In this document: piece after piece, positions 1 through 64,000 of the stretch
How positions within the stretch are numbered: the stretch's first letter is position 1
How the letters are laid out: every line of letters begins with the position of its first letter
Assembly: GCA_050018395.1 (NCBI GenBank)
Contig: JBEKAC010000002.1
Location: 84,429-148,428 of the forward strand
DNA length: 64,000 bases
Source: Dehalococcoidales bacterium
GTDB lineage: Bacteria > Chloroflexota > Dehalococcoidia > Dehalococcoidales > RBG-16-60-22
Direction: 5' to 3'
The notes under the pieces: generated by a model
Seen by the model: the letters and a program-made list of their open reading frames with translations, nothing else
Database searches by the model: none
What the model was told of the DNA's origin: nothing
Position numbers and translations under genes: made by a program

Positions 1-516
1 CCGCTTATCAGCTACTTCCCGGCGCAGGTAGCCAGGGAAGAAACAAAAGAATTCGACCTCTACAGTTTCTCCTACCGCGATATCCTGCACAACGGCACCT
101 ATACCATGGAAATGCCCTGGCTGGATGAGGTCTCCCAGCTTAATCCGTACACCTACAATATCACTATGAACGCAGATACCGCCAAGAAAAAGGGCTTGAA
201 AGACGGCGACCTTATCTGCCTGGAGTCGTCATACGGACGCAAGACCACCGGCACCCTGAAAACAATGCAGGGGCAGCACCCCAAGACCATATCCATATCT
301 GCGTGCTCCGGTGCATGGGCTAAAGGCGCCCCGATTGCCTACGGCAAAGGCACCAACTTCAACATCCTGCTGGAGTCCGATGCCAAACACGCCTGCCCGG
401 TCTGCTGGAGCCAGGAAACCGCCACCATGGTCAAGGTCTACAAGATCGACCACAGGATCGAATTCGATAAGGCTGGCGGCACTGACATTAATAAAGCAGG
501 AGGTATACGCAAATGA
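1..516 (+). CDS. Molybdopterin (CISM-family) oxidoreductase catalytic subunit, C-terminal fragment; the gene begins upstream of the window
   Basis: Frame 1 is open from base 1 to TGA 514-516. The C-terminal region resembles a molybdopterin-dinucleotide-binding barrel (KKKGLKDGDLICLESSYGR). The stop overlaps the ATG of a 4Fe-4S subunit, which is followed by an NrfD-type subunit (PsrABC-like order). Confidence 0.7.
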   Translation, partial: PLISYFPAQVAREETKEFDLYSFSYRDILHNGTYTMEMPWLDEVSQLNPYTYNITMNADTAKKKGLKDGDLICLESSYGRKTTGTLKTMQGQHPKTISISACSGAWAKGAPIAYGKGTNFNILLESDAKHACPVCWSQETATMVKVYKIDHRIEFDKAGGTDINKAGGIRK

Positions 517-1160
517 GATGGGGGATGGCCATAGAACTTAAGAGATGCATCGGTTGTAACGCCTGCGTGCTGGCCTGCAAAGCCGAGCATTTCGTCCCGC
601 CCCAGATATTCTGGAACCGGGTACTTATCGGCGAGAAGGGAAAGTACCCTTCGGTAACCAAGCTCATCTATTCCGTGCGCTGCAATCACTGTGCCGAACC
701 GAAATGCGTTAAAGTCTGCCCCACCGGCGCCACCCAGCAGCGCGAAGACGGCATTGTCTGGATCGATGATACCAAGTGCGTGGGCTGCCGCTACTGCATG
801 GTCGCCTGTCCTTACCAGATGCGGTCGATGTATGAAGACGCCGATGCGCAATACTTCCCCGGGCAGGAATTAAGCGAGCATGAAAAGATAGGCAAGCTGT
901 TATACCCGCATACGCCAGGGGTCGTGCAGAAGTGCGTTTTCTGCAAGGAGAGGATAGACTCCGGTCTCGCGCTGGGACTGACGCCCGGCGTTGACCGCGA
1001 TGCCACTCCCGCCTGCGTCATCGTGTGTCCGACCAAGGCGATTCACTTCGGCGACCTGGACGACCCTAACAGCGAGATCAATCGCGTCATCAAGGAGAAG
1101 CACGGCCACGCGTTCCATCCCGAGTTTGACACCGAGCCGTCAATCTCCTATATTGACTAA
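513..1160 (+). CDS. 4Fe-4S ferredoxin-type electron-transfer subunit (PsrB/NrfC/DmsB-like)
   Basis: Multiple Cys clusters are present (CIGCNACVLAC, CNHCAEPKCVKVCP, CVGCRYCMVACP, CVFCKERI...CVIVCP). ATGA start/stop overlap with the upstream catalytic subunit. Confidence 0.9.
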   Translation: MRWGMAIELKRCIGCNACVLACKAEHFVPPQIFWNRVLIGEKGKYPSVTKLIYSVRCNHCAEPKCVKVCPTGATQQREDGIVWIDDTKCVGCRYCMVACPYQMRSMYEDADAQYFPGQELSEHEKIGKLLYPHTPGVVQKCVFCKERIDSGLALGLTPGVDRDATPACVIVCPTKAIHFGDLDDPNSEINRVIKEKHGHAFHPEFDTEPSISYID

Positions 1161-1185
1161 TCGAGAAGAAGGGAGGCATAAAGAA

Positions 1186-2067
1186 ATGAGTAAAGATAAA
1201 CCGTTTGAGTTCATGGTAAAACCCCAGCAGCAAAAAGACTGGGTAGATGGAAGGGGCAACTTTATTGCGTTCGCTTTCTTCCTCGGCGGCATCGCCGGCG
1301 GGCTTTTCCTTATCTCTGCCTACTTTGATAACCTGCTGGGGATTTTCATCTCGTTTTTACTGACGGGTTGTATGGGCGCATTCTATATGATGCACCTCAC
1401 CCACCCCATGCGGTTCTGGAGGATGATGCGCAAACCCGGCACGTCGTGGATTGCCCGCGGCTTTTCATTCATCATGGCGTTCGGGTTTTTTACGGTAATC
1501 ACGATGATATTGATGAAGTGGGCCCCTGATGCTACCGGCGCCATCAAGACGTTCAAAGTGCTGGCCGGCATCTTCGCGTTTGCGCAATCGATTTATACCG
1601 GTTTTGCCGTAAGCTATGTCAGCGCCATCAAAGTCTGGAACACGGCCATCGTGCCGGTGCTGTTCGTTACCTGCGGCCTGACCGGCGGCCTGGCGATACT
1701 CCTGGCGGTCATGATGGGCCAGAACAGCACGGATATCGCCACGCTGGAAAACATCATCCGCATCGTTCTGATCGCCCTGGCGGTGATCATCGGGGTGTAC
1801 CTCTGGAATACCACCTATAGCAGCGCCGCTGCCAAAGGAGCCGTGATGAGGCTTATCGGCGGCAGCCTGGCCCCGCTTTTCTGGATCGGGGTTTTCGTTT
1901 TCGGCATCGCCGTTCCCATCACTATCTCGGTAACCACGTATTTTACCGGCCATGCTGCGGACGGGCTGCTGATTACCGCTGTCGTGAGTGAAATCATCGG
2001 CGGGCTGGCGTTGCGGTTCTCTATCCTTAAAGCGGGCATGTATACGCCGCTTCTACCGGTGGAGTAG
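1186..2067 (+). CDS. NrfD/PsrC-like polytopic membrane anchor subunit
   Basis: GGGAGG RBS lies just upstream of ATG 1186 (MSKDKPFEF). The protein is strongly hydrophobic and multi-helix, and is third in the operon. The longer 991 start in the ORF track overlaps the upstream gene. Confidence 0.75.
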   Translation: MSKDKPFEFMVKPQQQKDWVDGRGNFIAFAFFLGGIAGGLFLISAYFDNLLGIFISFLLTGCMGAFYMMHLTHPMRFWRMMRKPGTSWIARGFSFIMAFGFFTVITMILMKWAPDATGAIKTFKVLAGIFAFAQSIYTGFAVSYVSAIKVWNTAIVPVLFVTCGLTGGLAILLAVMMGQNSTDIATLENIIRIVLIALAVIIGVYLWNTTYSSAAAKGAVMRLIGGSLAPLFWIGVFVFGIAVPITISVTTYFTGHAADGLLITAVVSEIIGGLALRFSILKAGMYTPLLPVE

Positions 2068-2101
2068 CTATAAGCTATAAGCTGTAAGCTATAAGTTATA
2101 A
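2067..2101. repeat. Tandem heptamer repeat (GCTATAA/GCTGTAA/GTTATAA x5) beginning in the stop codon
   Basis: Read directly: gctataa gctataa gctgtaa gctataa gttataa. A shorter copy occurs at 18980-19000, again starting in a TAG stop codon. Confidence 0.85.
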
Positions 2102-2111
2102 CAGTTCTTAC

Positions 2112-2145
2112 GGGGAGGGGCTAAAAACCCCTCCCTTCATTTTTG
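2112..2145 (+). terminator. Putative rho-independent terminator of the molybdoenzyme operon
   Basis: GGGGAGGGG-ctaaaaa-CCCCTCCC hairpin followed by ttcattttt. Confidence 0.6.
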
Positions 2146-2160
2146 CCAAGATTGTACGCC

Positions 2161-2288
2161 GACCTTTTCCTCTTGGTCTCCCTCTCCGTTTGACAGAGAG
2201 GGAGACAAAAGATAGGATAATTTTTTATCCGGCACATTCTAATGCCTCCTCTCTGCCCGCGGAGAGGAGGTCAGGAGAAAAGGTCGCC
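2161..2288. repeat. REP-like composite: X hairpin module plus Y hairpin module
   Basis: X module is gaccttttcctctt..TCTCCCTCTC-N9-GAGAGGGAGA..caaaaga. Y module is CCTCCTCTC-N8-GAGAGGAGG..aaaaggtcgc. The same modules recur at 5264-5306, 5718-5855 and 10700-10820. Confidence 0.8.
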
Positions 2289-2338
2289 TTCCCTTTCATC
2301 TTTTCCCGTGTTTTCGTATAATGACCAGAGGAGGCGGT

Positions 2339-3241
2339 ATGTCCTCTACCGGCGCTATCTATATCGGCACATCCGGCTGGTCTTACCCCAAGGGCGAGGG
2401 CACCTGGAACGGGTTTTTCTATCCCGGCGGCAAGGTCAACGAGCTGGAGTATTACAGCCAGTTCTTCAATACCGTGGAAATTAACAGCACCTTTTACCGC
2501 CCGCCGGACCCCGGCTTCGTCTATAACTGGGCGCGCCGCGTGCCGCCTGGATTCCTCTTCGCCGTGAAGCTCTGGCAGAAGTTTACCCACCCCAAAATGT
2601 ACCGGGAAGCCACCGGCGAAGATGCCGTCATCGCGCAGGCGGACGTCGACCGCTTTAAGAAATGCCTGGAACCGCTGGCTAATGCCAATAAGCTCGGCGC
2701 ATTGCTGGCGCAGTTCCCGCCCAGCTTTAAAAACGACGACTACAGCCGGCGGGTGCTGTGGGCGGTATCCAACGCTTTCGGGGAATACCGGCTGGCGGTG
2801 GAGTTGCGGCACCGCTCCTGGAGCGATGATGCCGGCACGGAGCAGCTTTTAAGAGAAAATAAAATGGCCTGGGTCCAAATCGACGAGCCTAAGTTCAGCA
2901 CCTCGGTGGCGGCGGAATGCCCGGTGACCTCGGATATGGCTTACTTCCGCTTTCACGGCCGCAACGCCAAAGACTGGTGGACGGGCGACGCGGAAACGCG
3001 CTACCGCTACTTCTATACAGAGGCGGAAATCGCCGGGCTAGCGGAAAGGGTGAGGGCGGCCGCAGCTAAGACGCGTCTGCTTTTCGCTTTCTTCAACAAC
3101 CACTGGCAGGCATATGCGCCCCGCAATGCCAACGACCTCAAGAAAGCGCTGGATGTACCTTACGTGCAGCTGCCGCTAAACTTGGAAACGATACTGAACA
3201 CCCGCACTGCCGAAAGCAAAGAAAAGGGGCGGCTGGTATGA
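2339..3241 (+). CDS. DUF72 family protein
   Basis: IYIGTSGWSYPKGEGTWNGFFYP and EYYSQFFNTVEINSTFYR are typical of DUF72. GAGGAGG RBS lies before ATG 2339. The 2321 ATG overlaps a TATAAT-like box. Confidence 0.8.
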   Translation: MSSTGAIYIGTSGWSYPKGEGTWNGFFYPGGKVNELEYYSQFFNTVEINSTFYRPPDPGFVYNWARRVPPGFLFAVKLWQKFTHPKMYREATGEDAVIAQADVDRFKKCLEPLANANKLGALLAQFPPSFKNDDYSRRVLWAVSNAFGEYRLAVELRHRSWSDDAGTEQLLRENKMAWVQIDEPKFSTSVAAECPVTSDMAYFRFHGRNAKDWWTGDAETRYRYFYTEAEIAGLAERVRAAAAKTRLLFAFFNNHWQAYAPRNANDLKKALDVPYVQLPLNLETILNTRTAESKEKGRLV

Positions 3242-3450
3242 AACTCGGAATTGCTTTAACGGTCATCGGGCTGGCGGGTACCGTCCTGTTGCTTTCCGGG
3301 GCGGTCGATTTCGGCAACGCCGATATCTATGCGCGCCACCCCTGGCTGATCGCCGCCGGCGCGGTCTGCTTCGTGATTTTCCTCGTCGGGATGTACTTTT
3401 TACGCAAGGCTTGGAAAAAGGTCGGCGAGGAGCGGCGCCGGCGATGGTAA
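3238..3450 (+). CDS. Small two-helix membrane protein, function unknown
   Basis: ATGA overlap with the DUF72 stop. Two hydrophobic segments and a basic C-terminus. Confidence 0.45.
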   Translation: MKLGIALTVIGLAGTVLLLSGAVDFGNADIYARHPWLIAAGAVCFVIFLVGMYFLRKAWKKVGEERRRRW

Positions 3451-3493
3451 ACATTTCGTTATAAAAAAATCAAGATGAAAGCACTAAATAAAA

Positions 3494-5257
3494 ATGCTGG
3501 ATGAACTCACGGTACGCGACTTCGGCATCATCGAGGCGATAGACTGGAAGCCCGCCGGCGGTCTGAACGTCATCACCGGCGAGACCGGCGCCGGTAAGTC
3601 GCTGGTGGTGGACGCCGTGGAAGCCTTGCTTTCCAGCCAGGCGCATGAAGAAGACATCCGCCACGGCGCCGCCGAAGCGCAGGTCGAAGGAGTTTTCCAC
3701 CTCGATGAAAAAGATGTAAAATCCCCGCTGCGGAACATACTGGCGGAAAAAGGACTGGCCGCCGAAGACGATACCCTCCTCCTTTCCTGCGATTTCCGTC
3801 GGCAGGGGCGCACCACGCCGCGGGTCAACCGGCAGGCGGTATCCCGGGCGATTTTAAAGGACATCGGCGCGGCGCTAGTGGATATCCACGGCCAGAGCGA
3901 GCACCTCTCGCTGCTGAACAAGAGCCACCACCTGGACTACCTGGACGCGTATGCGCATACGCTGGAAAAACGGCACGCCTTCGGCGCCAGAGTTTCCGAG
4001 CTGCACCAGATGGAGCGGGAAATACAGTCGCTCTCCCGCGATGAGCAGGAGCTGGCGCGGCATATCGAGCTGCTTAATTTCCAGATAGAAGAAATACAGC
4101 GGGCGGAGCTGCAGGATGGTGAGGAGGAGGCGTTGCAAAAAGAGCTGACCCTCCTGATGTCCGCGGAAAAGCTGAAGTCCGCTGCCTTCGATATTTACCG
4201 CATTATCTACGGCGAGGACAGCGCCATGGCCGCCACCTCGGTGGTGGATAAGGCCGGCGAGGCCCTGCCGCTGATGAAGCAGATCGTGGATAAAGACCCC
4301 ACCCTCCAGCCCAAGATGAACTACCTCGAGGAATTGATCCACGGGCTGGAGGAGTTGGCGCGGGAGCTCCAATCTTACGGCGATAACTTGAGCTACGACC
4401 CGGAGCGCCTGGAAGAAGTCCAGAACCGTCTGGAGATGCTGAAAAGCCTGAAGCGGAAATACGGCGGCTCGATAACAGAAATACTGACGTACCTCGCCAA
4501 AGCGGAGAAAGAGCTGGCGGGGCTGGCCAATTCCACCGAGCGCCGCGAGCAACTTGAATTAGAGCGCGTCCAGCTGAAAAAAGAGATGGGCGCTTTAGCC
4601 TCGAAGCTTTCCCAGGAAAGGGCTAAAGCGGCGCAAAAGCTGGCCAAAGTGGTGAAAAAAGAGCTGGCCGAGCTAAGCATGGGGCGGGTGGACTTTGTCG
4701 TGGCGATGACGCAGGAAGAAACGCCGGACGGCATCCCCTTCCCCGAAGGCAAGACTTATAAATTCGGCGCCAGCGGCGTGGACGATGTAGCGTTCCTGGC
4801 GTCCACCAACCCCGGCGAACCGGCCAAGGCGCTGGACAGGATCGCCTCCACCGGTGAAATCTCACGCTTCATGCTGGCTCTCAAGAGCGCCCTGGCGGAA
4901 GCGGATACCATTCCCGTACTAATCTTCGACGAGATAGACATCGGCATTGGGGGCCGCAGCGGCGAGGTCATCGGCCGCAAGCTGTGGAAGCTTTCCCGCC
5001 ACCACCAGGTAATCTGCGTGACGCACCTGCCCCAGATCGCCGCCTTCGCCGATGCGCAGTACCGCGTCAGCAAGCAGACCGCCGGCGAGAGAACGACCAG
5101 CCGCATCGAGACGCTGACCGGAGAAATGCGTTTCCAGGAGCTGGCGGCGATGATCGGCGGGCAGAAATACAGTGAAAGCGCATTAAGTGCCGCCAGAGAA
5201 TTGATTGAAAGTGCGGAAGCGTGGAAGAAGGGGTCGGAAAAAGAGCCGGGCGCATAG
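3494..5257 (+). CDS. recN: DNA repair protein RecN
   Basis: N-terminal LDELTVRDFGIIE...VITGETGAGKS, a long coiled-coil middle, a C-terminal SGGE-like STGEISR motif and a LIFDEIDIGIGG Walker B. 587 aa. Confidence 0.95.
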   Translation: MLDELTVRDFGIIEAIDWKPAGGLNVITGETGAGKSLVVDAVEALLSSQAHEEDIRHGAAEAQVEGVFHLDEKDVKSPLRNILAEKGLAAEDDTLLLSCDFRRQGRTTPRVNRQAVSRAILKDIGAALVDIHGQSEHLSLLNKSHHLDYLDAYAHTLEKRHAFGARVSELHQMEREIQSLSRDEQELARHIELLNFQIEEIQRAELQDGEEEALQKELTLLMSAEKLKSAAFDIYRIIYGEDSAMAATSVVDKAGEALPLMKQIVDKDPTLQPKMNYLEELIHGLEELARELQSYGDNLSYDPERLEEVQNRLEMLKSLKRKYGGSITEILTYLAKAEKELAGLANSTERREQLELERVQLKKEMGALASKLSQERAKAAQKLAKVVKKELAELSMGRVDFVVAMTQEETPDGIPFPEGKTYKFGASGVDDVAFLASTNPGEPAKALDRIASTGEISRFMLALKSALAEADTIPVLIFDEIDIGIGGRSGEVIGRKLWKLSRHHQVICVTHLPQIAAFADAQYRVSKQTAGERTTSRIETLTGEMRFQELAAMIGGQKYSESALSAARELIESAEAWKKGSEKEPGA

Positions 5258-5259
5258 CG
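5235..5259. repeat. 25-bp direct repeat (left copy), covering the last recN codons and stop
   Basis: cggaaaaagagccgggcgcatagcg is identical to 5869-5893. Confidence 0.9.
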
Positions 5260-5263
5260 GGGG

Positions 5264-5306
5264 GCGACCTTTCTACCTGACCTCCTCTCCGCGGGCAGAG
5301 AGGAGG
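5264..5306. repeat. REP-like Y module
   Basis: gcgacctttctacctgaCCTCCTCTCcgcgggcaGAGAGGAGG. Confidence 0.8.
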
Positions 5307-5308
5307 TA

Positions 5309-5692
5309 TTAAATAGTACGGGACACGGAATTTTCTATTTGCTGAATAACCTTGTCGATTTCAAGCAGCACTATAGTATTTGGAAAACGCATGACCCTGA
5401 TACCGAGGCCTGATAGAAATTCCTGTCTTAAAGCGTCTTTTTCTGGCTGGTATTGGTGGATATCTCCGTCCACCTCTATGGCCAGCTTGACCCTGGCGCA
5501 ATAGAAATCAACAATAAATTGGCCTATGCAAAACTGCCGCCGAAAGCTTAAGCCCCGGACCTGGTGTTTTCTTAAACGTTGCCAGAGTGTCTTTTCCGCC
5601 TGCGTCGGTTCATATCTCATCCGGTGGGCAATAGGCTTGAGTTTTTCCCACAAAGCCGGAGTGGTTCGCCACCTGTTTTCCTGGTTTTTCAA
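5309..5692 (-). CDS. DUF559 (Vsr-like) endonuclease domain protein
   Basis: AEKTLWQRLRKHQVRGLSFRRQFCIGQFIVDFYC...LAIEVDGDIHQ...RVMRFPN matches the DUF559 pattern. Confidence 0.85.
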   Translation of the reverse strand: MKNQENRWRTTPALWEKLKPIAHRMRYEPTQAEKTLWQRLRKHQVRGLSFRRQFCIGQFIVDFYCARVKLAIEVDGDIHQYQPEKDALRQEFLSGLGIRVMRFPNTIVLLEIDKVIQQIENSVSRTI

Positions 5693-5717
5693 TTATTTTC
5701 CCCGAAGTATTTTTCAC

Positions 5718-5855
5718 TTATCCTATCTTTTGTCTCCCTCTCTGTCAAACGGAGAGGGAGAACAAGAGGAAAAGGTCGGGGGGCGACCTTTCTGCCTGAC
5801 CTCCCTCTTGTACTGAAGCTACGAAGGGCAAGCCTCTCCGCTAGCAGAGAGGAGG
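5718..5855. repeat. REP-like X module (inverted) plus a disrupted Y module
   Basis: ttatcctatcttttgTCTCCCTCTCtgtcaaacgGAGAGGGAGAacaagaggaaaaggtc, then gcgacctttctgcctgacctccctc...CCTCTCcgctagcaGAGAGGagg. Confidence 0.8.
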
Positions 5856-5868
5856 CAATAGAGCTTGC

Positions 5869-5893
5869 CGGAAAAAGAGCCGGGCGCATAGCG
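5869..5893. repeat. 25-bp direct repeat (right copy)
   Basis: Identical to 5235-5259. Confidence 0.9.
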
Positions 5894-5931
5894 CAGGAAG
5901 ATTTACATAACGCTATGCGCCCTGAAGAGAG

Positions 5932-5961
5932 GAAGCCAGCCTCAGGGCTGGCTTCTTTTTT
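5932..5961. terminator. Bidirectional hairpin terminator between recN and the convergent GIN-domain gene
   Basis: GAAGCCAGCC-tcag-GGCTGGCTTC followed by TTTTTT. It overlaps the stop codon of the minus-strand gene. Confidence 0.6.
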
Positions 5962-6757
5962 CCAGGTCCGATGCCCCGGTGGTTTTGATATTACCCAGGG
6001 TGGGATTGCCGGAGTAGCCCAGTGTAGATGCCCCGCTCAAATCCGCGTTCAGCGTACCGCTGATGTCCATATTGGCGTCGCTGGCGCCGGATAATTCGAT
6101 GTCCGCGTTATTGACCGGGTAGTAAGTAAAGAAAGCCTGGCTGGCGCCGGAGCCGTGGAGCTTGATGTCCCCGCCCGCCCCGGTCAGGTTGATTTTGCTG
6201 GCGCCGGAAAGCTTCATGTCACTGCCTGTCGCCGTTAAACGGCCGGTTATCGAGCTGGCGCCGCTCAAATCGGCGGTAAAATAGCCCGTGGTCATGTCCA
6301 GGTCCATCTCGCTGGCGCCCGATACCTTAAGGTTAAGAGGGTTGCCGGACTTAAATCCCGCCGCACTCCCCTTGCTGTCTCCGGAAAGGTCGAGGTCTTT
6401 CAACACCGGCATGGTCACCGAGACTTTGGTGCCGGTACGCCACCACGATTTTAAATTCCAGCTTTCAACGTCAATTTTAAGGATGGAGCCATCCATCGTG
6501 ACACGGATATGGTCCAGCACATTTTTTCCCGCGGTGATGTTGATGCTGTAGGTATCCGCGGGCGTGACATCAAGTTGGAATGTATTGCCTATACTGATGC
6601 TGGTAAAGCCGGCATAGTTATAGCTCTGCGTCGTGATGGGGCCGTTTTTCGCCGACATGTCCACCCGCACGCACCCGGTGAAAACCGCCGCAGTCGCCAG
6701 CAGCGTGATAAGTATAATTCCTGAAAACAGTTTTTTCATTTTCTTCCTCCGCAACAC
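5942..6757 (-). CDS. Lipoprotein with DUF2807/GIN (adhesin-head-like) beta-helix repeats
   Basis: Signal peptide with lipobox (LLATAAVFTGC). Repeated LSGAS../GSGAS.. strands are typical of DUF2807. Confidence 0.7.
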   Translation of the reverse strand: MLRRKKMKKLFSGIILITLLATAAVFTGCVRVDMSAKNGPITTQSYNYAGFTSISIGNTFQLDVTPADTYSINITAGKNVLDHIRVTMDGSILKIDVESWNLKSWWRTGTKVSVTMPVLKDLDLSGDSKGSAAGFKSGNPLNLKVSGASEMDLDMTTGYFTADLSGASSITGRLTATGSDMKLSGASKINLTGAGGDIKLHGSGASQAFFTYYPVNNADIELSGASDANMDISGTLNADLSGASTLGYSGNPTLGNIKTTGASDLEKRSQP

Positions 6758-6767
6758 GTATTGAACT

Positions 6768-7736
6768 TTATTCCCTCACCAGCATGGCCTTGGCAAAGCC
6801 GCCGTGCAGCTTACCGACAAATTTGGCCAGGTGCATCGTGGCGGGCAATAAGAGGATGCCGGCGATGGTGGCGAAGGGCAGCAGCCAGGTGGGCGTGAAG
6901 TACCCGTAATCGCCGATCCAGAATGACGGCACGCCGAAAACGAGCTCGGTAACGGGTTTAAAGATAAGCCAGATGGCAAGAGCTATCAGCGTGACAAATA
7001 CGGTGAAATAGATTATACCCAGCGGCATCAGCAATATCATATAGAGAGCAGCCGTCCAGGTTTGCCGCTCGGTGAGTAGATTCTTGAATTTCTGCCACCA
7101 GCCGATGTCCTTGCGGGAAAAGAGCGGGCGCCGCGGCATCCTGACGCCGAGCAGCGCTTCCACCAGTCTCCCCTCCAGTAGGGCGATGCCCCGGAAGGAT
7201 ATCAGGAACAAACCGAAGATGGGTATGCCGATGACCAGCACCAGCAGGCCGGCGGAAACGGAAATCCCGGTGACCGCCCAGGTAAAGTAGGCGATGCCGA
7301 TGAACATGGAAAGCATCAGGTAAAAGAAAGACCCCCAGGCCCTGGGTTCGGCAAAGACGCCGAAGAACCTGGCGAAGAAATTGCGCGTCTCGGGCAAGGC
7401 CGGCGCGATTGGGGGCCGGGCTGGTGCGGGAGGAACAGGTGCCGTCGGGGCCAGCGGGGGACTGATCTCCTTGGGCGCCTGCCTGCCGAAGGCCGGTGGC
7501 GTACGCGATTCCAGCTCTTTATAGGCGGCGGCCACTTCCTTCGGCTGGCCGTAACGCTCTATAATCGACGCCAGCGCCGCCGCTTCGGCAACATGCTGAT
7601 TATCTCTCATCGCGGCGTCCAGGGCCGTCCTGAGGTATTCCTCGGCGTCTGAAAGGGCATCCTGTATGGTGGCGCGGTCACTGCCGGCGAGTTCGTACTT
7701 CAGTTCGGCCAGGTATTGCTCGATGGTGTTAATCAT
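6768..7736 (-). CDS. Membrane sensor protein with an N-terminal HAAS/DUF1700-like helical domain
   Basis: N-terminus is MINTIEQYLAELKYELAGSDRATIQDALSDAEEYL, followed by a Pro-rich linker and multiple TM helices. The start overlaps the padR stop region. Confidence 0.6.
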   Translation of the reverse strand: MINTIEQYLAELKYELAGSDRATIQDALSDAEEYLRTALDAAMRDNQHVAEAAALASIIERYGQPKEVAAAYKELESRTPPAFGRQAPKEISPPLAPTAPVPPAPARPPIAPALPETRNFFARFFGVFAEPRAWGSFFYLMLSMFIGIAYFTWAVTGISVSAGLLVLVIGIPIFGLFLISFRGIALLEGRLVEALLGVRMPRRPLFSRKDIGWWQKFKNLLTERQTWTAALYMILLMPLGIIYFTVFVTLIALAIWLIFKPVTELVFGVPSFWIGDYGYFTPTWLLPFATIAGILLLPATMHLAKFVGKLHGGFAKAMLVRE

Positions 7737-8097
7737 CTTCCCCTCCTTTTAAAACGGCATCGACGAATTCCTTTGTCTGGTGCCAGATTTCAATCCATTT
7801 TGCCAGTGTCTGGCGGCCGGAATCGGTGATTTTGTAGTAACGCCGGGGCGGGCCGGCAACGGAGGGCTCCACCTCGCTTTGCAGCAGGCCGGTAGCTTCC
7901 AGCGACCTTAACACCGGATAGAGCGCCCCCTGTTTCATGATGTCGATGTCTTTGGTCTGGGCCTCGATTAGCTTGGCGATCTGATAGCCGTACATCGGGG
8001 CGGTGGCTTTATCCAGCACCCCCAGCAGCACCAGCGCCGCCGTCCCGCCGTTAAGTTCCTTCTGGAATTTCTTGATTGCTTCATTTATTTCATCCAT
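7729..8097 (-). CDS. PadR family transcriptional regulator
   Basis: LLGVLDKATAPMYGYQIAKLIE...GALYPVLRSLEATGLL...RRYYKITDSG is a classical PadR winged helix. Confidence 0.9.
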   Translation of the reverse strand: MDEINEAIKKFQKELNGGTAALVLLGVLDKATAPMYGYQIAKLIEAQTKDIDIMKQGALYPVLRSLEATGLLQSEVEPSVAGPPRRYYKITDSGRQTLAKWIEIWHQTKEFVDAVLKGGEDD

Positions 8098-8528
8098 TGA
8101 AGCACCTCCAAAGCAGCAAGAGGCCTTCCCGGCCCCTTACTGCGGACATAGCGCATACCTGATAATAACTATTAATCTGACAGCATTGTGAATTAACCAG
8201 TACATATAAGTTAATAATAGTGTTAGATTATCAGTAAATCAATCAAGAATAAACTGATACAGGGGAAGCCAGGCGTATGGAAATTAGTTGAATGATGTGG
8301 AAATCACCAGATATTAATGGAATGCGGATTATCTCTTATTTTCTCCTGATATTGATATAGGCAAGCCTGATGACAGTTTTACCCGGAAGATTTAGCGGAA
8401 AATATCTGGGAAGTTCTAAACAAGCCTTTATCAACCCCCTATGTCCCCCAATCTTGGGGGACTGGGGGCTGGGGGACACCCCCAGAGCCCCCGCCAGAAG
8501 GTTTTCTGGACTTATTTTCAGAGATTCT

Positions 8529-9212
8529 CTAGCTCTGTAAAGCCCGTTCGCCCATCACTTCCTGGCGGGTGTACCACTTTTCTACCGCGTCCGCGATATC
8601 TGCGGGAGAATCGAAAACCCTTAGCAGCTCGAAGTCGGATGCAGAAATCATGCCGTCAGCCAGCACGGTGTCTTTCAGCCAGTCCAGGAAGCCGCGCCAG
8701 TATTCACTGGATAACATCAATACCGGGAAGGGCCTCATCTTTTGCGTTTCTATCAGGTTCAGCACCTCGGTCAGCTCGTCCATCGTGCCCAGACCGCCCG
8801 GCATGATGATAAAAGCCGTGGCGTATTTTACCAGCATGACCTTCCGCACGAAGAAGTGGTGAAACGTGATAGTACGGTCCGCGAAAACGTTGCAGGCCTG
8901 TTCCACCGGCAACTTGATGTTCAGGCCTACGGACCTGACGCCGGCGCGCCGCGCGCCCATGTTGGCGGCCTCCATTACCCCGGGGCCGCCGCCGGTCATG
9001 ATGTTAAACCCGTTCTTGCCCAGTAAATAAGCTGTTTCCTCGGTCTGGGCGTACCATTTGTTGTCCGGTTTGAGCCGTGCGGAGCCGTATATCGTTACCG
9101 CCGGCACGATATCCGCCAGGCTATCGAAGCCCTCCACCAGCTCCCCGATGATGCGGAACATCCGCCACGAGTCTTCCTTGGCCAGTTGATTGATTTCATA
9201 ATCGTTGTTCAT
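8529..9212 (-). CDS. LOG / TIGR00730 family protein (cytokinin riboside 5'-monophosphate phosphoribohydrolase-like)
   Basis: PGGLGTMDELTEV motif and GGGPGVMEAAN. GGAGG RBS lies before ATG 9212. The longer 9548 start overlaps the upstream gene. Confidence 0.9.
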   Translation of the reverse strand: MNNDYEINQLAKEDSWRMFRIIGELVEGFDSLADIVPAVTIYGSARLKPDNKWYAQTEETAYLLGKNGFNIMTGGGPGVMEAANMGARRAGVRSVGLNIKLPVEQACNVFADRTITFHHFFVRKVMLVKYATAFIIMPGGLGTMDELTEVLNLIETQKMRPFPVLMLSSEYWRGFLDWLKDTVLADGMISASDFELLRVFDSPADIADAVEKWYTRQEVMGERALQS

Positions 9213-9232
9213 AGGGCCTCCTGTAGGTCCTT

Positions 9233-10639
9233 TTACTCTAACCGGACAGAGCTGCCGTATTCCGGCACCGAGCATACAAAGCCGGTTTTTTCGTGCAGGA
9301 ACTGGCAAAACTGCTCGGCAGCCGCTATTTCCCCGTGGGTAACGAAGATATGCCTGGGTGTTACAGCCAGCGCGGAAAGCCATTTCATAAGGTCGTCCCG
9401 GTCCGCGTGGGCGGAAAAGCCGTGTATCTGGATGATCCGGGCGCGGACGGGGTACTGCTGGCCGTAGATTCTGACTGTCTTGGCTCCGTCCGTAATCAGC
9501 CGGCCCAACGTGCCTTCCGCCTGGTAGCCGACGAACATTATGGTGCATTCCGGCCGCGCGATGTTGTTAGCCAGGTGGTGCTTGATGCGCCCGCCGGTGG
9601 CCATGCCGGAGCCGGCGATGATCATGATGGTGCCCTTGATATCGTTAAGCTTTTTGGATTCCTCCACGGTCTCCACCATTTTCAGGCCGGGGAAATCGAA
9701 CGGCGACTGGTGACGGCGTATCATGTCCCGCATGTCCTCGTCCATCAGCGCGGAGTATTTCTTAAATACCTCGGTAATTTTAATGGCCATGGGGCTATCG
9801 AGATAAACGTCGAGCGGCGGAATGCGCTGTGCCCGCAGCAGTTCATTGAGGTAGTAGAGTATTTCCTGGGCGCGTTCCAGGGCGAAGGCCGGAACGATGA
9901 TGTTGCCGTGCGAGGCAAAAGCCGATTTCACGATATCCGCCAGGTCTTCATCGATTTCCCGGGTGCCTTCGTGGACGCGGTCGCCGTAGGTGGATTCCAT
10001 CACGATGTAGTCGGTGTATTTGAAGACGGTGGGGTCGTGCAGGATGGGGCGGTCCCACCGCCCGATGTCCCCGGAAAAAACGATGCTGCGCTTTTCCCCG
10101 CCCTGGCTTACCCGCAGCTTTATCATCGATGAGCCCAATACGTGGCCGGCATCGTAGAAAGTAGCCTCGATTCCCTCCCCGATGCTTACCGTCTGGTTAT
10201 ATTCTACCGGCGTGAAAAAACGCATCGTTGCTTCGACGTCGGCGATGGTATAAAGGGGAATTTCCGGGTGGGGGCCTTTTCTGCCTTCCTTCTGGTGGCG
10301 TTTTTTCTTGAAGGCGGCGTCCTCTTCCATCAGGTGGGCGGAATCCAGCAGCATGATTTTGGTGATATCGGCGGTGGCCGGTGTGCAGTAAACTTTGCCG
10401 TGGAACCCCTCGTGCACCAGCTTGGGGAGCAGACCGGAGTGGTCCAGGTGGGCGTGGGTCAGCAGGACTGCGTCCACGTCCTTCGGGTTGCAGTAAAAAG
10501 GTTTCCAGTTGCGTTCCAGAAAATCTCTTTCCTGGAAAAGCCCGCAATCGACAAGGAATTCGGTCTCACCGATATCCAGCAGGTAGCGCGAGCCGGTAAC
10601 ATTGCGAGCGGCGCCCATGAAAGTCAGGTTGATATCCAT
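9233..10639 (-). CDS. MBL-fold beta-CASP RNA-metabolising hydrolase (RNase J/CPSF-like)
   Basis: LLTHAHLDHSG (HxHxDH). A beta-CASP-like middle and C-terminal GFSAHAD. The start is taken at MDINLTFMGAA. The upstream extension runs through a REP element. Confidence 0.85.
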   Translation of the reverse strand: MDINLTFMGAARNVTGSRYLLDIGETEFLVDCGLFQERDFLERNWKPFYCNPKDVDAVLLTHAHLDHSGLLPKLVHEGFHGKVYCTPATADITKIMLLDSAHLMEEDAAFKKKRHQKEGRKGPHPEIPLYTIADVEATMRFFTPVEYNQTVSIGEGIEATFYDAGHVLGSSMIKLRVSQGGEKRSIVFSGDIGRWDRPILHDPTVFKYTDYIVMESTYGDRVHEGTREIDEDLADIVKSAFASHGNIIVPAFALERAQEILYYLNELLRAQRIPPLDVYLDSPMAIKITEVFKKYSALMDEDMRDMIRRHQSPFDFPGLKMVETVEESKKLNDIKGTIMIIAGSGMATGGRIKHHLANNIARPECTIMFVGYQAEGTLGRLITDGAKTVRIYGQQYPVRARIIQIHGFSAHADRDDLMKWLSALAVTPRHIFVTHGEIAAAEQFCQFLHEKTGFVCSVPEYGSSVRLE

Positions 10640-10699
10640 CGCTGTTTTCTCTTTTTCCTCCCATGATAACACCTGCGGGGGCTGGATACCAGTGAGAAT

Positions 10700-10820
10700 G
10701 CGACCTTTTCTCCCAACCTCCTCTCCGCTGGCAGAGAGGAGGCGCCAGCAAGTGCGCAGTTGGAGGATTTCTTTTGTCTCCCTCTCTGTAAACGGAGAGG
10801 GAGAATAAGAGGAAAAGGTC
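10700..10820. repeat. REP-like Y module plus inverted X module
   Basis: gcgaccttttctcccaaCCTCCTCTCcgctggcaGAGAGGAGG ... tttcttttgTCTCCCTCTCtgtaaacgGAGAGGGAGAataagaggaaaaggtc. Confidence 0.8.
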
Positions 10821-10822
10821 AT

Positions 10823-11638
10823 TTATTTCACGACGGCGGACGGGTTTTCCACGAAGGGATTCGTGCGCAGGGCGAAGGAAAACAGGAAGGGGTACTTTTC
10901 TTTAAGGTGCTGCATGTATTCCGTCCACTGCAGGGTAAGCTGGGAATAGGCCCGGATAACGTCCACCGTGATGTGGGCGGAATCAGCGGCCGGCATGCCC
11001 GTGAAAGAAGGCCGCGCCGCAAGCTCATCGCGCAGGTGGACCACCGCCCATAGAAGCTGGGTAAAGGTCTCGTTTTCCATAAGGTCGGCGTTTTCCAGCT
11101 GCCGGAGAAGCAGTTCCCCCTTTTCCTGGAGAAAGCGTTTCAGCATATCCAGGTCCAGTTTGCTGCGGTCGATTTTATGCTGGTAGCCATTCAGCCTTTT
11201 ACGGAGGTTGGCAAACTCCTTGTCCGTCCAATGGGCGTCAACCGTAAAGTCTTTGCGTACGTTGTTGATGTTGGGATCGCAATCCGTGAAGATGCGCAGC
11301 AGCTGGTTGCCAGCCTCGGTAAAAAATACGCCGATGAGCATGTTCAGGCGGTGGCGGTGTATCGCGTACTGCTGCCGCTGCGTCAGCCACTGCACCGCGG
11401 TGGTAAGCAGGGTCAGGAAGCTGCCGATGCCGAAAATGATAATAATGATGGCGAAGACTTTGGCCCCGGCGGTGGTCGGGAGGATATCGCCGTAGCCGAC
11501 GGTGGAGATGGTCGTAATAGTGAAGTAAAAAGCATCCAGAAAAGAAAGCTTCTGGATGAGCATGAACCCGATGGTCCCGGCGATGACCACCGCCACCGGC
11601 AGGAGCAGCAGATATCTTAGCCGCTTTAAACTGAACAT
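10823..11638 (-). CDS. Two-TM potassium channel family protein with a cytoplasmic C-terminal domain
   Basis: TVGYGD selectivity filter flanked by two hydrophobic helices. Confidence 0.85.
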   Translation of the reverse strand: MFSLKRLRYLLLLPVAVVIAGTIGFMLIQKLSFLDAFYFTITTISTVGYGDILPTTAGAKVFAIIIIIFGIGSFLTLLTTAVQWLTQRQQYAIHRHRLNMLIGVFFTEAGNQLLRIFTDCDPNINNVRKDFTVDAHWTDKEFANLRKRLNGYQHKIDRSKLDLDMLKRFLQEKGELLLRQLENADLMENETFTQLLWAVVHLRDELAARPSFTGMPAADSAHITVDVIRAYSQLTLQWTEYMQHLKEKYPFLFSFALRTNPFVENPSAVVK

Positions 11639-11657
11639 CGGTTAATCCGCCACAGGG

Positions 11658-12071
11658 TTATATTTTCTCCGGATGGCCGGTCATTTTAAGGTGCATCTTG
11701 CGCATGCATTTATCCATTACGACTTTGAGACCCGCCTTTTCCGCTTCGGCGGCGGCCGCCTCGTTCCTGACGCCTTCCTGCATCCAAACAGCTTTGGCGC
11801 CGATCCTGATGGCCTCTTTAACGATGGGCGGCACGTCTTCCGACCGCCGGAAAATGTCCACTACGTCCACCTTCACCGGTATCGAGGCGAGGTCCGGATA
11901 GCTTTTCAAGCCCAGGATTTCCGTTTCCGTGGGGTTGACCGGGATAACCTGGTAGACGTTTTCCTTGAGGTATTTACCGACGACGTTGCTGGGTCTTTCC
12001 GGATTGGAGGAAAGGCCGACGATAGCCACGACGCGACTGTTCTTTAAAATGTCCTCGGTAACATCCATCAT
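11658..12071 (-). CDS. CoA-binding domain protein (YccU/YneT-like)
   Basis: VAIVGLSSNPERPSN...VIPVNP...VDVVDIFR...GAKAVWMQ pattern. Confidence 0.8.
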   Translation of the reverse strand: MMDVTEDILKNSRVVAIVGLSSNPERPSNVVGKYLKENVYQVIPVNPTETEILGLKSYPDLASIPVKVDVVDIFRRSEDVPPIVKEAIRIGAKAVWMQEGVRNEAAAAEAEKAGLKVVMDKCMRKMHLKMTGHPEKI

Positions 12072-12229
12072 TCTTATAATGCTACCACGTTTTTGGTGCT
12101 GCCGCTAACTATAAAATCATACGATTGAAAAATTTATTGTTAAGAGATCACCAAAAACGCGGGAGCAATGCAAATCCCGGTAATTATGAGGGAAACGGCA
12201 AATAAACTTCTTCTCAAATTCACATATTA

Positions 12230-13042
12230 CTACTTTGACCCCTTCCTGGCGACAAAGATAAGTTCGTCCGGCGGTTTAACTCCGAAAGGTGTTTTATCAA
12301 AATCGGCATATACCGCTTCTACGCTAAAACCTGCCCTGGCAAGCAGGTGTTCCACTTCAAAGCGGAAAAAGAAACGCAAGGGCGCGGGATAGACCAGGCG
12401 TTCCCGGCGGCCGTCCGCGTAGAGGATATCATACGATAACTCTTCGTGGATGATTTGATTTTGGTAATCGAGGTCATGGAAACGCAAACCCCAGGTTACA
12501 CTCCGCCCGTCAGGCATCCGGAAAGGGGGACGGCCGGCAACGATAGGGGTATCTTTCCGGATCAGAAGCTCTTCCGGCTTACAAAAAAACACATCGAAGA
12601 CAAGGCGGCCGCCATCGTTGAGGTGCCGGTTGATACAGGAAAGGCAGCCAAGCTGGTCCTGGACGGTAAGCAAGTTATTAAACGGCCCGTAAGTAATCGT
12701 GGCCAGTGAAAAGCGGCGCTGAAGGTCGAAACTGCGCATATCAGCCTGAATCAATTTCGCTTTGGGTCTTACGTTTTCCGGTTCGTTTTCAAGTTTTACC
12801 CGGCACAATTTGAGCATCTCGGCTGACAAATCAAGCCCGGTGATATCAACTCCGGCTCTGGCGGTTGGTATCAGGACACGGCCGGTACCGCACCCGAGTT
12901 CCAGAACCGGACCGCCGGCTTCTAGAGCATAATCCAGGAAAAACTTGATGTCTCCGCGTTTAGCGTGATAGTCATAGAACTCGGAAGACAGTTTATCGTA
13001 CAGCTCGGCCATGATAGTCTCACCCGGGTTTTCTTTTTTCAT
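12230..13042 (-). CDS. Class I SAM-dependent methyltransferase
   Basis: VLELGCGTGR motif I and a Rossmann-type order of motifs. Confidence 0.8.
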   Translation of the reverse strand: MKKENPGETIMAELYDKLSSEFYDYHAKRGDIKFFLDYALEAGGPVLELGCGTGRVLIPTARAGVDITGLDLSAEMLKLCRVKLENEPENVRPKAKLIQADMRSFDLQRRFSLATITYGPFNNLLTVQDQLGCLSCINRHLNDGGRLVFDVFFCKPEELLIRKDTPIVAGRPPFRMPDGRSVTWGLRFHDLDYQNQIIHEELSYDILYADGRRERLVYPAPLRFFFRFEVEHLLARAGFSVEAVYADFDKTPFGVKPPDELIFVARKGSK

Positions 13043-13086
13043 GTTTAAATCTCCTTAATTTTAAAAATTGTTTTTTACCTGTTTCT

Positions 13087-14214
13087 TTAGTTGTCTTGTT
13101 TATTCCGCTTCAGGTACTGCCGATATTGCGATATTTTTTTCCACCTTAATTTTTCTTCCAGGGCGGCGTGTCCCTCCTGACGCGCCGTAAGGTACCGGAC
13201 TTCGCGCTGTAGTTTCTGGTAATTCCTGAAATGTGTTGCGTCCAGTTCACCCTGTAGTATGGCCGCCCGCACGGCGCAGCCCGGCTCGGCATTATGCTGG
13301 CAATCGGAAAAGCGGCAGCCTGCGGCCAGGCGGGAGATATCCTCAAAGGCGTCATCGAGGCTTTTTTCATCGCCCCAGACCTGTATCTCCCGCATACCCG
13401 GCGTGTCGATGACTGACCCTCCCCCCGGCAATAAGATAAGCTCACGGCGGGTAGTGGTATGCCGGCCTTCTTTATCGCTCTTCCTGACCTCCGCCGTAGC
13501 CAGCCTGTCTTCTCCCAGCAGGGCATTGATGAGAGCGGATTTGCCTACGCCGGACGACCCCAGTAATGCCGCCGTTTTGCTTTTACTCAAGTAGAGTTTT
13601 AAAGCGTCCAGGCCGGTTAGTGCGGTAGCGCTGACAGCGTGAATCGGAATATTGGGCGCTATGGTTTCCACTTGCCTGACGCGGCCTTCGATGTCCGTAC
13701 AGAGGTCCGCTTTATTTAGAACGATGACCGGCGCCGCCCCGCTGATACGGGCAATCGCCAGGTAACGTTCGATTCTTCTTAAATTCAGGCTCCGGCCGCC
13801 GTCCAGCCCGCTGACGAGGAAAACCGTATCCACATTGGCGGCCACCACCTGCTCGAGGGTCTTACCGCCGGATGTCCTATCCCGGCCGCCGGTAATCTGC
13901 CGTGAAAATTTGGTTTTCCGGGGCAGTATCACCTTGATAACAGCCTTTGGCTCGCCGGGCAGAGGACGGAGAACCAGCCAGTCTCCTACCGCCGGATATT
14001 CATCGCCCCCATCCGCCAGGTAACGCATCTTACCCGATAGCTGCGCGGCCAATTCGCCGGACGCGGTAACCACCTGGCACGAGTCCTTCTCTACGGCAAC
14101 GACCCTCCCCGGAACAGCACCCGGCATTTTTATTAACTGGAATTCACGAGAAAAATAGTCGTCCCAGCCCAGTTCTTCAAGAGTTACCTTATTTTCTGCG
14201 GTCAACCTTATCAC
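13087..14214 (-). CDS. rsgA: Ribosome small-subunit-dependent GTPase A
   Basis: Circularly permuted GTPase (NKADL ... GSSGVGKSALINAL) and a C-terminal zinc knuckle CRFSDCQHNAEPGCAV. Confidence 0.9.
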   Translation of the reverse strand: MIRLTAENKVTLEELGWDDYFSREFQLIKMPGAVPGRVVAVEKDSCQVVTASGELAAQLSGKMRYLADGGDEYPAVGDWLVLRPLPGEPKAVIKVILPRKTKFSRQITGGRDRTSGGKTLEQVVAANVDTVFLVSGLDGGRSLNLRRIERYLAIARISGAAPVIVLNKADLCTDIEGRVRQVETIAPNIPIHAVSATALTGLDALKLYLSKSKTAALLGSSGVGKSALINALLGEDRLATAEVRKSDKEGRHTTTRRELILLPGGGSVIDTPGMREIQVWGDEKSLDDAFEDISRLAAGCRFSDCQHNAEPGCAVRAAILQGELDATHFRNYQKLQREVRYLTARQEGHAALEEKLRWKKISQYRQYLKRNKQDN

Positions 14215-14999
14215 TCCTTCCGGCGTCCTAACACCCTGATAAGGGCCATATAGCGCCCAGCATCGGCTTCGATAACCTCGGTATCGGTTGTACGGCTTAC
14301 TTTTCCTGTCAGCAGGGCAGCCCGCTCGAACTGGAGCCAGTGCCGCCAGCCGTCCGGTAGTAAATCCGCCTCAACGTCCTTCATAAAACTCATTTTGTCC
14401 CAGTGGCGCTGCCACCATTCGGCGGTGTGAAAACACCACCAATCGTCCGACCAGGAGGATTTGCCGCTGCCCCGGTTTTTAGCTAGGTGCTCAGGCACAG
14501 GCCCGGCTATCGCTTGGGTCAGCCCCGGTACCACGATGCCGATTTGCCCGCCCGGCTTTAGAAACTTGTGGAAATACAACAGGTAAAGGTCGTCGGTGCC
14601 GTAGTACTGGTACGAATCCAGGGATACTATTGCATCGAAGAACCCCTCGGCGTAAGGCAGGGCGTGGGCCTCCGCGTGTATAGGGCATATCTGGTTTTCC
14701 AGTCCCGCCTCCATGATACGCAGCCAGTTCTCCGTGGCGCTTATCCATAAGTCGTTGGCCCACACCTTTACCCCATACTCTTTTGCCAAAAAGACGGAGC
14801 TCATTGCCTTCCCGCAGCCCATGTCCAGCACGCGCATACCGGGTTTGAGTTCTATTTTTTCGCACAGCCATTCCGTCAGCCAAAGCGCGTTCGGCCCCAT
14901 ATTGTTGCTAAGCACCCACTCGGGGTCGTATTTAGCCGAACGTGGAAACTTATCGTTTTTTAAAAGTTCCTGCATCCTTTTTTTCGTTAATTTGTTCAT
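14211..14999 (-). CDS. SAM-dependent methyltransferase
   Basis: VLDMGCGKAMSS motif I. GAGGAG RBS lies before ATG 14999 (MNKLTKK). The stop overlaps the rsgA start (ATGA). Confidence 0.8.
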   Translation of the reverse strand: MNKLTKKRMQELLKNDKFPRSAKYDPEWVLSNNMGPNALWLTEWLCEKIELKPGMRVLDMGCGKAMSSVFLAKEYGVKVWANDLWISATENWLRIMEAGLENQICPIHAEAHALPYAEGFFDAIVSLDSYQYYGTDDLYLLYFHKFLKPGGQIGIVVPGLTQAIAGPVPEHLAKNRGSGKSSWSDDWWCFHTAEWWQRHWDKMSFMKDVEADLLPDGWRHWLQFERAALLTGKVSRTTDTEVIEADAGRYMALIRVLGRRKE

Positions 15000-15046
15000 T
15001 CTGATACTCCTCACAATGTTATTCCTTTCAACATCCAAAGCGTTGG

Positions 15047-15083
15047 GAAAAAAAGCAAGAAACCGCGGCTGTCATGCCCGCGG
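15047..15083 (-). terminator. Possible second intrinsic terminator in the leader of the methyltransferase-rsgA operon
   Basis: Minus strand reads CCGCGG-gcatgacag-CCGCGG followed by GTTTCTTGCTTTTTTT. Confidence 0.4.
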
Positions 15084-15120
15084 CAGGAGGACTGCACTGC
15101 TTTAGGGGAGGTGGTATCGG

Positions 15121-15159
15121 GGAAAATAAAAAGCAAAGGCCGCTCCCGAAGGAACGGCC
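15121..15159 (-). terminator. Intrinsic terminator downstream of the 16-codon ORF
   Basis: Minus strand reads GGCCGTTCC-ttcg-GGAGCGGCC followed by TTTGCTTTTTATTTT. Confidence 0.6.
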
Positions 15160-15195
15160 AGTTTTATCTTGAGTTAAGACCGGTGGGCCGGATTC

Positions 15196-15246
15196 CTACC
15201 GGAACATGACGGCGCTATGGACGGCTACAATCACTTGATACAACAT
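15196..15246 (-). CDS. 16-codon small ORF (MLYQVIVAVHSAVMFR); possible micro-protein or leader peptide
   Basis: GGAGG RBS lies 5-6 nt before the ATG. A consensus-like promoter is upstream and a terminator is downstream. It is below the ORF-track size cutoff. Confidence 0.25.
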   Translation of the reverse strand: MLYQVIVAVHSAVMFR

Positions 15247-15278
15247 GAATGCCTCCTTTTCAGCGCAGAATTACGGTT

Positions 15279-15307
15279 ATGATATCATGCTGCTAATAGG
15301 CTGTCAA
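15279..15307 (-). promoter_or_regulatory. Sigma70-like promoter (TTGACA-17-TATCAT) driving the small ORF/leader
   Basis: Minus strand reads cTTGACAgcctattagcagcatgaTATCATaacc. The spacing was counted as 17 nt. Confidence 0.45.
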
Positions 15308-15323
15308 GATTGGAACAACAATA

Positions 15324-15692
15324 TCAATTCGCCATTATCATATTGATATAGCGTTTTTCTAACGTTTCCGAATCTTTCACAACTTTTTTTATATCTTTAA
15401 TAGTCTCGGTAAGTAATTTACCGCGACCGCTGTCTAGGTCGTCATAACTAAAGTCATATAATTTCTGGCAATCTATATAGGAATCCTGAATAAGAAAGCC
15501 ATAGTCATCTTTTTTTATCAAGACTTGAGATGCGAGTAAAAATGGGCGCTTTTTAACAAAATCGTTTATCCCCTTATTGATGAAAAACCCTTTATAAACT
15601 CCATCTATACATACAATAACCACCCATTTATCTTTGGGTGGTTTTGTGTGAATACATTGCTTAATCCAGAAAATACACCAAATATCTAACAT
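15324..15692 (-). CDS. Hypothetical protein; candidate toxin partner (PanT-like) of the upstream Panacea-domain protein
   Basis: Lies 5 nt downstream of the Panacea-domain gene in the same low-GC insert. I recognise no family. Confidence 0.4.
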   Translation of the reverse strand: MLDIWCIFWIKQCIHTKPPKDKWVVIVCIDGVYKGFFINKGINDFVKKRPFLLASQVLIKKDDYGFLIQDSYIDCQKLYDFSYDDLDSGRGKLLTETIKDIKKVVKDSETLEKRYINMIMAN

Positions 15693-15697
15693 TAAAC

Positions 15698-16213
15698 TTA
15701 ATCGATATTGGCAAGATGGTTGAGTAATGCCTGAGAATCATCCAATTGTTCAACAATATCTTCAATCGGAATAATAACGCTGTTTTTATTCCCCCGTTTA
15801 TCCCAATTCTTTTTCCAAGCCGCATCATGAGAGTCTAACCATCTTTTTTTATATGGTGGCTTCCCATATATATTTATTATCTCATCCAAACATGCTATAT
15901 CTGATTTACTGAAGAGATCAGGATTATATTCCCTTGAAACAATTATTTCGTTTCCTTCTATTCTCAATTCGTCAGTAGGTTCATTAGCAATTTCCTTTAG
16001 TAGGTCATAGACATTTGATGGAGTTACCCCTTCTTTCATCGCAAAATATTTTCCACCAAATAGGAAACGCCCATAATTTGAAAGACTAACCTTATCTACA
16101 AAATATAGTAATTTACAAATACCATAAATATCCGGGTCTCCTACTTTGGGAACCAAATATAGGATTGCCTCAATTGCTTTTTGTCTATCAAACTTATAAC
16201 TAATTGTGGCCAT
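15698..16213 (-). CDS. Panacea (DUF4065, SocA-like) domain antitoxin candidate
   Basis: KAIEAILYLVPKVGDPDIYGICKLLYFVDKVSLSNYGRFLFGGKYFAMKEGVTPSNVYDLL matches the DUF4065 N-terminal pattern. Confidence 0.75.
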   Translation of the reverse strand: MATISYKFDRQKAIEAILYLVPKVGDPDIYGICKLLYFVDKVSLSNYGRFLFGGKYFAMKEGVTPSNVYDLLKEIANEPTDELRIEGNEIIVSREYNPDLFSKSDIACLDEIINIYGKPPYKKRWLDSHDAAWKKNWDKRGNKNSVIIPIEDIVEQLDDSQALLNHLANID

Positions 16214-16501
16214 AAATATACTAAATGAATATTATTGAATAAAAAAACGACCTAACCACATTTGGTCGAGGTCGTATTTTTGTGACATTTAGTGCATAGG
16301 ATCTCTCCTATACTTTTTATTATAATACTCTTGTCAAGCGCTGAATGTCAAAAATACTACTTTCAATACATCTGGCCTAACCTTAATTGTTAAATTCAAA
16401 TTGTTACACTATTCGATAGCATTTCCTCTTTACGTCTTACGTGAAAAGAATTATAATATATTGGCTTATTTTATCGTAGGAAAACGCAGCAGGAGCGGAG
16501 A

Positions 16502-17440
16502 TTGGGCGTTTTATTTATCGTCTCAGCGGAAACAGCAGTCGGCAAGACTGCCATCGGCGCCGGCATCGCCGTCAATTTGCTGAACGCGGGCCAGAAGGTG
16601 GGCTACCTTAAACCGCAGGTCGTGGACAAGACCCTGCCCGACGGCGATATCGCTTTCATGAAAAAGGTGCTGGGCCTGGAAGACCTCGTGAATGCGCCGG
16701 ACCTTATCAAAGGACGGGATACCGTCATCGCCGAAGCACTGCTCGGCAAAAAACCCAGCGATGCCGCGAGCAAAGATGCCTACGGCGCCGCTAAAACAAT
16801 GAAAGCTAAGGTCATTGCCGTGGAAGCCTATTCCGGCGGGCCTTCTAAATATACTGACCTGTATCAGGGATTCAGGGAAAGTCTCCTCGGCGTCATCATC
16901 AATAAAGTACCGGCAAGCCAGCTTAAACGCGTGAAGGAAGAAGCCGGCAAGCAGTTCGGGGAGGCGGGGATAAAGCTGCTGGGAGTCGTCCCGGAGAACC
17001 GCGCCCTGCTTGCCCTGACCGTTGCCGAGCTGGCGGCCGGCATACAGGGGAAAATCCTGAACAACGCCGATAAAGGCGGGGAGCTGGTAGAGAACTACCT
17101 GCTGGGCGCCATGGTCCTCGATTCCGGCATCGATTATTTCTCGCGTAAAAACAATAAAGCGGCCGTTATCCGGCAAGACCGGCCGGACATGCAGCTGGCG
17201 GCGCTGGAAACCCCGACCAATTGCCTCGTACTCAGCGGCGGCGGCGAGCCGCCCCTTTACAACGTCCTCGGAAAAGCGCAGGCTAAAGGTGTGCCGGTCG
17301 TCACCACCGATACGGCGATACCGGACATCGTCGCGGGCATCGAGGGCGCTTTGAGCAACGCCAGGCTGCACCAGGAAAAGAAACTGGCAAAACTGGCCGA
17401 GATGGTGAAACAGAACCTGGACATGAAAATATTCAGCTAA
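16502..17440 (+). CDS. DRTGG-domain / phosphotransacetylase-N-terminal-like P-loop protein
   Basis: TTG start after a GGAG RBS. N-terminal SAETAVGKTAIGAGIA is a DTBS/CobQ-like P-loop. The C-terminal LVLSGG...VPVVTT block is DRTGG-like. Confidence 0.65.
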   Translation: MGVLFIVSAETAVGKTAIGAGIAVNLLNAGQKVGYLKPQVVDKTLPDGDIAFMKKVLGLEDLVNAPDLIKGRDTVIAEALLGKKPSDAASKDAYGAAKTMKAKVIAVEAYSGGPSKYTDLYQGFRESLLGVIINKVPASQLKRVKEEAGKQFGEAGIKLLGVVPENRALLALTVAELAAGIQGKILNNADKGGELVENYLLGAMVLDSGIDYFSRKNNKAAVIRQDRPDMQLAALETPTNCLVLSGGGEPPLYNVLGKAQAKGVPVVTTDTAIPDIVAGIEGALSNARLHQEKKLAKLAEMVKQNLDMKIFS

Positions 17441-17683
17441 AACGAAAGGGGCTTTATCAACATAACGGATTAGAAGCATCCGTAACCAACGGCAATCCCC
17501 GAATCCTTAAATAGGGGGAGGCGGGGAAGATTCCTGGGGTGGCTAGATTGCTCTGGGAATTTTTATTTGGTAAACCCTTGATTATAGTGGAAAAACAGTA
17601 TAAAATTTTTTAATTGTGTAGGGCATATGGCGACCCGGCCGGCACGAAGATACGGGAATAAATTTTTAAAGGGGGGCAGGTGA

Positions 17684-18040
17684 TTGAATGCGCTAGGCAG
17701 ACATTTACTGGTTGAACTTCACGACTGTGACAGGGAGGCTTTAGACAACCTGGACCTTATCCGCGACGTCATGGTGAAAGCCGCCGTCGACTGCGGCGCG
17801 GTGGTGCTGGGCACTTCCTTCCACCACTTTACTCCCCAGGGAGTGAGCGGGGTGGTGGTCATCGCCGAGAGCCACATCTCCATCCATACCTGGCCGGAGT
17901 TCGGCTACGCGGCGGTGGACGTTTTTACCTGCGGCACTACCGTTAATCCGGAAAAGGCTGCCGAGGTGCTCATCGAAAAACTTGGGTCGAAGAACTACTC
18001 CACCCGAGAGATTCTAAGAGGGGTCCTGGTAGCCGTGTAA
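17684..18040 (+). CDS. speH: S-adenosylmethionine decarboxylase proenzyme (class 1B)
   Basis: [12 protein letters not shown]... and the self-cleavage motif [12 protein letters not shown]. 118 aa. Directly upstream of speE. Confidence 0.9.
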
Positions 18041-18056
18041 AACACGGTATTTTTTT

Positions 18057-18980
18057 ATGGATACAGACCCGGATAAAAACTGGCTACGCGACAAGATTAA
18101 CGAAAACTTTTTGCAGCTGCACCGCATCGACGAAGTGCTGTATGAGGGGCAGACTAAATATCAGTCTGCCAAAGTTTTCCGCAGTCCGCTTTTAGGCGTG
18201 TGCCTGGTGCTGGACAACAAGATACAGTCCACCGAGCGGGACGAGTTTATCTATCACGAGGCGCTGGTGCAACCGGCCATGATCACTCATCCGGGACCGG
18301 AAACCGTATTTATCGCCGGCGGCGGCGAAGGCGCCACGCTGCGGGAAGCCCTCCGCCACAAGACCGTGAAAAGAGCGGTCATGGTGGATATCGACGACCA
18401 GGTGACCGCGTTAAGCAAACAGTATTTGCCTAAACACGCCGGCGGCGCTTTCGAGGACATCCGCGCCGAAGTGCATCACGTGGACGCCAGGGAATTTTTA
18501 AAGAAGTCCAAGGAAAAGTACGATATCATTATCATCGATCTGCCGGACCCCATCGAGGAAGGGCCGGCGGCCATGCTTTATACCCAGGAATTTTTCTGGA
18601 TCGCCCGGGAAAAACTTAACATCGAAGGCCTGATAGCCGTGCAGGCCGGCTCCGCCAATCCCACCGAACTGCTAAATTTCACGGCGGTCAATAAAACGCT
18701 GAAAAGCGTTTTCCCCGTCGTCACCCAGTGCGCCGTATATATGCCGTGCTTCGGGGGGCCGTGGGGATTCTGCATCGCATCCAGAAAGCATAATGCTTCC
18801 ATGCTGACGTCCTATGAAGTGGACGGGCGCATTAAAGACAGGGGACTGACCGGGCTCAAATTTTACGACGGGGAGACCCACCGCGGCATGTTCTCTCTGC
18901 CCAAATATATCCGGGAAGCAATCGCGGCACAGACCAGGATTATCACGGATAAAAAGCCGCTGTATCTATACAAGAGCTAG
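18057..18980 (+). CDS. speE: Spermidine synthase (polyamine aminopropyltransferase)
   Basis: YQSAKVF...LVLDNKIQSTERDEFIYHE, GGGEGATLRE and IIIDLPDP motifs. Confidence 0.9.
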   Translation: MDTDPDKNWLRDKINENFLQLHRIDEVLYEGQTKYQSAKVFRSPLLGVCLVLDNKIQSTERDEFIYHEALVQPAMITHPGPETVFIAGGGEGATLREALRHKTVKRAVMVDIDDQVTALSKQYLPKHAGGAFEDIRAEVHHVDAREFLKKSKEKYDIIIIDLPDPIEEGPAAMLYTQEFFWIAREKLNIEGLIAVQAGSANPTELLNFTAVNKTLKSVFPVVTQCAVYMPCFGGPWGFCIASRKHNASMLTSYEVDGRIKDRGLTGLKFYDGETHRGMFSLPKYIREAIAAQTRIITDKKPLYLYKS

Positions 18981-19000
18981 CTATAAGCTGTAAGCTATAA
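18980..19000. repeat. Heptamer repeat copy (GCTATAA GCTGTAA GCTATAA) starting in the speE stop codon
   Basis: Same unit order as in 2067-2101. Confidence 0.8.
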
Positions 19001-19120
19001 GTTCCCCCGCCCGTTTGCCCCACCAATTTTTTCACCGAGGTAACAACGTGGCCAAAATCTCCCTTAATCCCTTCAGGGAGAACCTTCAGGATGAACCCTC
19101 CTTACCGAGAAGGAAACATA

Positions 19121-19169
19121 CAAACAAACAGGCTGGCGGGATTTTACTCTCACCAGCCTGTATTTGTTT
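19121..19169. terminator. Bidirectional terminator between speE and the zinc-ribbon gene
   Basis: CAGGCTGG-N16-CCAGCCTG flanked by caaacaaa on the left and tatttgttt on the right. Confidence 0.6.
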
Positions 19170-19184
19170 AGATGACTGATTTAA

Positions 19185-19484
19185 CTAGCTGCGGTTGCTC
19201 CGCATTTTGCTGAAGCAGTCGCTGCAATAGACTGGTCTGCCTTCGCGGGGCTCAAAGGGAACTTCCGTTTCCTTGCCGCACTCGGCGCAAACGGCCGGGA
19301 ACATCTGGCGGCTCTTTGCACCACCGGCACCCATGCGCTCACTTTTCCTGGCCTGTCGGCAGGTAGGGCAGCGTTTGGGCTCGTTGGTATAACCCTTGGA
19401 CTGGAAGAACTCCTGCTCCGCAGCGGAGAAGGTGAACTGCGCACCGCAATCGGAACACTGTAACGTCTTGTCCTGAAATGCCAC
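19185..19484 (-). CDS. Zinc-ribbon protein (two CxxC pairs, duplicated)
   Basis: CSDCG...CPTCR and CAECG...CSDCF. 99 aa with basic linkers. Confidence 0.65.
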   Translation of the reverse strand: MAFQDKTLQCSDCGAQFTFSAAEQEFFQSKGYTNEPKRCPTCRQARKSERMGAGGAKSRQMFPAVCAECGKETEVPFEPREGRPVYCSDCFSKMRSNRS

Positions 19485-19794
19485 GGATGACCTCCTTTCT
19501 TAAGTTAGTTGGTTAGAGCTAAGGTCATCCGTTCAGGGTCGGGATAAAGTAATGTGCTTGCATTTGTGATAACCTAGACAGAAAACCACCGTTGGATATT
19601 ATATATCGCAAAAATTCATTTTGCAATAGGCCTGCCACTATTTTTTATAGCTGGACCGGCTCAGCATCTGGCCGTTCCGCCTGCCGGCGCCAGATATTAA
19701 GCTTGACGCAGGGGAATTTATTGTATAATAAAATACCATATAATTTCCTGGTACAACCACTATCCCGATAAGGAATTCGGAAAGGAGGAGCTCA

Positions 19795-20562
19795 ATGACC
19801 TCTGACCAGTCAACCGAGAAAAAGCTGTATAGTCTGCGTACCTGGAACATCGTTGTCGGGCTTATCCTGGCGGCACAGGCGGTGGCGATGGCCCTGCTCA
19901 CTAACAATTTCTCTCTCCCGGTAACGGGCACGTTCATGGAAGGACCCCCGGGCAGTCCCGCCGCATTACATCATCTTTTCAATATCCAGACCGGTTGGGG
20001 CGTTTTCCTGTTTATAGCGATATCCGCCGCCTCCCTTTTACTGATCGCCTCCCCCTGGGTGTTCCCTTGGTACAAGCGGAACCTGCTGGAAAACCATAAC
20101 TACGGACGGTGGATGGAATATTTCTTCAGCTCCTCCATAATGATTGTGCTGATCGCCCAGATTTGCGGCATCAGCGATATTGCCGCCCTGATAGCTATTT
20201 TCAGCGTCAATGCCTGTATGATTCTCTTTGGCGCCCTTCAGGAAAAGTATGAAAAGCCGGGTCACCGGGGCTGGCTGCCGTTCTGGTTCGGGAGCTTTGC
20301 CGGCATTATCCCCTGGATTGCGGTTGTTATCTACGTTATCGCACCGGGAGTAAGCGCTTCTCCGCCCGGCTTCGTCTACGGGATTATCGTTTCCCTGTTC
20401 GTTTTCTTCAACTGTTTTGCCGTCAATATGGTGCTTCAGTATAAACAGGTCGGTAAGTGGCGGGACTATCTTTTCGGCGAAAAGGTCTATATCATCTTGA
20501 GTCTGACGGCCAAGTCATTATTGGCGTGGCAGGTTTTTGCCAATGTGCTGGTATTGAAATAG
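19795..20562 (+). CDS. Heliorhodopsin
   Basis: Seven hydrophobic helices. From memory, long blocks are near-identical to heliorhodopsin 48C12: SSSIMIVLIAQICGISDIAALIAIF, LPFWFG..AGIIPWI.VVIYVIAPG and PGFVYGIIVSLFVFFN. The Schiff-base lysine context is SLTAKSLLAWQ and the counterion context is RWMEYFFSSS. AGGAGG RBS. Confidence 0.88.
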   Translation: MTSDQSTEKKLYSLRTWNIVVGLILAAQAVAMALLTNNFSLPVTGTFMEGPPGSPAALHHLFNIQTGWGVFLFIAISAASLLLIASPWVFPWYKRNLLENHNYGRWMEYFFSSSIMIVLIAQICGISDIAALIAIFSVNACMILFGALQEKYEKPGHRGWLPFWFGSFAGIIPWIAVVIYVIAPGVSASPPGFVYGIIVSLFVFFNCFAVNMVLQYKQVGKWRDYLFGEKVYIILSLTAKSLLAWQVFANVLVLK

Positions 20563-20634
20563 AACCTCAAGACATCCCGGATATCGCTGAATATCCAAGC
20601 GGCGGATAGTCTAGACCGTCAATCGAAGCCGGCT

Positions 20635-21024
20635 TTATTTACGGCTGAGAAAGTGGACCGTGAAAACGTGAGTCCCGCTATCCGTGACCGGCACGATAAT
20701 CATATTGGTCTTGATGGTCTTGCCCGTCTCGATGTTCTTGACTCTAACATCGAGGCAGCCCGCCACCATTTTCTCCGACGCATTGGTATAGGCGTCGATT
20801 ACGGCGTCCTGGTCTTCTTCGACAACATCGGAAAGCGGGGCTTCCATCTTCGCCCATTCTGCGGGCGACTTATAGCCCAGCAGGTCGGCGAATTTCTTGT
20901 TGCAGACTTTGTGAGCGTCGTCCAGGTAGATGTATATCGCCTGACCGGATTTTTCAAGGACGGGTTTGAGCTGGGCGGCCATTGCCTTTACTATTTCCTC
21001 ATGATGGTGCTCTTGTGTAACCAT
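20635..21024 (-). CDS. Hypothetical cytoplasmic protein (129 aa), convergent with the heliorhodopsin gene
   Basis: AAAGGAG RBS lies before ATG 21024 (MVTQEHHHEE). No family recognised. Confidence 0.5.
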   Translation of the reverse strand: MVTQEHHHEEIVKAMAAQLKPVLEKSGQAIYIYLDDAHKVCNKKFADLLGYKSPAEWAKMEAPLSDVVEEDQDAVIDAYTNASEKMVAGCLDVRVKNIETGKTIKTNMIIVPVTDSGTHVFTVHFLSRK

Positions 21025-21226
21025 TAATTTTGCTCCTTTAACATTATTGATATGTGTTAATTCTAGGGAAAAACATGTGAAGAAATAATAAAATAGAAGA
21101 GAAATACATGACGTTTTAATGACATTTGAATTCGCTGAGTGATAGTAACAGCGGTCATGCTTTGACATGCCTCCGACCAACTTTTATACTTAAAACATCT
21201 AGTTTTGTAATTCAGGGAGAAGAACC

Positions 21227-21781
21227 ATGAATCTGCCAGCGCCATTGAATACGGAAAACACCGTTTTGTTACTCATTGATTTCCAGGAAAGGCTTTTCCC
21301 CGTCATGCACGAAAAGGAAAAGCTTTTGCGCAACGTTTTAAAGCTCGTCAAGGGGATACAGGTGCTGGAGGTGCCGATTATCGTCACCGAACAATATCCA
21401 AAAGGCCTCGGCCCGACTATCCCGGAGATACGCGAGCTTATCCCCGGCATCAAGCCGGTAGAAAAAGTCTGCTTTTCCTGCTGTGACGAGCCGGCGTTCG
21501 GGGAGGCGCTGGTAGCGCTAAAGAGCAAACAGGTGCTCATCGCCGGCATCGAAGCGCATATCTGCGTCTACCAGACGGCCATGGCGCTGGCCCGGGCGGG
21601 CTACGAAGTACAGGTCGTCGGCGACGGCGTTGCCTCGCGCGACCCCGAGAATAAACTGGTGGCGCTTTTCAAGATGGGCGCGGCGGGCATAAGCCCCACC
21701 ACCACCGAGATGGCTTTGTTCGAGCTGCTCAAGGTGGCTAAAGGCGATAAGTTCAAAGCCATCAGCGCCATCGTGAAATAA
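21227..21781 (+). CDS. Isochorismatase-family cysteine hydrolase
   Basis: LLLIDFQ... and VLIAGIEAHICVYQTA (catalytic Cys context). Confidence 0.85.
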   Translation: MNLPAPLNTENTVLLLIDFQERLFPVMHEKEKLLRNVLKLVKGIQVLEVPIIVTEQYPKGLGPTIPEIRELIPGIKPVEKVCFSCCDEPAFGEALVALKSKQVLIAGIEAHICVYQTAMALARAGYEVQVVGDGVASRDPENKLVALFKMGAAGISPTTTEMALFELLKVAKGDKFKAISAIVK

Positions 21782-21782
21782 A

Positions 21783-22154
21783 ATGGCTAAATCAACGACG
21801 CCTAAAAAAGAAGTTAAGACCATGGCCTGCCGGCGCTGCGGCGTTTGCTGTACCCTGCACCAGGCTTTCGTCACGCCGGTGGACATCGACAGGATCATCA
21901 GCTACCTGGGGATAACCATCTACGACTGGGAAGAGCTTTACGACGATAGCCGCTGGCAGTACTCGGAATACCGTCTGATACGCCACGTAAACGGCGCCTG
22001 TGCCTTCCTGACCTTTAACGAGGGTTTGGCTGCCTGCAATATACACGGCGTCAAGCCGGCGTGTTGTGCGAACTGGCAGCCGGGGCCGGAGCGGACGGAG
22101 TGTAAAGAGGGGATGGAGAAGGGGGCGAAACCACTTTCTAGTAATAAACTATGA
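21783..22154 (+). CDS. YkgJ-family cysteine-cluster (CxxCxxCC) protein
   Basis: ACRRCGVCCT near the N-terminus plus later Cys residues. The C-terminal residues run into a low-GC insert. Confidence 0.7.
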   Translation: MAKSTTPKKEVKTMACRRCGVCCTLHQAFVTPVDIDRIISYLGITIYDWEELYDDSRWQYSEYRLIRHVNGACAFLTFNEGLAACNIHGVKPACCANWQPGPERTECKEGMEKGAKPLSSNKL

Positions 22155-22829
22155 GTGTATATATTGTAGGCAAATTTCCATCTCCGCTTTATCGGGCATT
22201 TAATAAAGAAGAATATGCACGTAACTTGACGGAGCATGGTATCTTCCAACTGCGCCCACTTCCTTACTACAATAAAATAGAAGATATAAATCGTAAAGAT
22301 AAAAGTGAGGGTGAAGGGAGAGCGGTGATTCACATGGATCGTCCAGTATTGACACTTGATAGGAAGTCAGGGAAAAGAATATCTGAGAAAAATGAGTATG
22401 GACCAGTGTATTTTGGCACTGCTTCTATAAAAATCTCGTTATATATTGTGCTTCTCGGGGCCGCAAGTTGATTTAAATTTTCTAGCAAACAAATATGGGT
22501 CTTATATAGTTCGTTTAAATCAGCCAAACGAATTAGTACGCCAAATTGCTTATTACTTGGAGAAAAATCCTAACTTGCCTGAAACTATGTGGCTTGACTG
22601 CGTTCAAGTTAGATATGACAAAGATCAAATTATATCCCAATTACCAGCTCCAGCTAGTGAGGAAAGGGTAAGGATGTCTTATGGACAAAAACACCCAATA
22701 TTCTCAAGCGATTGTGAATATCGTCTTGTCCTGAAACTGTCAATAATGATTAGCAGTTGTCCAATAGAAATCAAAATCGAAATGCAAAAGAAACTCGATT
22801 GTGCTGAATTGTTGCGGTTAAGAGGATAA
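22151..22829 (+). pseudogene. Low-GC hypothetical gene split by a frameshift at an A5 run (about 22429-22433)
   Basis: ORFs 22151-22471 and 22446-22829 are in different frames. Reading through the A run joins ...YFGTASIK to (K)SRYILCFSGPQVDL.... Confidence 0.5.
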
Positions 22830-25301
22830 TACCAAACTCTGCCTTGCCCGTATATCCCTTGATGAGCTGCCCACCTGTATCTCGAACTCGCCGGGCTCAA
22901 CTGCCCAGTCTTTAATCCCGGGGTCGTAAAAAGCCAGGGCTTCCTTATCCAGCGTAAAATCCACCGTTCTGGTTTCGCCGGGCTCAAGGCTGATTTTCCG
23001 GAAAGCCTTTAGTTCTTTGGGCGGGCGCGGGACGCGGGAAGCAATATCGGCAACGTAGACCTGGACCACCTCTTTGCCCGTCACTTGGCCCGTATTTTTC
23101 ACGTCGATGCTGACGCTTACCTTTTCTCCGGCTTTGACCTTGAGCGGGGACACTTTTAGATTTCTGTATCTAAAGCTGGTGTAAGAAAGCCCGTGCCCGA
23201 AGGGGAATAAGGGCTCGATTTTCTTCGCGTCATAGTAGCGGTAGCCCACGAAGATACCCTCGCCATAAAGCACCCGGCCGCTTTCGCCGGGGTAATTGAT
23301 AAAGGTGGGGTTGTCCCCGAGGCGGCGGGGGTAAGTGTCCGGCAGCTTTCCGGAGGGGTTGACGTCGCCGCAGAGGACGGCGGCGATACCGTTGCCGCAC
23401 TCCTGGCCGGGGTAAAGCGCTTCCACCACGGCGGGGACATCATCGATCCAGCCCGCCATGTCCACCGGCGAGCCGTTGTTCAGGACGACAATGGTGTTCG
23501 GGTTGGCCGCGGCGACTTTTTTGATGAGCTTGTCCTGCCCCGGGGGTAGCGCCATGTCTTTTCGATCGAACCCCTCGCTCTCGTACTCTTCCGTCAGCCC
23601 GGTAAAAACGATGGCAGCACCGGCCATGGACGCGGCCCTGGCGGCGCGTTCCTGGAGGTCAGGCGGCAGCGGGATATCGCAGCCGAGCCGGAGCGAGCGC
23701 ATTAACGAACGACTGTTCGTGTTACGGCAGTACCCGATTCTGATGCGGTACTTTTTACCGGCCTGCAGCGCTATTTCGCCCACGGTCTCCGGCACTTTAA
23801 AGTCCTCGAATTCAGCGGTGCGGTCGCTCCAGTTGTTGCATACCGGCTTATCGTTAATAAAGATGCGCCCCCAGCCGTTGGTCGTCAGCCCGAATTTATA
23901 TTTTCCCGTAGCGGGCGCTTTAAAGATACCCTGCCACCGGATGGAAAATTCGGCCTTCTTTATCTGCGGCACAGGTGTGGTGCCTTCCATGCACGTGAGC
24001 TTAAAAGACGTGTCCAACCGCGTCGCCATCGGTTTACCGGCCAGGTTGTTATTAGGGAAATATTCACCGGTTAAGCCGGGCCGCCCGTTTTCCCCGGAGA
24101 GCAGGTAATCGGTATCTAATATATGGGTGGCCACATTATTGGGGCAGCCAAGCTCATAGGTTATCTTTATTTTCTTCCCCAGGCGGCTGCGGAGCGCCGC
24201 CAGAGGGGAAACGGTGTAATACGGCGTTACCGCCGCACTGCCCCCGCCCTCGACCCTCGCCTCCGCGGCGTTCGGCCCGATGACCGCGATAGACTTGATG
24301 GTCTTTAGATCAAGTGGCAACAGGTTCCTATCGTTTTTCAGGAGGACGATGGATTCCTCCGCGGCTTCGCGGGCTAAACGGCGGTGCGCGGGAAAGTCTT
24401 TTATTTTGGCGGGAGGGGGATTGTTGCTATCCAGAGCGCTAGTGTTTTGCAGCAATCCTAAAAGCCGGCGCACTTTATCGTCGATGATTTTTATATCGAC
24501 TTTGCCGCTCTTGACGGCTTGAAGCAAATCGTCCCCGAAGTAACGCGCCGGTCCCGGCATTTCCAGGTCCAGCCCGGCTTTAGCCGCCGGCACGACGCTG
24601 TGCGCGGCAAACCAGTCGGACATGACCAGCCCTTTAAAGCCCCACTCCTCCTTCAGAACCTCCGTCAGCATCCAGCGGTTGGCCGAGGCGAAAGTGCCGT
24701 TCAGGCGGTTGTAGGAGCACATCACCGACCAGGTTCCGGCCTCTTTCACCGCTTTTTCAAAAGAGGGGAAGTAAATTTCCCGCATCGCCCTTGCGCCGGC
24801 CTCGGAGCTGATGGTCAGGCGCTGGTATTCCTGGTTGTTCAGCGCAAAATGCTTGACGCAGGCGCTCACCTGGCGGCTTTGAATGCCGGAGATAATCGCC
24901 ACCGCCATTTTTGCAGATAAAAAGGGGTCCTCGGAATAGCTTTCAAAATTCCGGCCGCCCAGCGGTGAGCGGTGGATATTAACGCAGGGCCCCAGTAAAA
25001 CGGAGCAGCCCCGCGCCCGCGCCTCGTCGCCGATAGCCGCGCCCACCCGCCGCACGAGCTCCGGGTTCCAGGTGGCCGCCAGGCCGACGCCGGTGGGGAA
25101 ACAGGTGGCCGGGAGGGTAACGTTAGGGTTATTTTCGTCCGCCGTCCGGGCGCCGTGGGGTCCGTCGGTAACCTTGATGGACGGTATCCCCAGGCGCTCG
25201 ATGCCGCGGGTATGCCAGAAATCGGTACCGGCCAGCAGCGATATTTTTTCCTTGAGCGTCATCCGCTTGACCAGAGATGCGATGCTTTTTGCCATGGTCA
25301 T
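22818..25301 (-). CDS. Glycoside hydrolase family 3 beta-glucosidase with an inserted PA14-like domain
   Basis: MTLKEKISLLAG, KHFALNNQE and GLVMSDW (nucleophile Asp context). C-terminal fibronectin-like domain. 827 aa. Confidence 0.9.
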   Translation of the reverse strand: MTMAKSIASLVKRMTLKEKISLLAGTDFWHTRGIERLGIPSIKVTDGPHGARTADENNPNVTLPATCFPTGVGLAATWNPELVRRVGAAIGDEARARGCSVLLGPCVNIHRSPLGGRNFESYSEDPFLSAKMAVAIISGIQSRQVSACVKHFALNNQEYQRLTISSEAGARAMREIYFPSFEKAVKEAGTWSVMCSYNRLNGTFASANRWMLTEVLKEEWGFKGLVMSDWFAAHSVVPAAKAGLDLEMPGPARYFGDDLLQAVKSGKVDIKIIDDKVRRLLGLLQNTSALDSNNPPPAKIKDFPAHRRLAREAAEESIVLLKNDRNLLPLDLKTIKSIAVIGPNAAEARVEGGGSAAVTPYYTVSPLAALRSRLGKKIKITYELGCPNNVATHILDTDYLLSGENGRPGLTGEYFPNNNLAGKPMATRLDTSFKLTCMEGTTPVPQIKKAEFSIRWQGIFKAPATGKYKFGLTTNGWGRIFINDKPVCNNWSDRTAEFEDFKVPETVGEIALQAGKKYRIRIGYCRNTNSRSLMRSLRLGCDIPLPPDLQERAARAASMAGAAIVFTGLTEEYESEGFDRKDMALPPGQDKLIKKVAAANPNTIVVLNNGSPVDMAGWIDDVPAVVEALYPGQECGNGIAAVLCGDVNPSGKLPDTYPRRLGDNPTFINYPGESGRVLYGEGIFVGYRYYDAKKIEPLFPFGHGLSYTSFRYRNLKVSPLKVKAGEKVSVSIDVKNTGQVTGKEVVQVYVADIASRVPRPPKELKAFRKISLEPGETRTVDFTLDKEALAFYDPGIKDWAVEPGEFEIQVGSSSRDIRARQSLVLSS

Positions 25302-25333
25302 TTCTCCGGCGATATTAGCCGTTGACAGAATTA

Positions 25334-26158
25334 TCAGGCGGGCAGCGCTTTCAGGAAAGAAGAAACGGCTTCTTTGAAAGCCTCCGTCTGCTCGCGGCGG
25401 ATGTTATGGCCGGCGCCTTTGATTAACACCCACTTGAAAGGCTGCTTAGATTTCCAGATTTTCGCAGCGTTTTGCGCGGCCGCCACCGGCACGATTCCGC
25501 CATCGGAGATAATGAGCAGGGTAGGACACTTTATTTTGGGGACGAGTTCGGTATAACCTGCCGGGTTTAAAAGCGGCCGGGAAAACATCGTGGGGTCAGC
25601 CTGGAGCTTGGCGGGCGCCCAGGGCTCTAGCTCCGCCTCCGACCAGCGGGGATTCAGTTTATGGCCTTCCGCCTTAATCTCTGCAGCGGTTTTATTCTGG
25701 TAGCCGGCCAGCACCTTCATCAAAGACTCCCGGGGCGGCACACGCTGCGGGTCGACTTTATCCATCGCTTCCTGCGGCATCCAGCCGGGGTCCTCGAGGA
25801 TGATGGCTCTGGGGAGAGAAGGATATTTTACCGCGACATTCGTCGTCGTGCCTGCCCCCATAGAATGCCCCATGATAAGCGGCTTTTTCAGTCCCAGTTC
25901 TTTAACCAGCCCTGCTACCTGGTCCGTGGGTGCGTCAAAAGAATAATCCGGGCCGAACCGGGCGGAAAGACCGTGCCCCTGGGCGTCCGGCATGATGACA
26001 TCATACTGCGCTGACAGCCACTCGGCTATCGGCGTCCAGCAAAGACCATTATCCGTGGCGCCGTGCAGCAGGATGAAAGGCGGCTTGGCACCGCCGGTAC
26101 GGTAATAGTGGATTTTAACTCCTTCAAGGGTAACATCGTTTTGTGTGTATTTAAGCAT
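25334..26158 (-). CDS. Alpha/beta-fold hydrolase
   Basis: PPFILLHG, nucleophile elbow GHSMGAG and a late GAGHN His. Confidence 0.85.
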   Translation of the reverse strand: MLKYTQNDVTLEGVKIHYYRTGGAKPPFILLHGATDNGLCWTPIAEWLSAQYDVIMPDAQGHGLSARFGPDYSFDAPTDQVAGLVKELGLKKPLIMGHSMGAGTTTNVAVKYPSLPRAIILEDPGWMPQEAMDKVDPQRVPPRESLMKVLAGYQNKTAAEIKAEGHKLNPRWSEAELEPWAPAKLQADPTMFSRPLLNPAGYTELVPKIKCPTLLIISDGGIVPVAAAQNAAKIWKSKQPFKWVLIKGAGHNIRREQTEAFKEAVSSFLKALPA

Positions 26159-26305
26159 CGCGGCTCCTTTCCATACTTGATTACCCCATTTTACCCAATC
26201 CGGCTATATATGGCAAAGACGGACGTCTAAAGTGTTGTTATAGGCAATTCCGAAAAAAAATGCTAGTATATAGCCTAGACTCTTTTATGCTAGGGAGGGT
26301 ATAAA

Positions 26306-26698
26306 ATGGAAACCAGGACGATCAAGCAATCGGTGACGATTAAAGCCAGCCCCCATGATGTCTATGAGGCACTGATGGACGCCAAAAAGCACGCCAAATT
26401 CACCGGCGGGAAGGCGACTGTCAGCCGGGAGGTGGGGGGTAAATTTTCCGTCTTCGACGCGTATGCCAAAGGGGTCAACGTCGAGCTGGTGCCGGATAAA
26501 AAAATCGTGCAGAGCTGGCGGGCGGAAGACTGGCCGGAGGGTATTTACTCGCAGGTCACTTTCTCTTTTAAAGCGGCCGAAGGCGGCACGAAATTGACCT
26601 TCACGCAGACAGGCGTGCCGGAAGAGTTTGCCGACGATATCGCCCAGGGATGGAAAGACTATTACTGGGGGCCGATGAAAGAAATGCTGGAAAAATAA
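26306..26698 (+). CDS. SRPBCC / Aha1-domain protein
   Basis: 130 aa. The IKASPHDVYEALMD...FTGG pattern is typical of AHSA1-like SRPBCC proteins. Confidence 0.75.
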   Translation: METRTIKQSVTIKASPHDVYEALMDAKKHAKFTGGKATVSREVGGKFSVFDAYAKGVNVELVPDKKIVQSWRAEDWPEGIYSQVTFSFKAAEGGTKLTFTQTGVPEEFADDIAQGWKDYYWGPMKEMLEK

Positions 26699-26730
26699 TC
26701 CAGCCAGGATAATCCGCAGGAGATGAGCCG

Positions 26731-28857
26731 ATGACTGACCCAAGATTCGAAAAGCTGATGGAACCCGGCAAAATAGGGAGTGTCACGACGCGGAACCGCA
26801 TCGTGAAGAGCGGGGCGGGGGTGATGATGTGGCACGAGGACGAGACCACGATGAACGGCAAAGTGCTGGCGTTTTACGAATCGCTGGCGCGGGGCGGCGT
26901 GGGGCTGCTAATCGTGGAATCTCCCACCATCGATTATCCCTCCGGGGCGCGGTGGCGGGGCCGTTACCGTATCGACGACGATAAATATCTGCCGGGCTTG
27001 AGCGAGCTGCCCAAACTGATCCACAAGTACGGCTGCCCCACCTTTATGCAGATGAACCACGATGGTCCGTGGCAGATTAATCTTTTCGAGGGGCCTGCTC
27101 CTCCGCCCGGGGCGCCTGAAGCCCCGCCCCCCTCCCCCTTTAAAGGGCCGCCCATCGCCGCCTCGCGCATCACCATAAAATCGGAGACGGACTTTCATAA
27201 TGAAATGCCGCGCGAGCTGACCATCCCGGAAATAGAAATCATCATCGATAAATTCGCCAGCGCCGCGGTGCGCGCCAGCAAAGCCGGCTTTGACGGAGTG
27301 GACATAAACGCTGCCAGCAGCCACTTGCTGCACAATTTTCTTTCGCCTTTCTGGAACCGGCGCAAGGACTTTTACGGCGGGAACCAGGAAAACCGCGCCC
27401 GCTTTGTGACGTCCATCGTTAAAGAAATCAAGAAACGCCTGGGGAAAGACTTTCCCGTGTCCGTGTGCATCAACGCCATTGAGATCGGCCAGACGGCCGG
27501 CATCGCCGATGAAAAATGCCTCACCATCGAAGAAAGCCACCAGACGGCGCGGCTGCTCCAGGAGGCCGGTGCGGACATGCTCCACATCCGCAGTCACTGG
27601 CTGGGTTACCATGTAGGCGCCTACCTGCCGGACCTGCTGTTCTACCCGGAGTCCGTCATCCCCGCCAACCGCTTTCCGGCCCAATATAATGCCGCATTGC
27701 GGGGGGCGGCGGCCAATGTCAACTTTGCGGCCGGCATCAAACAGGTGGTATCTATCCCGGTGATGGTGGTGGCCAAATTCAACCCGGAGCTCGGAGAGCA
27801 GGCCCTGCGCGAAGGCAAGGCGGACTTTATCGCCATGACGCGGCGTTTACAGGCGGACCCGGAGCTGCCCAATAAGGTGGCGGCGGGGCGGCTGGAGGAT
27901 ATCGCGCCCTGTACCGCCTGCGAAAACTGCCTGGGCAGCCAGCGCTGCCGCATCAACGCTTTCATGGGCAAGCCGTATAACACGATTGAAAAAGCCGAAA
28001 AAAAGAAAAATGTGGTGGTGGTGGGGGCGGGGCCGGCCGGGCTGGAAGCCGCCCGCGTGGCCGCCCTGCGCGGCCATGACGTTACCATCTATGACAAACA
28101 GACCAAGCTGGGCGGTCTGCTGCCTGTAGCCTCGATGGTCAAAGGCACGGAAATCGAGGACCTGCCGGGCATGGTGGACTATTTCCACCGCCAGCTCGTC
28201 AAGCTGGGCGTGAGGATAAAGCTCGGCACAGAAATCAGCGCCGCCTACATCGAGGCGCTCAAGCCGGACGCGGTGATTATCGCCACCGGCGGCACGCCGG
28301 CGATGCCGGAGATAAAAGGCATCAACAGCCGCAAGGTCGTCAGCAGCGCTAAACTGCACCGGCAACTGAAACTGCTGTTACGCTTTATGAAGCCGGAAAC
28401 TCTGCGGTCACTGACCAAATTCTATATGCCCATCGGTAAAAACGTGGTCATCATCGGGGGGAGCCTGCACGGTTGTGAGCTCGGTGAGTTCCTCCGCAAG
28501 CAGGGGAGAAAGGTCACCATCGTGGAAAAATCGGACATGCTGGGTCAGGGTATGGTCGACGTTATCCAGCAGTATCTCTTCAAGTGGTTCCGCAAGAAGA
28601 ACGTCACTTTAGTCAGCGGCGTCAAGGCGTACCTGGAGGTCACCGGTAAAGGGCTTTCGATAATTTCCCGGGAGGGCTACCGGCAGTTCATTAAAGCGGA
28701 CACGGTTATCCCCGCCCTGCCCCTCGTGCCCAATATGGAGCTGTACGAAAGCCTCAAGGGCAAAGTGCCGGAGCTTTACGCCGCCGGCGACTGCAAAGAG
28801 CCGCTGCTCATCGTCGATGCTATCGCGGCGGGGGCGGGCATCGCCCGGAATATTTAG
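26731..28857 (+). CDS. OYE-like FMN / 4Fe-4S / FAD-NAD(P) oxidoreductase (2,4-dienoyl-CoA or enoate reductase family)
   Basis: N-terminal OYE TIM barrel (MQMNHDGP, LLHNFLSP), a Cys cluster CTACENCLGSQRC and a C-terminal VVVVGAGPAGLEAA dinucleotide fold. Confidence 0.85.
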   Translation: MTDPRFEKLMEPGKIGSVTTRNRIVKSGAGVMMWHEDETTMNGKVLAFYESLARGGVGLLIVESPTIDYPSGARWRGRYRIDDDKYLPGLSELPKLIHKYGCPTFMQMNHDGPWQINLFEGPAPPPGAPEAPPPSPFKGPPIAASRITIKSETDFHNEMPRELTIPEIEIIIDKFASAAVRASKAGFDGVDINAASSHLLHNFLSPFWNRRKDFYGGNQENRARFVTSIVKEIKKRLGKDFPVSVCINAIEIGQTAGIADEKCLTIEESHQTARLLQEAGADMLHIRSHWLGYHVGAYLPDLLFYPESVIPANRFPAQYNAALRGAAANVNFAAGIKQVVSIPVMVVAKFNPELGEQALREGKADFIAMTRRLQADPELPNKVAAGRLEDIAPCTACENCLGSQRCRINAFMGKPYNTIEKAEKKKNVVVVGAGPAGLEAARVAALRGHDVTIYDKQTKLGGLLPVASMVKGTEIEDLPGMVDYFHRQLVKLGVRIKLGTEISAAYIEALKPDAVIIATGGTPAMPEIKGINSRKVVSSAKLHRQLKLLLRFMKPETLRSLTKFYMPIGKNVVIIGGSLHGCELGEFLRKQGRKVTIVEKSDMLGQGMVDVIQQYLFKWFRKKNVTLVSGVKAYLEVTGKGLSIISREGYRQFIKADTVIPALPLVPNMELYESLKGKVPELYAAGDCKEPLLIVDAIAAGAGIARNI

Positions 28858-28915
28858 GAGGAGACGGCGTAACAACAACGTTTACGAAAAGCTCAAATAA
28901 TAAGGAGGATTTTTT

Positions 28916-29377
28916 ATGCCGAAAAAAGACGTTAAAAAGTACTTCGTCAGCCAGCCTGCCTACGAAGTGACCCCGGGGTTCGAGGTTAAAGGGCGCCGCC
29001 CGGCGATGACGCTATTGAGCAATAATCTGGTCCCCAATACCAACATGTACATCGAGACCGGGTGGGTGTTCGCCATGCCGGACCCCAATCCGCATATCCA
29101 CGAGCACGTGCACGATTATGACGAGATAGTGATACACCTGGGGACGGACCCGCAAAACCAGGAGGACCTGGGCGGGGAAATCGAGTTCATGGTGGACGGT
29201 CAGCCGCTAATCATTAACAAAACGTCCACGGTCTATATACCCAAAGGCGTTAAGCACGGGCCGCTGACCTGGAAGAAATACTCCAGACCGCACCTCGAGC
29301 TGACGATAATGGTCGGCGCGGGCTCTTTGGCGCAGGCGGACCCGGGCGGGCATGAAAAAAGAAAGGGGAAAAAATAA
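28916..29377 (+). CDS. Cupin-like protein of unknown function (paralogue 1)
   Basis: EHVHDYDE...GTDP...LGGEIE...IPKGVKHGP. Shares these blocks with the next ORF. Confidence 0.5.
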   Translation: MPKKDVKKYFVSQPAYEVTPGFEVKGRRPAMTLLSNNLVPNTNMYIETGWVFAMPDPNPHIHEHVHDYDEIVIHLGTDPQNQEDLGGEIEFMVDGQPLIINKTSTVYIPKGVKHGPLTWKKYSRPHLELTIMVGAGSLAQADPGGHEKRKGKK

Positions 29378-29826
29378 TGGCTGGCAAAGTTGACAAGAAA
29401 TACTTCGTGACGGAACTAAAGGAAACCGTGGGCGACGCTCCCTGGACGCCGGTCTTCGCGGATAACGAGGGAGAGCGCGTGCTTTCGCTCGACGGCGAGG
29501 TCATCAAGGGCGCCTTTTACATGGAAACGGCGTGGTTTTTGCCCGGGGACTGGCCGCAGAAAACGGGGTCGCTTAAGTCGCGCACCATCGGGGAACACGT
29601 GCACGACTTCGATGAAGCGATTTCCTGGATGGGCAGCGACCCTGACGACAGGTATAACCTCAACGGGGAAGTAGAGCTCTGGATCGACGGCAAGCAGAAC
29701 TTCCTGACTAAAAGCTTTATCGCCTTCATTCCGGCAGGCACCAAGCACGGCCCGATAAACATCAGGAGAATCGACAAGCCGATGTTCCACTTCACGGCCG
29801 GAATGGGGAAGAAGTATGTGAAGTAG
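29377..29826 (+). CDS. Cupin-like protein of unknown function (paralogue 2)
   Basis: EHVHDFDE...GSDP...LNGEVE...IPAGTKHGP. The ATG abuts the stop of paralogue 1. Confidence 0.5.
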   Translation: MAGKVDKKYFVTELKETVGDAPWTPVFADNEGERVLSLDGEVIKGAFYMETAWFLPGDWPQKTGSLKSRTIGEHVHDFDEAISWMGSDPDDRYNLNGEVELWIDGKQNFLTKSFIAFIPAGTKHGPINIRRIDKPMFHFTAGMGKKYVK

Positions 29827-29832
29827 AGCAGA

Positions 29833-29876
29833 AAAATCCCCCGGATTCTTTTTTAGGGATTCGGGGGATTTTATTA
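29833..29876 (+). terminator. Intrinsic terminator after the cupin pair; also the left copy of a 19-bp direct repeat
   Basis: AAAATCCCCCG ... CGGGGGATTTT hairpin followed by a T-rich tail. Confidence 0.6.
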
Positions 29877-29901
29877 CAGATAACTAATATACTACCACAG
29901 C

Positions 29902-31416
29902 TTATGTTTCTATTTTTTCAATTTTCTTTTTTTGTGTTTCAATAAATGTTTTTACCACGTTTTGGTTATCGTTTTTCCACTGATTTATTATTTTGTTACA
30001 TCTATTACCCCAATATTTCTTTTCTTCATTAAACCATTGTTTCATTACCTCACGATTAGCTCCAAGAGTGGGTTTATGCATTAGGAAGACATTTTTGTTG
30101 TAACCACCGGGTGTTGAATCCCAGAAGGGGCTTTCTGGTGGTAATTCGTTTAAGTAATTTAAAAATACGTTTTCCGGACGAAGAGTACCTGGTAAAAATG
30201 AAACATTCTTTTGTCTCTTTAATTTTGCATCAGTAGATTTGTCTCCGTCGAGAACAATTAAACTATTCCTAAATTCTGGGAATTTTTCTTCTAACAAGCT
30301 TTTATATGAATCAGCACCATGATTGAATTTTTTAATTTCCAGTTTTGTACTAATATCTCTAGGAATCAAACCCTTAAGAAATATCCTGGCTTCCTCATCT
30401 TCTAAATATACATTGATTTTTCTCTTGATTTTCTTTGTACTAACTTCATGTCGTAAATCATCAATGATTCCATTCATTTGGTCTTTATCTTGTATTACCT
30501 CGACTGCACCAGTTGGATTATGTAGATAAATAATTTCAGAGGAATAATAATAATCCATTTTGTTAGGATCTAGCATATAGCCAATTATTTCTATTGAGTG
30601 GGTTGTGAAAATAATTTGTATATCATAATCTCTGGCTGCTTTTAAAAATACTTGCATTAACTGGCGTTGAGCGGCGGGGTAGAGCGTAGTATCTACTTCA
30701 TCAATTATCAGTAAACCACCAGGGTAGTTTTGTTGCATTTCTTCCTTAAGCTTCTTAAAAGATAATAATGCTAATATAATTTGTGCGAGATTGTCTTGCC
30801 CCGCAGAATTTCCGTATGCATCGTACTTTTCACACTCAGCATAAAAAATTTCTTTATTCCACGATTTAGTATGTTGAGGAACTACTTTGTCGTTAATAAC
30901 CAGTACTTGATTATGCCATTGTCTATAAAGCTCTTTATCTTCGTTTGTCAATTTGTTATCTTGTATAGTTCTGATTGACTTTTCACTTTCTTGAGCTAAA
31001 GGTATCAATCTTTTTAGGCTTAGATAAACTACAGGTAGTTTTACCTTTCCTTTGTTTCTTTGCCTAGTACCAACATCGATTCTAAACCGTTTATTCTTTC
31101 TATCATATCTAGACACAGCTTCCTTTTTACTTCCATCTTGAAATGTTAGTGAATAAGTATATTGTGATTGATAATCGTATTTAGGTGAAAACCGAAACAC
31201 TTCGGAAAATATGGTTTCAAAAGGTTTATTATCAATAGTTTTTACAATTTCTGAACTAATTCTAAATGAAAATATATGTCCTATTAAGCCAAGTAATGAA
31301 GATTTTCCAGTACCATTTACACCGGCAATAACTGTGATTTTTTCACCAATTTTCATGTCATTAAGATGGTTCAAATGTCTAAAACTAATGATTGATAATG
31401 ACTTAATTCGATTCAT
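29902..31416 (-). CDS. Stand-alone ABC/SMC-like ATPase with a C-terminal Toprim/DUF4435-like region (OLD- or PARIS-like)
   Basis: Walker A GVNGTGKSS, Walker B LLIIDEVDTTLYP and TTHS. The C-terminus has VYLEDEEARIF and LIVLDGDKS acidic motifs. Strongly AT-rich compared with its neighbours. The start could alternatively be 31452. Confidence 0.7.
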   Translation of the reverse strand: MNRIKSLSIISFRHLNHLNDMKIGEKITVIAGVNGTGKSSLLGLIGHIFSFRISSEIVKTIDNKPFETIFSEVFRFSPKYDYQSQYTYSLTFQDGSKKEAVSRYDRKNKRFRIDVGTRQRNKGKVKLPVVYLSLKRLIPLAQESEKSIRTIQDNKLTNEDKELYRQWHNQVLVINDKVVPQHTKSWNKEIFYAECEKYDAYGNSAGQDNLAQIILALLSFKKLKEEMQQNYPGGLLIIDEVDTTLYPAAQRQLMQVFLKAARDYDIQIIFTTHSIEIIGYMLDPNKMDYYYSSEIIYLHNPTGAVEVIQDKDQMNGIIDDLRHEVSTKKIKRKINVYLEDEEARIFLKGLIPRDISTKLEIKKFNHGADSYKSLLEEKFPEFRNSLIVLDGDKSTDAKLKRQKNVSFLPGTLRPENVFLNYLNELPPESPFWDSTPGGYNKNVFLMHKPTLGANREVMKQWFNEEKKYWGNRCNKIINQWKNDNQNVVKTFIETQKKKIEKIET

Positions 31417-31468
31417 GATGCCAATTATACACCTGAAATTGAATGTGCACAAGACATAATCTAACTAA

Positions 31469-31487
31469 AAAAATCCCCCGTATTCTT
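31469..31487. repeat. Right copy of the 19-bp direct repeat flanking the ATPase insert
   Basis: aaaaatcccccgtattctt versus aaaaatcccccggattctt at 29832-29850 (18 of 19 identical). Confidence 0.75.
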
Positions 31488-31608
31488 ATTAGGAATATGG
31501 TGACGAGGCTTCAAGTAATCCCCCGGACAAACGACTTTTACTTTTTGAGCCTTCGCCCGAATATGGTATAGTATTTCCAGTCAATTTCATCATATACATG
31601 GAGGTATT

Positions 31609-32487
31609 ATGTCCAAATTACTGGAAGGTCGGGTAGCGGTAGTCACCGGTTCCGGCAACGGCATCGGGCGGGCTGAGGCTATCGGGCTGGCGGCGCAGGG
31701 CGCCAGGGTAGTCGTCAACGATATCGGCACGTCGGTTGACGGCAAAGGGTCTTCGCAAAAACCGGCGGATGCGGTCGTCAGCGAGATAAAGAACTCCGGC
31801 GGCAGCGCCGTGGCCAATTACGACAGCGTGGCGACGGAAAAAGGGGCGGATGCCATCATCCAGGCCGCCATCGATAACTTCGGGCGCATCGACGTCTTAA
31901 TCAACAACGCCGGCGTGGTGTGCGCCTTGCGGGGCGTTGACGAAGTCCACTCCAGCGATTGGGAGAATGTCTTGAGAACTCACCTTTTCGGTACTTTTTA
32001 CTGCACGCGCCGCGCCGCCGCTTTTATGAAAAAACAGGGCTACGGCCGCATCGTCAATACTTCCTCGCACGTGGGGCTGGGGTGGAAAGGCAATACGGTT
32101 TACGGCGCCGCCAAGGAAGGCATCGTCGGTTTCACCCGCAGCGTGGCCCGTGATATGGCCGAATTCGGCGTCACCTGCAACGCCATCCGCCCATTGGCCG
32201 CCTGGAGAGGCTCCCCGGTAATCACGCCGGAAATGGCGCCGAACCGCCCGGAAGACATCGCCGCTTTGGTGGTCTACCTGGCCAGCGAGCAAGCCGACCA
32301 CATCAATGGGTGTATTTTTGAAGTCTGGCACGGGCACGTAGCGCTGTTTATCGAGCCGCCGCCGGTACTGGATACACTAAAAAAGGACGGCTCCTGGACG
32401 CCCGAGGAGCTGGCGAAGGCAATCGCGCAGACGCTGACCAAAGGACGGAGCCGGGAAAAGTTCGCGGAGACTTTCCACCTGGGGTAA
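31609..32487 (+). CDS. Short-chain dehydrogenase/reductase (SDR)
   Basis: VTGSGNGIGRA cofactor motif, NNAG and catalytic YGAAK. Confidence 0.9.
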   Translation: MSKLLEGRVAVVTGSGNGIGRAEAIGLAAQGARVVVNDIGTSVDGKGSSQKPADAVVSEIKNSGGSAVANYDSVATEKGADAIIQAAIDNFGRIDVLINNAGVVCALRGVDEVHSSDWENVLRTHLFGTFYCTRRAAAFMKKQGYGRIVNTSSHVGLGWKGNTVYGAAKEGIVGFTRSVARDMAEFGVTCNAIRPLAAWRGSPVITPEMAPNRPEDIAALVVYLASEQADHINGCIFEVWHGHVALFIEPPPVLDTLKKDGSWTPEELAKAIAQTLTKGRSREKFAETFHLG

Positions 32488-32497
32488 AGGGGCGGGG

Positions 32498-32683
32498 CGT
32501 ACGCACGCCTCTTTAATGCTGAAACAGGGAATCCACCCTAAAATAGTTCAGGAAAGACTTGGCCACTCAAGCATACAGATAACTCTTGATACTTATTCTC
32601 ACGTTGCTCCAGGCCTTCAAGAAGCTGCAGCTAAACGATTTGATGAAATTCTCAATATCACCGTCAGGATACAGTCTCAATAA
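32498..32683 (+). pseudogene. Remnant of a tyrosine recombinase gene (C-terminal roughly 60 codons only)
   Basis: Translates to R-THASLMLKQGIHPKIVQERLGHSSIQITLDTYSHVAPGLQEAAAKRFDEIL*. This is the HxxR / LGH...Y catalytic C-terminus. No N-terminal part is present, and it abuts the SDR stop. Confidence 0.7.
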
Positions 32684-32697
32684 TCTTATTTGTGATG

Positions 32698-33426
32698 TTA
32701 GACCATGTTGCCTAAAACGATAATACGGAGCCCTCGGGCCTCGTTACACCACTTCCAAGTTGAACGGTCTGAGGATTTGCCGGTAACGATAGGGACCTTA
32801 CACCTTGGCGGAATCTGGGTCTGTAGACAAGAAAAAAGCCCAACTACCCACCCAGCAAGAGGGTCGTTCAGCAATAATGGGTCGTCTGGGCCCGTCGGAA
32901 CGGCGTGCAGTTTATCCGAACGACCCCACGGGTCAACTTTACAACAATAGTGGCCGCTGCCTGTGAAGAGGCCTTCATCGAACACGAGAGTATTTCCGTC
33001 AAATCTTCTGTTATTGTCAAATCCTTCTCCATAGTATGCAATAACCCTGTAGAAGTTCTCGTCTCCCGGCACCCATAGCATACAGGCATTAGGAAGCACG
33101 ACATCTGGTATTATGGCTATTATAGGGTAGGTAGATCCGGTCATCTCCTTACCAGCAACGAGCATCACCTCACGCTCGCCGAGCAGTTTGGTTACCTCAC
33201 TGCCATAGTCCTTAGCTTGGTCTTGTATTCTTCTGATTACCCCCCTTACGTCCTCAATCCATTCGAACGTGGGTTGGTGATGCAAAATGCCCAAGCCGAT
33301 TACTATCTTTGCTACTCTCTCTTGAAGAGCATCAAGGTTTGAACCCACGTAAAGTGACTGCTGAGGGTCAAGTTGTTTTTGTTCCTGCGGAGCTTCAGGC
33401 TTTTTACGCTGAAACAACCATTTCAT
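32698..33426 (-). CDS. Hypothetical protein (242 aa)
   Basis: Long ORF with a GGAGG RBS (aggaggcaaagcATG). No family recognised. Lies between the integrase remnant and the island boundary. Confidence 0.5.
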   Translation of the reverse strand: MKWLFQRKKPEAPQEQKQLDPQQSLYVGSNLDALQERVAKIVIGLGILHHQPTFEWIEDVRGVIRRIQDQAKDYGSEVTKLLGEREVMLVAGKEMTGSTYPIIAIIPDVVLPNACMLWVPGDENFYRVIAYYGEGFDNNRRFDGNTLVFDEGLFTGSGHYCCKVDPWGRSDKLHAVPTGPDDPLLLNDPLAGWVVGLFSCLQTQIPPRCKVPIVTGKSSDRSTWKWCNEARGLRIIVLGNMV

Positions 33427-33552
33427 GCTTTGCCTCCTGAAGTCTTCATATTAGGTAAATTGATATTTTTTTACTCTCCCGAACTTAATTTTGTTTTATT
33501 TTACCACCTATGCCAAGCTTTTTGTTAAAATAACACGTTAGCAATCGGTTAG

Positions 33553-33590
33553 CAAAAAAGAAAGCCCGCCATGTTTCAGGTGGGCTTTTT
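33553..33590 (-). terminator. Probable original terminator of the tRNA-fMet gene, now separated from it by the island
   Basis: Minus strand reads AAGCCCACC-tgaaacat-GGCGGGCTT followed by TCTTTTTT. It lies immediately beyond the partial tRNA copy. Confidence 0.5.
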
Positions 33591-33596
33591 ATTCAT

Positions 33597-33636
33597 TGGT
33601 AGCGGGGGTTGGATTTGAACCAACGACCTCCGGGTT
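33597..33636. repeat. attR-like 40-bp partial copy of the tRNA-fMet 3' end
   Basis: tggtagcgggggttggatttgaaccaacgacctccgggtt is identical to 50664-50703. Confidence 0.9.
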
Positions 33637-33699
33637 GTTGGCTTAATTTCCCGTCGTCTGTTGTGCATCGTCCCATGTCTAATCGCATTCTTGTCTCCT

Positions 33700-33876
33700 T
33701 TATTCGACAATGACCGTCAATTTATTCTGACTGTTCCATTCAAGTCTGACAAACAAATATTCTTCACCTTCGATAATAACTGCCTCGCCCCGGTTGCACG
33801 GTACAAGAGCTGTATCCATATATCCTATCAAAACATCAGTGCAATTTAACCTGACCGGCACTATCTGCGTTGCCAT
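33700..33876 (-). CDS. Small hypothetical protein (58 aa)
   Basis: AGAGG RBS lies before the second Met (MATQIVPV). It overlaps the 3' end of the upstream ORF. Confidence 0.3.
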   Translation of the reverse strand: MATQIVPVRLNCTDVLIGYMDTALVPCNRGEAVIIEGEEYLFVRLEWNSQNKLTVIVE

Positions 33877-34129
33877 ACTCACCTCTTTCGTCCTCAGCCT
33901 TTACCTCGGCCCGCGCCTTTTTCGCGCGCTTTTTGGATTTTGGGGTCGCTGGGGATTGTCTGGTGGTCGTGTCGGCGAGCCGGTCTGTCTCTAGTTGGGC
34001 AAGGTATGCATTAGTAGCCGGGAGCAACAGGTCTGACCATTTGAGGTTTAACTTGAGCCTGCGCTCATTGATTTTGTCCCAGTCTGCCTTAGTAACCTGT
34101 GCCTGGAGCCATGTAATTATTTCTGCCAT
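33836..34129 (-). CDS. Hypothetical protein (97 aa) with a basic C-terminal tail
   Basis: Strong RBS (GGAGGTAAAACATG). Confidence 0.5.
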   Translation of the reverse strand: MAEIITWLQAQVTKADWDKINERRLKLNLKWSDLLLPATNAYLAQLETDRLADTTTRQSPATPKSKKRAKKARAEVKAEDERGEYGNADSAGQVKLH

Positions 34130-34357
34130 GTTTTACCTCCGGTTTACTTTTGAAGATGATTCTAGGATGTAGGCGGAGATATACACAACTCGAGGCTGGC
34201 GTGATTTTAGCGAAGGGTAATGGCCGGGAGTGTAAAGTTAGCGCGAGACTGTTACGTTCGACCAATATCATGGAGTTTGCTTCCACTATCTGGTTTTTTC
34301 ACAAATGTTACGGAGGTATGATATACAAGTTATGTGAAGATAAAAAATTGATAATGG

Positions 34358-34732
34358 TTATTCGTGAATAGAAGCTTTAAATTCCAAATAAGTGAGATAA
34401 TCGGCGATTTCTTCTATTTGGTCTTCTGGAAGGTCAGACATCTGTTGTTTAACCTGGTTAAGGTTATTTGCGAACGTCGCCGCAAAGTCCATCTCCGTCA
34501 TGCCCAGTATTTGAAGAAGATGGTTTGGTTTTTTGCCAAGATGCGAAGATAATTTTCTGATTACGCTGACAGTAGGTTTTCTATCTCCAGTTTCCAATTT
34601 ACTTATATAGCATGCTGATACGCCTGACAAACTAGCTAATTTTGCCAGAGAATATTTTATCGTTCCCTCACGACGTAACCGTCTGAGTTCTCGTCCAAAA
34701 TTATTTACTGGCTCCTTCATTACTAAGACCAC
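34358..34732 (-). CDS. XRE-family helix-turn-helix transcriptional regulator
   Basis: FGRELRRLRREGTIKYSLAKLASLSGVSACYISKLETGDRKPT is a classical Cro/C1 HTH. Confidence 0.85.
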   Translation of the reverse strand: MVLVMKEPVNNFGRELRRLRREGTIKYSLAKLASLSGVSACYISKLETGDRKPTVSVIRKLSSHLGKKPNHLLQILGMTEMDFAATFANNLNQVKQQMSDLPEDQIEEIADYLTYLEFKASIHE

Positions 34733-34756
34733 CTACCTAAACAAATGGTAAAATAA

Positions 34757-34864
34757 ATTATATACATAAAGTATAATAAATTCAATACTTTTCTTGACAT
34801 TTTTTTAATTTTATATTATAATTGCTTCGACAAAGCAATATTAATATTATACTTTATGTATATA
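34757..34864. promoter_or_regulatory. Divergent promoter region with two identical 20-bp operators in inverted orientation
   Basis: O1 is 34759-34778 (TATATACATAAAGTATAATA) and O2 is 34845-34864 (its exact reverse complement). Each contains the dyad TATAC-N5-GTATA. The plus-strand promoter is TTGACA (34794-99)-17-TATAAT (34817-22). The minus-strand promoter TTGAAT-17-TATAAT overlaps O1. Confidence 0.6.
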
Positions 34865-34951
34865 TTGAGTGTAATTGAGAAATGTTGACACCCAATATTT
34901 AAGCAGTTGTATAATGAAAACTCTCCTTCGAAAAAGTTAAGGAGGTGTAAA

Positions 34952-35407
34952 ATGGCAATGGAATCAATTATCGGTAGACCGATATCATTAGAGCTAGACC
35001 TATCTATTCTTTCAGATAGAGTAATTAATACCATTTCACGTAAAGGTAACTTTACGCGAGAGGACAGAGTAATTTTTCAAAAAGCAGTTGATTTCTTGGA
35101 GAATGTACAAAAAGGTGGAGATGCGGTGAATCGCCTTGAGCTAAACGCCGCAACAGGAGAGGAAATCGAATCATTCGGATTAGCAAATCAAACATATGAA
35201 GTATTAGGTAAAGGCCGACGACTAAAAGAACAATCCGAAAGGATTAAGGTATTAAGTAAATTAATTTCTGTAGCCAAACAATTGTCACAGGATACATCAA
35301 TACCTGCTGAAAAAGATGTTAAAGAATTGTATGAATTTTTCCGTTCAGCGAAGGAGATTACAAATCGTCTGACGGCAGGTGAGATTGACCAAGTCAAAAT
35401 CGGATAA
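34952..35407 (+). CDS. Hypothetical alpha-helical protein (151 aa), first gene of the XRE-controlled operon
   Basis: AAGGAGG RBS lies before ATG 34952 (MAMESIIGRP). No family recognised. Confidence 0.55.
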   Translation: MAMESIIGRPISLELDLSILSDRVINTISRKGNFTREDRVIFQKAVDFLENVQKGGDAVNRLELNAATGEEIESFGLANQTYEVLGKGRRLKEQSERIKVLSKLISVAKQLSQDTSIPAEKDVKELYEFFRSAKEITNRLTAGEIDQVKIG

Positions 35408-36770
35408 CATTAATCCAACGGCCAACCGTTTTATCAAAGAGACCTTACACAAGGCCTATTCCTTCGAAGCGCTCCTCACTAGAATACAAGCAAGAACTCC
35501 TCAACATGGTACTAAAAGCCTCCTCGATACTGCCAAAGCAGTTAGTCAAAATATTAGCGCATCTATAAATATTGAACTAAAAGCGAACAAAAACCTATCT
35601 GTGGAACAAATAATTAATTTATGCACAAATAGGAGTCTGCTATTAGATTCCATACATGAAGTTGTATTCAAAGTTATTCAAGCGACGGAATATACCCTTT
35701 ACCCAATGGGATTGATAGCAGCGACGGAAATTTTAATCCAAGATATAATTCCTACTTTTGCGTTAATATTAAATCCTTATGAAGGTGGAACGTATAAAAT
35801 CACAGCTTACCCAAAGTTATTAGATTCATACAGGAAATCATTAGGACCGTACCAAAAAAAGGAAACTAAAAAAGAAAAAAGGTTACCTGAATGGATTGTT
35901 GTGTTGTCTTACCCGGCTGTACAGTCAAACAATATTTTACTTCATACGATAATGGTTGGGCATGAAGTAATGCATCTTGAAGATTGGGTATCCAATATAT
36001 CTTCGACGCTTATAAAAAGTGGACAAGTAAAAATCATAAAAAAAGAAGTACGAAGAGAAGCAAAGAAAACGAAAGAGAAACAGGGAGGAGAGTTATTTAA
36101 AAATACAGGGCCAGTTCTACGAAGTTGGCTTCGTGAGATCATTGCAGATTTGATTGCAATAAGAAGGTTTGGACCTGCGTACTTTTTTTCCTTTTTAAGC
36201 TTGTCCTTTGCTTTAGGGGTTATGGACCAATTCAGCGAACGCCACCCATCTTCGCGAACGAGACTTAAGCTTATGTTCGACGAGCTCCGAAATATGGGCT
36301 ATATGAGACCACGTAAGATAAACCAACGAATCGTCGAAGAACTACAATTTTGGGAAAACTATATTAATTCCAAAAATGTTTACCCATCAGGAAAATATCT
36401 TATCGCCTTGAACAGCATTTTACGCGCCAGGGAACGAATAAGGGCTCGTGTTCGCGCGTTAAATAGGAGCAAAGAATATACGATACACAATTTTCTAAAT
36501 GAAGTCCCAAAATTACTAGAATATCTTAATAATGGGATACCTCCTTCTGAAGTATTTGATATTTCGACTCATTTATCAACACCAGCCACTTTGAGTGGTA
36601 TCTTAAATGCTGGTATGTGTCAATATTTGGATGGGTTGAAAGAAATACAGGGATTATTAAAGAATGAAGGCAACCTGGAAATGCTTGCCATGACGAAATT
36701 TAATGAATTACTTTCGAGGGCGATAGAAGTCAGTATTGTTTTGCAAGAATGGAAAAAAGGAACCAGCTAG
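35379..36770 (+). CDS. HExxH-motif protein (putative zinc metallopeptidase, distantly ImmA/IrrE-like)
   Basis: IMVGHEVMHLEDW (HExxH), followed about 55 residues later by REIIADLIAIRRFG (E..AD..A, a possible third ligand). The GTG/TTG start is uncertain and overlaps the upstream gene end. Confidence 0.55.
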   Translation: MRLTKSKSDNINPTANRFIKETLHKAYSFEALLTRIQARTPQHGTKSLLDTAKAVSQNISASINIELKANKNLSVEQIINLCTNRSLLLDSIHEVVFKVIQATEYTLYPMGLIAATEILIQDIIPTFALILNPYEGGTYKITAYPKLLDSYRKSLGPYQKKETKKEKRLPEWIVVLSYPAVQSNNILLHTIMVGHEVMHLEDWVSNISSTLIKSGQVKIIKKEVRREAKKTKEKQGGELFKNTGPVLRSWLREIIADLIAIRRFGPAYFFSFLSLSFALGVMDQFSERHPSSRTRLKLMFDELRNMGYMRPRKINQRIVEELQFWENYINSKNVYPSGKYLIALNSILRARERIRARVRALNRSKEYTIHNFLNEVPKLLEYLNNGIPPSEVFDISTHLSTPATLSGILNAGMCQYLDGLKEIQGLLKNEGNLEMLAMTKFNELLSRAIEVSIVLQEWKKGTS

Positions 36771-36773
36771 TTT

Positions 36774-37445
36774 GTGAATGAAATGAACAAAGAAAACGGC
36801 AGTCAGCAACAAGCGATATTAGGAAGTGAAGAACTAAAAAAGCGTTTATTTCATAAGGATATCAAAGAGAGACTCGTCATCAGTCCACTAATTAGTGATG
36901 ATTTTGCAGATGGGACAATCGATATCAGGCTTGGTACGAAATATATCATGACGCAGCGAACCCAAATACCATCAATTGACCCAATCGAATCGGAACAGGA
37001 AGACATCTATAAATTCTTACAACGTGTTGACCTACCAATAGGGTCTAACATCACGATACACCCCCGGATGCTAATATTAGCTGCTACCCTTGAATATATT
37101 TGTTTACCTTTAAACTTATGTGCATCCGTGGTCACTCGCTCGACTTATGGAAGACTAGGTTTATTATCTGCAACCGCCGTTCATGTTCACCCAGGATTTC
37201 GAGGCTGCCTTACACTCGAGCTTGTGAATTTCGGTGATACGGCAATATTGTTATATCCCGGAATTCGTATTGCACAACTAATTATTTATAACGCAGGTGA
37301 TTGTGAAGCCCCTGAAGCACCAAAATATCACATGGTAACTGAACCTGAATTCCCCAAATTATGGAAAGAAAGAGACCGTAAGGTCTTAAGATACTTAAAA
37401 AAGAGAGCTGAAAATCTTAAGGTTTCCTCAACAACATTTTTTTAG
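36774..37445 (+). CDS. dCTP deaminase / dUTPase-fold (DCD-like) protein
   Basis: TIDIRLGTKY, TRSTYGRLGLL and VHPGFRGCLTLELVNFGDTAILLYPGIRIAQLIIY parallel the Dcd signature blocks, including the TLE glutamate. Confidence 0.7.
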   Translation: MNEMNKENGSQQQAILGSEELKKRLFHKDIKERLVISPLISDDFADGTIDIRLGTKYIMTQRTQIPSIDPIESEQEDIYKFLQRVDLPIGSNITIHPRMLILAATLEYICLPLNLCASVVTRSTYGRLGLLSATAVHVHPGFRGCLTLELVNFGDTAILLYPGIRIAQLIIYNAGDCEAPEAPKYHMVTEPEFPKLWKERDRKVLRYLKKRAENLKVSSTTFF

Positions 37446-37584
37446 TCAACTGGGCAATCCAAGAACAAGAAAAAAACGTGATAATGAAATACCTTTAAAT
37501 TTCAATCCAACAACGTGGGGGTTGTTAGTACAAAGTTGTGATAGGTACCGTCACAGCGGTCTAATAGATTGAAATCCTTAGGTT

Positions 37585-38469
37585 TTATTCTACAGGGTTT
37601 GTCTTTTCGTAGGCCATTTTGAAATACTTTGTAAGTAACGCTTCATACTTATTTATATCGGATTTAATGAGTCTGATTTTGTATCTTCCTGACCTATTAT
37701 TATAATCAAGTAATTCTATTCCAGACTCGTCTAGCTCATTTTGTATTTCATCGGACTTTTCTAACTTAATTTCAACGTTCAATCTATTTTTCTTTGGTCT
37801 GAATATCACAAAATTGTCAGCTTGGTTATTCCTTGCAAGCCCAATGTAAAATTTAGTGTACTTGAGTGCCAATGAACTATCGAGCTTTTTTATTATTTCG
37901 AGTAACTCGTCTGCCATTTTTACAGTTGAAGGCGTCCCTTTTATCGTTTCCCAATATGCGCGGTCAACATCCTGTACCGGCCCTTCCTCTTCCTCGAGGC
38001 CATACTTCAACTCATCTATAACTTTAGTAAATACTAGCGTTACATTGTCTTCAAATTTCATTGCCCGCATTTGTAGTGCAATCAGTGGAATAGAACCATT
38101 GAAAAGATTGATTACGTTTAAAAAACGGCTAGTAATATCTTCGGCAACTATTACTGCATGATGTTCGTATTGAGGATATCTTTTGTGCTCAATATCCCAG
38201 TATTCTATAGTCCTAATAATATGAGATTCGTCCGTAGGGCCTAACTGTACTTCCACCTCGTATCTATCAGATTGTTCAGCATCCTGAAAAAGTAAATCTA
38301 GTCTCCCAGCATTAGGCTGTGGACGCTCCCTGTCACGTAAAACCAGGTCGCCTAATCCTAATATTGCTGGGTCTTCGGCTATTCTATCTTGTACCCATTT
38401 TTCACTAAAATTTGGATTGTTTTTTAAAAAGAGTGTTTCAGGTTTTATGTACTTCATTGTTTCCTCCAT
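37585..38469 (-). CDS. PD-(D/E)xK-like nuclease-fold protein with a DUF5655-like C-terminus, third gene of the MTase-helicase operon
   Basis: GRLDLLFQD...YEVEVQLG...DESHIIRTIEYW resembles NucS/DUF91-type nuclease cores. 43 nt downstream of the helicase gene. Confidence 0.45.
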   Translation of the reverse strand: MEETMKYIKPETLFLKNNPNFSEKWVQDRIAEDPAILGLGDLVLRDRERPQPNAGRLDLLFQDAEQSDRYEVEVQLGPTDESHIIRTIEYWDIEHKRYPQYEHHAVIVAEDITSRFLNVINLFNGSIPLIALQMRAMKFEDNVTLVFTKVIDELKYGLEEEEGPVQDVDRAYWETIKGTPSTVKMADELLEIIKKLDSSLALKYTKFYIGLARNNQADNFVIFRPKKNRLNVEIKLEKSDEIQNELDESGIELLDYNNRSGRYKIRLIKSDINKYEALLTKYFKMAYEKTNPVE

Positions 38470-38512
38470 CTACGGGAATTCTAGATAATTATTGTTTTAC
38501 CTGTAACCGTCT

Positions 38513-41500
38513 TTATTTCCTTGGTAATACGACTTGATAACAAACAACACCAAGGTCTTCTTTTGTAATTGGTCTCGGAACTGATGTAGGTGTTACAGGC
38601 GCTAACCCAAACGACTTGATTATTTGCAGCATTTCCTGGGCACACTCGTTAATACCTAGTTTTTCTTGCTCCTGTTTTTTCCTTAATTGAGAGAGTGCAC
38701 GACGTACTAATGCATCACGCCCTACTCCCAAAGCTAAGTCCGCATTATCAAAATCCTTACCTATCGGCGCATCGGGATGGCGAAGTATCGTTAAAGCCCA
38801 TCGTTGGCTTGCTGGTAGACGCTCCTCTCTTGCCGCTGGGTTGGTCAAACGATTGTGAAATTCGCAAATATCAGCCGCCACTTTATTGAACAAGGCCTCA
38901 AGGTTTACGGTGTCTGGGATTGGAGAACCTGGAGCAGAAACAGGGTCAATCAGGCGGAGCATGGTTAAATCCTCGCGGATAATGTTGCCATCTGTCGAGA
39001 TATATCTCCAGTATCTTTCACCTTGTTTCGTACGACAGGCAAAGAATACACCGGGTACCTGTACTTTATTCTTCACCTCAGAGGTTTGAATAAAAGCAGC
39101 GCCAATACCCCAAGGTAATGATTTTAACCGCTCTAGTTCACCCTCGGCTAGAACGCGTAATAAGAGTGCTCGGAATTCCTCACCACGAAAGGAACCCGAT
39201 TCAAAGCCATCGTCCGAATCGAGTAAGGTAGCATCCCCAGCTGATAATCTCCCCGCATATTGAGTTAAATCGGCATATATTTTTGACTCTGTAGGAACAC
39301 TGGCCAACACTGGTGTCTCCATGCCGACCGCGGCATTGGCAGCAGCTATCTTCGCTTTAATGCGAGCTTCAAGCCCTAAAATCAACTCCAGGTCTCCCTG
39401 TTTTGGTAGTAAGGTGTAGAGGAAGGCTACATCATGAGGGCTCTTCAAGCGTATAACGCGGCCATTTCGTTGAACGACCCGCTGTGGGTTCCAAGGCATG
39501 TCATAGGAGATAACTGCTTGAGCTTCCTGGAGGTTTTGACCTTCAGATAACACGTCAGTACTAATGAGCAGGTCAACCTCTCCATCTCTAGGAACAAACT
39601 TCGGGTCTCCCGTAACTGAATGAGGACAGAAGCGCTCTAACATATATTCCCGAGTATCGGTATCTGTTTCGTTGCCTATGACCACTGTCCATTTACGCCC
39701 ACATGTCACACTGGGTTTTTTCTGAATAGCTTCCTGAATATATGTGGCAGTATCTTGATATGTTGTGAATACGGCCACCTTTTTAGCCTTGGTGGTCTTA
39801 AGCAGAATCCACAATTCTTGAAGCTTAGGGTCATCTTGTTTGCCCAGGGCTTCCAGGTTTTTATCTATTTCAGAAAGCGTGTTTAAGTCTTTTATTACAT
39901 CACGTTCAAATTCGGGTATAAAGCTACTAGGGAGAAGAATTCCTTCTGTATCTTCCAGGGCTTCTGCTGCAAGGTCGCCTAGCGGCAATCCACCTTGAAC
40001 CTGTGACGCGAGTTCCCTGATTGTTGATAAAGGTGGTATTGCTCCCTGGCTTCGCAGCACTTCTAGAACTACAGAGTTAGCTGCGCACATCATTTTTATA
40101 GTCTGATGCGCGCTATACCATGAGGATTCAAAACGTTTTAAGAGGCCAGACCGTATTAGTCCTGCTAAGGCTTCTTCGTCTGCCGCTTCGCCTGCCTTAT
40201 CCTTCCGATAAGCAGTCAGTCTGTATCGGGCCATGGTTAGAGAGTCAATACACTTCACAATTTCACGTACAATATTGGGATAAGCCTTATCCAGGTCATA
40301 CCGCTTTTCAATTAGCTGCGGTTTAGGGAATTTGACAGGTGTACCATCCGGGAAATGGTCATTCGGGTAATGTTTCTCTAAGAAGCTGCGATCTCTGCGT
40401 ACCGTTACCGAGTCTATTAGTGGGAATAGGCGTGCCTCAGAGATTGCTTCGGGGTCATTGGCACCTACTTCTAGAAAATATTTTCTCAGGCTTTTAATAC
40501 GCAATGGTGGATTGGCAAAGGCTCCGTCATGTCGACCAAAGAGAAGGAAAAGGCTATGCAAGTCCCACAAGGTGTTGTTTACGGGAGTCGCGGTCAGCAG
40601 CACGAGGTCTTTGGGAACGCCTCCCATAAGTTTGTCCATCGCCTCATACCAGGTAGTATCCGGATTACGGAAGGCATGGGCTTCGTCCACCACAATGAGC
40701 CGGTAAGCATCTTTATCAATGTGAAGTACCCGCTTGGTTCCCTCTCTATCGGTAATGAGTTGGCGGTCTTTTGCTAGTTCCTGATATGACACCACCTGAC
40801 CTGGGAGATTTGCGAGGTCGAGTCGCCGCTCCCATGTCCGGTCGCGTAGTTGGGCCGGTGAGATAATCAGCGTATGCACCCCTTTTTCTTTGGCATACTC
40901 CTGGATAAAAGCAATACCTATTTCTGTTTTGCCAGTGCCTACACCATCGGCATAGAGTACGCCGCGGTACTTTTCCAGAATACGGCGTGCCCGTTCGTAG
41001 CCATCACGCTGGAAGGCGGCTAGTGTACTCCCTGGGCGCGGTGTTTCAGGGGTCACTTCTTCAGGAAGCTCATCGCCATATAGTTCAAGGAGGGCACGGA
41101 GGAAAACTGTTTGCGGGTCAGTTTCAGGCAGCGGAGGCAACAACAGGTCAAGTAGCTCTGCTTTGAATTCTATGGCTTCGACCCACAGACCGTTGTACCA
41201 GTCTAGGGCCATATGCACGACATTAGGCTGGTAGTGAACAAGTCCTAATTCAAGATTGGAAGTCATTCCCGCGGATGTAAGGTTGGCTGAAGAGACCAGT
41301 GCCGTTCCCTGCCCCTTAAGTTGACCTTGGTCATTCAATTCTCCAAGTAGATAGGCTTTGCCGTGCAAGAAGCGCTGGGTATATCGCTTTACCTGGGTGG
41401 ACTCTAACCTCAATAAGGTTGCCACCCGTTCCAGCATCGCCCGGCGTAAAGGTGGAAAACTTTGGAAATCACGTTCCTTGCGAAGTACCTTTAAAGATTC

Positions 41501-41701
41501 CTCAAACTGGTCGCGTACCTGCGGTTCAGACTCTAGTTCTCGCTCCCCGTACATCAAGCCAGGCGGCGGTGCTGCCCCTAGGAGCAACCGTAGTGGGCGT
41601 GGAGACGTCTCAAGTAACCTTGCTAGAGTGTCCAACCCTCCCAACTCCTTGTGAGAGCCGTATTCATTATTATCTACCAGTTCATAAGGGCCACTAGGCA
41701 T
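38513..41701 (-). CDS. Fusion protein: N-terminal PLD (HKD) nuclease domain plus SNF2/DEAH-family helicase
   Basis: HKD motif LHGKAYLLGE...LVSSANLTSAG. Helicase motif I is DGVGTGKTE and motif II is VVDEAHAFRN. The C-terminal helicase lobe has TDVLSEGQNLQ...QRNGRVIR. The start overlaps the MTase stop (TAATG). Confidence 0.85.
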   Translation of the reverse strand: MPSGPYELVDNNEYGSHKELGGLDTLARLLETSPRPLRLLLGAAPPPGLMYGERELESEPQVRDQFEESLKVLRKERDFQSFPPLRRAMLERVATLLRLESTQVKRYTQRFLHGKAYLLGELNDQGQLKGQGTALVSSANLTSAGMTSNLELGLVHYQPNVVHMALDWYNGLWVEAIEFKAELLDLLLPPLPETDPQTVFLRALLELYGDELPEEVTPETPRPGSTLAAFQRDGYERARRILEKYRGVLYADGVGTGKTEIGIAFIQEYAKEKGVHTLIISPAQLRDRTWERRLDLANLPGQVVSYQELAKDRQLITDREGTKRVLHIDKDAYRLIVVDEAHAFRNPDTTWYEAMDKLMGGVPKDLVLLTATPVNNTLWDLHSLFLLFGRHDGAFANPPLRIKSLRKYFLEVGANDPEAISEARLFPLIDSVTVRRDRSFLEKHYPNDHFPDGTPVKFPKPQLIEKRYDLDKAYPNIVREIVKCIDSLTMARYRLTAYRKDKAGEAADEEALAGLIRSGLLKRFESSWYSAHQTIKMMCAANSVVLEVLRSQGAIPPLSTIRELASQVQGGLPLGDLAAEALEDTEGILLPSSFIPEFERDVIKDLNTLSEIDKNLEALGKQDDPKLQELWILLKTTKAKKVAVFTTYQDTATYIQEAIQKKPSVTCGRKWTVVIGNETDTDTREYMLERFCPHSVTGDPKFVPRDGEVDLLISTDVLSEGQNLQEAQAVISYDMPWNPQRVVQRNGRVIRLKSPHDVAFLYTLLPKQGDLELILGLEARIKAKIAAANAAVGMETPVLASVPTESKIYADLTQYAGRLSAGDATLLDSDDGFESGSFRGEEFRALLLRVLAEGELERLKSLPWGIGAAFIQTSEVKNKVQVPGVFFACRTKQGERYWRYISTDGNIIREDLTMLRLIDPVSAPGSPIPDTVNLEALFNKVAADICEFHNRLTNPAAREERLPASQRWALTILRHPDAPIGKDFDNADLALGVGRDALVRRALSQLRKKQEQEKLGINECAQEMLQIIKSFGLAPVTPTSVPRPITKEDLGVVCYQVVLPRK

Positions 41702-44700
41702 TAGCGTGCCTCCTTGCGGAACTTCTCTAATACCCGTTCCCGGTAGGCGGTCGCCACCGCCCGTTCCGTAAAATCACTAAAAATGGTATATAAGTCTGTT
41801 TCATCCAGGCCATAAGCGCGGGCAACGAGTGCATCTATCTCCGCCCGGACTGAATCACGGTTTTCTTTTAATGGCCCGATTTCTACACCTGATGCTTTAG
41901 CAAACTCAGTAAAGCGTTCATCAACGCAAGAAAGCCTAGCCGCCAGCTTCCCGATGCGTTCCCATGGTGTATTTTCAACAGTTGGGAAGCAGAGCATATC
42001 AAGGATGAAGAAGTTAACATTTGTCTCAACGATGCGCCGTGCTTGCCAATCGAAAGGCAGAGAATTCATTAAACCAAGAACAAACATCTGAGCGACTATG
42101 GTACCAGATGAGAATACCAGATATGGAGCCTTGTTTGTGAGTCCAGTCTCCGGTGGTATAAGGCAAGCAATAACTGTCCGTGCATTGGTACGGTTGGTAA
42201 CATCACGAAAAGCAATGCGAGCATTATGCAGGGGCAGAGTCTTCTTATCTTTGAGCACAATCGAGGAGAAGTACCTACGAAACTGGCTTCTTGTTGACTG
42301 GCGCTTCTGCTGTAAATATATTTCCAGTTCACTTAGCCTTGCATACCCTGCTGGTTCCTCCCCGTGGGGGGCATACTGGTCAAAGGAACGTCCTTTCCAG
42401 ACAGGAAGACCTTGTTTGTGGCTGAATAACTTCTTATTATGTGTTTCATGCAGTTCGGCAATAGGGATAACTTTCCAGATATTTGGATAACCGTAGTCAA
42501 ATCGTGGTCCTTTTCTGAGCTTGGCGAATACGTTGGCTGCTGCCTTTGAAGGCAGAAGAGGGACTTCCCATGAGGGCTCTTTTATAGGGTCGTCCGCAGG
42601 ACTTGGCGTCCACTCTCTTAAAGTCGTCAGGGGCACCCCTACTCCAGGGCTTTGAGAAGCTTTTAAAAACTCTTCCAGACTAGTTGAGGGGCCAGTCTGG
42701 TGCATTTCAGCATCTGCTGCTTTTACCCGTTCGGAAGAAACTAGCGAAATAGTGTACCTTGGCTCCATATTGAAAGCCCATCTTCCTGAGTTCAATAAAA
42801 AGTCGATTCTCTTTACGGTACAGTCCTTGAATAGCCACCTCCTGAAGCCCCTTGCACCATCTACTAGGAAGGCACTTCGTGGTAAAACGACTCCTAGATA
42901 CCCCTTTTCACGGGTTAGGTGACCATAACGTTCACAAAAAAGTTTATAAAGGTCTGGGTCGCCAGCGCCTTGTAGAATATACCCCCCAATAGGCCCAAAG
43001 AATTGCCGCTGGGAAGCCAAATCGCTGCTACGCTGCTCAAATTCCCTTTTAATTTCGGGGTAAAGCCTATCGAGTTCTTGAATGCGAGCTTGACGGTTAG
43101 CCTCATGAGTAATTCCTCTCAGCCCTGGGTTATAAAGTGCATAGAACCCCAGCTTTTCGATTGTCAATTCATTCCACGGGGGATTACCAATAACCACGTC
43201 AAAGCCGGGATTATCCCTCATAAATACATTGGGGAATACCAATGGCCAATGGAGGAAACGGCGGCGTTCTGCTTCTTGGTTGGCGGCTTTTACCAAACGT
43301 GTCGTTCCACCATTAAAGTCACCATCAATTATCTTCTGTATATCGCCAGTCTCAAGTGGATGACGGGCGCCGATAACTCCCAGAGGTTCCGCGCACCATA
43401 AGTTAAGACAGCGGGCAATACCTTCGGTGGACTGTTGAAGTTCGCGCTCTTTCTCCCTGGATATCGTCACTTCTTCCGGAGTGCGGTCGCCCACTTCAGA
43501 CAGCGCCTTGGCAATATCCTTGGCTCGTTGGAAAGCCAAGGTAATTGGGGAGCCCGGATTATTAGCACCAAAGAGTGGATTTGAGGCGTACAATGCATTC
43601 ATGTCTGCGATACCAATAAGGGCATCTCCAACCTTTAGATTGCTGCCCAGGTAGGAAAGAGATAGTCCGGGCACAAAGCTGGTGAGCCAGAGAGATATAT
43701 TAGCCACCTCAACTGCCATCGGTGAGAGGTCAACACCATAGATACAACGCTTTAAAATCAGGCGGCGTAAAAGCTGGCTATCTTCATAAATACGACCGGT
43801 GCCACCCTCCGAATCTCCTTTGAGAGAATCCAGTAGTTGCCTTATTGCCGGTAACGGGTGTTCAGCCAGAAAGAGTACAATGCGGTCGGCCATTACGTCC
43901 AAAGCCGCTGTCAGGAAGTGAGCGCTACCCATGGCTGGGTCAACAACATTGAAATCGAGCATCCTATAAGCAGCCTTGATTGGGTCAGTACTGGCAATTT
44001 CAGCTATTTGTTTAAGATGTTCATCCAATGCTGGCTCCAGAGAATACTTGATAAGGTGACGCACAAATTCATGACGAGTGTAATATACGCCCGCTGCTTT
44101 ACGACCGCCGCTCTCTGTCTGATAAAATAATTGATACTGCTGGACTTCTATTGCCTCACCGGCGTGTGCAGGTAAGTAACGGTCAGTACGTGTGTCATAT
44201 TTTAAGTTTTCCATTGCGCTTGTCAACTTTAATCCAAGTAATCCTTCATAGATAGCGCCCAAATGACCTATCTCCAGCCCAGCATAGTCCAAACCAGGAG
44301 AGTCCGGTTCATCGGTGGCGTATGCAATGACCGCCAGTGCTGGAGCGACAAAATTATCAGTAATTTGGGCACGTTCTAGAAGTTCGCTACCAGGGAAACC
44401 ACTAGCAGCAAATAGGCTGCCGTTATAAGCAGATACTCCTGTGGCTTTGTTACCTGTTCTAACCATACGAACTAGAGTAGTTAATCTATCCCAAAATTGA
44501 GTAGAGCGCCTATCCAAGCGCGCTAAGTCACGGCGAGCCGATGCTGCTAATTCCGTTGCTCCATAAGGCTTGTAAGCAGCTGAATCAACCGGTAGGAACG
44601 CAGCGGCTTCTGCGTAGAGGATAAATATAAAACGGAATACAAACGTTAGCGCAGCTGACTCAATATCTCGTAATAACTCTGGTTTGCTTAGGTCGGCACC

Positions 44701-45690
44701 TTCCTGGGAATGTAGCCATTCACCAAGTCCACGTGCGATATTTGGTAAAGCTTCATCACGAAGACGGCGTTCTATTCCCTCACGTAGTTGCTCCCCATAG
44801 TCTAATGATTCTTTTATCCATTTGTGGAGTTGGCCTTCTCTTTTTAAAGAGTCCGGCGCGAGCAGCCCTGCATAACCAATATCTTCAGTACCTAATCTCT
44901 TAATGTCTATTTCCAGATAACGACCTGAGGCAGCACCAACGGGTGGATTATTCCTAAAAAGGCGGAACCGCTGGGGAGTCGCTAGAATGCCCCAACTAGT
45001 ACCGTAATGCTCGCATTCTGCTAGTACCGCACCTTCGGGGAGAGTTCCCTGGTCTGAAGCATGGCTAAACATCGAAGGGTCAGAGTACGCATGGAGTACC
45101 GCAACTGGCTCTTCCTTATACCGCAGAAGATAACCTGTGCTTGTCGTCTCCAGCTGATAGCCCAGCGATTTAATGTTTTCCTGCCAGCCACGTTTGGGAC
45201 TAACACTCGTGGAGGATGAAGTTAAAAAAGCCCAGTTTTCAGGTCTACGTAATCGTTCCTGGACAAAGTGCTTTGTTAATAACCCTCTCAGGCCTACACC
45301 TGGGATACCTGACTCGTCAAGACGCAAAAACTCTGATGCTAAAACAGCAGCCGCTTGGCGCCGTGGCAAAGCACGATATTCTTCTATTAGCTCCAACATG
45401 GTTTCGAGCGGAATGGTTCGTACTGGAGTTTGGGGGTCTTGTGGCCCTAAGACACGCACCTTGTCCGGTTGCTCGGATGTTGAAATTACAATAACAGGCT
45501 GGGCACCGCCTTTTGACCTAGCGTGCCATACTGTCCGAAGGTCACTATCCCTACGACGTTCTGGAATCCATACTAAATCAAAGCTTTGAAGAGGCCATAC
45601 TGTGGCTGCTGTTCCTTGGTCGGGTTGCCAAGTTGTTCCCGGCCCTAACTTGGATTGTATTTGTGATATAACTAAATGTTGCTCAGTCAC
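41701..45690 (-). CDS. Large (1329 aa) N6-adenine DNA methyltransferase with a TRD-like C-terminus (Eco57I/PglX-like, type IIG/L-like)
   Basis: Motif I is VVDPAMGSAHFL and motif IV is VIGNPPWNE. There is a roughly 550-aa N-terminal region ending in WGILATPQRFRLFRN, and a long C-terminal specificity-like region. Confidence 0.85.
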   Translation of the reverse strand: MTEQHLVISQIQSKLGPGTTWQPDQGTAATVWPLQSFDLVWIPERRRDSDLRTVWHARSKGGAQPVIVISTSEQPDKVRVLGPQDPQTPVRTIPLETMLELIEEYRALPRRQAAAVLASEFLRLDESGIPGVGLRGLLTKHFVQERLRRPENWAFLTSSSTSVSPKRGWQENIKSLGYQLETTSTGYLLRYKEEPVAVLHAYSDPSMFSHASDQGTLPEGAVLAECEHYGTSWGILATPQRFRLFRNNPPVGAASGRYLEIDIKRLGTEDIGYAGLLAPDSLKREGQLHKWIKESLDYGEQLREGIERRLRDEALPNIARGLGEWLHSQEGADLSKPELLRDIESAALTFVFRFIFILYAEAAAFLPVDSAAYKPYGATELAASARRDLARLDRRSTQFWDRLTTLVRMVRTGNKATGVSAYNGSLFAASGFPGSELLERAQITDNFVAPALAVIAYATDEPDSPGLDYAGLEIGHLGAIYEGLLGLKLTSAMENLKYDTRTDRYLPAHAGEAIEVQQYQLFYQTESGGRKAAGVYYTRHEFVRHLIKYSLEPALDEHLKQIAEIASTDPIKAAYRMLDFNVVDPAMGSAHFLTAALDVMADRIVLFLAEHPLPAIRQLLDSLKGDSEGGTGRIYEDSQLLRRLILKRCIYGVDLSPMAVEVANISLWLTSFVPGLSLSYLGSNLKVGDALIGIADMNALYASNPLFGANNPGSPITLAFQRAKDIAKALSEVGDRTPEEVTISREKERELQQSTEGIARCLNLWCAEPLGVIGARHPLETGDIQKIIDGDFNGGTTRLVKAANQEAERRRFLHWPLVFPNVFMRDNPGFDVVIGNPPWNELTIEKLGFYALYNPGLRGITHEANRQARIQELDRLYPEIKREFEQRSSDLASQRQFFGPIGGYILQGAGDPDLYKLFCERYGHLTREKGYLGVVLPRSAFLVDGARGFRRWLFKDCTVKRIDFLLNSGRWAFNMEPRYTISLVSSERVKAADAEMHQTGPSTSLEEFLKASQSPGVGVPLTTLREWTPSPADDPIKEPSWEVPLLPSKAAANVFAKLRKGPRFDYGYPNIWKVIPIAELHETHNKKLFSHKQGLPVWKGRSFDQYAPHGEEPAGYARLSELEIYLQQKRQSTRSQFRRYFSSIVLKDKKTLPLHNARIAFRDVTNRTNARTVIACLIPPETGLTNKAPYLVFSSGTIVAQMFVLGLMNSLPFDWQARRIVETNVNFFILDMLCFPTVENTPWERIGKLAARLSCVDERFTEFAKASGVEIGPLKENRDSVRAEIDALVARAYGLDETDLYTIFSDFTERAVATAYRERVLEKFRKEAR

Positions 45691-45851
45691 CCTATCCCCC
45701 GGAACAACTTATGTATTATGTCATTTCTTGCCCATATCATAATACTCATAGGCGCAGTGGTCAAATAATCGGTAATAAATCGTCATAATACCCATAGTGT
45801 AGTTACGTTGAAATAGTATCGAATCCGAAGAAGACAGATAGCTTCAGCTTT

Positions 45852-45889
45852 GCGGGACAATTTTCATTCCAAACGTGAAAATTGTCCGC
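45852..45889. promoter_or_regulatory. 13-bp inverted repeat upstream of the HNH gene (operator or stem-loop)
   Basis: GCGGGACAATTTTC-N11-GAAAATTGTCCGC. Confidence 0.35.
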
Positions 45890-45927
45890 AGATTTACACT
45901 CAAGAAAAGAGGGCGTAAGATTAAAGC

Positions 45928-46422
45928 ATGGTAATAAAAAAGGAAACATATTTGAGTTATCTCAAAGCAGCTGAGCCACGCTTTCTTGAGAAGGTAAATA
46001 AACAAGGGCAATTAAAACGCGCTATGACCAGTAGATGTTGGGAGTGGCAAGGTGCAACTGATGGATATTATGGGCAGTTCACTGTAACCGTAAAGGGTAA
46101 ACAACTCGTGAGGTACGCTCACGTTTTTGCATGGTCAATTAAAGGCGGGCCGCTTCCAACTCGGAGTTTTCAACTTCACCATCTTTGTGCCAACAAATTA
46201 TGCGTTAATCCAACCCATATGGTTATGGTATCCCAATCCGGTCATTCGAGACTTCATACCTTCATTTTGATTGCTATATGCCGTAATAGACATGTATTTG
46301 ATGAAGATAATCCTTTGATTGATAGCAAAGGCTATAGACGTTGTCGTGAATGTGCTCGTGAAGCTAAGCTTCATTCCAAAGGAAAATGGAGGAAAAAGTA
46401 TGTCAAGAAAAGCAAAAGCTAG
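45928..46422 (+). CDS. HNH endonuclease (phage-type HNH_3)
   Basis: CWEWQGATDGYYGQF...AHVFAW...LHHLCANKLCVNPTHM. Confidence 0.8.
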   Translation: MVIKKETYLSYLKAAEPRFLEKVNKQGQLKRAMTSRCWEWQGATDGYYGQFTVTVKGKQLVRYAHVFAWSIKGGPLPTRSFQLHHLCANKLCVNPTHMVMVSQSGHSRLHTFILIAICRNRHVFDEDNPLIDSKGYRRCRECAREAKLHSKGKWRKKYVKKSKS

Positions 46423-46837
46423 GTTACTTTATTCGACAATAAGCTCTAGTGAACGGGTGTCCGAATTGGGGGCCGCAGGTGCACTTATTTACACTTGGCT
46501 ATTGACTCATTGTGACGACCAGGGTCGTTATGCTGGCAGCGCTAAAAAGGTAAAGGCCGAGGTCGTGCCCCTGATTGACGACATAGTTTCTAAGGATATA
46601 GAGACGGCACTAGTGGCGATGGAGGAAAACAAGCTCATAATCCGCTATAACGATGATAAGACGCAGCTAATACAAATAGCTGATTGGTGGGAGTTTCAGT
46701 CCGGTCTGCGCTTTACGAGTGCCAGCCGTTACCCGACTCCGGAAGGCTGGAAAGATAGGATTAAGTTACAACCGGAGAGAGATACGATGGGCAAGTTCCG
46801 CTATGTTGACACTGACACCGGGGAAATAAAAGATTAA
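46400..46837 (+). CDS. Hypothetical protein, possibly a replisome-organiser/replication-initiator-like winged-helix protein
   Basis: GGAGGAAAAAGT RBS before ATG 46400. The LLYSTISSSERVSELGAAGALIYTWLLTHCDDQGRY...IQIADWWEFQ pattern resembles phage replication-organiser N-termini (weak, from memory). An iteron-like field lies immediately downstream. Confidence 0.4.
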   Translation: MSRKAKARLLYSTISSSERVSELGAAGALIYTWLLTHCDDQGRYAGSAKKVKAEVVPLIDDIVSKDIETALVAMEENKLIIRYNDDKTQLIQIADWWEFQSGLRFTSASRYPTPEGWKDRIKLQPERDTMGKFRYVDTDTGEIKD

Positions 46838-46860
46838 AGCAGCATCGGAGGCGGGCAACA

Positions 46861-47150
46861 CCGAGTAATCCGAGTAACGATTTCCAAACTAAGGATGAAA
46901 AGGGTGCTGAAGCCGCTGAAAGTTTCAAAGCTAAATATTAAGACGGCTGAAGGCGGCGAACGAGGCGAACAAAAACAAAGCTATGAGCAATTAACACGAT
47001 TAATAAAAATAAGCATGGACGTCGAACAGCGTCGAACACGTCGAACAATTCCAAAGCTAAAAAAGATGGGCGGCTAAAGGTGGCCAATAAAAACAAAGCT
47101 AACGGGCTAAAAGAGGCTACATCGGCTACAAATTCTAAAGCTAACGCCCG
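46861..47150. repeat. Iteron-like field of short direct repeats (candidate replication origin)
   Basis: CCGAGTAA x2, GGCGAAC x2, GTCGAACA x3 and CAAAGCTAA-like x5 (46926, 46976, 47052, 47093, 47136). Confidence 0.5.
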
Positions 47151-47511
47151 GTGAAGGCCCATGCCGCGCCTATCTTCAAATGTTGCGACAGCCTGCCGTT
47201 ATCGGAGGGAAGAGAAGTAGAAGGGAAGTAGAAGAGAATTAGAAATAGAAGATATTAGGGTGCTCTTATTAATAATCTCTCCTGTCCAGCCAATAGCGAC
47301 CAGCCCCACAGCTCCATAGCTTTTAGTGCTCGTCCAGCGCCGCCCGCGGGGGCGGAGTTTCGGCATCAGATAAATTAAAGCCCCATAGCCATAGCCTGAA
47401 CGCCGGGCGCGCACCGTTCCGGTAAATGTTCGCTACGCTATCACTGGACGGCTGTGATAAAGAAATGGTAAACTCTGCTACCTTCTACATGGTTTAAGCA
47501 GGGGGATTAAA

Positions 47512-47958
47512 ATGGAAGTAATGGTTATTCACGAAGGGAACGTTAAACCTCACTCAGAGCTTGGAGTTTTTAATGTAGATTATGTTGAAAAGAATCCAGA
47601 GGGTTATATTTTCTTTTTAACTCCAACTGAGTTTTTTCAGCTTACTGAAATGTATGTGAAAATGGGAACTATGATAACCCGGAAGCTTGAAGTAAAGGAA
47701 TTACCTCCAGAATGGGATAATCGTGGGATTTTAACTGGCTTAGCCGCATCCTTCAATATAATAGCTGTTGAAACGGCACGAAAAAACGGTGTTGCTAATC
47801 ATTATATGATGGGCTCATTAACACCTAATATGCTTGGCAAGGACATGTACGTTGCCTTTTTATCTAGTAAAAAAGATATGCAAAAAAGAGCTAACGAGGT
47901 TTTACGTCAGCTTAAAGATTGGTATAGCCACCAAACGAGCAAACCCTCAGACAATTAG
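47512..47958 (+). CDS. Hypothetical protein (148 aa)
   Basis: GGGGGA RBS region before the ATG. No family recognised. Confidence 0.5.
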   Translation: MEVMVIHEGNVKPHSELGVFNVDYVEKNPEGYIFFLTPTEFFQLTEMYVKMGTMITRKLEVKELPPEWDNRGILTGLAASFNIIAVETARKNGVANHYMMGSLTPNMLGKDMYVAFLSSKKDMQKRANEVLRQLKDWYSHQTSKPSDN

Positions 47959-48461
47959 TCCATCCTGAAGACCCCCACAATCCAAATCGGGGTCGAAAAC
48001 CATCTCCATTCATAGTTTTACTCGCGGCCAGCATTCTTAGCTAGGTTATGACCTACAGAGCCACTGTCATCCACCACAATGGAAGACTACGATAACCAAG
48101 CGTAGAGGTAGGGTATCCCCGGCCTTCTTACTCCCCCCGCCGCCCCCAGGCAATAAAACCCCTACGCAGAGTCTACATAAGTTTGGTTTTTGTACGCCCC
48201 TCCTTTCATAGCTAAGTCGTGTGTAAAGCCCCCGGCTTTTACGCAAGCCTGCAAAATCATGGAGGCGTATGGGTATTTTGGGAGGGGAGTGCTCGTCTTG
48301 GGGAAATTCAGCTTTGGGTCAGGTAGCAATTAATCGGATAAATCAGAGGTAATTCAAGGCATTTAACTGGTAATCATCCGCTAATAACAGACTCTCAAAT
48401 ATATTGAGAAAAGAATCACAGGCTCGAAATTTTGGAACGTGGGGGTCGTGGGGAGTGTTCA

Positions 48462-48836
48462 CTAATAGCGGACGAGCCCTGTATATCGCAATGTTTTACC
48501 TGTGGCTGGGTCTACATAACTTAGCTTCCAGCGTGTTCCCCTCTCTACTAATGGTAATGTAAGGGATTGTGAACGATTCTCCTCTAAACCGGATAAGCGC
48601 TCTCTTTTTTTACCTAACTTTAGATAAGCCTTTTGTACCTCGCCAACCGTGCTTAGATTGCATATGGTTTGCTCATTTGTTTTGTACCAGCCTACTATTA
48701 TGCCCGGTTCATCTCCACCAACAGCTATCTCTAAATTACGCGAACTTCGCAGGGCTAGGAATGCCACAACCAACGCAGCCATCCCGAGCACTAAAGTAAT
48801 GATGAATTGCCAGTTTTGAACAATATAATCTATCAT
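48462..48836 (-). CDS. Hypothetical membrane-anchored protein (124 aa)
   Basis: One N-terminal TM helix (FIITLVLGMAALVVAFLAL). AGGAG RBS. Confidence 0.5.
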   Translation of the reverse strand: MIDYIVQNWQFIITLVLGMAALVVAFLALRSSRNLEIAVGGDEPGIIVGWYKTNEQTICNLSTVGEVQKAYLKLGKKRERLSGLEENRSQSLTLPLVERGTRWKLSYVDPATGKTLRYTGLVRY

Positions 48837-48981
48837 TAGCTATTACTCCTTAATAATCAACTTTATTACCCTTTGAATGGGTCTTCAAGAATCATAATAT
48901 TATATAACATTAGCCACTTTATATTGTGGTATAATACCCCTACGACTTTAAAGGTCAAGTACACGACTAAAGGAGGGGAAC

Positions 48982-49233
48982 ATGCCAGAGATTAGAGACT
49001 CATTTGAGCAATTGGTTGAGTATAAAGCCAGAAGGATGTTGGGTAAAGTCAAATATCAGACCTACCTTAGAAATTTACTTAACGAGTTGGAAATAAAGTC
49101 ACCCGAAGAAGCTTTTTTAGCTGGTGCAATAGATGCGATGATATATGACGTGGGCTTAAACTTAGGACAAGCCTATGCCAGACACACGATGCGAAAAACA
49201 CTTGTTGAAAAGATATTCAGAGCAGTTAAGTAA
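48982..49233 (+). CDS. Hypothetical protein (83 aa)
   Basis: AAGGAGGGG RBS before the ATG. Confidence 0.5.
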   Translation: MPEIRDSFEQLVEYKARRMLGKVKYQTYLRNLLNELEIKSPEEAFLAGAIDAMIYDVGLNLGQAYARHTMRKTLVEKIFRAVK

Positions 49234-49282
49234 AAAGCAAGCCCCCGGATATTAACAGTCTAAGGGCTTTAGGAGTATTAGC

Positions 49283-49450
49283 ATGGCGGCAAAAGGATGC
49301 CCGGTAAAGTTCCCGATGAAGTGTAGGGATTGCCCCCTCTCTTTACAAGATAGGTTAGCTAGGTGTAGCTGGTATAGAAACCTTAGAGACAGGTATATAG
49401 GTATTAATCCGAGAGGTTGGCATTCCAGATTTTTCAATCTTCCGCAATAG
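49283..49450 (+). CDS. Small Cys-rich ORF (55 aa), below the ORF-track cutoff
   Basis: AGGAG RBS 9 nt before ATG 49283. Translates to MAAKGCPVKFPMKCRDCPLSLQDRLARCSWY.... Confidence 0.3.
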   Translation: MAAKGCPVKFPMKCRDCPLSLQDRLARCSWYRNLRDRYIGINPRGWHSRFFNLPQ

Positions 49451-49555
49451 CTAACCCAAACAATAAGCCCCGAACTGTATCGTCCGGGGTCTATCGTAAA
49501 TCCGCTTACCGGGCCGGGTTAACTAACTATCGCAGTGTAAAACATCATGCTATCC

Positions 49556-50599
49556 TTAAACTTCACCGACCTCGTATAGTGTTCCACCATCGCTATAGAC
49601 TCCCACCTGCCCAGCCGCTTGGATAGGACTGGCAAACGGGCTGTATCTCCTGTGTGTGTCGTGTATTTCCTCTTTATCTATGTGCGTGTAGATGTCAGCA
49701 GTAATGGCGATGGAGGCATGACCCAAGAGCCTGCTTACCACTTCCAATCGTGCCCCATTCCTGAGGCTTTGCGTGGCAAAGTAGTGCCTGAGAGCATGTG
49801 GGGTAAATGGCTTGACTCCGCATCGTTTGCATTGTCGCTTGAAGGTCTTTTCAAAGCTGCGTTCGTCCAGGTAGCCTGTAGGGTTATTGGCCGGGAATAA
49901 CCAATCGCTATGTCCGTCACGCTCAATCCATGCCTTTAGCACTTGTGCCACATAGGGTGATGTGGGGACAGTCCTTGGTTTTCTGCCCTTTCCCATCACC
50001 CTGATTTCCAGGCTATCGAAGTTGACGTCAGACTTTTTAATTGAGCAAGCCTCGCCCAGCCGTAAGCCGGTATTTGCCAGCAGCAGGCTCATAGTTCTGA
50101 ATTGCTGAGTATCGCTGCCATGCCAGCATTTGCTTTTCAGAACTTTGTCAATGTCATCCTTTGTAGGCAACTCCCGCTCGCCGTAAGTAACCCTAAATGA
50201 CTGTAAGCTGGCGGTCGGGTCAGCGGGTATTAAACCAGCTCCGCAAAGGAACTTGAAAAACGAGCGCAGGGCTTTGCGTTCACTGGATACCCTGGCGGGA
50301 CTTACCTCGTCAAATCTTTTAGCTATGTAGCCCTCGATGCTCAGCCGGGTAGGATGGGGGTCATGTTTGAGATAGCGCCTGACATCCTGTTCGTAGCCCC
50401 TAACTGTTCTATCTGCTTGTCGCTTGGCCTTCAAGTTTGCCACCCACAAGAGTACGCCTTCGTCTAGATTCTGTAAACCTGTTGAAGCTGTAGGTGCTAC
50501 CTTGTTTCCATCAGCCAAGCCCTGAAAAAGGTTTGCCAGCATTTGCTGGGCCAATTGCTGTGCGAGTGCTTGAACTTGAGGGTCTACACGTGATGGCAA
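49556..50599 (-). CDS. Tyrosine-type site-specific integrase
   Basis: SAM-like N-domain, then RLGEAC (Arg), HALRHYFAT (HxxR) and LLGHASIAITADIYTH (catalytic Tyr). TTG start. Adjacent to the tRNA target. Confidence 0.9.
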   Translation of the reverse strand: MPSRVDPQVQALAQQLAQQMLANLFQGLADGNKVAPTASTGLQNLDEGVLLWVANLKAKRQADRTVRGYEQDVRRYLKHDPHPTRLSIEGYIAKRFDEVSPARVSSERKALRSFFKFLCGAGLIPADPTASLQSFRVTYGERELPTKDDIDKVLKSKCWHGSDTQQFRTMSLLLANTGLRLGEACSIKKSDVNFDSLEIRVMGKGRKPRTVPTSPYVAQVLKAWIERDGHSDWLFPANNPTGYLDERSFEKTFKRQCKRCGVKPFTPHALRHYFATQSLRNGARLEVVSRLLGHASIAITADIYTHIDKEEIHDTHRRYSPFASPIQAAGQVGVYSDGGTLYEVGEV

Positions 50600-50663
50600 A
50601 GAAAAAGCCCGCTTTTGAGAGCTTGGATTAGTATCCGATAGCTTAAGCGGGCTATTTGGTTCT

Positions 50664-50738
<75 letters not shown>

Positions 50739-50875
50739 TCGAGACGCATTTTTAAGTATATTCCCTTTAAGACGGGGGTGTCAAGCATGGGGTGAAGTAT
50801 TTGTCTTAACCCCACCCCGCTATCTTTCGCGGATTTTACCCTGAATGAAGTGTGAGGGCTCCAGAATGACTTCTG

Positions 50876-51742
50876 TTACTTGGGCTGTTGAGCGGCCAGG
50901 GCGGCGGCGCGCTTGCGGTGGTCTTCCAGGTAGCGCCGGGCGAACCTGTCGCGGCCGAGGACAAGGTCGGCGGAAAGCACGGCCGGGAGCACTTTAGCCG
51001 CATCGGCGATCAGGGCGGTGCCGCCGGCTTCGATGACCATCGCCATCCAGGCGTTATTCAATATCAGCCGGTCCGGCATCCCGAACGAGATATTGCTGGC
51101 GCCCATCGTCATGTTCAGGCCAAGTTCGGTACGTATCTGGCGCAGGGCATTAAGGACGTCTTTGGCCGCCTTGGGCTCGGCGCCGATAGCATACGTCATA
51201 ACGTCGATAACCAGGTCTTCCCTGGGCACGCCCATTTTCTCACAGGCCTCGACAATCTTATAGGTCACGGCCACGCGGCGTTCGGTACTCTTGGGGATGC
51301 CCTCGTCGTCCTGGGCCAGTCCGATGACCGCGGCGCCGTACTCTTTGATCAGCGGCAGGACGCGGTCCAGGCGTTTCTTCTCGCCGCTGATGGAATTGAC
51401 CAGCGGTTTGCCCTTATAGACCTTCAGGCCGGCTTCCAGGGCGTCCGGATTGGGGCTATCGATACAGATGGGCACGTCCACCGTGTCCATGATGATTTTG
51501 ATAGCTTCGGGCAGGAGTTTGACGTCATTCACGCCCGCCGCGTTGACGTTGCAGTCCAGGATGGTGGCCCCGGCAGCGACCTGCTCTAGGGCTTCCTTCC
51601 TGACGATAGCCAGGTCGCCGGCCTTGAGCGCTTCGGCCATTTTCTTCTTGCCGGTGGGATTGATGCGCTCGCCGATGATGACCGTTGGCCGGTCGTAAGA
51701 AATAATGACTTCTTTAGTCGGGGTAGATACCTTCGTTTCCAT
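50876..51742 (-). CDS. Pterin-binding methyltetrahydrofolate:corrinoid methyltransferase (MtrH/AcsE/MetH-pterin-domain-like)
   Basis: VIIGERINPTGKKK...ILDCNV...PICIDSPN...NSISGE pattern of DHPS-like pterin-binding barrels. 18 nt downstream of paralogue A. Confidence 0.8.
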   Translation of the reverse strand: METKVSTPTKEVIISYDRPTVIIGERINPTGKKKMAEALKAGDLAIVRKEALEQVAAGATILDCNVNAAGVNDVKLLPEAIKIIMDTVDVPICIDSPNPDALEAGLKVYKGKPLVNSISGEKKRLDRVLPLIKEYGAAVIGLAQDDEGIPKSTERRVAVTYKIVEACEKMGVPREDLVIDVMTYAIGAEPKAAKDVLNALRQIRTELGLNMTMGASNISFGMPDRLILNNAWMAMVIEAGGTALIADAAKVLPAVLSADLVLGRDRFARRYLEDHRKRAAALAAQQPK

Positions 51743-51760
51743 GTTTTTACTCCTATATTT

Positions 51761-53095
51761 TTAATAAACGCCGTATTCTTTAACGGCCTCCATCATCACC
51801 CGCAGAACAGCGGGGTTGCCTTCATTCATGCTGGCCGCCCCGGTCAGTATGTAGCCGCCGCCCGGCGCACAGGTCTCGATGAGCTTTTTGCAGTATTCTT
51901 TCACTTCTTTCGGGGTCTTGGTATGCAGCACCGACGAAGGCACATTACCGGCGATGCAGGCCACACCGCCGAGGACTTTTTTCGCCCGCGCCATGTCGAT
52001 ATCCTCAAAGCTCCACAATATCGCGCTTTTGGGCATTTCCTTGATGACGTCAAGGCGCGCGCCGTATCTGCCCTCGGCGAAGGGGTAAGGCACCAGACCG
52101 GCTTCGATCTGGCCCATGAGCACACGCCGGTAGGTAGGCCAGTAGAACGTTTCGAACTGTTTGGGGGACATAAAGCTTTCGTCGCCTTTGTGCAGTGGCA
52201 TGAAGCAGAACGGGCACCCGGTGATATCAGCCACGGCAATCGAGCCCTTGATGATGTTGGGGACGACGGCCTCCATTGCTTCGTGCAGCCTTTCCGGCTG
52301 GCGGTACATATCCATGACCATGCCTTGAGTGCCGCGCAGCATATCGGCGACGTTATCGAAGGGAGCGCCGCCCATGCCGCCGCCGCGCAGGTTAGGGATG
52401 CCCGCCGCCAGCGACGCCAGGTTGACTTCCGTCACGACCTGCTGCCACTTGCGGACCTCTTTGCCGGCCTCGATCATCGTTTTAAAAGCGGCCTCGACGT
52501 CCGGCGCGGCCATGGCCGCGTAAAACATCAGGGGCGGGCCCATCATGCCGGTCATTTGCGGCAGCTTTTGCAGCGGCTCCAAAGCCCCGACGGACCGCGG
52601 CAGGAGGAACCGCCACCAGAAATCCGCCGGGTTGCTGAGGAGCAGGGGATACTCGTCGGCCTTCATATAGTCTTTTTCCACGTATTGATATAAAGGAGCG
52701 CTATCCGGCAGGCCGTGTCCCGGCCACTTGTGGAGGCGGTGGTCGGTAATATCCAGCGCCTTACCGGGGAAAACGAGGCTGGGACCGGTGTAGGCGTCCA
52801 TATCAAATTCCGCGATGAATTTAAGGTATGCCTGCTTCAATTTAGCGTAGTCATACATGACTTCCTTGAGATTGAAGCCGGCATAATAGGCGGGGAAAAA
52901 GCCGGAGGGCAGCATGCAGGGTACGCGGTCCGGCTCTTCCAGTTTAACAGCCTTGATAAAGCGGGTCGTCCGCTCTTGATGGAGCTTTTCCGCGGCCTGG
53001 CTACTGAACTTGATGCCCGGGTTTTGCCAGCGCTTAAAGCGTTCTTCGCGCTTTTGCTGCCAGGTAAGGTTTTCCCAGTTAGCTATGCCTTCCAT
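51761..53095 (-). CDS. URO-D-superfamily corrinoid-dependent methyltransferase, paralogue A of 7
   Basis: 444 aa. LTWQQKREERFKRW N-terminus, EEPDRVPCMLP, MPLHKGDESFMS and C-terminal GGGYILTGAA...EYGVY. Confidence 0.75.
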   Translation of the reverse strand: MEGIANWENLTWQQKREERFKRWQNPGIKFSSQAAEKLHQERTTRFIKAVKLEEPDRVPCMLPSGFFPAYYAGFNLKEVMYDYAKLKQAYLKFIAEFDMDAYTGPSLVFPGKALDITDHRLHKWPGHGLPDSAPLYQYVEKDYMKADEYPLLLSNPADFWWRFLLPRSVGALEPLQKLPQMTGMMGPPLMFYAAMAAPDVEAAFKTMIEAGKEVRKWQQVVTEVNLASLAAGIPNLRGGGMGGAPFDNVADMLRGTQGMVMDMYRQPERLHEAMEAVVPNIIKGSIAVADITGCPFCFMPLHKGDESFMSPKQFETFYWPTYRRVLMGQIEAGLVPYPFAEGRYGARLDVIKEMPKSAILWSFEDIDMARAKKVLGGVACIAGNVPSSVLHTKTPKEVKEYCKKLIETCAPGGGYILTGAASMNEGNPAVLRVMMEAVKEYGVY

Positions 53096-53201
53096 AAGTT
53101 TACCCTCTTATTATCCATCAAAATACTATTCTACGCCATCCGCTGAAATGCTGAATAACTAAACTCAAAAGTCAAAACTTAAAGCTGAAATATTAGTATT
53201 T

Positions 53202-53305
53202 GTCATTGCGAGGAGCGTAGCGACGTGGCAATCTCTTTTTTCGTCTTACAGCAACCATGGGGATTGCCGCGCCTCCCGACTGTGGTCGGGATGGCTCGCA
53301 ATGAC
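53202..53305. repeat. MITE-like long imperfect palindrome (GTCATTGCGAGGAGC ... GCTCGCAATGAC family)
   Basis: gtcattgcgaggagcgtagcgacgtggcaatc ... gattgccgcgcctcccgactgtggtcgggatggctcgcaatgac. A related copy is at 57772-57887. Confidence 0.75.
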
Positions 53306-53313
53306 AGTGAAAA

Positions 53314-54648
53314 CTAGTATTTCCCGTATTCCTCCGCCGCCTCGATCATGGCGTGCAGGTTGGCCGGGTCGCATTTACTGATGCTGGAGGCTCCGGCTAA
53401 AATATAGCCCCCGCCCCGCCCACAGGTCTCGATAAGCTTGCGGCAGGCTTCCTTGACGATTTTGGGCGTGCTGGTGGCGATAAGGGAGGACGGCACGTTG
53501 CCGGAGATGCAGGCGGTACCGCCGAGGATTTGCTTGGCTTTGGCCATGTCCATCACTTCAAAATACCACACGATGCCGGACCGGGGCATGTCTTTGATGA
53601 TATCCAGCCGGGGCTCGTAGTTGCCTTCGGCGAAGGGCATGGGTACGAGGCCTTCGTTGATCATGCCGAGCAACACCTGCTTGAAGGTAGGCCAGTAAAA
53701 CTCCTCGAACTGTTTGGGAGACATGAAGGATTTATCGCCCTTATGCAGGGGCATGGAAACCACCGGGCTTAACGATGCGTCGGTGCCTTTCACGGCCAGT
53801 TTCACGATGATGGGCACCAGGCGCTCCATGGCTTCTTTAATTTTTTGCGGCTGGCGGTACATGTCCATGACGATGCCCTGCGTTCCCCGCAGAACATCGG
53901 ACACATTATCGAAAGGCGCCCCGCCCATCCCCCCGCCGAAAGAAGCCAGCCCCGCCGCCAGCGCCTCGCGGTTTACGGCGCCGACGGCGTCACGCCACTG
54001 CACCATCTCTTTGCCGGCGGCTATCAACGTTTCAAAGGCTTTTTGCACGTCCGGCCGGGAGAAAGACATCACCCAGCCGAGCGGGTTGGTGAGAACGGGG
54101 TTGAAGGGGGCTAAATACTGGAACGGCTCCAGGGCTCCGGCGGTGCGGGGCAGGAACGTATGCATCCAGTATTCAGTGGGGTTTTCCATGAATTCGCCGT
54201 ACTCTTCCGGCTTCATGTAAACGCCCTCGACGAACTGGTACATGGGGGCGTTATCCGGCAGGCCGTGGCCCGGCCATTTATGGAGCTTGTGCCCGATTAT
54301 CTCGATAACGCGGCCGGGGTAAACCAGGCCGGGGCTGGCGAAGCTGTCCGCCGGGAAATCCCGGTTGAATTTCCGCCAGGCCTCGGAAAGCTTTTTATAA
54401 TCGTACATCACTTCCTTGAGCGAATAGCCGGCGTAAACGGCGGGGTAATAGCCGGTGGGGAGCATGACCGGCACGCGGTCCGGCTCCTCCAGCTTGATAA
54501 CTTTGATAAAGCGCGTGACCCGTTCCCGGTATTTCTTTTTAGCTTCCGGGCTATTGAACTCGACACCGGGGGCGTCGAGCCATTTTTTAAAGCGCGCCTC
54601 CCGCTTTTCCTGCCAGGTAAGGTTTGACCAATTTGCTACGCCTTCCAT
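53314..54648 (-). CDS. URO-D-superfamily corrinoid-dependent methyltransferase, paralogue B of 7
   Basis: 444 aa. Same conserved blocks (LTWQEKREARFKKW, EEPDRVPVMLP, MPLHKGDKSFMS, GGGYILAGAS). Confidence 0.75.
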   Translation of the reverse strand: MEGVANWSNLTWQEKREARFKKWLDAPGVEFNSPEAKKKYRERVTRFIKVIKLEEPDRVPVMLPTGYYPAVYAGYSLKEVMYDYKKLSEAWRKFNRDFPADSFASPGLVYPGRVIEIIGHKLHKWPGHGLPDNAPMYQFVEGVYMKPEEYGEFMENPTEYWMHTFLPRTAGALEPFQYLAPFNPVLTNPLGWVMSFSRPDVQKAFETLIAAGKEMVQWRDAVGAVNREALAAGLASFGGGMGGAPFDNVSDVLRGTQGIVMDMYRQPQKIKEAMERLVPIIVKLAVKGTDASLSPVVSMPLHKGDKSFMSPKQFEEFYWPTFKQVLLGMINEGLVPMPFAEGNYEPRLDIIKDMPRSGIVWYFEVMDMAKAKQILGGTACISGNVPSSLIATSTPKIVKEACRKLIETCGRGGGYILAGASSISKCDPANLHAMIEAAEEYGKY

Positions 54649-54670
54649 CGGTCACCTCCGGTGACAAATT

Positions 54671-54698
54671 CCAATAACCAAGATACAATAACCAAATC
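54671..54698. repeat. W motif (CCAATAACCAAGATACAATAACCAA) just upstream of the paralogue B start
   Basis: Read directly. Related copies are at 56265-56286, 59244-59283 and 60831-60893. Confidence 0.75.
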
Positions 54699-54886
54699 AA
54701 AAGTCAAAAATCAAATCTCAAAGACACAGATAAAAAAGGAAAAAATATTTGATCTTTGGTTGCGCCAGCAATATATTTTTAATCTCACCTTTTATTTATA
54801 AGTTATGTTTTTGATTTTTGTGCCGATTCCTCAACGTCATGCGGCATCCCGAGTGCTATCGGGAAGTTTTGAGATTTGATTTTTAG

Positions 54887-56221
54887 TTAGTATTTCCCGT
54901 ATTCTTTGGCGGCATCCATCATGGCGCGGAGGTTTTCCGGTTTAGCCATGTCAAAAGTGGAGCCGCCGCTGAGCATATAGCCGCTGCCCGGGGCACAGGT
55001 CTCGATGAGCCGGCGGCAGTATTCTGTCATTTCCTTGGCCGTGCCGGTATAAGCGACGGACACGGGGACATTACCGACGATGCAGGACACCCTGCCGACG
55101 GTTTTCTTGGCGTTGGCCATGTTCGTCTGGTCGAACATCCAGACGACGGCGGATTTAGGCATGTCCGAGATGTATTCCAGGCGGCGGTTATAAGCGCCTT
55201 CCGCCACCGGGAAAGGCTCGAGGCCTTCTTCCGCCATGCCGAGGAGCAGCCGTTTGAAGGTAGGCCAGTAAAAAATCTCGAACTGCTTATCGGACATGAA
55301 AGCGTCGTCGCCCTTGTGCAGGGGCATCATGACCACGGGGCAGTCGGCGGCATCGGACATGGCGATAGCGCCGCGCAAAAGCTGGGGCAGGACGAACTCC
55401 ATCGCCTCGTGGATTTTATCCGGCTGGCGGAACATGTCCATGACGATGCCCTGCGTGCCGCGCAGGCTGTCCGCGAAGACATCGAAGGGCGCCACGGCCA
55501 TCCCGCCGCGGAACATGGGGAAACCTTTAGCCGCCGCGGCTTGATTGGTCTCGGCGGTGGCTTTGTTCCAGGCCGGGAGATACTGGCTGGCTTCCCAGAT
55601 AGCCTTGAATAGCTTCTGGAAACGGGGGTCCTGGCACATGGCCATCAGGCGCTGCGGCAGGCCCTGGTAAGACGAAAACGAAGGAACATCGGCAAAAGGC
55701 TCGAAGACGCCTATGGTGCGGGGCAAAAGACGCCTTAGCTGAAAATCGAACGGGTCTTTCATGAAAAGGTCGTATTCATCTGCCTTCATGTAGACGCCCT
55801 CGACGTACTGGTAGGAATGAGCGTCATCCGGCAGGCCGTGACCCGGCCATTTCTGCGTTTTGGATTCCAGGATGTCATTGACCCGGGCGTGGAAAAAGAG
55901 CGTGCCGTCAAAGGTATCGGAATCGTATTCATCCACGAACTTGAGCCAGACCTGCTTCATCAGCTCCGGGTCGTACATGCACTGTTTTAGCGTGACGCCG
56001 GCGTTCCAGGCGGGGAACCAGCCGGTGGGTATCATGCAGGGCACGCGGTCCGGTATTTCCATTTTGGTGGCCCGGGCCAGGCGGGTGGCGCGGTCTTTAT
56101 ATCCCTTTTCCGCCTCTTTGTTGGCGAATTTCACGTCCGGGGCGCTGATCCAGTGGTTAAGGCGCAAGTCGCGCCGCTGCTGCCAGGTAAGGTTAGTCCA
56201 ATTATCCGGTCTTTTAAACAC
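54887..56221 (-). CDS. URO-D-superfamily corrinoid-dependent methyltransferase, paralogue C of 7
   Basis: 444 aa. LTWQQRRDLRLNHW, EIPDRVPCMIP, MPLHKGDDAFMS and GSGYMLSGGS. Confidence 0.75.
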   Translation of the reverse strand: MFKRPDNWTNLTWQQRRDLRLNHWISAPDVKFANKEAEKGYKDRATRLARATKMEIPDRVPCMIPTGWFPAWNAGVTLKQCMYDPELMKQVWLKFVDEYDSDTFDGTLFFHARVNDILESKTQKWPGHGLPDDAHSYQYVEGVYMKADEYDLFMKDPFDFQLRRLLPRTIGVFEPFADVPSFSSYQGLPQRLMAMCQDPRFQKLFKAIWEASQYLPAWNKATAETNQAAAAKGFPMFRGGMAVAPFDVFADSLRGTQGIVMDMFRQPDKIHEAMEFVLPQLLRGAIAMSDAADCPVVMMPLHKGDDAFMSDKQFEIFYWPTFKRLLLGMAEEGLEPFPVAEGAYNRRLEYISDMPKSAVVWMFDQTNMANAKKTVGRVSCIVGNVPVSVAYTGTAKEMTEYCRRLIETCAPGSGYMLSGGSTFDMAKPENLRAMMDAAKEYGKY

Positions 56222-56264
56222 TATATACAGCCTCCAATTTTACTAAACAATGCATAGTTTAATG

Positions 56265-56286
56265 CCAATAACCAAGATACAAATTC
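56265..56286. repeat. W motif copy upstream of the paralogue C start
   Basis: ccaataaccaagatacaaattc. Partial inverted partners (ttggttatttgatttgattattgg) lie at 56325-56349. Confidence 0.7.
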
Positions 56287-56381
56287 AAAACAAATTTCAA
56301 GTTCCAATATCCAACGACCAAATGTTTGGTTATTTGATTTGATTATTGGTCTTTATTTGGTCATTGTTTCTTGTGATTTGG

Positions 56382-57728
56382 TTATTTCTTGTATACTCCG
56401 TACTCTTTCGCGGCGTCCATCATGGCCTTAAAGTTTTCAAATTTACCGTGATCGCAACTCGCGCCGCCGCCCAGGACATAGCCGCCGCCCGGAGCGCAGT
56501 CTTTGATGAGCTGCTTGCAGTAGTCCGTTACCTGCTGGGCGGTGCCGGTAATCATGATCGAGGTGGGGACGTTGCCCACGATGCAACAGATGTTTCCGAG
56601 TATCCGCTTGGCTTCCTTCATATCCGTCTGGTCAAACAACCAAACGACACCGGTAGGCGGAGTATCCGTAATCTGCTTCAGCCGGTTCGTGTATTTGCCT
56701 TCCGCGAAAGGCATCGGCACCAGGCCTTCATTAATCATGGCCAGGAGCATGCGGCGGTAAGTGGGCCAGTAGAATTCCGCAAATGCCTTATCAGACATGA
56801 ACATGTCATCGCCTTTATGCAGGGGCATAATGCAAACGGGGCTGTTGGTCATCGGGAAATTTTTAATTGTCGATTCTATAGACAGGTTAAGATACCATTC
56901 CATCGCCTCGTGCAGTTTTTTCGGCTGCCGGAACATGTCCTTGACGATGCCGTGTGTACCGCGCAAAGCATCGGCGAAGTGGTCGAACGGGGCGCCGGCC
57001 ATCATGCCGAAGCCGCCGAGCGGGGGATAGCCTTGCGCCCTGATGTAGCTGTTGATTTCCGTCTGGGCGGCCATATATTTGTTCTGCTCATCAACCATGG
57101 ATTGAAGCTTCTTAACGATGGCTGTCATTTCCGGGTTGGCTAGTATGGAAATAAAAGTCGTCGCGCCCATCATGCCGCGCATCGGCGGCAGGTTTTTGAA
57201 GGGGGCGAAGAAATCCGACGTGCGGGGGAGCATGACGCGGAGATTGTAATCGGTCGGGTCTCGCATATACATATCGTACTCGTCAGCCATCATGTATTCG
57301 CCCTCGACGAACTCGTTCATCCTGGCCGTAACCGGGAGACCGAGGCCGGGGAGCTTTTGCTGCTTTGAAGGGAGTGTTTCGGCGATCTTGCCGGAGGGTA
57401 TGAAAGAGGGGCCGCCGAAGGTATCCATGTCCCCGAAGGCTTTCATGTATTTTTTCCAGATATCAATGCCTTTTTGATAGTCATACATCAGGGTATGGAA
57501 GTCCGACCCCGCCCAGTAAGCCGGGTAGTTCCCGGTGGGCAGCATGACCGGCACGCGGTCCGGCTCTTCCAGCTTGATGGCCTTGATGAAACGGGTGACG
57601 CGCGCTTTATAGAGCTGTTCCGCTTCTTTGTTGACGAATTTGACATCCGGCGGATTGAGCCACCGCTTGAAGCGCTCCTCCCGCCTTTGCTGCCAGGTCA
57701 TGTTTTCCCAGTTAGGTATGCCTTCCAT
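56382..57728 (-). CDS. URO-D-superfamily corrinoid-dependent methyltransferase, paralogue D of 7
   Basis: 448 aa. MTWQQRREERFKRW, EEPDRVPVMLP, MPLHKGDDMFMS and GGGYVLGGGA. Confidence 0.75.
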   Translation of the reverse strand: MEGIPNWENMTWQQRREERFKRWLNPPDVKFVNKEAEQLYKARVTRFIKAIKLEEPDRVPVMLPTGNYPAYWAGSDFHTLMYDYQKGIDIWKKYMKAFGDMDTFGGPSFIPSGKIAETLPSKQQKLPGLGLPVTARMNEFVEGEYMMADEYDMYMRDPTDYNLRVMLPRTSDFFAPFKNLPPMRGMMGATTFISILANPEMTAIVKKLQSMVDEQNKYMAAQTEINSYIRAQGYPPLGGFGMMAGAPFDHFADALRGTHGIVKDMFRQPKKLHEAMEWYLNLSIESTIKNFPMTNSPVCIMPLHKGDDMFMSDKAFAEFYWPTYRRMLLAMINEGLVPMPFAEGKYTNRLKQITDTPPTGVVWLFDQTDMKEAKRILGNICCIVGNVPTSIMITGTAQQVTDYCKQLIKDCAPGGGYVLGGGASCDHGKFENFKAMMDAAKEYGVYKK

Positions 57729-57771
57729 TAAAATCCTCCTAAATTACTAAATGATAACAAGTACGCGCTCC

Positions 57772-57887
57772 GTCATTGCGAGGAGTCCCGATAAAATCGG
57801 GACGACGAAGCAATCCCGCTGATTAACCGTGAGATTGCTTCGCCCCGATGGTTCGACAGGCTCACCATGAGCGGGGCTCGCAATAAC
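57772..57887. repeat. MITE-like long imperfect palindrome, second copy of the GTCATTGCGAGGAG family
   Basis: gtcattgcgaggagtcccgataaaatcgggacgacgaagcaatc ... gagattgcttcgcc...ggggctcgcaataac. Confidence 0.75.
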
Positions 57888-57896
57888 AATTATACC

Positions 57897-59237
57897 CTAA
57901 TACTTCCCGTACTCCTTGGCCGCCGCCATCATCGCCCGCAGGTTCTCCGGGTTGCCGATGTCCATGAAGGCGCTGGCGGTCAGGATATAGCCGCTGCCCG
58001 GCGCGCAAATCTCAATCAGCTCGCGGCAGAGCTGCTTCACTTCTTGCGGCTTACCGGTGACCATGACGGTGACCGGCACATTGCCGGCGAAACAGGTGTG
58101 CCCGCCGAGGACTTGCTTGGCTTTGACCATGTTCATTTTTTCAAAATACCAGACGACCGATGTCCGCGGCATGTCCCTGATAATTTCCAGGCGCGGCTCG
58201 TAATCGCCTTCGGCGAAGGGCAGCGGCACCAGCCCCTCGTTAATGAGGCCCAGCATGACCGCTTTAAATGACGGCCAGTAAAACTCCTCGAACTGCTTAT
58301 TAGACATAAAGCCGCCCGTGCCTTTATGCAGCGGCATGAAAACCAGCGGGGAGGCATCCGCATCGGCGGCGCTGACCGATTCGTTGATGGCGATAGGCAC
58401 GAGCCTGGCCATGGCTTCGTGCAGCTTGGCCGGCCGCTGGAACATGTCCATCATGATGCCTTGGGTGCCCCTTAACCAGTCCCCGACCATATCAAAGGGC
58501 GCCCCGTTCATCCCGCCCCAGACGTTAGGGAAACCGGCGGCCAGCGCCGCCCGGCCTACCTCGCCGACGGTGGCCGCCCATTTAGCGGCTTCCTGCCCGG
58601 CTTCGAGCAATTTAAGGTAGGCGGCGCGGACTTCGGGGTCGCCGAAACTCACCACGTAATTGGCCGGTATCCCGATGAACGGCGTGAGGGGCCCGAGCTT
58701 GCTCAAGCCTTTCAGGGCGCCGTTGGAGCGGGGCATGAACCACCGCTGGAGATAATCCGCCGGGTCGCGGATAAGGTCATCGTATTCCTGCGGTTTCATA
58801 TATTCGCCCTCGATAAACTGGTGTGAGGGCGCATTATCGGCGAGGCCGTGCCCCGGCCATTTCTGGATATTGTAATCTAGGATTTCCAGCACCCTGCCCG
58901 GGAAGACCAGGCCGGGCGGGATAAAGGAATCCATATCAAAATCATGCAGGAATTTCAGCCAGACGCGTTTGAGCTCGGCGTAATCATACATCACTTTTTT
59001 CAGGTTAACGCCGGCATAGACGGCCGGGTAATACTCCACCGGCATGATGACCGGCACGCGGTCCGGTTTTTCCAGTTTGATGGCCTTGATGAAACGCGTG
59101 ACGCGTGTTTTATAAAGCTGTTCCGCTTCTTTGTTGACGTACTTCACACCCGGCGGGTTGAGCCATTTCTCAAAGCGCACTTCGCGCTTTTCCTGCCAGG
59201 TCATATCCGCCCATTTTTTTTGTTCAGCTATTTCCAT
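57897..59237 (-). CDS. URO-D-superfamily corrinoid-dependent methyltransferase, paralogue E of 7
   Basis: 446 aa. MTWQEKREVRFEKW, EKPDRVPVIMP, MPLHKGTGGFMS and GSGYILTASA. Confidence 0.75.
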   Translation of the reverse strand: MEIAEQKKWADMTWQEKREVRFEKWLNPPGVKYVNKEAEQLYKTRVTRFIKAIKLEKPDRVPVIMPVEYYPAVYAGVNLKKVMYDYAELKRVWLKFLHDFDMDSFIPPGLVFPGRVLEILDYNIQKWPGHGLADNAPSHQFIEGEYMKPQEYDDLIRDPADYLQRWFMPRSNGALKGLSKLGPLTPFIGIPANYVVSFGDPEVRAAYLKLLEAGQEAAKWAATVGEVGRAALAAGFPNVWGGMNGAPFDMVGDWLRGTQGIMMDMFQRPAKLHEAMARLVPIAINESVSAADADASPLVFMPLHKGTGGFMSNKQFEEFYWPSFKAVMLGLINEGLVPLPFAEGDYEPRLEIIRDMPRTSVVWYFEKMNMVKAKQVLGGHTCFAGNVPVTVMVTGKPQEVKQLCRELIEICAPGSGYILTASAFMDIGNPENLRAMMAAAKEYGKY

Positions 59238-59243
59238 ATCCCT

Positions 59244-59283
59244 CCAATAACGACCAATAATTCATTTGGTTATTGTATCTTGG
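59244..59283. repeat. W motif copy (imperfect hairpin) just upstream of the paralogue E start
   Basis: ccaataacgaccaataattcatTTGGTTATTGTATCTTGG. Confidence 0.7.
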
Positions 59284-59444
59284 GATTTGGAGTTTTCGCC
59301 TGTTGCTGGCGTTTCTGCACCGGGGTCATCTTTGCCGTTTGTTCTGCCATAATCCTGCCCTTAATTGCCGGTAGATTAGCGGCCGCCATGCTATTAAGAA
59401 TGCCCCTTGCCCTCCGGTGGTAAGACAGGGCTCGTTAAAAACGT

Positions 59445-60782
59445 CTATTTATAATAGCCGTATTCTTCGGCGGCCTCGAGGATGGCGTGCAGATTCGCCG
59501 GGTCGCATTTATCGATGCCGGAGCCGAGCGAAAGGATATAGCCGCCGCCCTTGCCGCAGGTCTCGATAAGCTTGCGGCAGTACTCCTTGATGACCGGCGG
59601 GGTCAGCGTGTAAAGCTGCGCCGCGGTAACATTGCCGGAGATGCAGGCGGCATTGCCCAGGATTTTCTTGGCCAGGAACATATCCGTCTTTTCCATCGTC
59701 CAGACCACCGAGCTGCGGGGCAGCTCGCTGATAATTTTGAGGCGGGCTTCATTGTAGCTGCCGTCGATGACCATCATCGGCACGCAGCCTTCTTTAATGC
59801 ACCCCAGCAGGAGCTTGCGGAAGGTGGGCCAGTAGAATTTCTCGAACTGCTTCACGGACATAAAGCTGTCATCGCCCTTGTGCATCGGCACGAAAACTAC
59901 CGGGCTTTTAGCCATGTTGACCATACCTACTGCCGATTCGATGGTGCGGTCGGCGATGACGTCCAGCGTCTCCAGCAGTTTTTCCGGCTGGCGGTACATA
60001 TCCATGACGGAGCCGTGCGTCCCGCGGAGCATGTCCGCCACGGTATCGAAGGGCGCCAGCATCACGCCGCCCGCTAACGGGGGATAGCCGTAGGCTAACG
60101 AAAGGCGGAGGCATTCGCCCATCACCTTCTGATACTTGGCGCTTTCTTTAGCGGCCGCCTGGATAGCTTTAAACAGCTTCTGGAACTTGGGGTCGAGGCA
60201 AAGCATCATGAGGCGCTCGGGAAGGCCCTGGTAAGAGGAAAAAGAGGGCAAATCGGCCAGCGGCTCGAAGGCGCCCCAGGTGCGGGGGGTAAAGTGCCGC
60301 AGGCCGAAATCGAAGGGGTCTTTCATGAAAAGGTCGTACTCGTCCGCCTGCATATACTCTTTTTCCACGAAGTTGTGCATGGTGGTCGTGTCCGGCAGGC
60401 CGTGGCCGGGCCACTTGTTCACTTTATAATCGAGGATTTCATAGGCCCGGCCGGAGAAAAACCCCGGGCCGTCATTGGAATCCTGTTCGTAATCTTTGAG
60501 CCATTTCTCCCAGGCGGGTTTGATAATATCCGGGTTATAGAGCATGTCTTTAAGGGTGTACCCGGCGTTGTAGGCGATCATGGAGTTGCCGGCGATGTGT
60601 ACCGGCACGCGGTCCGGTATCTCCATCTTGATGGCTTTAATCATCCGGTTGGCGCGGGTGGCATATTTTTTAGCCATCGCCGGGCTGTTGAATTTGATGC
60701 CGGTGGTATCCAGCCACTTCTTGAAACGCTCGTCGCGTTTTTCCTGCCAGGTCAAGTCCTGCCAGCTTTTTTCGGTCTCCAT
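59445..60782 (-). CDS. URO-D-superfamily corrinoid-dependent methyltransferase, paralogue F of 7
   Basis: 445 aa. LTWQEKRDERFKKW, EIPDRVPVHIA, VPMHKGDDSFMS and GGGYILSLGS. Confidence 0.75.
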   Translation of the reverse strand: METEKSWQDLTWQEKRDERFKKWLDTTGIKFNSPAMAKKYATRANRMIKAIKMEIPDRVPVHIAGNSMIAYNAGYTLKDMLYNPDIIKPAWEKWLKDYEQDSNDGPGFFSGRAYEILDYKVNKWPGHGLPDTTTMHNFVEKEYMQADEYDLFMKDPFDFGLRHFTPRTWGAFEPLADLPSFSSYQGLPERLMMLCLDPKFQKLFKAIQAAAKESAKYQKVMGECLRLSLAYGYPPLAGGVMLAPFDTVADMLRGTHGSVMDMYRQPEKLLETLDVIADRTIESAVGMVNMAKSPVVFVPMHKGDDSFMSVKQFEKFYWPTFRKLLLGCIKEGCVPMMVIDGSYNEARLKIISELPRSSVVWTMEKTDMFLAKKILGNAACISGNVTAAQLYTLTPPVIKEYCRKLIETCGKGGGYILSLGSGIDKCDPANLHAILEAAEEYGYYK

Positions 60783-60830
60783 ACCAGTCGTCCCCCGCTA
60801 AATATACAGAATAAAAGGTCTAAAAAGAAT

Positions 60831-60893
60831 GACCAATAATCAAGATACAATAACCAAGTCGGGTTTAATCAAACGTTTGGTTATTGTATCTCG
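60831..60893. repeat. W motif as a near-perfect 17-bp-stem hairpin between paralogues G and F
   Basis: CAAGATACAATAACCAA (60841-60857), a 19-nt loop, then TTGGTTATTGTATCTCG (60877-60893). 16 of 17 positions are complementary. Confidence 0.8.
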
Positions 60894-60904
60894 TGATTCG
60901 TTTT

Positions 60905-62236
60905 TTATTTATAGACGCCGTATTCTTTAGCCGCGGCCATCATCGCCCGCAGGTTTTCCGGGTTGCCTTCATCGACGTTGGCGCCGCCGGCCAGGACATA
61001 ACCGCCGCCTTTGCCGCAGACCTCGATGAGTTTCCGGCAGTGTTCCTTCATCTGCTGGGGTGTGCCCGTCATTATCAGGGAAGTGGGTACGTTGCCGAGG
61101 ATACAGCATCTATCGCCGATCTTTTCTTTAGCTTTAAAGATATCCGTCTGGTCGAAGTACCAGCCGACGGAGCCTTTGGGGAAATCGCCGATGATATCGA
61201 GGCGCTTATTATAGCTGCCTTCGGCGAAGAGTATCGGGAAAATCCCCTCGTTCACCAGCGCCATGACCACTTTTTTAAAGGTGGGCCAGTAGAAAGTCTC
61301 GTACTGCTTGATGGACATGAAGCTATCGGCGCCCTTGTGCAGCGGGAAAATAACGATGGGTGCCGTGGCATTTTCCACCGAGGAAATCGCCGCCTGGATG
61401 GTGATGGGGGCGATTCTTTCCATGGCAGCCTGGAGCTTGGCCGGCCGCTGGAACATGTCCATCATGATACCCTGGGTGCCCCGCAGCGTATCGCCGAGGG
61501 TATCGAAGGGCGCCTTGGCCAGCCCGCTCATGAAGCCGGGGTAGCCCATGGCTAAAGCTTCTACCGCCACCTCGCCGACGTAGGTTATCCACCGCATGGT
61601 TTCCTCGCCGGCTTTCATCAGGGCGTTGAAGCCCGCCTGCACTTCCGGCAGGCCGAATGGCAGGAAGGACTGGATGGCGATTTCTTCAAAAGTGGTCCAG
61701 GCCGGCAGCTGCGGAAAGGCCTTTAGCGCGCCGAAGACCCGGGGCATGTAGGTGCGCAGCCAGAAATCGGACGGGTCCCGGATTAAAGCGTCGTATTCAT
61801 CCGGCTTCATCCACTCGCCTTCGACCGCCTGGTAGGAAAGCGTGGTCTTGGAAAGACCGTGACCCGGCCATTTATACAGCTTGTAGTCGACGGCGTCCAG
61901 GGCCCGGCCCGGGGGCACAAGGGCGGGGGGAACGTAGGTATCCGCCTCGAAATCGTGAAGCAGTTTCAGCCAGGCGCTTTTCATCTTGGGATAGTCGTAC
62001 ATCACCTCGCCGAGGTTGGTGCCGGCGTAGGACGCGGCGAAAAACCCCGTGGGCAGGATGCACGGTACCCTGTCCGGTTTTTTCAGTATCAGGGCGTTAG
62101 AGAACCGCGAAACCCTGGCTTTATAGTCTTTCTCTGCCTGCGGACTGGCAAATTTAACACCAGGCGGAGAAAGCCACCGCTTAAAGCGTCGTTCCCGCTT
62201 TTCTTCAGGAGATAACTCCGCCCATGTCTTGTCCAT
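60905..62236 (-). CDS. URO-D-superfamily corrinoid-dependent methyltransferase, paralogue G of 7
   Basis: The start is taken at MDKTWAELSPEEKRERRFKRW (ATG 62236), one nt after the corrinoid-protein stop. KKPDRVPCILP, FPLHKGADSFMS and GGGYVLAGGA. Confidence 0.75.
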   Translation of the reverse strand: MDKTWAELSPEEKRERRFKRWLSPPGVKFASPQAEKDYKARVSRFSNALILKKPDRVPCILPTGFFAASYAGTNLGEVMYDYPKMKSAWLKLLHDFEADTYVPPALVPPGRALDAVDYKLYKWPGHGLSKTTLSYQAVEGEWMKPDEYDALIRDPSDFWLRTYMPRVFGALKAFPQLPAWTTFEEIAIQSFLPFGLPEVQAGFNALMKAGEETMRWITYVGEVAVEALAMGYPGFMSGLAKAPFDTLGDTLRGTQGIMMDMFQRPAKLQAAMERIAPITIQAAISSVENATAPIVIFPLHKGADSFMSIKQYETFYWPTFKKVVMALVNEGIFPILFAEGSYNKRLDIIGDFPKGSVGWYFDQTDIFKAKEKIGDRCCILGNVPTSLIMTGTPQQMKEHCRKLIEVCGKGGGYVLAGGANVDEGNPENLRAMMAAAKEYGVYK

Positions 62237-62237
62237 G

Positions 62238-62873
62238 TTAGCTGACACCATACCACTTCTTGGCGAGGGTGACAGCCGCCATGGCATCTTTACCGAAGGC
62301 ATCGGCCTTGGCGTACTTGCGGACCTCGTCGTCCATCTGGCCGCCGCCGATCATAATTTTAATGTTCTTGCGCAGGCCGGCTTTATCCAGCGCCTCGACG
62401 GTCTCTTTCATGGCATCGAAGGCCGGGGTAAGGAAGCCGCTCAAACCGAGGACCGGCGCCTTGGAATCTTTCATCGCTTTGACGAACTTGTCGACGGGGA
62501 CATCGACGCCGAGGTTGGTGACCTCGAAGCCGTTAACGTCCAGCATGAAATCGACGATGTTGAGGCCGATATCATGAATATCGCCGGCCACGGTGCCGAT
62601 GACAACCTTGCCGATTTTCTTTACTTTGGTCCCGCCGCTGGTAAGGTGGGGCCTTAAAATCTCGGTAACCTGCCGGAGAAGCTCGCCGGAAAACACGAGT
62701 TCCGGTAGGAAATACTCGCCGGCGGCGAACCGCTTGCCGACGATCCCCATTGCCTTCGTGTTGTCCTCCAGGATTTTGTTCGGGTCTTCTTTATTAGCCA
62801 AGCGCTGTTTGAGCAGCTTGAGGACCTCTTCCTCTTTGAGATCCGCCATCAGGTTTACATAGTCTTCGGGCAT
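62238..62873 (-). CDS. Cobalamin (corrinoid)-binding protein, MtaC/MtbC/MtvC-like
   Basis: B12-binding motif GDIHDIGLNIV (DxHxxG), SGF..P and IMIGG. AAGGAGG RBS lies before ATG 62873 (MPEDYVNLMADLKEEEV). Confidence 0.85.
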   Translation of the reverse strand: MPEDYVNLMADLKEEEVLKLLKQRLANKEDPNKILEDNTKAMGIVGKRFAAGEYFLPELVFSGELLRQVTEILRPHLTSGGTKVKKIGKVVIGTVAGDIHDIGLNIVDFMLDVNGFEVTNLGVDVPVDKFVKAMKDSKAPVLGLSGFLTPAFDAMKETVEALDKAGLRKNIKIMIGGGQMDDEVRKYAKADAFGKDAMAAVTLAKKWYGVS

Positions 62874-63098
62874 ACCTTCTTCCTCCTTAGTTTTTTTGGT
62901 AATTACCTTAGATTGAAACGACAAGCCTGATTCATCTCAAGTGCAAATCGTTCATGGCGAGTATATCAATGCCGCCATAAAAAGTCAAATGTTACCATTT
63001 AAAGAGGTTAGTTAAGTCAACTTACAGGTTTTTTATATCCGGTAATGCCCGTGTTCTTTACAACCCGGGGCTTTTGGTTTAAAATTATAGGGCTTCGG

Positions 63099-63173
<75 letters not shown>

Positions 63174-63344
63174 ACATCTTCTTCCCAACCAGAAAGTCGT
63201 CCCGACGCCAATCGGGGTCTCCCGCTTCAATGCCTGCTTCCCAAGCAAAAGGTCGTCCCGATGCCAATCGGGATCTCTCGCTCCAACTGTTTAGCTTCCC
63301 AGGCAGAAAGTCGTCCCGATGCCAATCGGGGTCTCCCGCTCCAA
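63174..63344 (+). repeat. Three tandem units of about 57 bp, each mimicking the 3' half of tRNA-Gly(CCC)
   Basis: Units are 63174-63230, 63231-63286 and 63287-63344. Each has an anticodon-arm-like gcttcccaagcaaa, a replaced T-arm hairpin GTCCCGAT-gcca-ATCGGGAT, and ctcccgctccaa. Confidence 0.85.
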
Positions 63345-63459
63345 TGAACAGCAAAGAGGCGAAACGTTATTTTGAGATGCTCGCCCTTTTTTTCGACGCC
63401 AGTGATTACTTTTCCGGTTTCCTCATATCGCGTCTTTAAAAATATGCTATAATGGGCAC

Positions 63460-64000
63460 GTGAAAGGCAACATTAATTCGAGCCCGCGGAACATCAGCCC
63501 CGGAAAAAGCGAACCGCTTTCCGGTTCCATCGCCCATGCCGCCAGTGTGCTGGACTGCATCAGCCAGGACACCCACGCTTTGACCGATATCGCCCGGGAA
63601 TGCAACCTCGGCAAATCCACCGTCCACCGCGTGCTCAAGCTGTTGGAACAGTCGCGGCTGGTGGTCCAGGACGTCCTTAACCGCCGCTACTACCTGGGGC
63701 CGCTGATTATGCAGCTGGCCTCCAACCCGCTGACCACCCACGAATACCTCATCATGTACGCCATCCAGGAGATGAAAAACCTGGCCAGGCTGTCCGAAGA
63801 GACCGTGGCGCTGGATATCATGGCCGGCATCCAGTATTTTTCCCTCTATGAAGTCCCGAGTCAGTTTGACCTTAAGGTAACACAGGAAAGCCGCATGTCC
63901 GGCAACCTCCAGGCCGGGGCGTCGGTCAAAGCGCTGCTTTCGCTATACAATGACAAACAGCTGAAAACAGCTTTGAACAGCATGGATATCGTCCGCACCA
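63460..64000 (+). CDS. IclR-family transcriptional regulator (partial; continues beyond the window)
   Basis: GTG 63460 follows TGCTATAAT. Translation is ...AASVLDCISQDTHALTDIARECNLGKSTVHRVLKLLEQSRLVVQD...RRYYLGP, a typical IclR N-terminal HTH. Open to the window end. Confidence 0.8.
   Translation, partial: MKGNINSSPRNISPGKSEPLSGSIAHAASVLDCISQDTHALTDIARECNLGKSTVHRVLKLLEQSRLVVQDVLNRRYYLGPLIMQLASNPLTTHEYLIMYAIQEMKNLARLSEETVALDIMAGIQYFSLYEVPSQFDLKVTQESRMSGNLQAGASVKALLSLYNDKQLKTALNSMDIVRT

Follow-up and report, generated by a model that had tools for sequence, protein, structure and literature searches.

A conserved cassette encoding an M48-like gluzincin and a Dcd/dUTPase-fold protein, a candidate nucleotide-depletion conflict system

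A stretch of 64,000 nucleotides from a Dehalococcoidales genome (here termed the window) contains a compact operon of three genes, which we call A, B and C, preceded by a divergently transcribed repressor gene. The third gene encodes a protein related to dCTP deaminase, and the second a protein with an HExxH motif. Why should a deaminase of this kind be encoded next to a putative zinc peptidase, and does the combination constitute a system in its own right? The depletion of dCTP by deamination is a strategy of defence that has been shown experimentally (Tal et al., bioRxiv 10.1101/2021.04.26.441389). From the sequences analyzed here, the most likely role of the cassette is that of a new system of phage defence, or a toxin system, directed against the dCTP pool.

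The cassette, its control region and its island

The three genes occupy 2.5 kb of the forward strand. All four open reading frames reported in the first-pass annotation of this DNA are present at the coordinates it gave, and their positions uphold the operon architecture that it proposed. The mechanical reading frame of gene A runs from 34907 to 35407; the real start is the ATG at 34952, located six nucleotides after the sequence AAGGAGG, so that the gene (34952-35407) encodes 151 aa, in agreement with the length given earlier. Gene B (463 aa) extends from 35379 to 36770 and gene C (223 aa) from 36774 to 37445. The boundaries overlap or abut as had been described, with an overlap of 29 nt between A and B, and 3 nt from the stop of B to the start of C.

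The module is clearly AT-rich, having a GC content of 36.8% compared with 44% for the surrounding island and 54-55% for the flanks. The tRNA-fMet island in which it had been placed is real; it is 17 kb in length, with exact 41-nt repeats at both ends and a tyrosine integrase inside. The left border is marked by an attL-type direct repeat (33596-33636) that duplicates the tRNA-Met gene exactly over its 3' half. The attR copy, found by repeat search (50663-50703, reverse strand), lies in the 3' half of that gene (CAT, initiator-like; 50664-50738, reverse strand), which was located using ARAGORN. Three G-C pairs adjoin the anticodon loop of this tRNA, and C1 is mismatched with U72; these are features of initiator tRNAs. 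The integrase gene (49556-50599, reverse strand) matches Phage_integrase at 2.8e-37. The island also encodes a type IIG restriction-modification (RM) enzyme and an HKD-Snf2 helicase. We asked whether a DUF5655 gene (37585-38469) might be a fourth member of the cassette, and rejected this as the gene is missing from all the other loci.

The repressor gene (34358-34732, reverse strand) encodes a helix-turn-helix protein of the XRE family that matches HTH_3 and HTH_31 at E 1e-9. Alignment with the orthologue of a related locus (L007) indicates ATG 34720 as the likely start, giving a protein of 120 aa. It matches the PADLOC capH model (PDLC04142) at 6.4e-10, with residues 10-111 lying on positions 5-96 of the 103 of the model, and its conserved C-terminal segment LPxxxxEEIxxYLxYLEFK is common to the XRE proteins of loci L007 and L001. 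The control region between the repressor gene and gene A (34733-34951), which includes AAGGAGG as the ribosome binding site of A, is just 23% GC. A promoter predicted on the forward strand agrees with the sigma-70 consensus at 12 of 12 positions (TTGACA at 34794, TATAAT at 34817-34822), and there are three promoter-like sites on the reverse strand. The two arms of a perfect 20-nt inverted repeat (34759-34778 and 34845-34864) lie on either side of the predicted consensus promoter, and a 15-nt palindrome (34813-34847) spans its -10 box. Comparable operator-like inverted repeats are present in the XRE-A intergenic regions of three other loci (L001, L022 and L033).

Orthologues of the XRE gene adjoin the system in 10 examined loci, and are missing or replaced in others. 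The earlier description of the operon as XRE-gated is therefore apt for this sub-branch but not for the system as a whole; the XRE protein is a frequent accessory that lies outside the core.

The proteins encoded by the cassette

The Dcd fold assigned earlier to C, with an intact catalytic glutamate, is borne out by matches to Pfam DCD (PF22769; 2.2e-30, 106 bits against a cut-off of 27) and TIGR02274 (111.6 bits, cut-off 92.8), and by alignment with E. coli Dcd. The best match in the PDB is M. tuberculosis Dcd (2qlp) at 5e-20. C contains the motifs TRSTYGRLGL (residues 121-130) and HPGFRGCLTLELVN (139-152), and the residues S123, R127, T134, A135 and E149 correspond to S111, R115, T123, A124 and E138 of the E. 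coli enzyme. The catalytic Ser, Arg and Glu are kept in the C proteins of the system except for that of locus L011, where the catalytic Glu is replaced by Gln. Since C scores above the TIGR02274 cut-off, annotation based on NCBIfam would label it an ordinary dCTP deaminase.

While C shares fold, family (by HMM) and these active-site residues with the housekeeping Dcd and Dcd:dut enzymes (E. coli 1xs1, M. tuberculosis 2qlp), it differs from them in other respects. H139 replaces Asp128 of E. coli Dcd, the residue that binds the deoxyribose 3'-OH; among the 120 closest homologues this position is His in 108 and Asn in 6. C has an N-terminal extension, together with a longer and different C-terminal tail, KYHMVTEPEFPKLW, from which the canonical lid KYxxQxG is missing, and which holds a clade-specific motif KY..TEPEFPK.W. 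Unlike the housekeeping enzymes C is mobile, and its gene invariably follows B and A or is fused to them. C is predicted to be the effector, and would deaminate dCTP to dUTP. Given the replacement of Asp128 by His in most members, and the altered lid motif, the substrate of C could be other than dCTP.

What kind of protein is B? It contains the motifs GHEVMHLED (residues 194-202) and EIIAD (253-257), and the key residues fall into the series H195-E196-x-x-H199, E253-x-x-A256-D257 and H289-P290-x4-R295. In an alignment of 53 diverse members H195, E196, H199, E253, D257 and R295 do not vary and P290 hardly does, and H289 is invariant in an alignment of 13 sequences. An AlphaFold2 model (pLDDT 94.4) has the topology of a zincin, in which a sheet of three strands is combined with one helix bearing HExxH and another bearing the Glu. 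On the N-terminal side of this core lies a region of three helices, and on the C-terminal side a helical domain. Comparison with a profile of E. coli M48 peptidases using hhalign gave a probability of 90.9% (E 1.1e-6) over the ExxAD-HPxxxxR segment, in which ExxAD is matched to E189/A192/D193 and HPxxxxR to H232/P233/R238, all of them invariant within the E. coli set. Peptidase_M48 was the sole recurrent Pfam match, a weak one found for 9 of the 53 members (best E 0.0015); none of the 53 reaches the gathering threshold of PF01435, and B of the window gave no match. We therefore assign B as a soluble, M48-like gluzincin, a distant relative of the M48 peptidases that by Pfam's rule is not a member, and from its motifs we infer that it would have protease activity. 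The resemblance to peptidases of the ImmA/IrrE type that had been suggested for B does not hold. Peptidase_M78 (PF06114) matched 0 of the 53 members at E<=1, B of the window has no PADLOC match, and the protein is M48-like instead.

The series HExxH, ExxAD and HPxxxxR is common to B and to M48 peptidases such as HtpX, LoiP, BepA, YcaL and Ste24. Unlike those peptidases B has large, family-specific helical domains at both termini that lack a structural neighbour, was recovered exclusively in these operons, adjoining or fused to cytoplasmic enzyme domains, and is dedicated to one partner enzyme. A Foldseek search of the PDB and BFVD with the whole-chain model found no neighbour at E<=1e-3; the zincin core makes up too little of the chain. 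A match of B to LpoB (E 0.1) was treated as chance.

The B family comprises 1,627 representative clusters (50% identity clusters) at E<=1e-3, nearly all from uncultured organisms. Close relatives are rare, as the patterns that define them gave one match in 185,579 species genomes. A word-index search for homologues with the 53-sequence alignment returned only 7 proteins, distant members being beyond the reach of the index, and a DNA pattern for W..E..AD..A....GPAY found nothing in metagenome contigs. No relatives of B were found by tblastn in phage and plasmid collections or in a scan of IMG/VR, which removes one kind of supporting context.

Gene A lies directly upstream of B in nearly all loci, as detected with a local HMM, and is the fastest-evolving of the three. 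The mean pairwise identity is 32% for A, for which the family alignment contains 20 loci, compared with 37% for B and 48% for C. By these alignments A, B and C co-diverge as one unit. We propose that A may be a specificity or inhibitor component. Two matches of A were treated as chance. An apparent relationship to the N-terminal part of DnaB (NCBIfam, E 3.6e-5) scored 22 bits against a cut-off of 834 and was not seen for A of locus L045, and a match of the A profile to Cmr2 (PDB, E 0.02) covered one helix pair only.

Linkage of the genes and the setting of related loci

The trio is conserved, and is not a one-off. There are 24 distinct loci whose sequence extends far enough beyond B, and in each of these C either comes next or is fused to B, over a range of B identities from 20 to 67%. 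Such fusions make up 9 of the 10 longest members of the family, and six further fused loci were found. In every locus examined B and C are thus found together or fused, and the lack of co-occurrence beyond this genome that the first-pass annotation named as a refutation is not seen. Models of Pfam, PADLOC and PHROG give no match to A, and these and NCBIfam give none to the B family. Equally, the proposal that the trio belongs to no named system stands, as none of the models of PADLOC 2.0.0, NCBIfam 20.0, Pfam and PHROGs represents A or B in the branches tested, and a search of the literature found no description of an A-B-C system. A paper on Burkholderia glumae that names both M48 and dCTP deaminase is unrelated, and concerns separate genes.

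The flanking genes vary in every locus examined. One copy has an SNF2 module on one side and a CBASS operon on the other (L042), and another is preceded by a type I RM system and followed by ThiF and XRE/M78 genes (L045). Others adjoin an IS element and a DNA methylase (L001), lie 6 kb from an MmeI-type enzyme (L040), or adjoin capsid genes (L006). Three are lone insertions among housekeeping genes (L022, L033 and L043), and some loci lie among core genes (gyrB/gyrA, dnaA/fmt). In about a third of the longer contexts (L022, L033, L043 and L013) no defence genes were found near the system. In the L011 variant the Glu to Gln change in C is accompanied by a fused P-loop kinase-like AAA_18 domain. 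A separate M78 protein accompanies the XRE protein in the L011/L012 variant and, independently, in L045.

How does the cassette compare with known systems of defence? The defensive dCTP deaminase AvcD combines a zinc-dependent cytosine deaminase domain and an N-terminal kinase domain in a single protein (Tal et al., bioRxiv 10.1101/2021.04.26.441389), and is restrained by an sRNA antitoxin (AvcID, PMC10511110). The precedent of dCTP-deaminase defence invoked in the first-pass annotation holds for the predicted activity but not for the family, since the zinc cytidine-deaminase fold of AvcD is unrelated to the Dcd/dUTPase fold. The predicted outcome for C resembles that of AvcD, i.e., deamination of deoxycytidine nucleotides and depletion of dCTP in infection; moreover both occur in defence islands, and the kinase-like domain of the L011 variant is a further likeness. 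In contrast to AvcD, C is a metal-independent Dcd of the dUTPase fold, and its partners are a zincin and a small protein. It has the Dcd fold only and matches no PADLOC model, and is thus not of the AvcD type.

A possible mechanism and its alternatives

On balance we favor the view that A, B and C form a self-contained mobile conflict system, whether anti-phage, abortive-infection or toxin-antitoxin-like, in which C would be a dCTP-deaminating effector controlled by B and A. This view is supported by the linkage and fusion of B and C, the co-divergence of the genes, the catalytic residues of C and B, and the mobile and defence contexts, as well as by the precedent of dCTP depletion and the capH-like XRE gene beside a promoter within an inverted repeat. 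In such a system C would act as a trimeric deaminase of the dUTPase fold, converting dCTP into dUTP and so starving DNA replication of dCTP, and flooding with dUTP may add to the effect. B, an M48-like zinc protease of the cytoplasm, would form a complex with C, with which it makes up a single polypeptide in many relatives. It may regulate the activity of C through proteolysis, the target being either A, a small and fast-evolving protein that could be an inhibitor or a phage sensor, or the conserved C-terminal extension of C. In the present sub-branch the CapH-like XRE protein would bind the inverted repeats over the consensus promoter, keeping expression of the operon low.

We can offer a more specific version of this as a tentative possibility. 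C would be latent until activated by B; A would sense a phage component, B would cut A or the extension of C, and the C trimer would then make dUTP, such that phage DNA synthesis is halted and the DNA becomes loaded with uracil. If B activates C, the effector would be locked to a dedicated protease, as in trypsin-like protease-nuclease pairs (PMC12799240) and gasdermin-protease systems (PMC10312443). In those the protease is of the serine or cysteine type and the effector a nuclease or a pore-forming protein, whereas here a zincin would be combined with a predicted nucleotide deaminase.

Other explanations should be weighed against these. The cassette might be an addiction module stabilizing its island or region, with no dedicated anti-phage role, in which C is the toxin, A a labile antitoxin and B the protease that degrades A. 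The compact operon of overlapping genes, the autoregulator-like XRE protein with its operator palindromes, the solitary insertions amid housekeeping genes and the rapid evolution of A would all suit such a module. Yet classical type II systems are served by the host Lon or Clp rather than by a dedicated protease of 460 aa, and the B-C fusions and the RM and CBASS neighborhoods are typical of defence systems, so that we regard this as unlikely. Addiction and defence are in any case compatible with each other. We think it rather more doubtful that C acts on CTP, a phage-specific modified dCTP or another substrate that is not dCTP, or serves as a nucleotide-binding sensor, with B and A belonging to another pathway of signal or protein processing. 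The His or Asn at the position of Asp128, the PEFPK.W motif in place of the usual lid, and the Gln and kinase-like domain of the L011 variant point in that direction. Against it, the site for deamination of cytosine keeps its Ser, Arg, Thr-Ala and catalytic Glu, and C scores above the threshold set for equivalogs of dCTP deaminase.

The role of B might alternatively be confined to that of an anti-repressor protease, cleaving the XRE protein under stress by the logic of ImmA/ImmR or CapP/CapH, with A and C as regulated cargo. The likeness is evident in the divergent XRE gene, its product matching capH over its full length with a C-terminal extension, which lies beside a defence-type operon encoding an HExxH protein; it accompanies the system in 10 loci, and a Pfam search found no M78 gene in the window module that could supply a separate CapP-like partner. 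However, CapP and ImmA are small M78 peptidases, while B is M48-like and three times larger. Furthermore, B remains linked to C, in many cases as a fusion, where the XRE gene is absent or a different HTH protein is present, and where a separate M78 protein does occur it joins the XRE protein (L011/L012 and L045). This makes the explanation very unlikely. Least probable of all is a role in ordinary nucleotide metabolism, where C would be a Dcd isozyme providing dUMP for thymidylate synthesis, B a protease for its assembly or quality control, and A a chaperone. It is true that C scores high enough for TIGR02274, that sources name it dCTP deaminase, and that some loci lie amid core genes. But the module is foreign, AT-rich DNA within an integrase island, it has different neighbors in every locus and carries its own repressor, close relatives of B are rare, and a housekeeping Dcd needs no partner.

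Should the more specific version outlined above prove correct, the dUTPase superfamily would have its first immune effector in C, and B would be the first M48-type protease acting in prokaryotic immunity. If the conflict system that we favor is borne out, immunity by nucleotide depletion would have a second, structurally unrelated enzyme family, and a zincin-controlled effector switch would be introduced. Two undescribed protein families would acquire a function, that of B numbering some 1,600 clusters at 50% identity. It would also follow that a widespread clade of 'dCTP deaminases' is misnamed, a systematic error of annotation under the TIGR02274 equivalog that would skew the metabolic reconstructions of the genomes and MAGs that carry it.

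Organization and genomic setting of the module

The ORF listing of the window confirmed the four genes of the module. A gene encoding an XRE repressor-type helix-turn-helix protein (34358-34732, minus strand) is divergent from an operon of three plus-strand genes, here called A, B and C. Gene A occupies a mechanical ORF at 34907-35407, and its start is most likely the ATG at 34952, six bases 3′ of the sequence AAGGAGG; this gives a small protein of 151 aa, the length stated in the first-pass annotation. B (35379-36770) encodes a 463-aa HExxH protein, and C (36774-37445) a 223-aa protein of the dCTP deaminase (Dcd) fold. For XRE, alignment with its L007 orthologue indicates ATG 34720 as the most likely start. 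The overlapping or abutting gene boundaries described earlier are borne out by an A/B overlap of 29 nt and a gap of 3 nt between the stop of B and the start of C. All the motifs that had been quoted were located, GHEVMHLED at residues 194-202 and EIIAD at 253-257 of B, and TRSTYGRLGL at 121-130 and HPGFRGCLTLELVN at 139-152 of C. The module is thus confirmed as it was first observed.

The 219 bp spacer between XRE and A has a GC content of 23%. A site on its plus strand agrees with the sigma-70 consensus at 12/12 positions (TTGACA at 34794, TATAAT at 34817-34822), and there are three promoter-like sites on the minus strand. The number of such sites does not exceed the shuffle expectation; the perfect 12/12 site and the long repeats are all that stand out. 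The plus-strand promoter lies between the arms of a perfect 20-nt inverted repeat (34759-34778 / 34845-34864), and its -10 box is spanned by a 15-nt palindrome. The XRE-A spacers of three relative loci (L001, L022 and L033) have long or repeated palindromes of their own, and together these elements fit the action of XRE as a putative repressor that would bind the divergent promoters. The protein matches the PADLOC regulator model capH over nearly its full length (6.4e-10), and the same C-terminal segment is found in the XRE proteins adjoining the system at 10 of the loci examined. At other loci the position is either empty or filled by a protein of the HTH_17 type or a different small protein. 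XRE, which had been included in the system, therefore accompanies some branches as an accessory and does not belong to the core.

The module was described as AT-rich, and has 36.8% GC versus 54-55% in the flanks. It is housed in a 17-kb integrative island (33596-50703) whose borders carry a 41-nt direct repeat, exact in both copies and matching the 3′ half of the tRNA-Met gene (33596-33636 and 50663-50703). A tyrosine integrase gene (49556-50599) adjoins the tRNA-Met gene, which has the features of an initiator tRNA. The accompanying genes encode a DUF5655 protein (37585-38469), an HKD-Snf2 helicase (38513-41701; PADLOC C3a139, 1e-47), a type IIG restriction-methylase (41701-45690; RM-methylase, 2e-127), whose gene shares 1 nt with that of the helicase, and a protein of the HNH_3 type (45928-46422). 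These features show that the designation as a tRNA-fMet island was correct, and the island is of the defence type.

Two further observations were made in the neighboring DNA. A 25-nt direct repeat (AACGAGGCGAACAAAAACAAAGCTA and variants) occurs three times at 46959-47101, with spacings of 76 and 42 nt, in a stretch of the island to which no gene is assigned. Older foreign DNA lies to the left of the island border (29832-33430). It contains a gene for an AAA_21/AbiEii-type ATPase (29902-31452, 33% GC) with matches to PADLOC AriA and PtuA-like models and 22-nt direct repeats on both sides (29832-29853 and 31469-31490), a tyrosine integrase reduced to a 55-aa C-terminal piece (32516-32683), and a 242-aa ORF without assignment (32698-33426). 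An earlier element may have inserted at the same site and left this region as its remnant.

The three protein families

Protein C is a member of the Dcd/dUTPase fold, in agreement with the signature noted at first. It matches Pfam DCD at 2e-30 and the NCBIfam dCTP deaminase equivalog with 111.6 bits (cut-off 92.8), PHROGs labels it dCTP deaminase, and its closest solved relatives are the Dcd enzymes of M. tuberculosis and E. coli. On alignment, S123, R127, T134-A135 and E149 correspond to S111, R115, T123-A124 and E138 of E. coli Dcd, the residues of the deaminase site in this family; the catalytic Glu is thus kept. Asp128 of E. coli Dcd is replaced by His139. In the superfamily this motif Asp touches the deoxyribose 3′-OH, and dUTPases use it as the catalytic base when they hydrolyse pyrophosphate. 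His139 is not peculiar to a single sequence: this position is His in 108 and Asn in 6 of the 120 closest homologues. The C-terminal arm has KY..TEPEFPK.W followed by about 25 residues instead of KYxxQxG, a pattern conserved among near relatives and recognizable in distant ones. We infer that C would be a monofunctional deaminase with a specialized lid, converting its predicted substrate to dUTP rather than dUMP. The clade comprising C and its homologues P0161-P0279 carries the source name 'dCTP deaminase' and passes the TIGR02274 cut-off. Genes of this mobile system are probably being counted as housekeeping dcd in annotations and metabolic models.

Protein B of the window matched nothing in Pfam, NCBIfam, PADLOC or PHROGs, and a word-indexed search gave only six relatives. 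An exhaustive profile search gave 1,627 representative clusters at E<=1e-3, 620 of them at E<=1e-10; the ten clusters sampled were all metagenomic and unnamed, with one to three members each. In an alignment of 53 sequences (mean column identity 25%), P179, H195, E196, H199, E253, D257, G265 and R295 are invariant. The AlphaFold model calculated from this alignment is confident (pLDDT 94.4, pTM 0.92). It begins with three long N-terminal helices; a three-stranded sheet follows at 127-179, then the HExxH helix at 189-205, a long helix at 236-264 bearing E253 and D257, and a helical C-terminal domain. The sheet, the HExxH helix and the helix with E253 and D257 are arranged as in zincins, with the zincin core at residues 110-305. 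Searched as a whole, the chain gave no significant structural neighbor in the PDB or BFVD.

To which zincins is B related? The first-pass annotation saw in HExxH and a downstream E..AD..A block a resemblance to the ImmA/IrrE-type (M78) peptidases, B being about three times larger. The series HExxH ... ExxAD ... HPxxxxR belongs to M48 peptidases such as HtpX and Ste24. When the 53 members were scanned against Pfam, Peptidase_M48 was the sole family matched by more than one of them (9/53, best E 0.0015, all below threshold), and Peptidase_M78 was not among the families listed. Profile-profile comparison with E. coli LoiP, YcaL, BepA and HtpX gave 90.9% probability (E 1.1e-6), the ExxAD and HPxxxxR of B lining up with invariant M48 columns. 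B is therefore a distant, soluble M48-like gluzincin and not an ImmA/IrrE relative.

In one member of the B family, P0138 (696 aa), HExxH and ExxAD are both missing, and the helical C-terminal portion of B is preceded by an HNH endonuclease domain at the N-terminus. This suggests that the helical B domain can be combined with other effectors.

Protein A could not be placed in any Pfam, NCBIfam, PADLOC or PHROGs family, and its profile found nothing convincing in the PDB. Its relatives from 20 loci align over their full length, and a local HMM places A directly upstream of B at nearly every locus. A is nonetheless a genuine family.

The trio at other loci

Relatives of B or C were looked up exactly, genomes and metagenomes were scanned for patterns, and the loci gathered in these ways were searched with local HMMs. 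In 24 distinct loci there is room downstream of B, and in every one of them C comes next or is joined to B in a fusion, so that the two genes co-occur elsewhere; where unfused, their boundaries usually overlap. A C-terminal DCD domain is present in nine of the ten longest B-family representatives, and six further loci have a B-C fusion. As a reverse check we took two abundant homologues of C, picked only for long contigs: P0215, whose NCBI genome measures 2.85 Mb, and P0218, which has entries in 236 blocks of the collection. Upstream of each are an A-like (E 4e-9 and 4e-7, respectively) and a B-like protein (1e-40 and 4e-39). When 55 pairs of loci were compared, identity averaged 48% in C, 37% in B and 32% in A, and A was less conserved than B in 47 of the pairs. 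A, B and C diverge together, and the trio is a unit.

The surroundings of these loci are mixed, as is typical when small modules of the defence or toxin kind are mobile. L042 has an SNF2 module on one side and a CBASS operon (SAVED and CD-NTase) on the other, and L045 lies after a type I RM system and before ThiF-like and XRE/M78 genes. L001 adjoins an IS element and a DNA methylase, and L006 adjoins capsid genes. An MmeI-type enzyme is encoded 6 kb away from L040, and a Dam-type methylase about 5 kb upstream of L032. Single insertions are found among core genes (dnaA, fmt, gyrA) in L022 and L033, and adjoining gyrB and gyrA in L043.

Some loci carry additional genes. Directly downstream of the system in L045 (8660-12167) are the genes of a 484-aa ThiF/E1-like protein and its partner of 215 aa, and then the XRE and M78 pair; the type I RM operon upstream includes a YgjP-like metallohydrolase, and the contig family is widely sampled. 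The region has the look of a densely packed defence island that includes more genes without assignment. In a divergent sub-branch (L010 2864-3556, L037 4017-4712) a conserved fourth gene directly after C encodes a product of about 230 aa without a Pfam match, the start of which, M..TVAFLDILGFKD, presumably resembles that of class III nucleotidyl cyclases. In L011 (1911-4818) and L012, an XRE gene is upstream on the same strand, and C is followed by a single 551-aa protein that is both Peptidase_M78 and cytidylyltransferase-like. In this variant the catalytic Glu of C is replaced by Gln, and C bears a C-terminal AAA_18 kinase-like domain, a fusion recalling the kinase fusion architecture of AvcD.

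Known systems and a possible mechanism

No named system matched the trio: A and B from five different branches have no match among the models of PADLOC 2.0.0 or NCBIfam 20.0. A full-text search of the openly accessible literature found no description of a Dcd-fold deaminase paired with a zincin. DefensePredictor has a dUTPase domain among its unvalidated predicted defence domains; its passages on this contain no description of the trio. The established defensive dCTP deaminase AvcD comprises a zinc-dependent cytosine deaminase domain and a kinase domain (Tal et al., bioRxiv 10.1101/2021.04.26.441389). Its deaminase fold is unrelated to that of C. The precedent invoked earlier therefore holds for the activity, which is predicted for C, but not for the family.

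On balance we lean toward A-B-C being a mobile conflict system in which C is the effector and B its dedicated regulator. C is the sole component with a predicted small-molecule chemistry and is the most conserved, the catalytic residues of B are invariant, and B and C are often one polypeptide. A evolves fastest, as expected of a partner to a variable phage protein or a neutralized effector. Two versions would fit this reading, with activation of C dependent on the protease, which we consider less likely than not. A B-C complex might be inhibited by A, which B would cleave in response to a trigger. Alternatively C might be latent, becoming active when B trims its conserved C-terminal extension.

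The initial interpretation, of a protease- or sensor-controlled nucleotide-depleting effector silenced by XRE, is thus partly supported, once B is assigned to M48 and not M78, AvcD is taken as a parallel in activity and not in family, and XRE is regarded as accessory. As an undescribed system A-B-C is a well-founded candidate. In kind it would be a variant of nucleotide-depletion immunity in which the effector has a fold new to this role and two of the protein families are undescribed.

Follow-up and report, generated by a model that had tools for sequence, protein, structure and literature searches.

Seven diverged, predicted UroD-fold methyltransferases lie between one corrinoid protein and one methyl-tetrahydrofolate methyltransferase in an array conserved among Dehalococcoidales

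CdmBCA, the chloromethane dehalogenase/methyltransferase system of Acetobacterium dehalogenans (PDB 9rui), consists of the MTI methyltransferase CdmB, a corrinoid protein and a pterin MTII (PMC13222342). CdmB is a Bacillota enzyme with haloalkane substrates, built as a zinc-free UroD-fold TIM barrel that is lengthened by insertions between the first strands, and its authors group it with the O-demethylases MtvB, OdmB, VdmB and MtoB (PMC13222342). In Methermicoccus shengliensis, the methoxydotrophy operon MtoB1/MtoB2-MtoC-MtoA-MtoD holds two diverged MTI paralogues (47-48 kDa, 57% similar) adjoining one corrinoid protein and includes an activase and transporters (PMC8630106). The MTIs of the Mto, Mtv, Odm and Vdm systems belong to the same UroD branch as CdmB in the published tree, and they are likened to the present enzymes by their descriptions rather than their sequences. 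In Mto, MtvABC, OdmABCD and Vdm, the methyl group of a methoxylated aromatic first reaches Co(I) and from there a pterin. One carrier and one MTII may also serve several enzymes, as in Eubacterium limosum, where MtqC and MtqA serve the substrate-specific MTIs MtpB, MtcB and MtyB. These, however, belong to the MttB superfamily, act on quaternary amines and do not form a single tandem array. Finally, the zinc methyltransferases MtaA, MtbA and CmuA and the Mlp proteins of type 1 MGCs are likewise UroD-superfamily proteins with corrinoid partners, yet they differ in their length (~340 aa), in their His-Cys-Cys zinc site and in using thiol or selenol substrates or acting as MT2 (PMC10418091).

The locus described here occupies positions 50876-62873 of the window, the 64,000-nucleotide stretch of DNA that was analysed. 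As the earlier note had described, it is a 12-kb co-directional cluster: nine minus-strand genes encode a corrinoid protein, seven URO-D-superfamily paralogues (G to A) and a pterin-binding methyl-THF:corrinoid methyltransferase. While the Cdm operon has one MTI in the order B-C-A and the Mto operon has two MTIs, seven are present here in the layout C-(B)n-A. The features are as follows.

63460..64000, plus strand: 5' part of an IclR-family regulator gene, cut at the window end, divergent from the operon
63099..63173, plus strand: tRNA-Gly(CCC), between the regulator genes and the candidate operon promoter
62960..62988, minus strand: promoter-like sequence TTGACT-17 nt (with TG)-TATACT, preceding the corrinoid protein gene (consensus scan, 10/12 matches)
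62238..62873, minus strand: corrinoid protein, 211 aa (Pfam; DxHxxG motif present as GDIHDIG)
60905..62236, minus strand: MTI paralogue G, 443 aa, with the variant N-terminal motif LSPEEKR (ORF, Pfam, alignment)
59445..60782, minus strand: MTI paralogue F, 445 aa, in which Asp replaces Glu at 341 (VIDG)
57897..59237, minus strand: MTI paralogue E, 446 aa, a slot missing in some related arrays
56382..57728, minus strand: MTI paralogue D, 448 aa (ORF, Pfam, alignment, related-array comparison)
54887..56221, minus strand: MTI paralogue C, 444 aa, GTG start (ORF, alignment)
53314..54648, minus strand: MTI paralogue B, 444 aa (ORF, Pfam, alignment, related-array comparison)
51761..53095, minus strand: MTI paralogue A, 444 aa, 18 nt ahead of the MTII gene; the paralogue modelled with AlphaFold2
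53096..60904, minus strand: six intergenic spacers of 122-238 nt with palindromic elements (motif scan, RNA folding)
50876..51742, minus strand: pterin-binding methyl-corrinoid:tetrahydrofolate methyltransferase (MTII, MeTr/AcsE-like), 288 aa (Pfam, NCBIfam)
50664..50738, minus strand: tRNA-Met, the downstream operon boundary and attachment site of an integrated element

The unit is flanked by one tRNA gene on each side, and another IclR gene comes next on the source contig, both regulators being divergent and upstream of the operon. Packing on the shared strand is tight at the two ends of the cluster, with gaps of 1 nt and 18 nt. The shorter gap had been reported before and is indeed there: the TAA of the corrinoid protein gene (62240-62238) is followed by one base and the ATG of paralogue G at 62236. 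The ATG of the corrinoid protein gene is preceded by the ribosome-binding site AAGGAGG, while its longest ORF begins at TTG, 62924. The public gene call for paralogue C omits 18 aa and with them the conserved N-terminal helix. The strong promoter-like site at 62960..62988 is likely the operon promoter, judged by its consensus match and position. Within the cluster, motif 1 (CAAGATACAATAACCAA) occurs in spacers G-F, F-E, D-C and C-B, with seven spacer copies against 0.17 chance matches expected in the whole window, and motif 2 (inverted GTCATTGCGAG[CG] closing a ~110 nt structure) occurs in spacers E-D and B-A; the RNA folding z-scores of the spacers range from -0.2 to -4.1. The 122-238 nt spacers could hold internal promoters, which counts against reading the locus as a single operon.

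Both single-copy genes have family matches. The corrinoid protein matches the Pfam B12-binding (8e-22) and B12-binding_2 (2e-14) domains and is MtgC/MtbC/MetH-like in NCBIfam, though under the equivalog cut-offs. The last gene matches Pfam Pterin_bind (1.5e-30) and lies above the NCBIfam NF005719 cut-off (286 bits versus 259); this MTII is MeTr-like, whereas MtoA is MtrH-like. With seven diverged MTIs between them, the locus is very probably a three-component system of MTI, corrinoid protein and MTII, as the earlier note had proposed.

The public annotation tells a different story, as databases name the paralogues 'uroporphyrinogen-III decarboxylase', and Pfam URO-D indeed matches all seven (E 1e-20 to 4e-26) and their fold is UroD-like. 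Yet only profile positions ~103-346 are matched, by the C-terminal half alone, the HemE equivalog model gives 24-32 bits where the cut-off is 303, and seven copies are flanked by genes for a corrinoid protein and a pterin methyltransferase. Moreover, a profile of the seven searched against PDB sequences finds CdmB far closer (E 1.3e-55) than UroD (2e-3) or MtaA (0.09). These scores refute genuine uroporphyrinogen decarboxylases, a possibility the earlier note had raised and one to which we give practically no chance. An MtaA-type enzyme is rejected as well, with TIGR01463 scores of 21-47 bits against a cut-off of 235. Sequence comparison places the paralogues outside both the true uroporphyrinogen decarboxylases and the zinc enzymes of the MtaA type.

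CdmB is thus the best and sole strong PDB sequence match and the only close solved relative; its identity to the paralogues, 27-32%, is close to the 31% reported for CdmB versus MtoB (PMC13222342). The AlphaFold2 model of paralogue A (mean pLDDT 94) finds its best folds in UroD (TM 0.60-0.68, target length) and MtaA, and the closest fold of CdmB is also UroD (PMC13222342). In the alignment, the MtaA ligands His-x-Cys...Cys fall on Phe339, Glu341 (Asp in F) and Ala420, and the zinc site is absent. Among UroD-superfamily O-methyltransferases, the Cys ligands have given way to carboxylates or non-coordinating residues, while S-methyltransferases retain His-Cys-Cys (PMC10418091). The earlier note had treated both the missing HxC and a length ~100 aa beyond MtaA/UroD as oddities, but CdmB is metal-free and was solved as a 429-residue tagged chain. 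Since CdmB is the closest relative and is placed by its authors in the CdmB/MtvB/OdmB/VdmB/MtoB branch, both traits appear normal for that branch. The (M/V/F)P(L/M)HKG..FMS block is present in 7/7 paralogues, but not at the HxC position once assigned to it: HxC aligns one strand later, at F339-A-E341 in 'PFAEG'.

The system could in principle run in the biosynthetic direction, with methyl-THF loading the corrinoid protein and the seven enzymes methylating different acceptors. In vitro, such corrinoid methyl transfers can run both ways, and the MtaA-type enzymes of the UroD superfamily are methyl-corrinoid-consuming transferases. However, the paralogues are only distantly related to MtaA, whose zinc site they lack, and the C-B-A gene set matches the catabolic Cdm, Mtv and Mto systems, making this direction very improbable.

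For a catabolic system, methoxylated aromatics may be the main substrates, a proposal we hold to be evenly balanced. Kinship to true O-demethylases would run through CdmB and the published tree, and CdmB, the nearest characterised enzyme, uses haloalkanes and not methoxylated aromatics. Some or all paralogues may instead be CdmB-like methyltransferases for haloalkanes (chloromethane, bromomethane, dichloromethane), or act on S-methyl or other non-ether donors, and the array would then scavenge halomethanes or mixed C1 compounds, in a bacterial order noted for its organohalide metabolism. Peat naturally gives off methyl halides, and CdmB is the only characterised close relative. According to its authors, uncharacterised UroD clades repeatedly gave rise to MTIs for haloalkanes, yet their close-homologue conservation set comprised sequences at least 40% identical to CdmB (PMC13222342), above the 27-32% found here. 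The paralogues further conserve polar His302, Lys/Arg303, Glu341 and Arg347 on the catalytic face where CdmB, seen by its authors as a passive hydrophobic scaffold (PMC13222342), has Trp, Tyr, Gln and Leu. D247, R254, D262, H302, K/R303, E341 and R347 are each retained in 81-102 of 103 diverse family representatives, and in the AlphaFold2 model the six from D247 to E341 lie a few residues past a predicted barrel strand. Absence of the His-Cys-Cys site speaks against S- or Se-methyl donors, and seven specialised enzymes look excessive for few halomethanes, so this alternative is unlikely, though the strongest of those considered.

Sequence divergence bears on whether the paralogues differ in substrate. 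Identity to A is 47-59%, and 96 alignment columns are invariant. Residues 41-60, 241-260, 301-320 and 401-420 are most conserved, while the most variable segments (101-120, 181-240 and 281-300) fall largely within the insertion from which CdmB builds its substrate channels. An N-terminal helix (TWQEKR..RFKRW), which CdmB lacks, had been described in six of seven with G as variant; this stands for TWQ (6/7, SPE in G), whereas the exception to RF(K/E)(R/K)W (6/7) is C (RLNHW).

Dozens of Dehalococcoidales genomes carry the C-(B)n-A layout, n ranging from 1 to at least 8, and 24 loci have it complete with one C and one A; the array is a standard feature of a lineage of this order and not peculiar to the window. 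The same contig is contained in peat metagenomes, pointing to peat or wetland as the source, and both this and the presence of the array in many other genomes show that no chance pattern is involved. Related arrays keep the order G-F-(E)-D-C-(x)-B-A (one of them holds all seven in identical order), with A always last and G orthologues (64-89%) in the first slot of most arrays listed. Because order is colinear and orthologues (64-89% identical) are closer than paralogues, the duplications must be old and every copy retained. Each paralogue is thus an old, separately conserved orthogroup, which fits distinct specificities. Alternatively, the seven could be mostly redundant isoenzymes that share some or all of their substrates, kept for dosage, kinetics, regulation or heterodimers: catalytic-face residues are common to all, CdmB is a homodimer that dimerises via its insertions, and the spacers might hold separate promoters. 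Colinear retention of each slot across diverged genomes, the lack of visible homogenisation and the concentration of variation in the channel-forming insertion make redundancy improbable, and substrates probably differ between paralogues, perhaps seven in all.

The earlier note's rule that each corrinoid protein is served by one methyltransferase is too narrow, as a single operon has MtoB1 and MtoB2 sharing MtoC (PMC8630106) and so gives a precedent for a common carrier in a seven-MTI array; the 26 methyltransferase systems of A. dehalogenans (PMC13222342) also count against it. As previously noted, the window lacks a reductive activase: no RACo/RamA-type gene was found, all ORFs of at least 500 aa being scanned or otherwise annotated. 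None lies beside related arrays either, and no Wood-Ljungdahl or folate C1 genes occur in the 64-kb window. Enoate-reductase-type flavoproteins recur near homologues in several lineages, and distant single-gene loci neighbour a family-5 ABC solute-binding protein, which is no specific pointer to aromatics.

On balance, we favour one regulated operon for a shared-carrier corrinoid demethylase system, probably for O-methyl donors, in an uncultured peat Dehalococcoidales bacterium. Each MTI would be a metal-free UroD-fold TIM barrel that binds its own methyl donor and offers it to the shared corrinoid protein, whose Co(I) form accepts the methyl group. MTII would pass it to tetrahydrofolate for oxidation or acetyl-CoA synthesis, and an ATP-dependent reductive activase encoded elsewhere would hold the cobalt reduced. 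O-methyl compounds would be the likeliest donors, chiefly methoxylated aromatics derived from lignin or peat, and each paralogue would handle its own compound or ring position. While the enzyme type is already known, the subfamily and the conserved array are without a characterised member, and the operon most likely strips methyl groups from many different plant-derived compounds.

The minus strand between 50876 and 62924 carries nine closely packed genes, encoding one corrinoid protein, seven paralogues of the URO-D superfamily (G, F, E, D, C, B and A in operon order) and one pterin-binding methyl-THF:corrinoid methyltransferase (MTII). The paralogues are candidates for the substrate-side methyltransferase (MTI) of a corrinoid-dependent system, and they are encoded together with a cognate corrinoid protein and MTII.

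Genes and boundaries of the array, in the direction of transcription
63099-63173, plus strand: tRNA-Gly, upstream limit of the unit
62988-62960, minus strand: sigma-70-like site TTGACT-17-TATACT with TG, a good match, upstream of the corrinoid gene
62238-62873, minus strand: corrinoid protein, 211 aa, with AAGGAGG before the ATG, a B12-binding_2 cap, a B12-binding Rossmann domain and GDIHDIG (DxHxxG)
60905-62236, minus strand: paralogue G, putative MTI, its ATG one base past the corrinoid TAA
59445-60782, minus strand: paralogue F, putative MTI
57897-59237, minus strand: paralogue E, putative MTI
56382-57728, minus strand: paralogue D, putative MTI
54887-56221, minus strand: paralogue C, putative MTI, GTG start
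53314-54648, minus strand: paralogue B, putative MTI
51761-53095, minus strand: paralogue A, putative MTI, 18 bases before the pterin-binding gene
50876-51742, minus strand: pterin-binding protein (MTII, MeTr/AcsE-like), 288 aa
50664-50738, minus strand: tRNA-Met, downstream limit of the unit

The paralogues are 443-448 aa long, show 47-59% identity to A and have 96 invariant columns common to all seven. The coordinates, lengths, one-base gap and sequence blocks reported in the earlier note all hold, apart from one detail of the N-terminal motif: paralogue G does depart from it, in TWQ only, whereas the exception to RF(K/E)(R/K)W is C, which reads RLNHW. The MTII scores 286 bits against NF005719 (methyl-THF:corrinoid methyltransferase), above the cut-off of 259, while the corrinoid protein reaches no specific equivalog cut-off, and these models therefore leave its substrate class unassigned. 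In public records, all family members are named 'uroporphyrinogen-III decarboxylase', and the public call for paralogue C (426 aa; 6929-8209 of L001, one of the fetched loci that carry such genes) starts 18 codons late, misses the GTG and thereby removes a conserved N-terminal helix. At the gathering threshold, Rfam recognized just the two tRNAs, leaving the spacers and leader without a cobalamin riboswitch or any other known RNA, and a minus-strand scan for intrinsic terminators between the genes gave no convincing candidate, its count equalling the shuffle expectation. As the earlier note had it, no activase of the RACo or RamA type was found in the window, nor was there one among ten large open reading frames flanking related arrays, which encode ABC family-5 binding proteins, dihydroxy-acid dehydratase, aldehyde:ferredoxin oxidoreductase, a flavoprotein and a TIG-domain protein. 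The source contig belongs to a peat metagenome, about 20 peat and wetland runs contain near-identical DNA, and the closest named relatives are Dehalococcoidales MAGs. A search for RNA runs containing gene A or the stretch of corrinoid gene and G found none.

The Pfam URO-D match covers residues ~237-443 (profile positions 140-346) in six of the seven paralogues, and residues 203-443, from profile position 103, in D. Since the match begins at ~237, residues 1-240 span just the first 140 profile positions, and the ~80-100 added residues lie in the N-terminal half, between the first barrel strands; in the predicted model of A, helices 146-230 are extra. This AlphaFold2 model (pLDDT 94, pTM 0.91) found UroD as its top Foldseek match in the PDB (library to April 2026, without CdmB), with a TM-score of 0.60-0.68 on target length, followed by MtaA, and the paralogues are accordingly predicted to adopt a UroD-type TIM-barrel fold. 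In sequence, they are nearer to CdmB, the zinc-free chloromethane MTI of Acetobacterium dehalogenans, than to UroD or MtaA. CdmB was the sole strong match in the PDB sequence search (E 7.5e-33 with A alone, 1.3e-55 with a seven-sequence profile), the next matches of the profile being UroD at 2e-3 and MtaA at 0.09, and it aligns along the whole length of a paralogue in three blocks. CdmB has been described as a homodimeric, metal-free TIM barrel that carries insertions between its first three strands and most resembles UroD in fold, and it groups with the O-demethylase MTIs MtvB, OdmB, VdmB and MtoB, of which MtoB is the nearest characterized (31% identity) and MtvB is also zinc-free (PMC13222342). 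Kinship of the paralogues to these O-demethylases would thus run through CdmB and the tree in that paper. Given this placement, the ~100 extra residues and the missing HxC, which the earlier note had taken as oddities, are normal traits of the CdmB/O-demethylase branch. As candidate MTIs, the paralogues would use a methyl donor to methylate the corrinoid protein in its Co(I) state.

Three other identities were considered. True uroporphyrinogen decarboxylase (HemE), which the earlier note had named as the outcome that would overturn its reading, is rejected, as the TIGR01464 scores are 24-32 bits against a cut-off of 303, cover the C-terminal half only and arise for G, F, B and A alone. Membership of the MtaA/CmuA family is rejected on TIGR01463 scores of 21-47 bits against a cut-off of 235 and on the missing zinc ligands. 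Finally, a CdmB-type haloalkane methyltransferase was taken as one with at least 40% identity (the set used in the CdmB paper) and an aromatic or hydrophobic, metal-free central cavity; the paralogues share 27-32% identity with CdmB over 296-390 aligned residues and conserve polar residues where CdmB has Trp, Tyr, Gln and Leu, and fall outside the class as defined in this way.

The His and Cys of the MtaA motif LHICG align with Phe339 and Glu341 at the end of the 'PFAEG' strand, in pairwise and profile alignments alike; position 341 is Asp in paralogue F, and the third MtaA Cys aligns with Ala420. The PLHKG block, which the earlier note had placed at the HxC site, lies one strand before PFAEG and aligns with UroD 'DSWGG' and CdmB 'PVWY'. 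As judged from these alignments, the paralogues have no His-Cys-Cys zinc site. In this superfamily, S-methyltransferases retain His-Cys-Cys, while O-methyltransferases have carboxylates or non-ligands in place of the cysteines (Kountz and Balskus, PMC10418091). The Phe/Glu/Ala pattern fits the group that is O-type or metal-free and speaks against a thiol or selenol as substrate. Among 103 full-length representatives of the family, D247 is conserved in 101, R254 and D262 in 102 each, H302 in 89, K/R303 in 81, E341 in 92 and R347 in 83. The six residues from D247 to E341 fall no more than a few residues past predicted barrel strands in the model, and TIM-barrel active sites sit just after the barrel strands. 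Where the subfamily has His, Lys/Arg, Glu and Arg at 302, 303, 341 and 347, CdmB has Trp, Tyr, Gln and Leu, and its authors proposed a passive hydrophobic scaffold because halomethanes require no activation (PMC13222342). The polar His-Lys/Glu/Arg face of the subfamily suggests, by inference, that it may bind a polar substrate and assist the leaving group, as in ether cleavage. A further difference from CdmB is the N-terminal helix (residues ~8-24, TWQEKR..RFKRW), which is found in only 33 of the 103 representatives and which CdmB lacks, a seeming match having been to the CdmB Strep-tag.

The reading of the earlier note that many MTIs feed one corrinoid/THF route is right in general, common use of the carrier being putative. 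In Eubacterium limosum, an MtqC/MtqA pair reportedly serves several MTIs of the MttB family. The accompanying premise of one MTI per corrinoid protein was too strict: in Methermicoccus shengliensis, MtoB1 and MtoB2 (57% similar) adjoin one MtoC, which they have been proposed to serve with differing affinities (PMC8630106), and A. dehalogenans has 26 methyltransferase systems (PMC13222342). New in this case are the number of tandem MTIs (seven to eight or more), the strict bookends, the phylum and the uncharacterized subfamily. Literature on O-demethylases or corrinoid methyltransferases of Dehalococcoidia and Chloroflexi, searched outside subscription journals, holds no description of these arrays, and the literature searched never ties Dehalococcoidales to anaerobic demethoxylation. 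A survey of Stordalen Mire counts thousands of bacterial mtxB-type genes from 19 phyla, some for methoxylated compounds, and Chloroflexota is absent from its main text.

Within a Dehalococcoidales lineage, the array is common and conserved, and so not a singular locus. A scan of 1.84 billion cluster representatives gave 769 relatives at E <= 1e-30 and 2697 at E <= 1e-10, and none of ten diverse representatives looked up had a functional name beyond 'hypothetical' or 'uroporphyrinogen decarboxylase family'. With one genome per species, at least 564 stretches encode relatives; the best 76 of these are overwhelmingly from Dehalococcoidales or Dehalococcoidia MAGs, a few being labelled Desulfobacterales, Acidobacteriota or Thorarchaeota. 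Scored with HMMs made from the window's own proteins, 24 fetched loci have the complete layout C-(B)n-A, here meaning one corrinoid protein first, n MTI genes and one MTII last, with n from 1-2 up to 8, and many more arrays end at contig edges. By best-hit assignment, the order is colinear as G-F-(E)-D-C-(x)-B-A. For example, L027 has the identical seven genes in identical order at 71-82% identity, L005, L010 and L080 have no E and an additional B/E-like gene between C and B, and L029 has eight MTI genes. Slots of the array are occasionally gained or lost. Orthologues share 64-89% identity and paralogues 47-59%, so the duplications are older than the split between these genomes, and the slots have each been retained separately. 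Conservation within orthogroups is lowest at residues 101-120, 181-240 and 281-300 and highest at 41-60, 241-260, 301-320 and 401-420, the least conserved segments lying mostly within the insertion that forms substrate channels in CdmB. Such a pattern would be expected, and is no proof, of common corrinoid-facing chemistry combined with a differing substrate pocket; a strict scan for specificity-determining positions gave 6 sites only. On a 2.0-Mb contig, L004 (320-11338) has at least 10 URO-D matches, several of them 138-323-aa fragments, which are either pseudogenes or long-read frameshift errors, and L020, a 3-kb contig binned as Candidatus Thorarchaeota, has two MTI genes whose identity to paralogue A is 70%, reflecting either mis-binning or recent transfer from Dehalococcoidales.

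The six intergenic gaps between 53096 and 60904 are 122-238 nt long and AT-rich and contain two families of palindromic elements. Seven copies of motif 1 (CAAGATACAATAACCAA) are present, confined to spacers G-F, F-E, D-C and C-B, against a chance expectation of 0.17 matches in the whole window; in spacer G-F it forms a perfect 19-bp hairpin, and ahead of gene B it is overlapped by a TTGACT-16-TATCTT site. Motif 2 occurs in spacers E-D and B-A, where an inverted pair of GTCATTGCGAG[CG] closes a branched structure ~110 nt long; the folding z-score for spacer E-D is -4.1 relative to mononucleotide shuffles. Both motifs also occur in the spacers of related arrays, and as their slots differ among close relatives, they resemble REP/MITE-type elements more than fixed operators. 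The motifs might still affect how transcripts are processed, how stable they are, or recombination inside the array.

Downstream of the array, an integrated element of ~17 kb (33596-50703) sits at tRNA-Met, flanked by a perfect 41-bp direct repeat (33596-33636 = 50663-50703) that corresponds to the 3' part of the tRNA. It contains a tyrosine integrase (49556-50599, minus strand) and low-GC DNA with two very large open reading frames (38513-41701 and 41701-45690), of which at least the larger is Eco57I-type. The relative L005 has no such element, and there the genes found at 22-29 kb in the window come within ~6 kb past the operon. The window also encodes a heliorhodopsin (19795-20562, plus strand; Pfam PF18761, E 4e-97) in a genome that otherwise resembles those of anaerobic peat Dehalococcoidales.

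Genomic context offers weak clues to the substrate. Beyond tRNA-Gly, a divergent gene for an IclR-family regulator (63460-64000) is cut by the window end, and the source contig continues (L083, 3597-9414) with a second IclR gene, an SDR, a GNAT, and a 667-aa flavoprotein of the fumarate-reductase/AprA-like kind beside a small 2x[4Fe-4S] ferredoxin. IclR regulators often control aromatic-acid catabolism; both regulators here are only distantly PcaR/PobR-like, and NCBIfam gave nothing specific for the upstream flavoprotein, the SDR or the regulators. In other Dehalococcoidia (L042, L043) and in the Terriglobia MAG L081, proteins very similar to the flavoprotein (homologues at E 1e-216 to 1e-303) are encoded beside MTI genes. 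On the other side, an Fe-S flavoenzyme resembling OYE/FadH-type enoate reductases (708 aa, 26731-28857) clusters in the window (22818-28857) with an alpha/beta hydrolase and with a GH3 glycosidase that has a PA14 insert; related stretches are 18219-21338 of L005 and 11343-15484 of L060. In relatives without the inserted island (L005, L010), the OYE-type gene lies ~6 kb from the array, and homologues adjoin single MTI genes in the unrelated lineages L060, L044 and L076, in L060 at 26 nt downstream. It could be speculated that these reductases process cinnamate-type side chains. At distant loci with a single or few MTI genes (L028, L031, L042, L017 and L074), a gene for a family-5 (Opp/Dpp-type) ABC solute-binding protein adjoins, downstream or upstream, which hints at dedicated substrate uptake.

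A tentative and, on balance, somewhat doubtful reading of the whole is that peat and soil Dehalococcoidales carry a cassette-like demethylase array, in which substrate-specific members of a metal-free, uncharacterized MTI subfamily, marked by an N-terminal basic helix and a His-Lys/Glu/Arg face that are both absent in CdmB, are gained and lost between corrinoid-protein and MTII bookends. In anoxic soils, the methoxyl groups of lignin and peat organic matter form a large C1 pool, and how much acetate, CO2 and methane precursors are supplied depends in part on which organisms remove these groups. The anaerobic demethoxylators known so far comprise acetogens together with a small number of sulfate reducers and archaea. 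If the reading were true, uncultured Dehalococcoidales would possibly be major anaerobic demethoxylators of lignin- or peat-derived aromatics, with a new kind of ether-bond activation, and the palindromes in the spacers might drive turnover of the array or determine how strongly the cassettes are expressed relative to one another. The 'uroporphyrinogen decarboxylase' annotation conceals the pathway in metagenome surveys. The array is also a natural panel of related enzymes with one putative corrinoid partner, suited to the study of specificity, metal-free methyl-ether activation and possibly biocatalytic demethylation. A conserved operon that encodes up to eight or more specialized MTIs suggests a broad range of substrates for an abundant uncultured group, in which the array represents an uncharacterized subfamily of plausible ecological weight.
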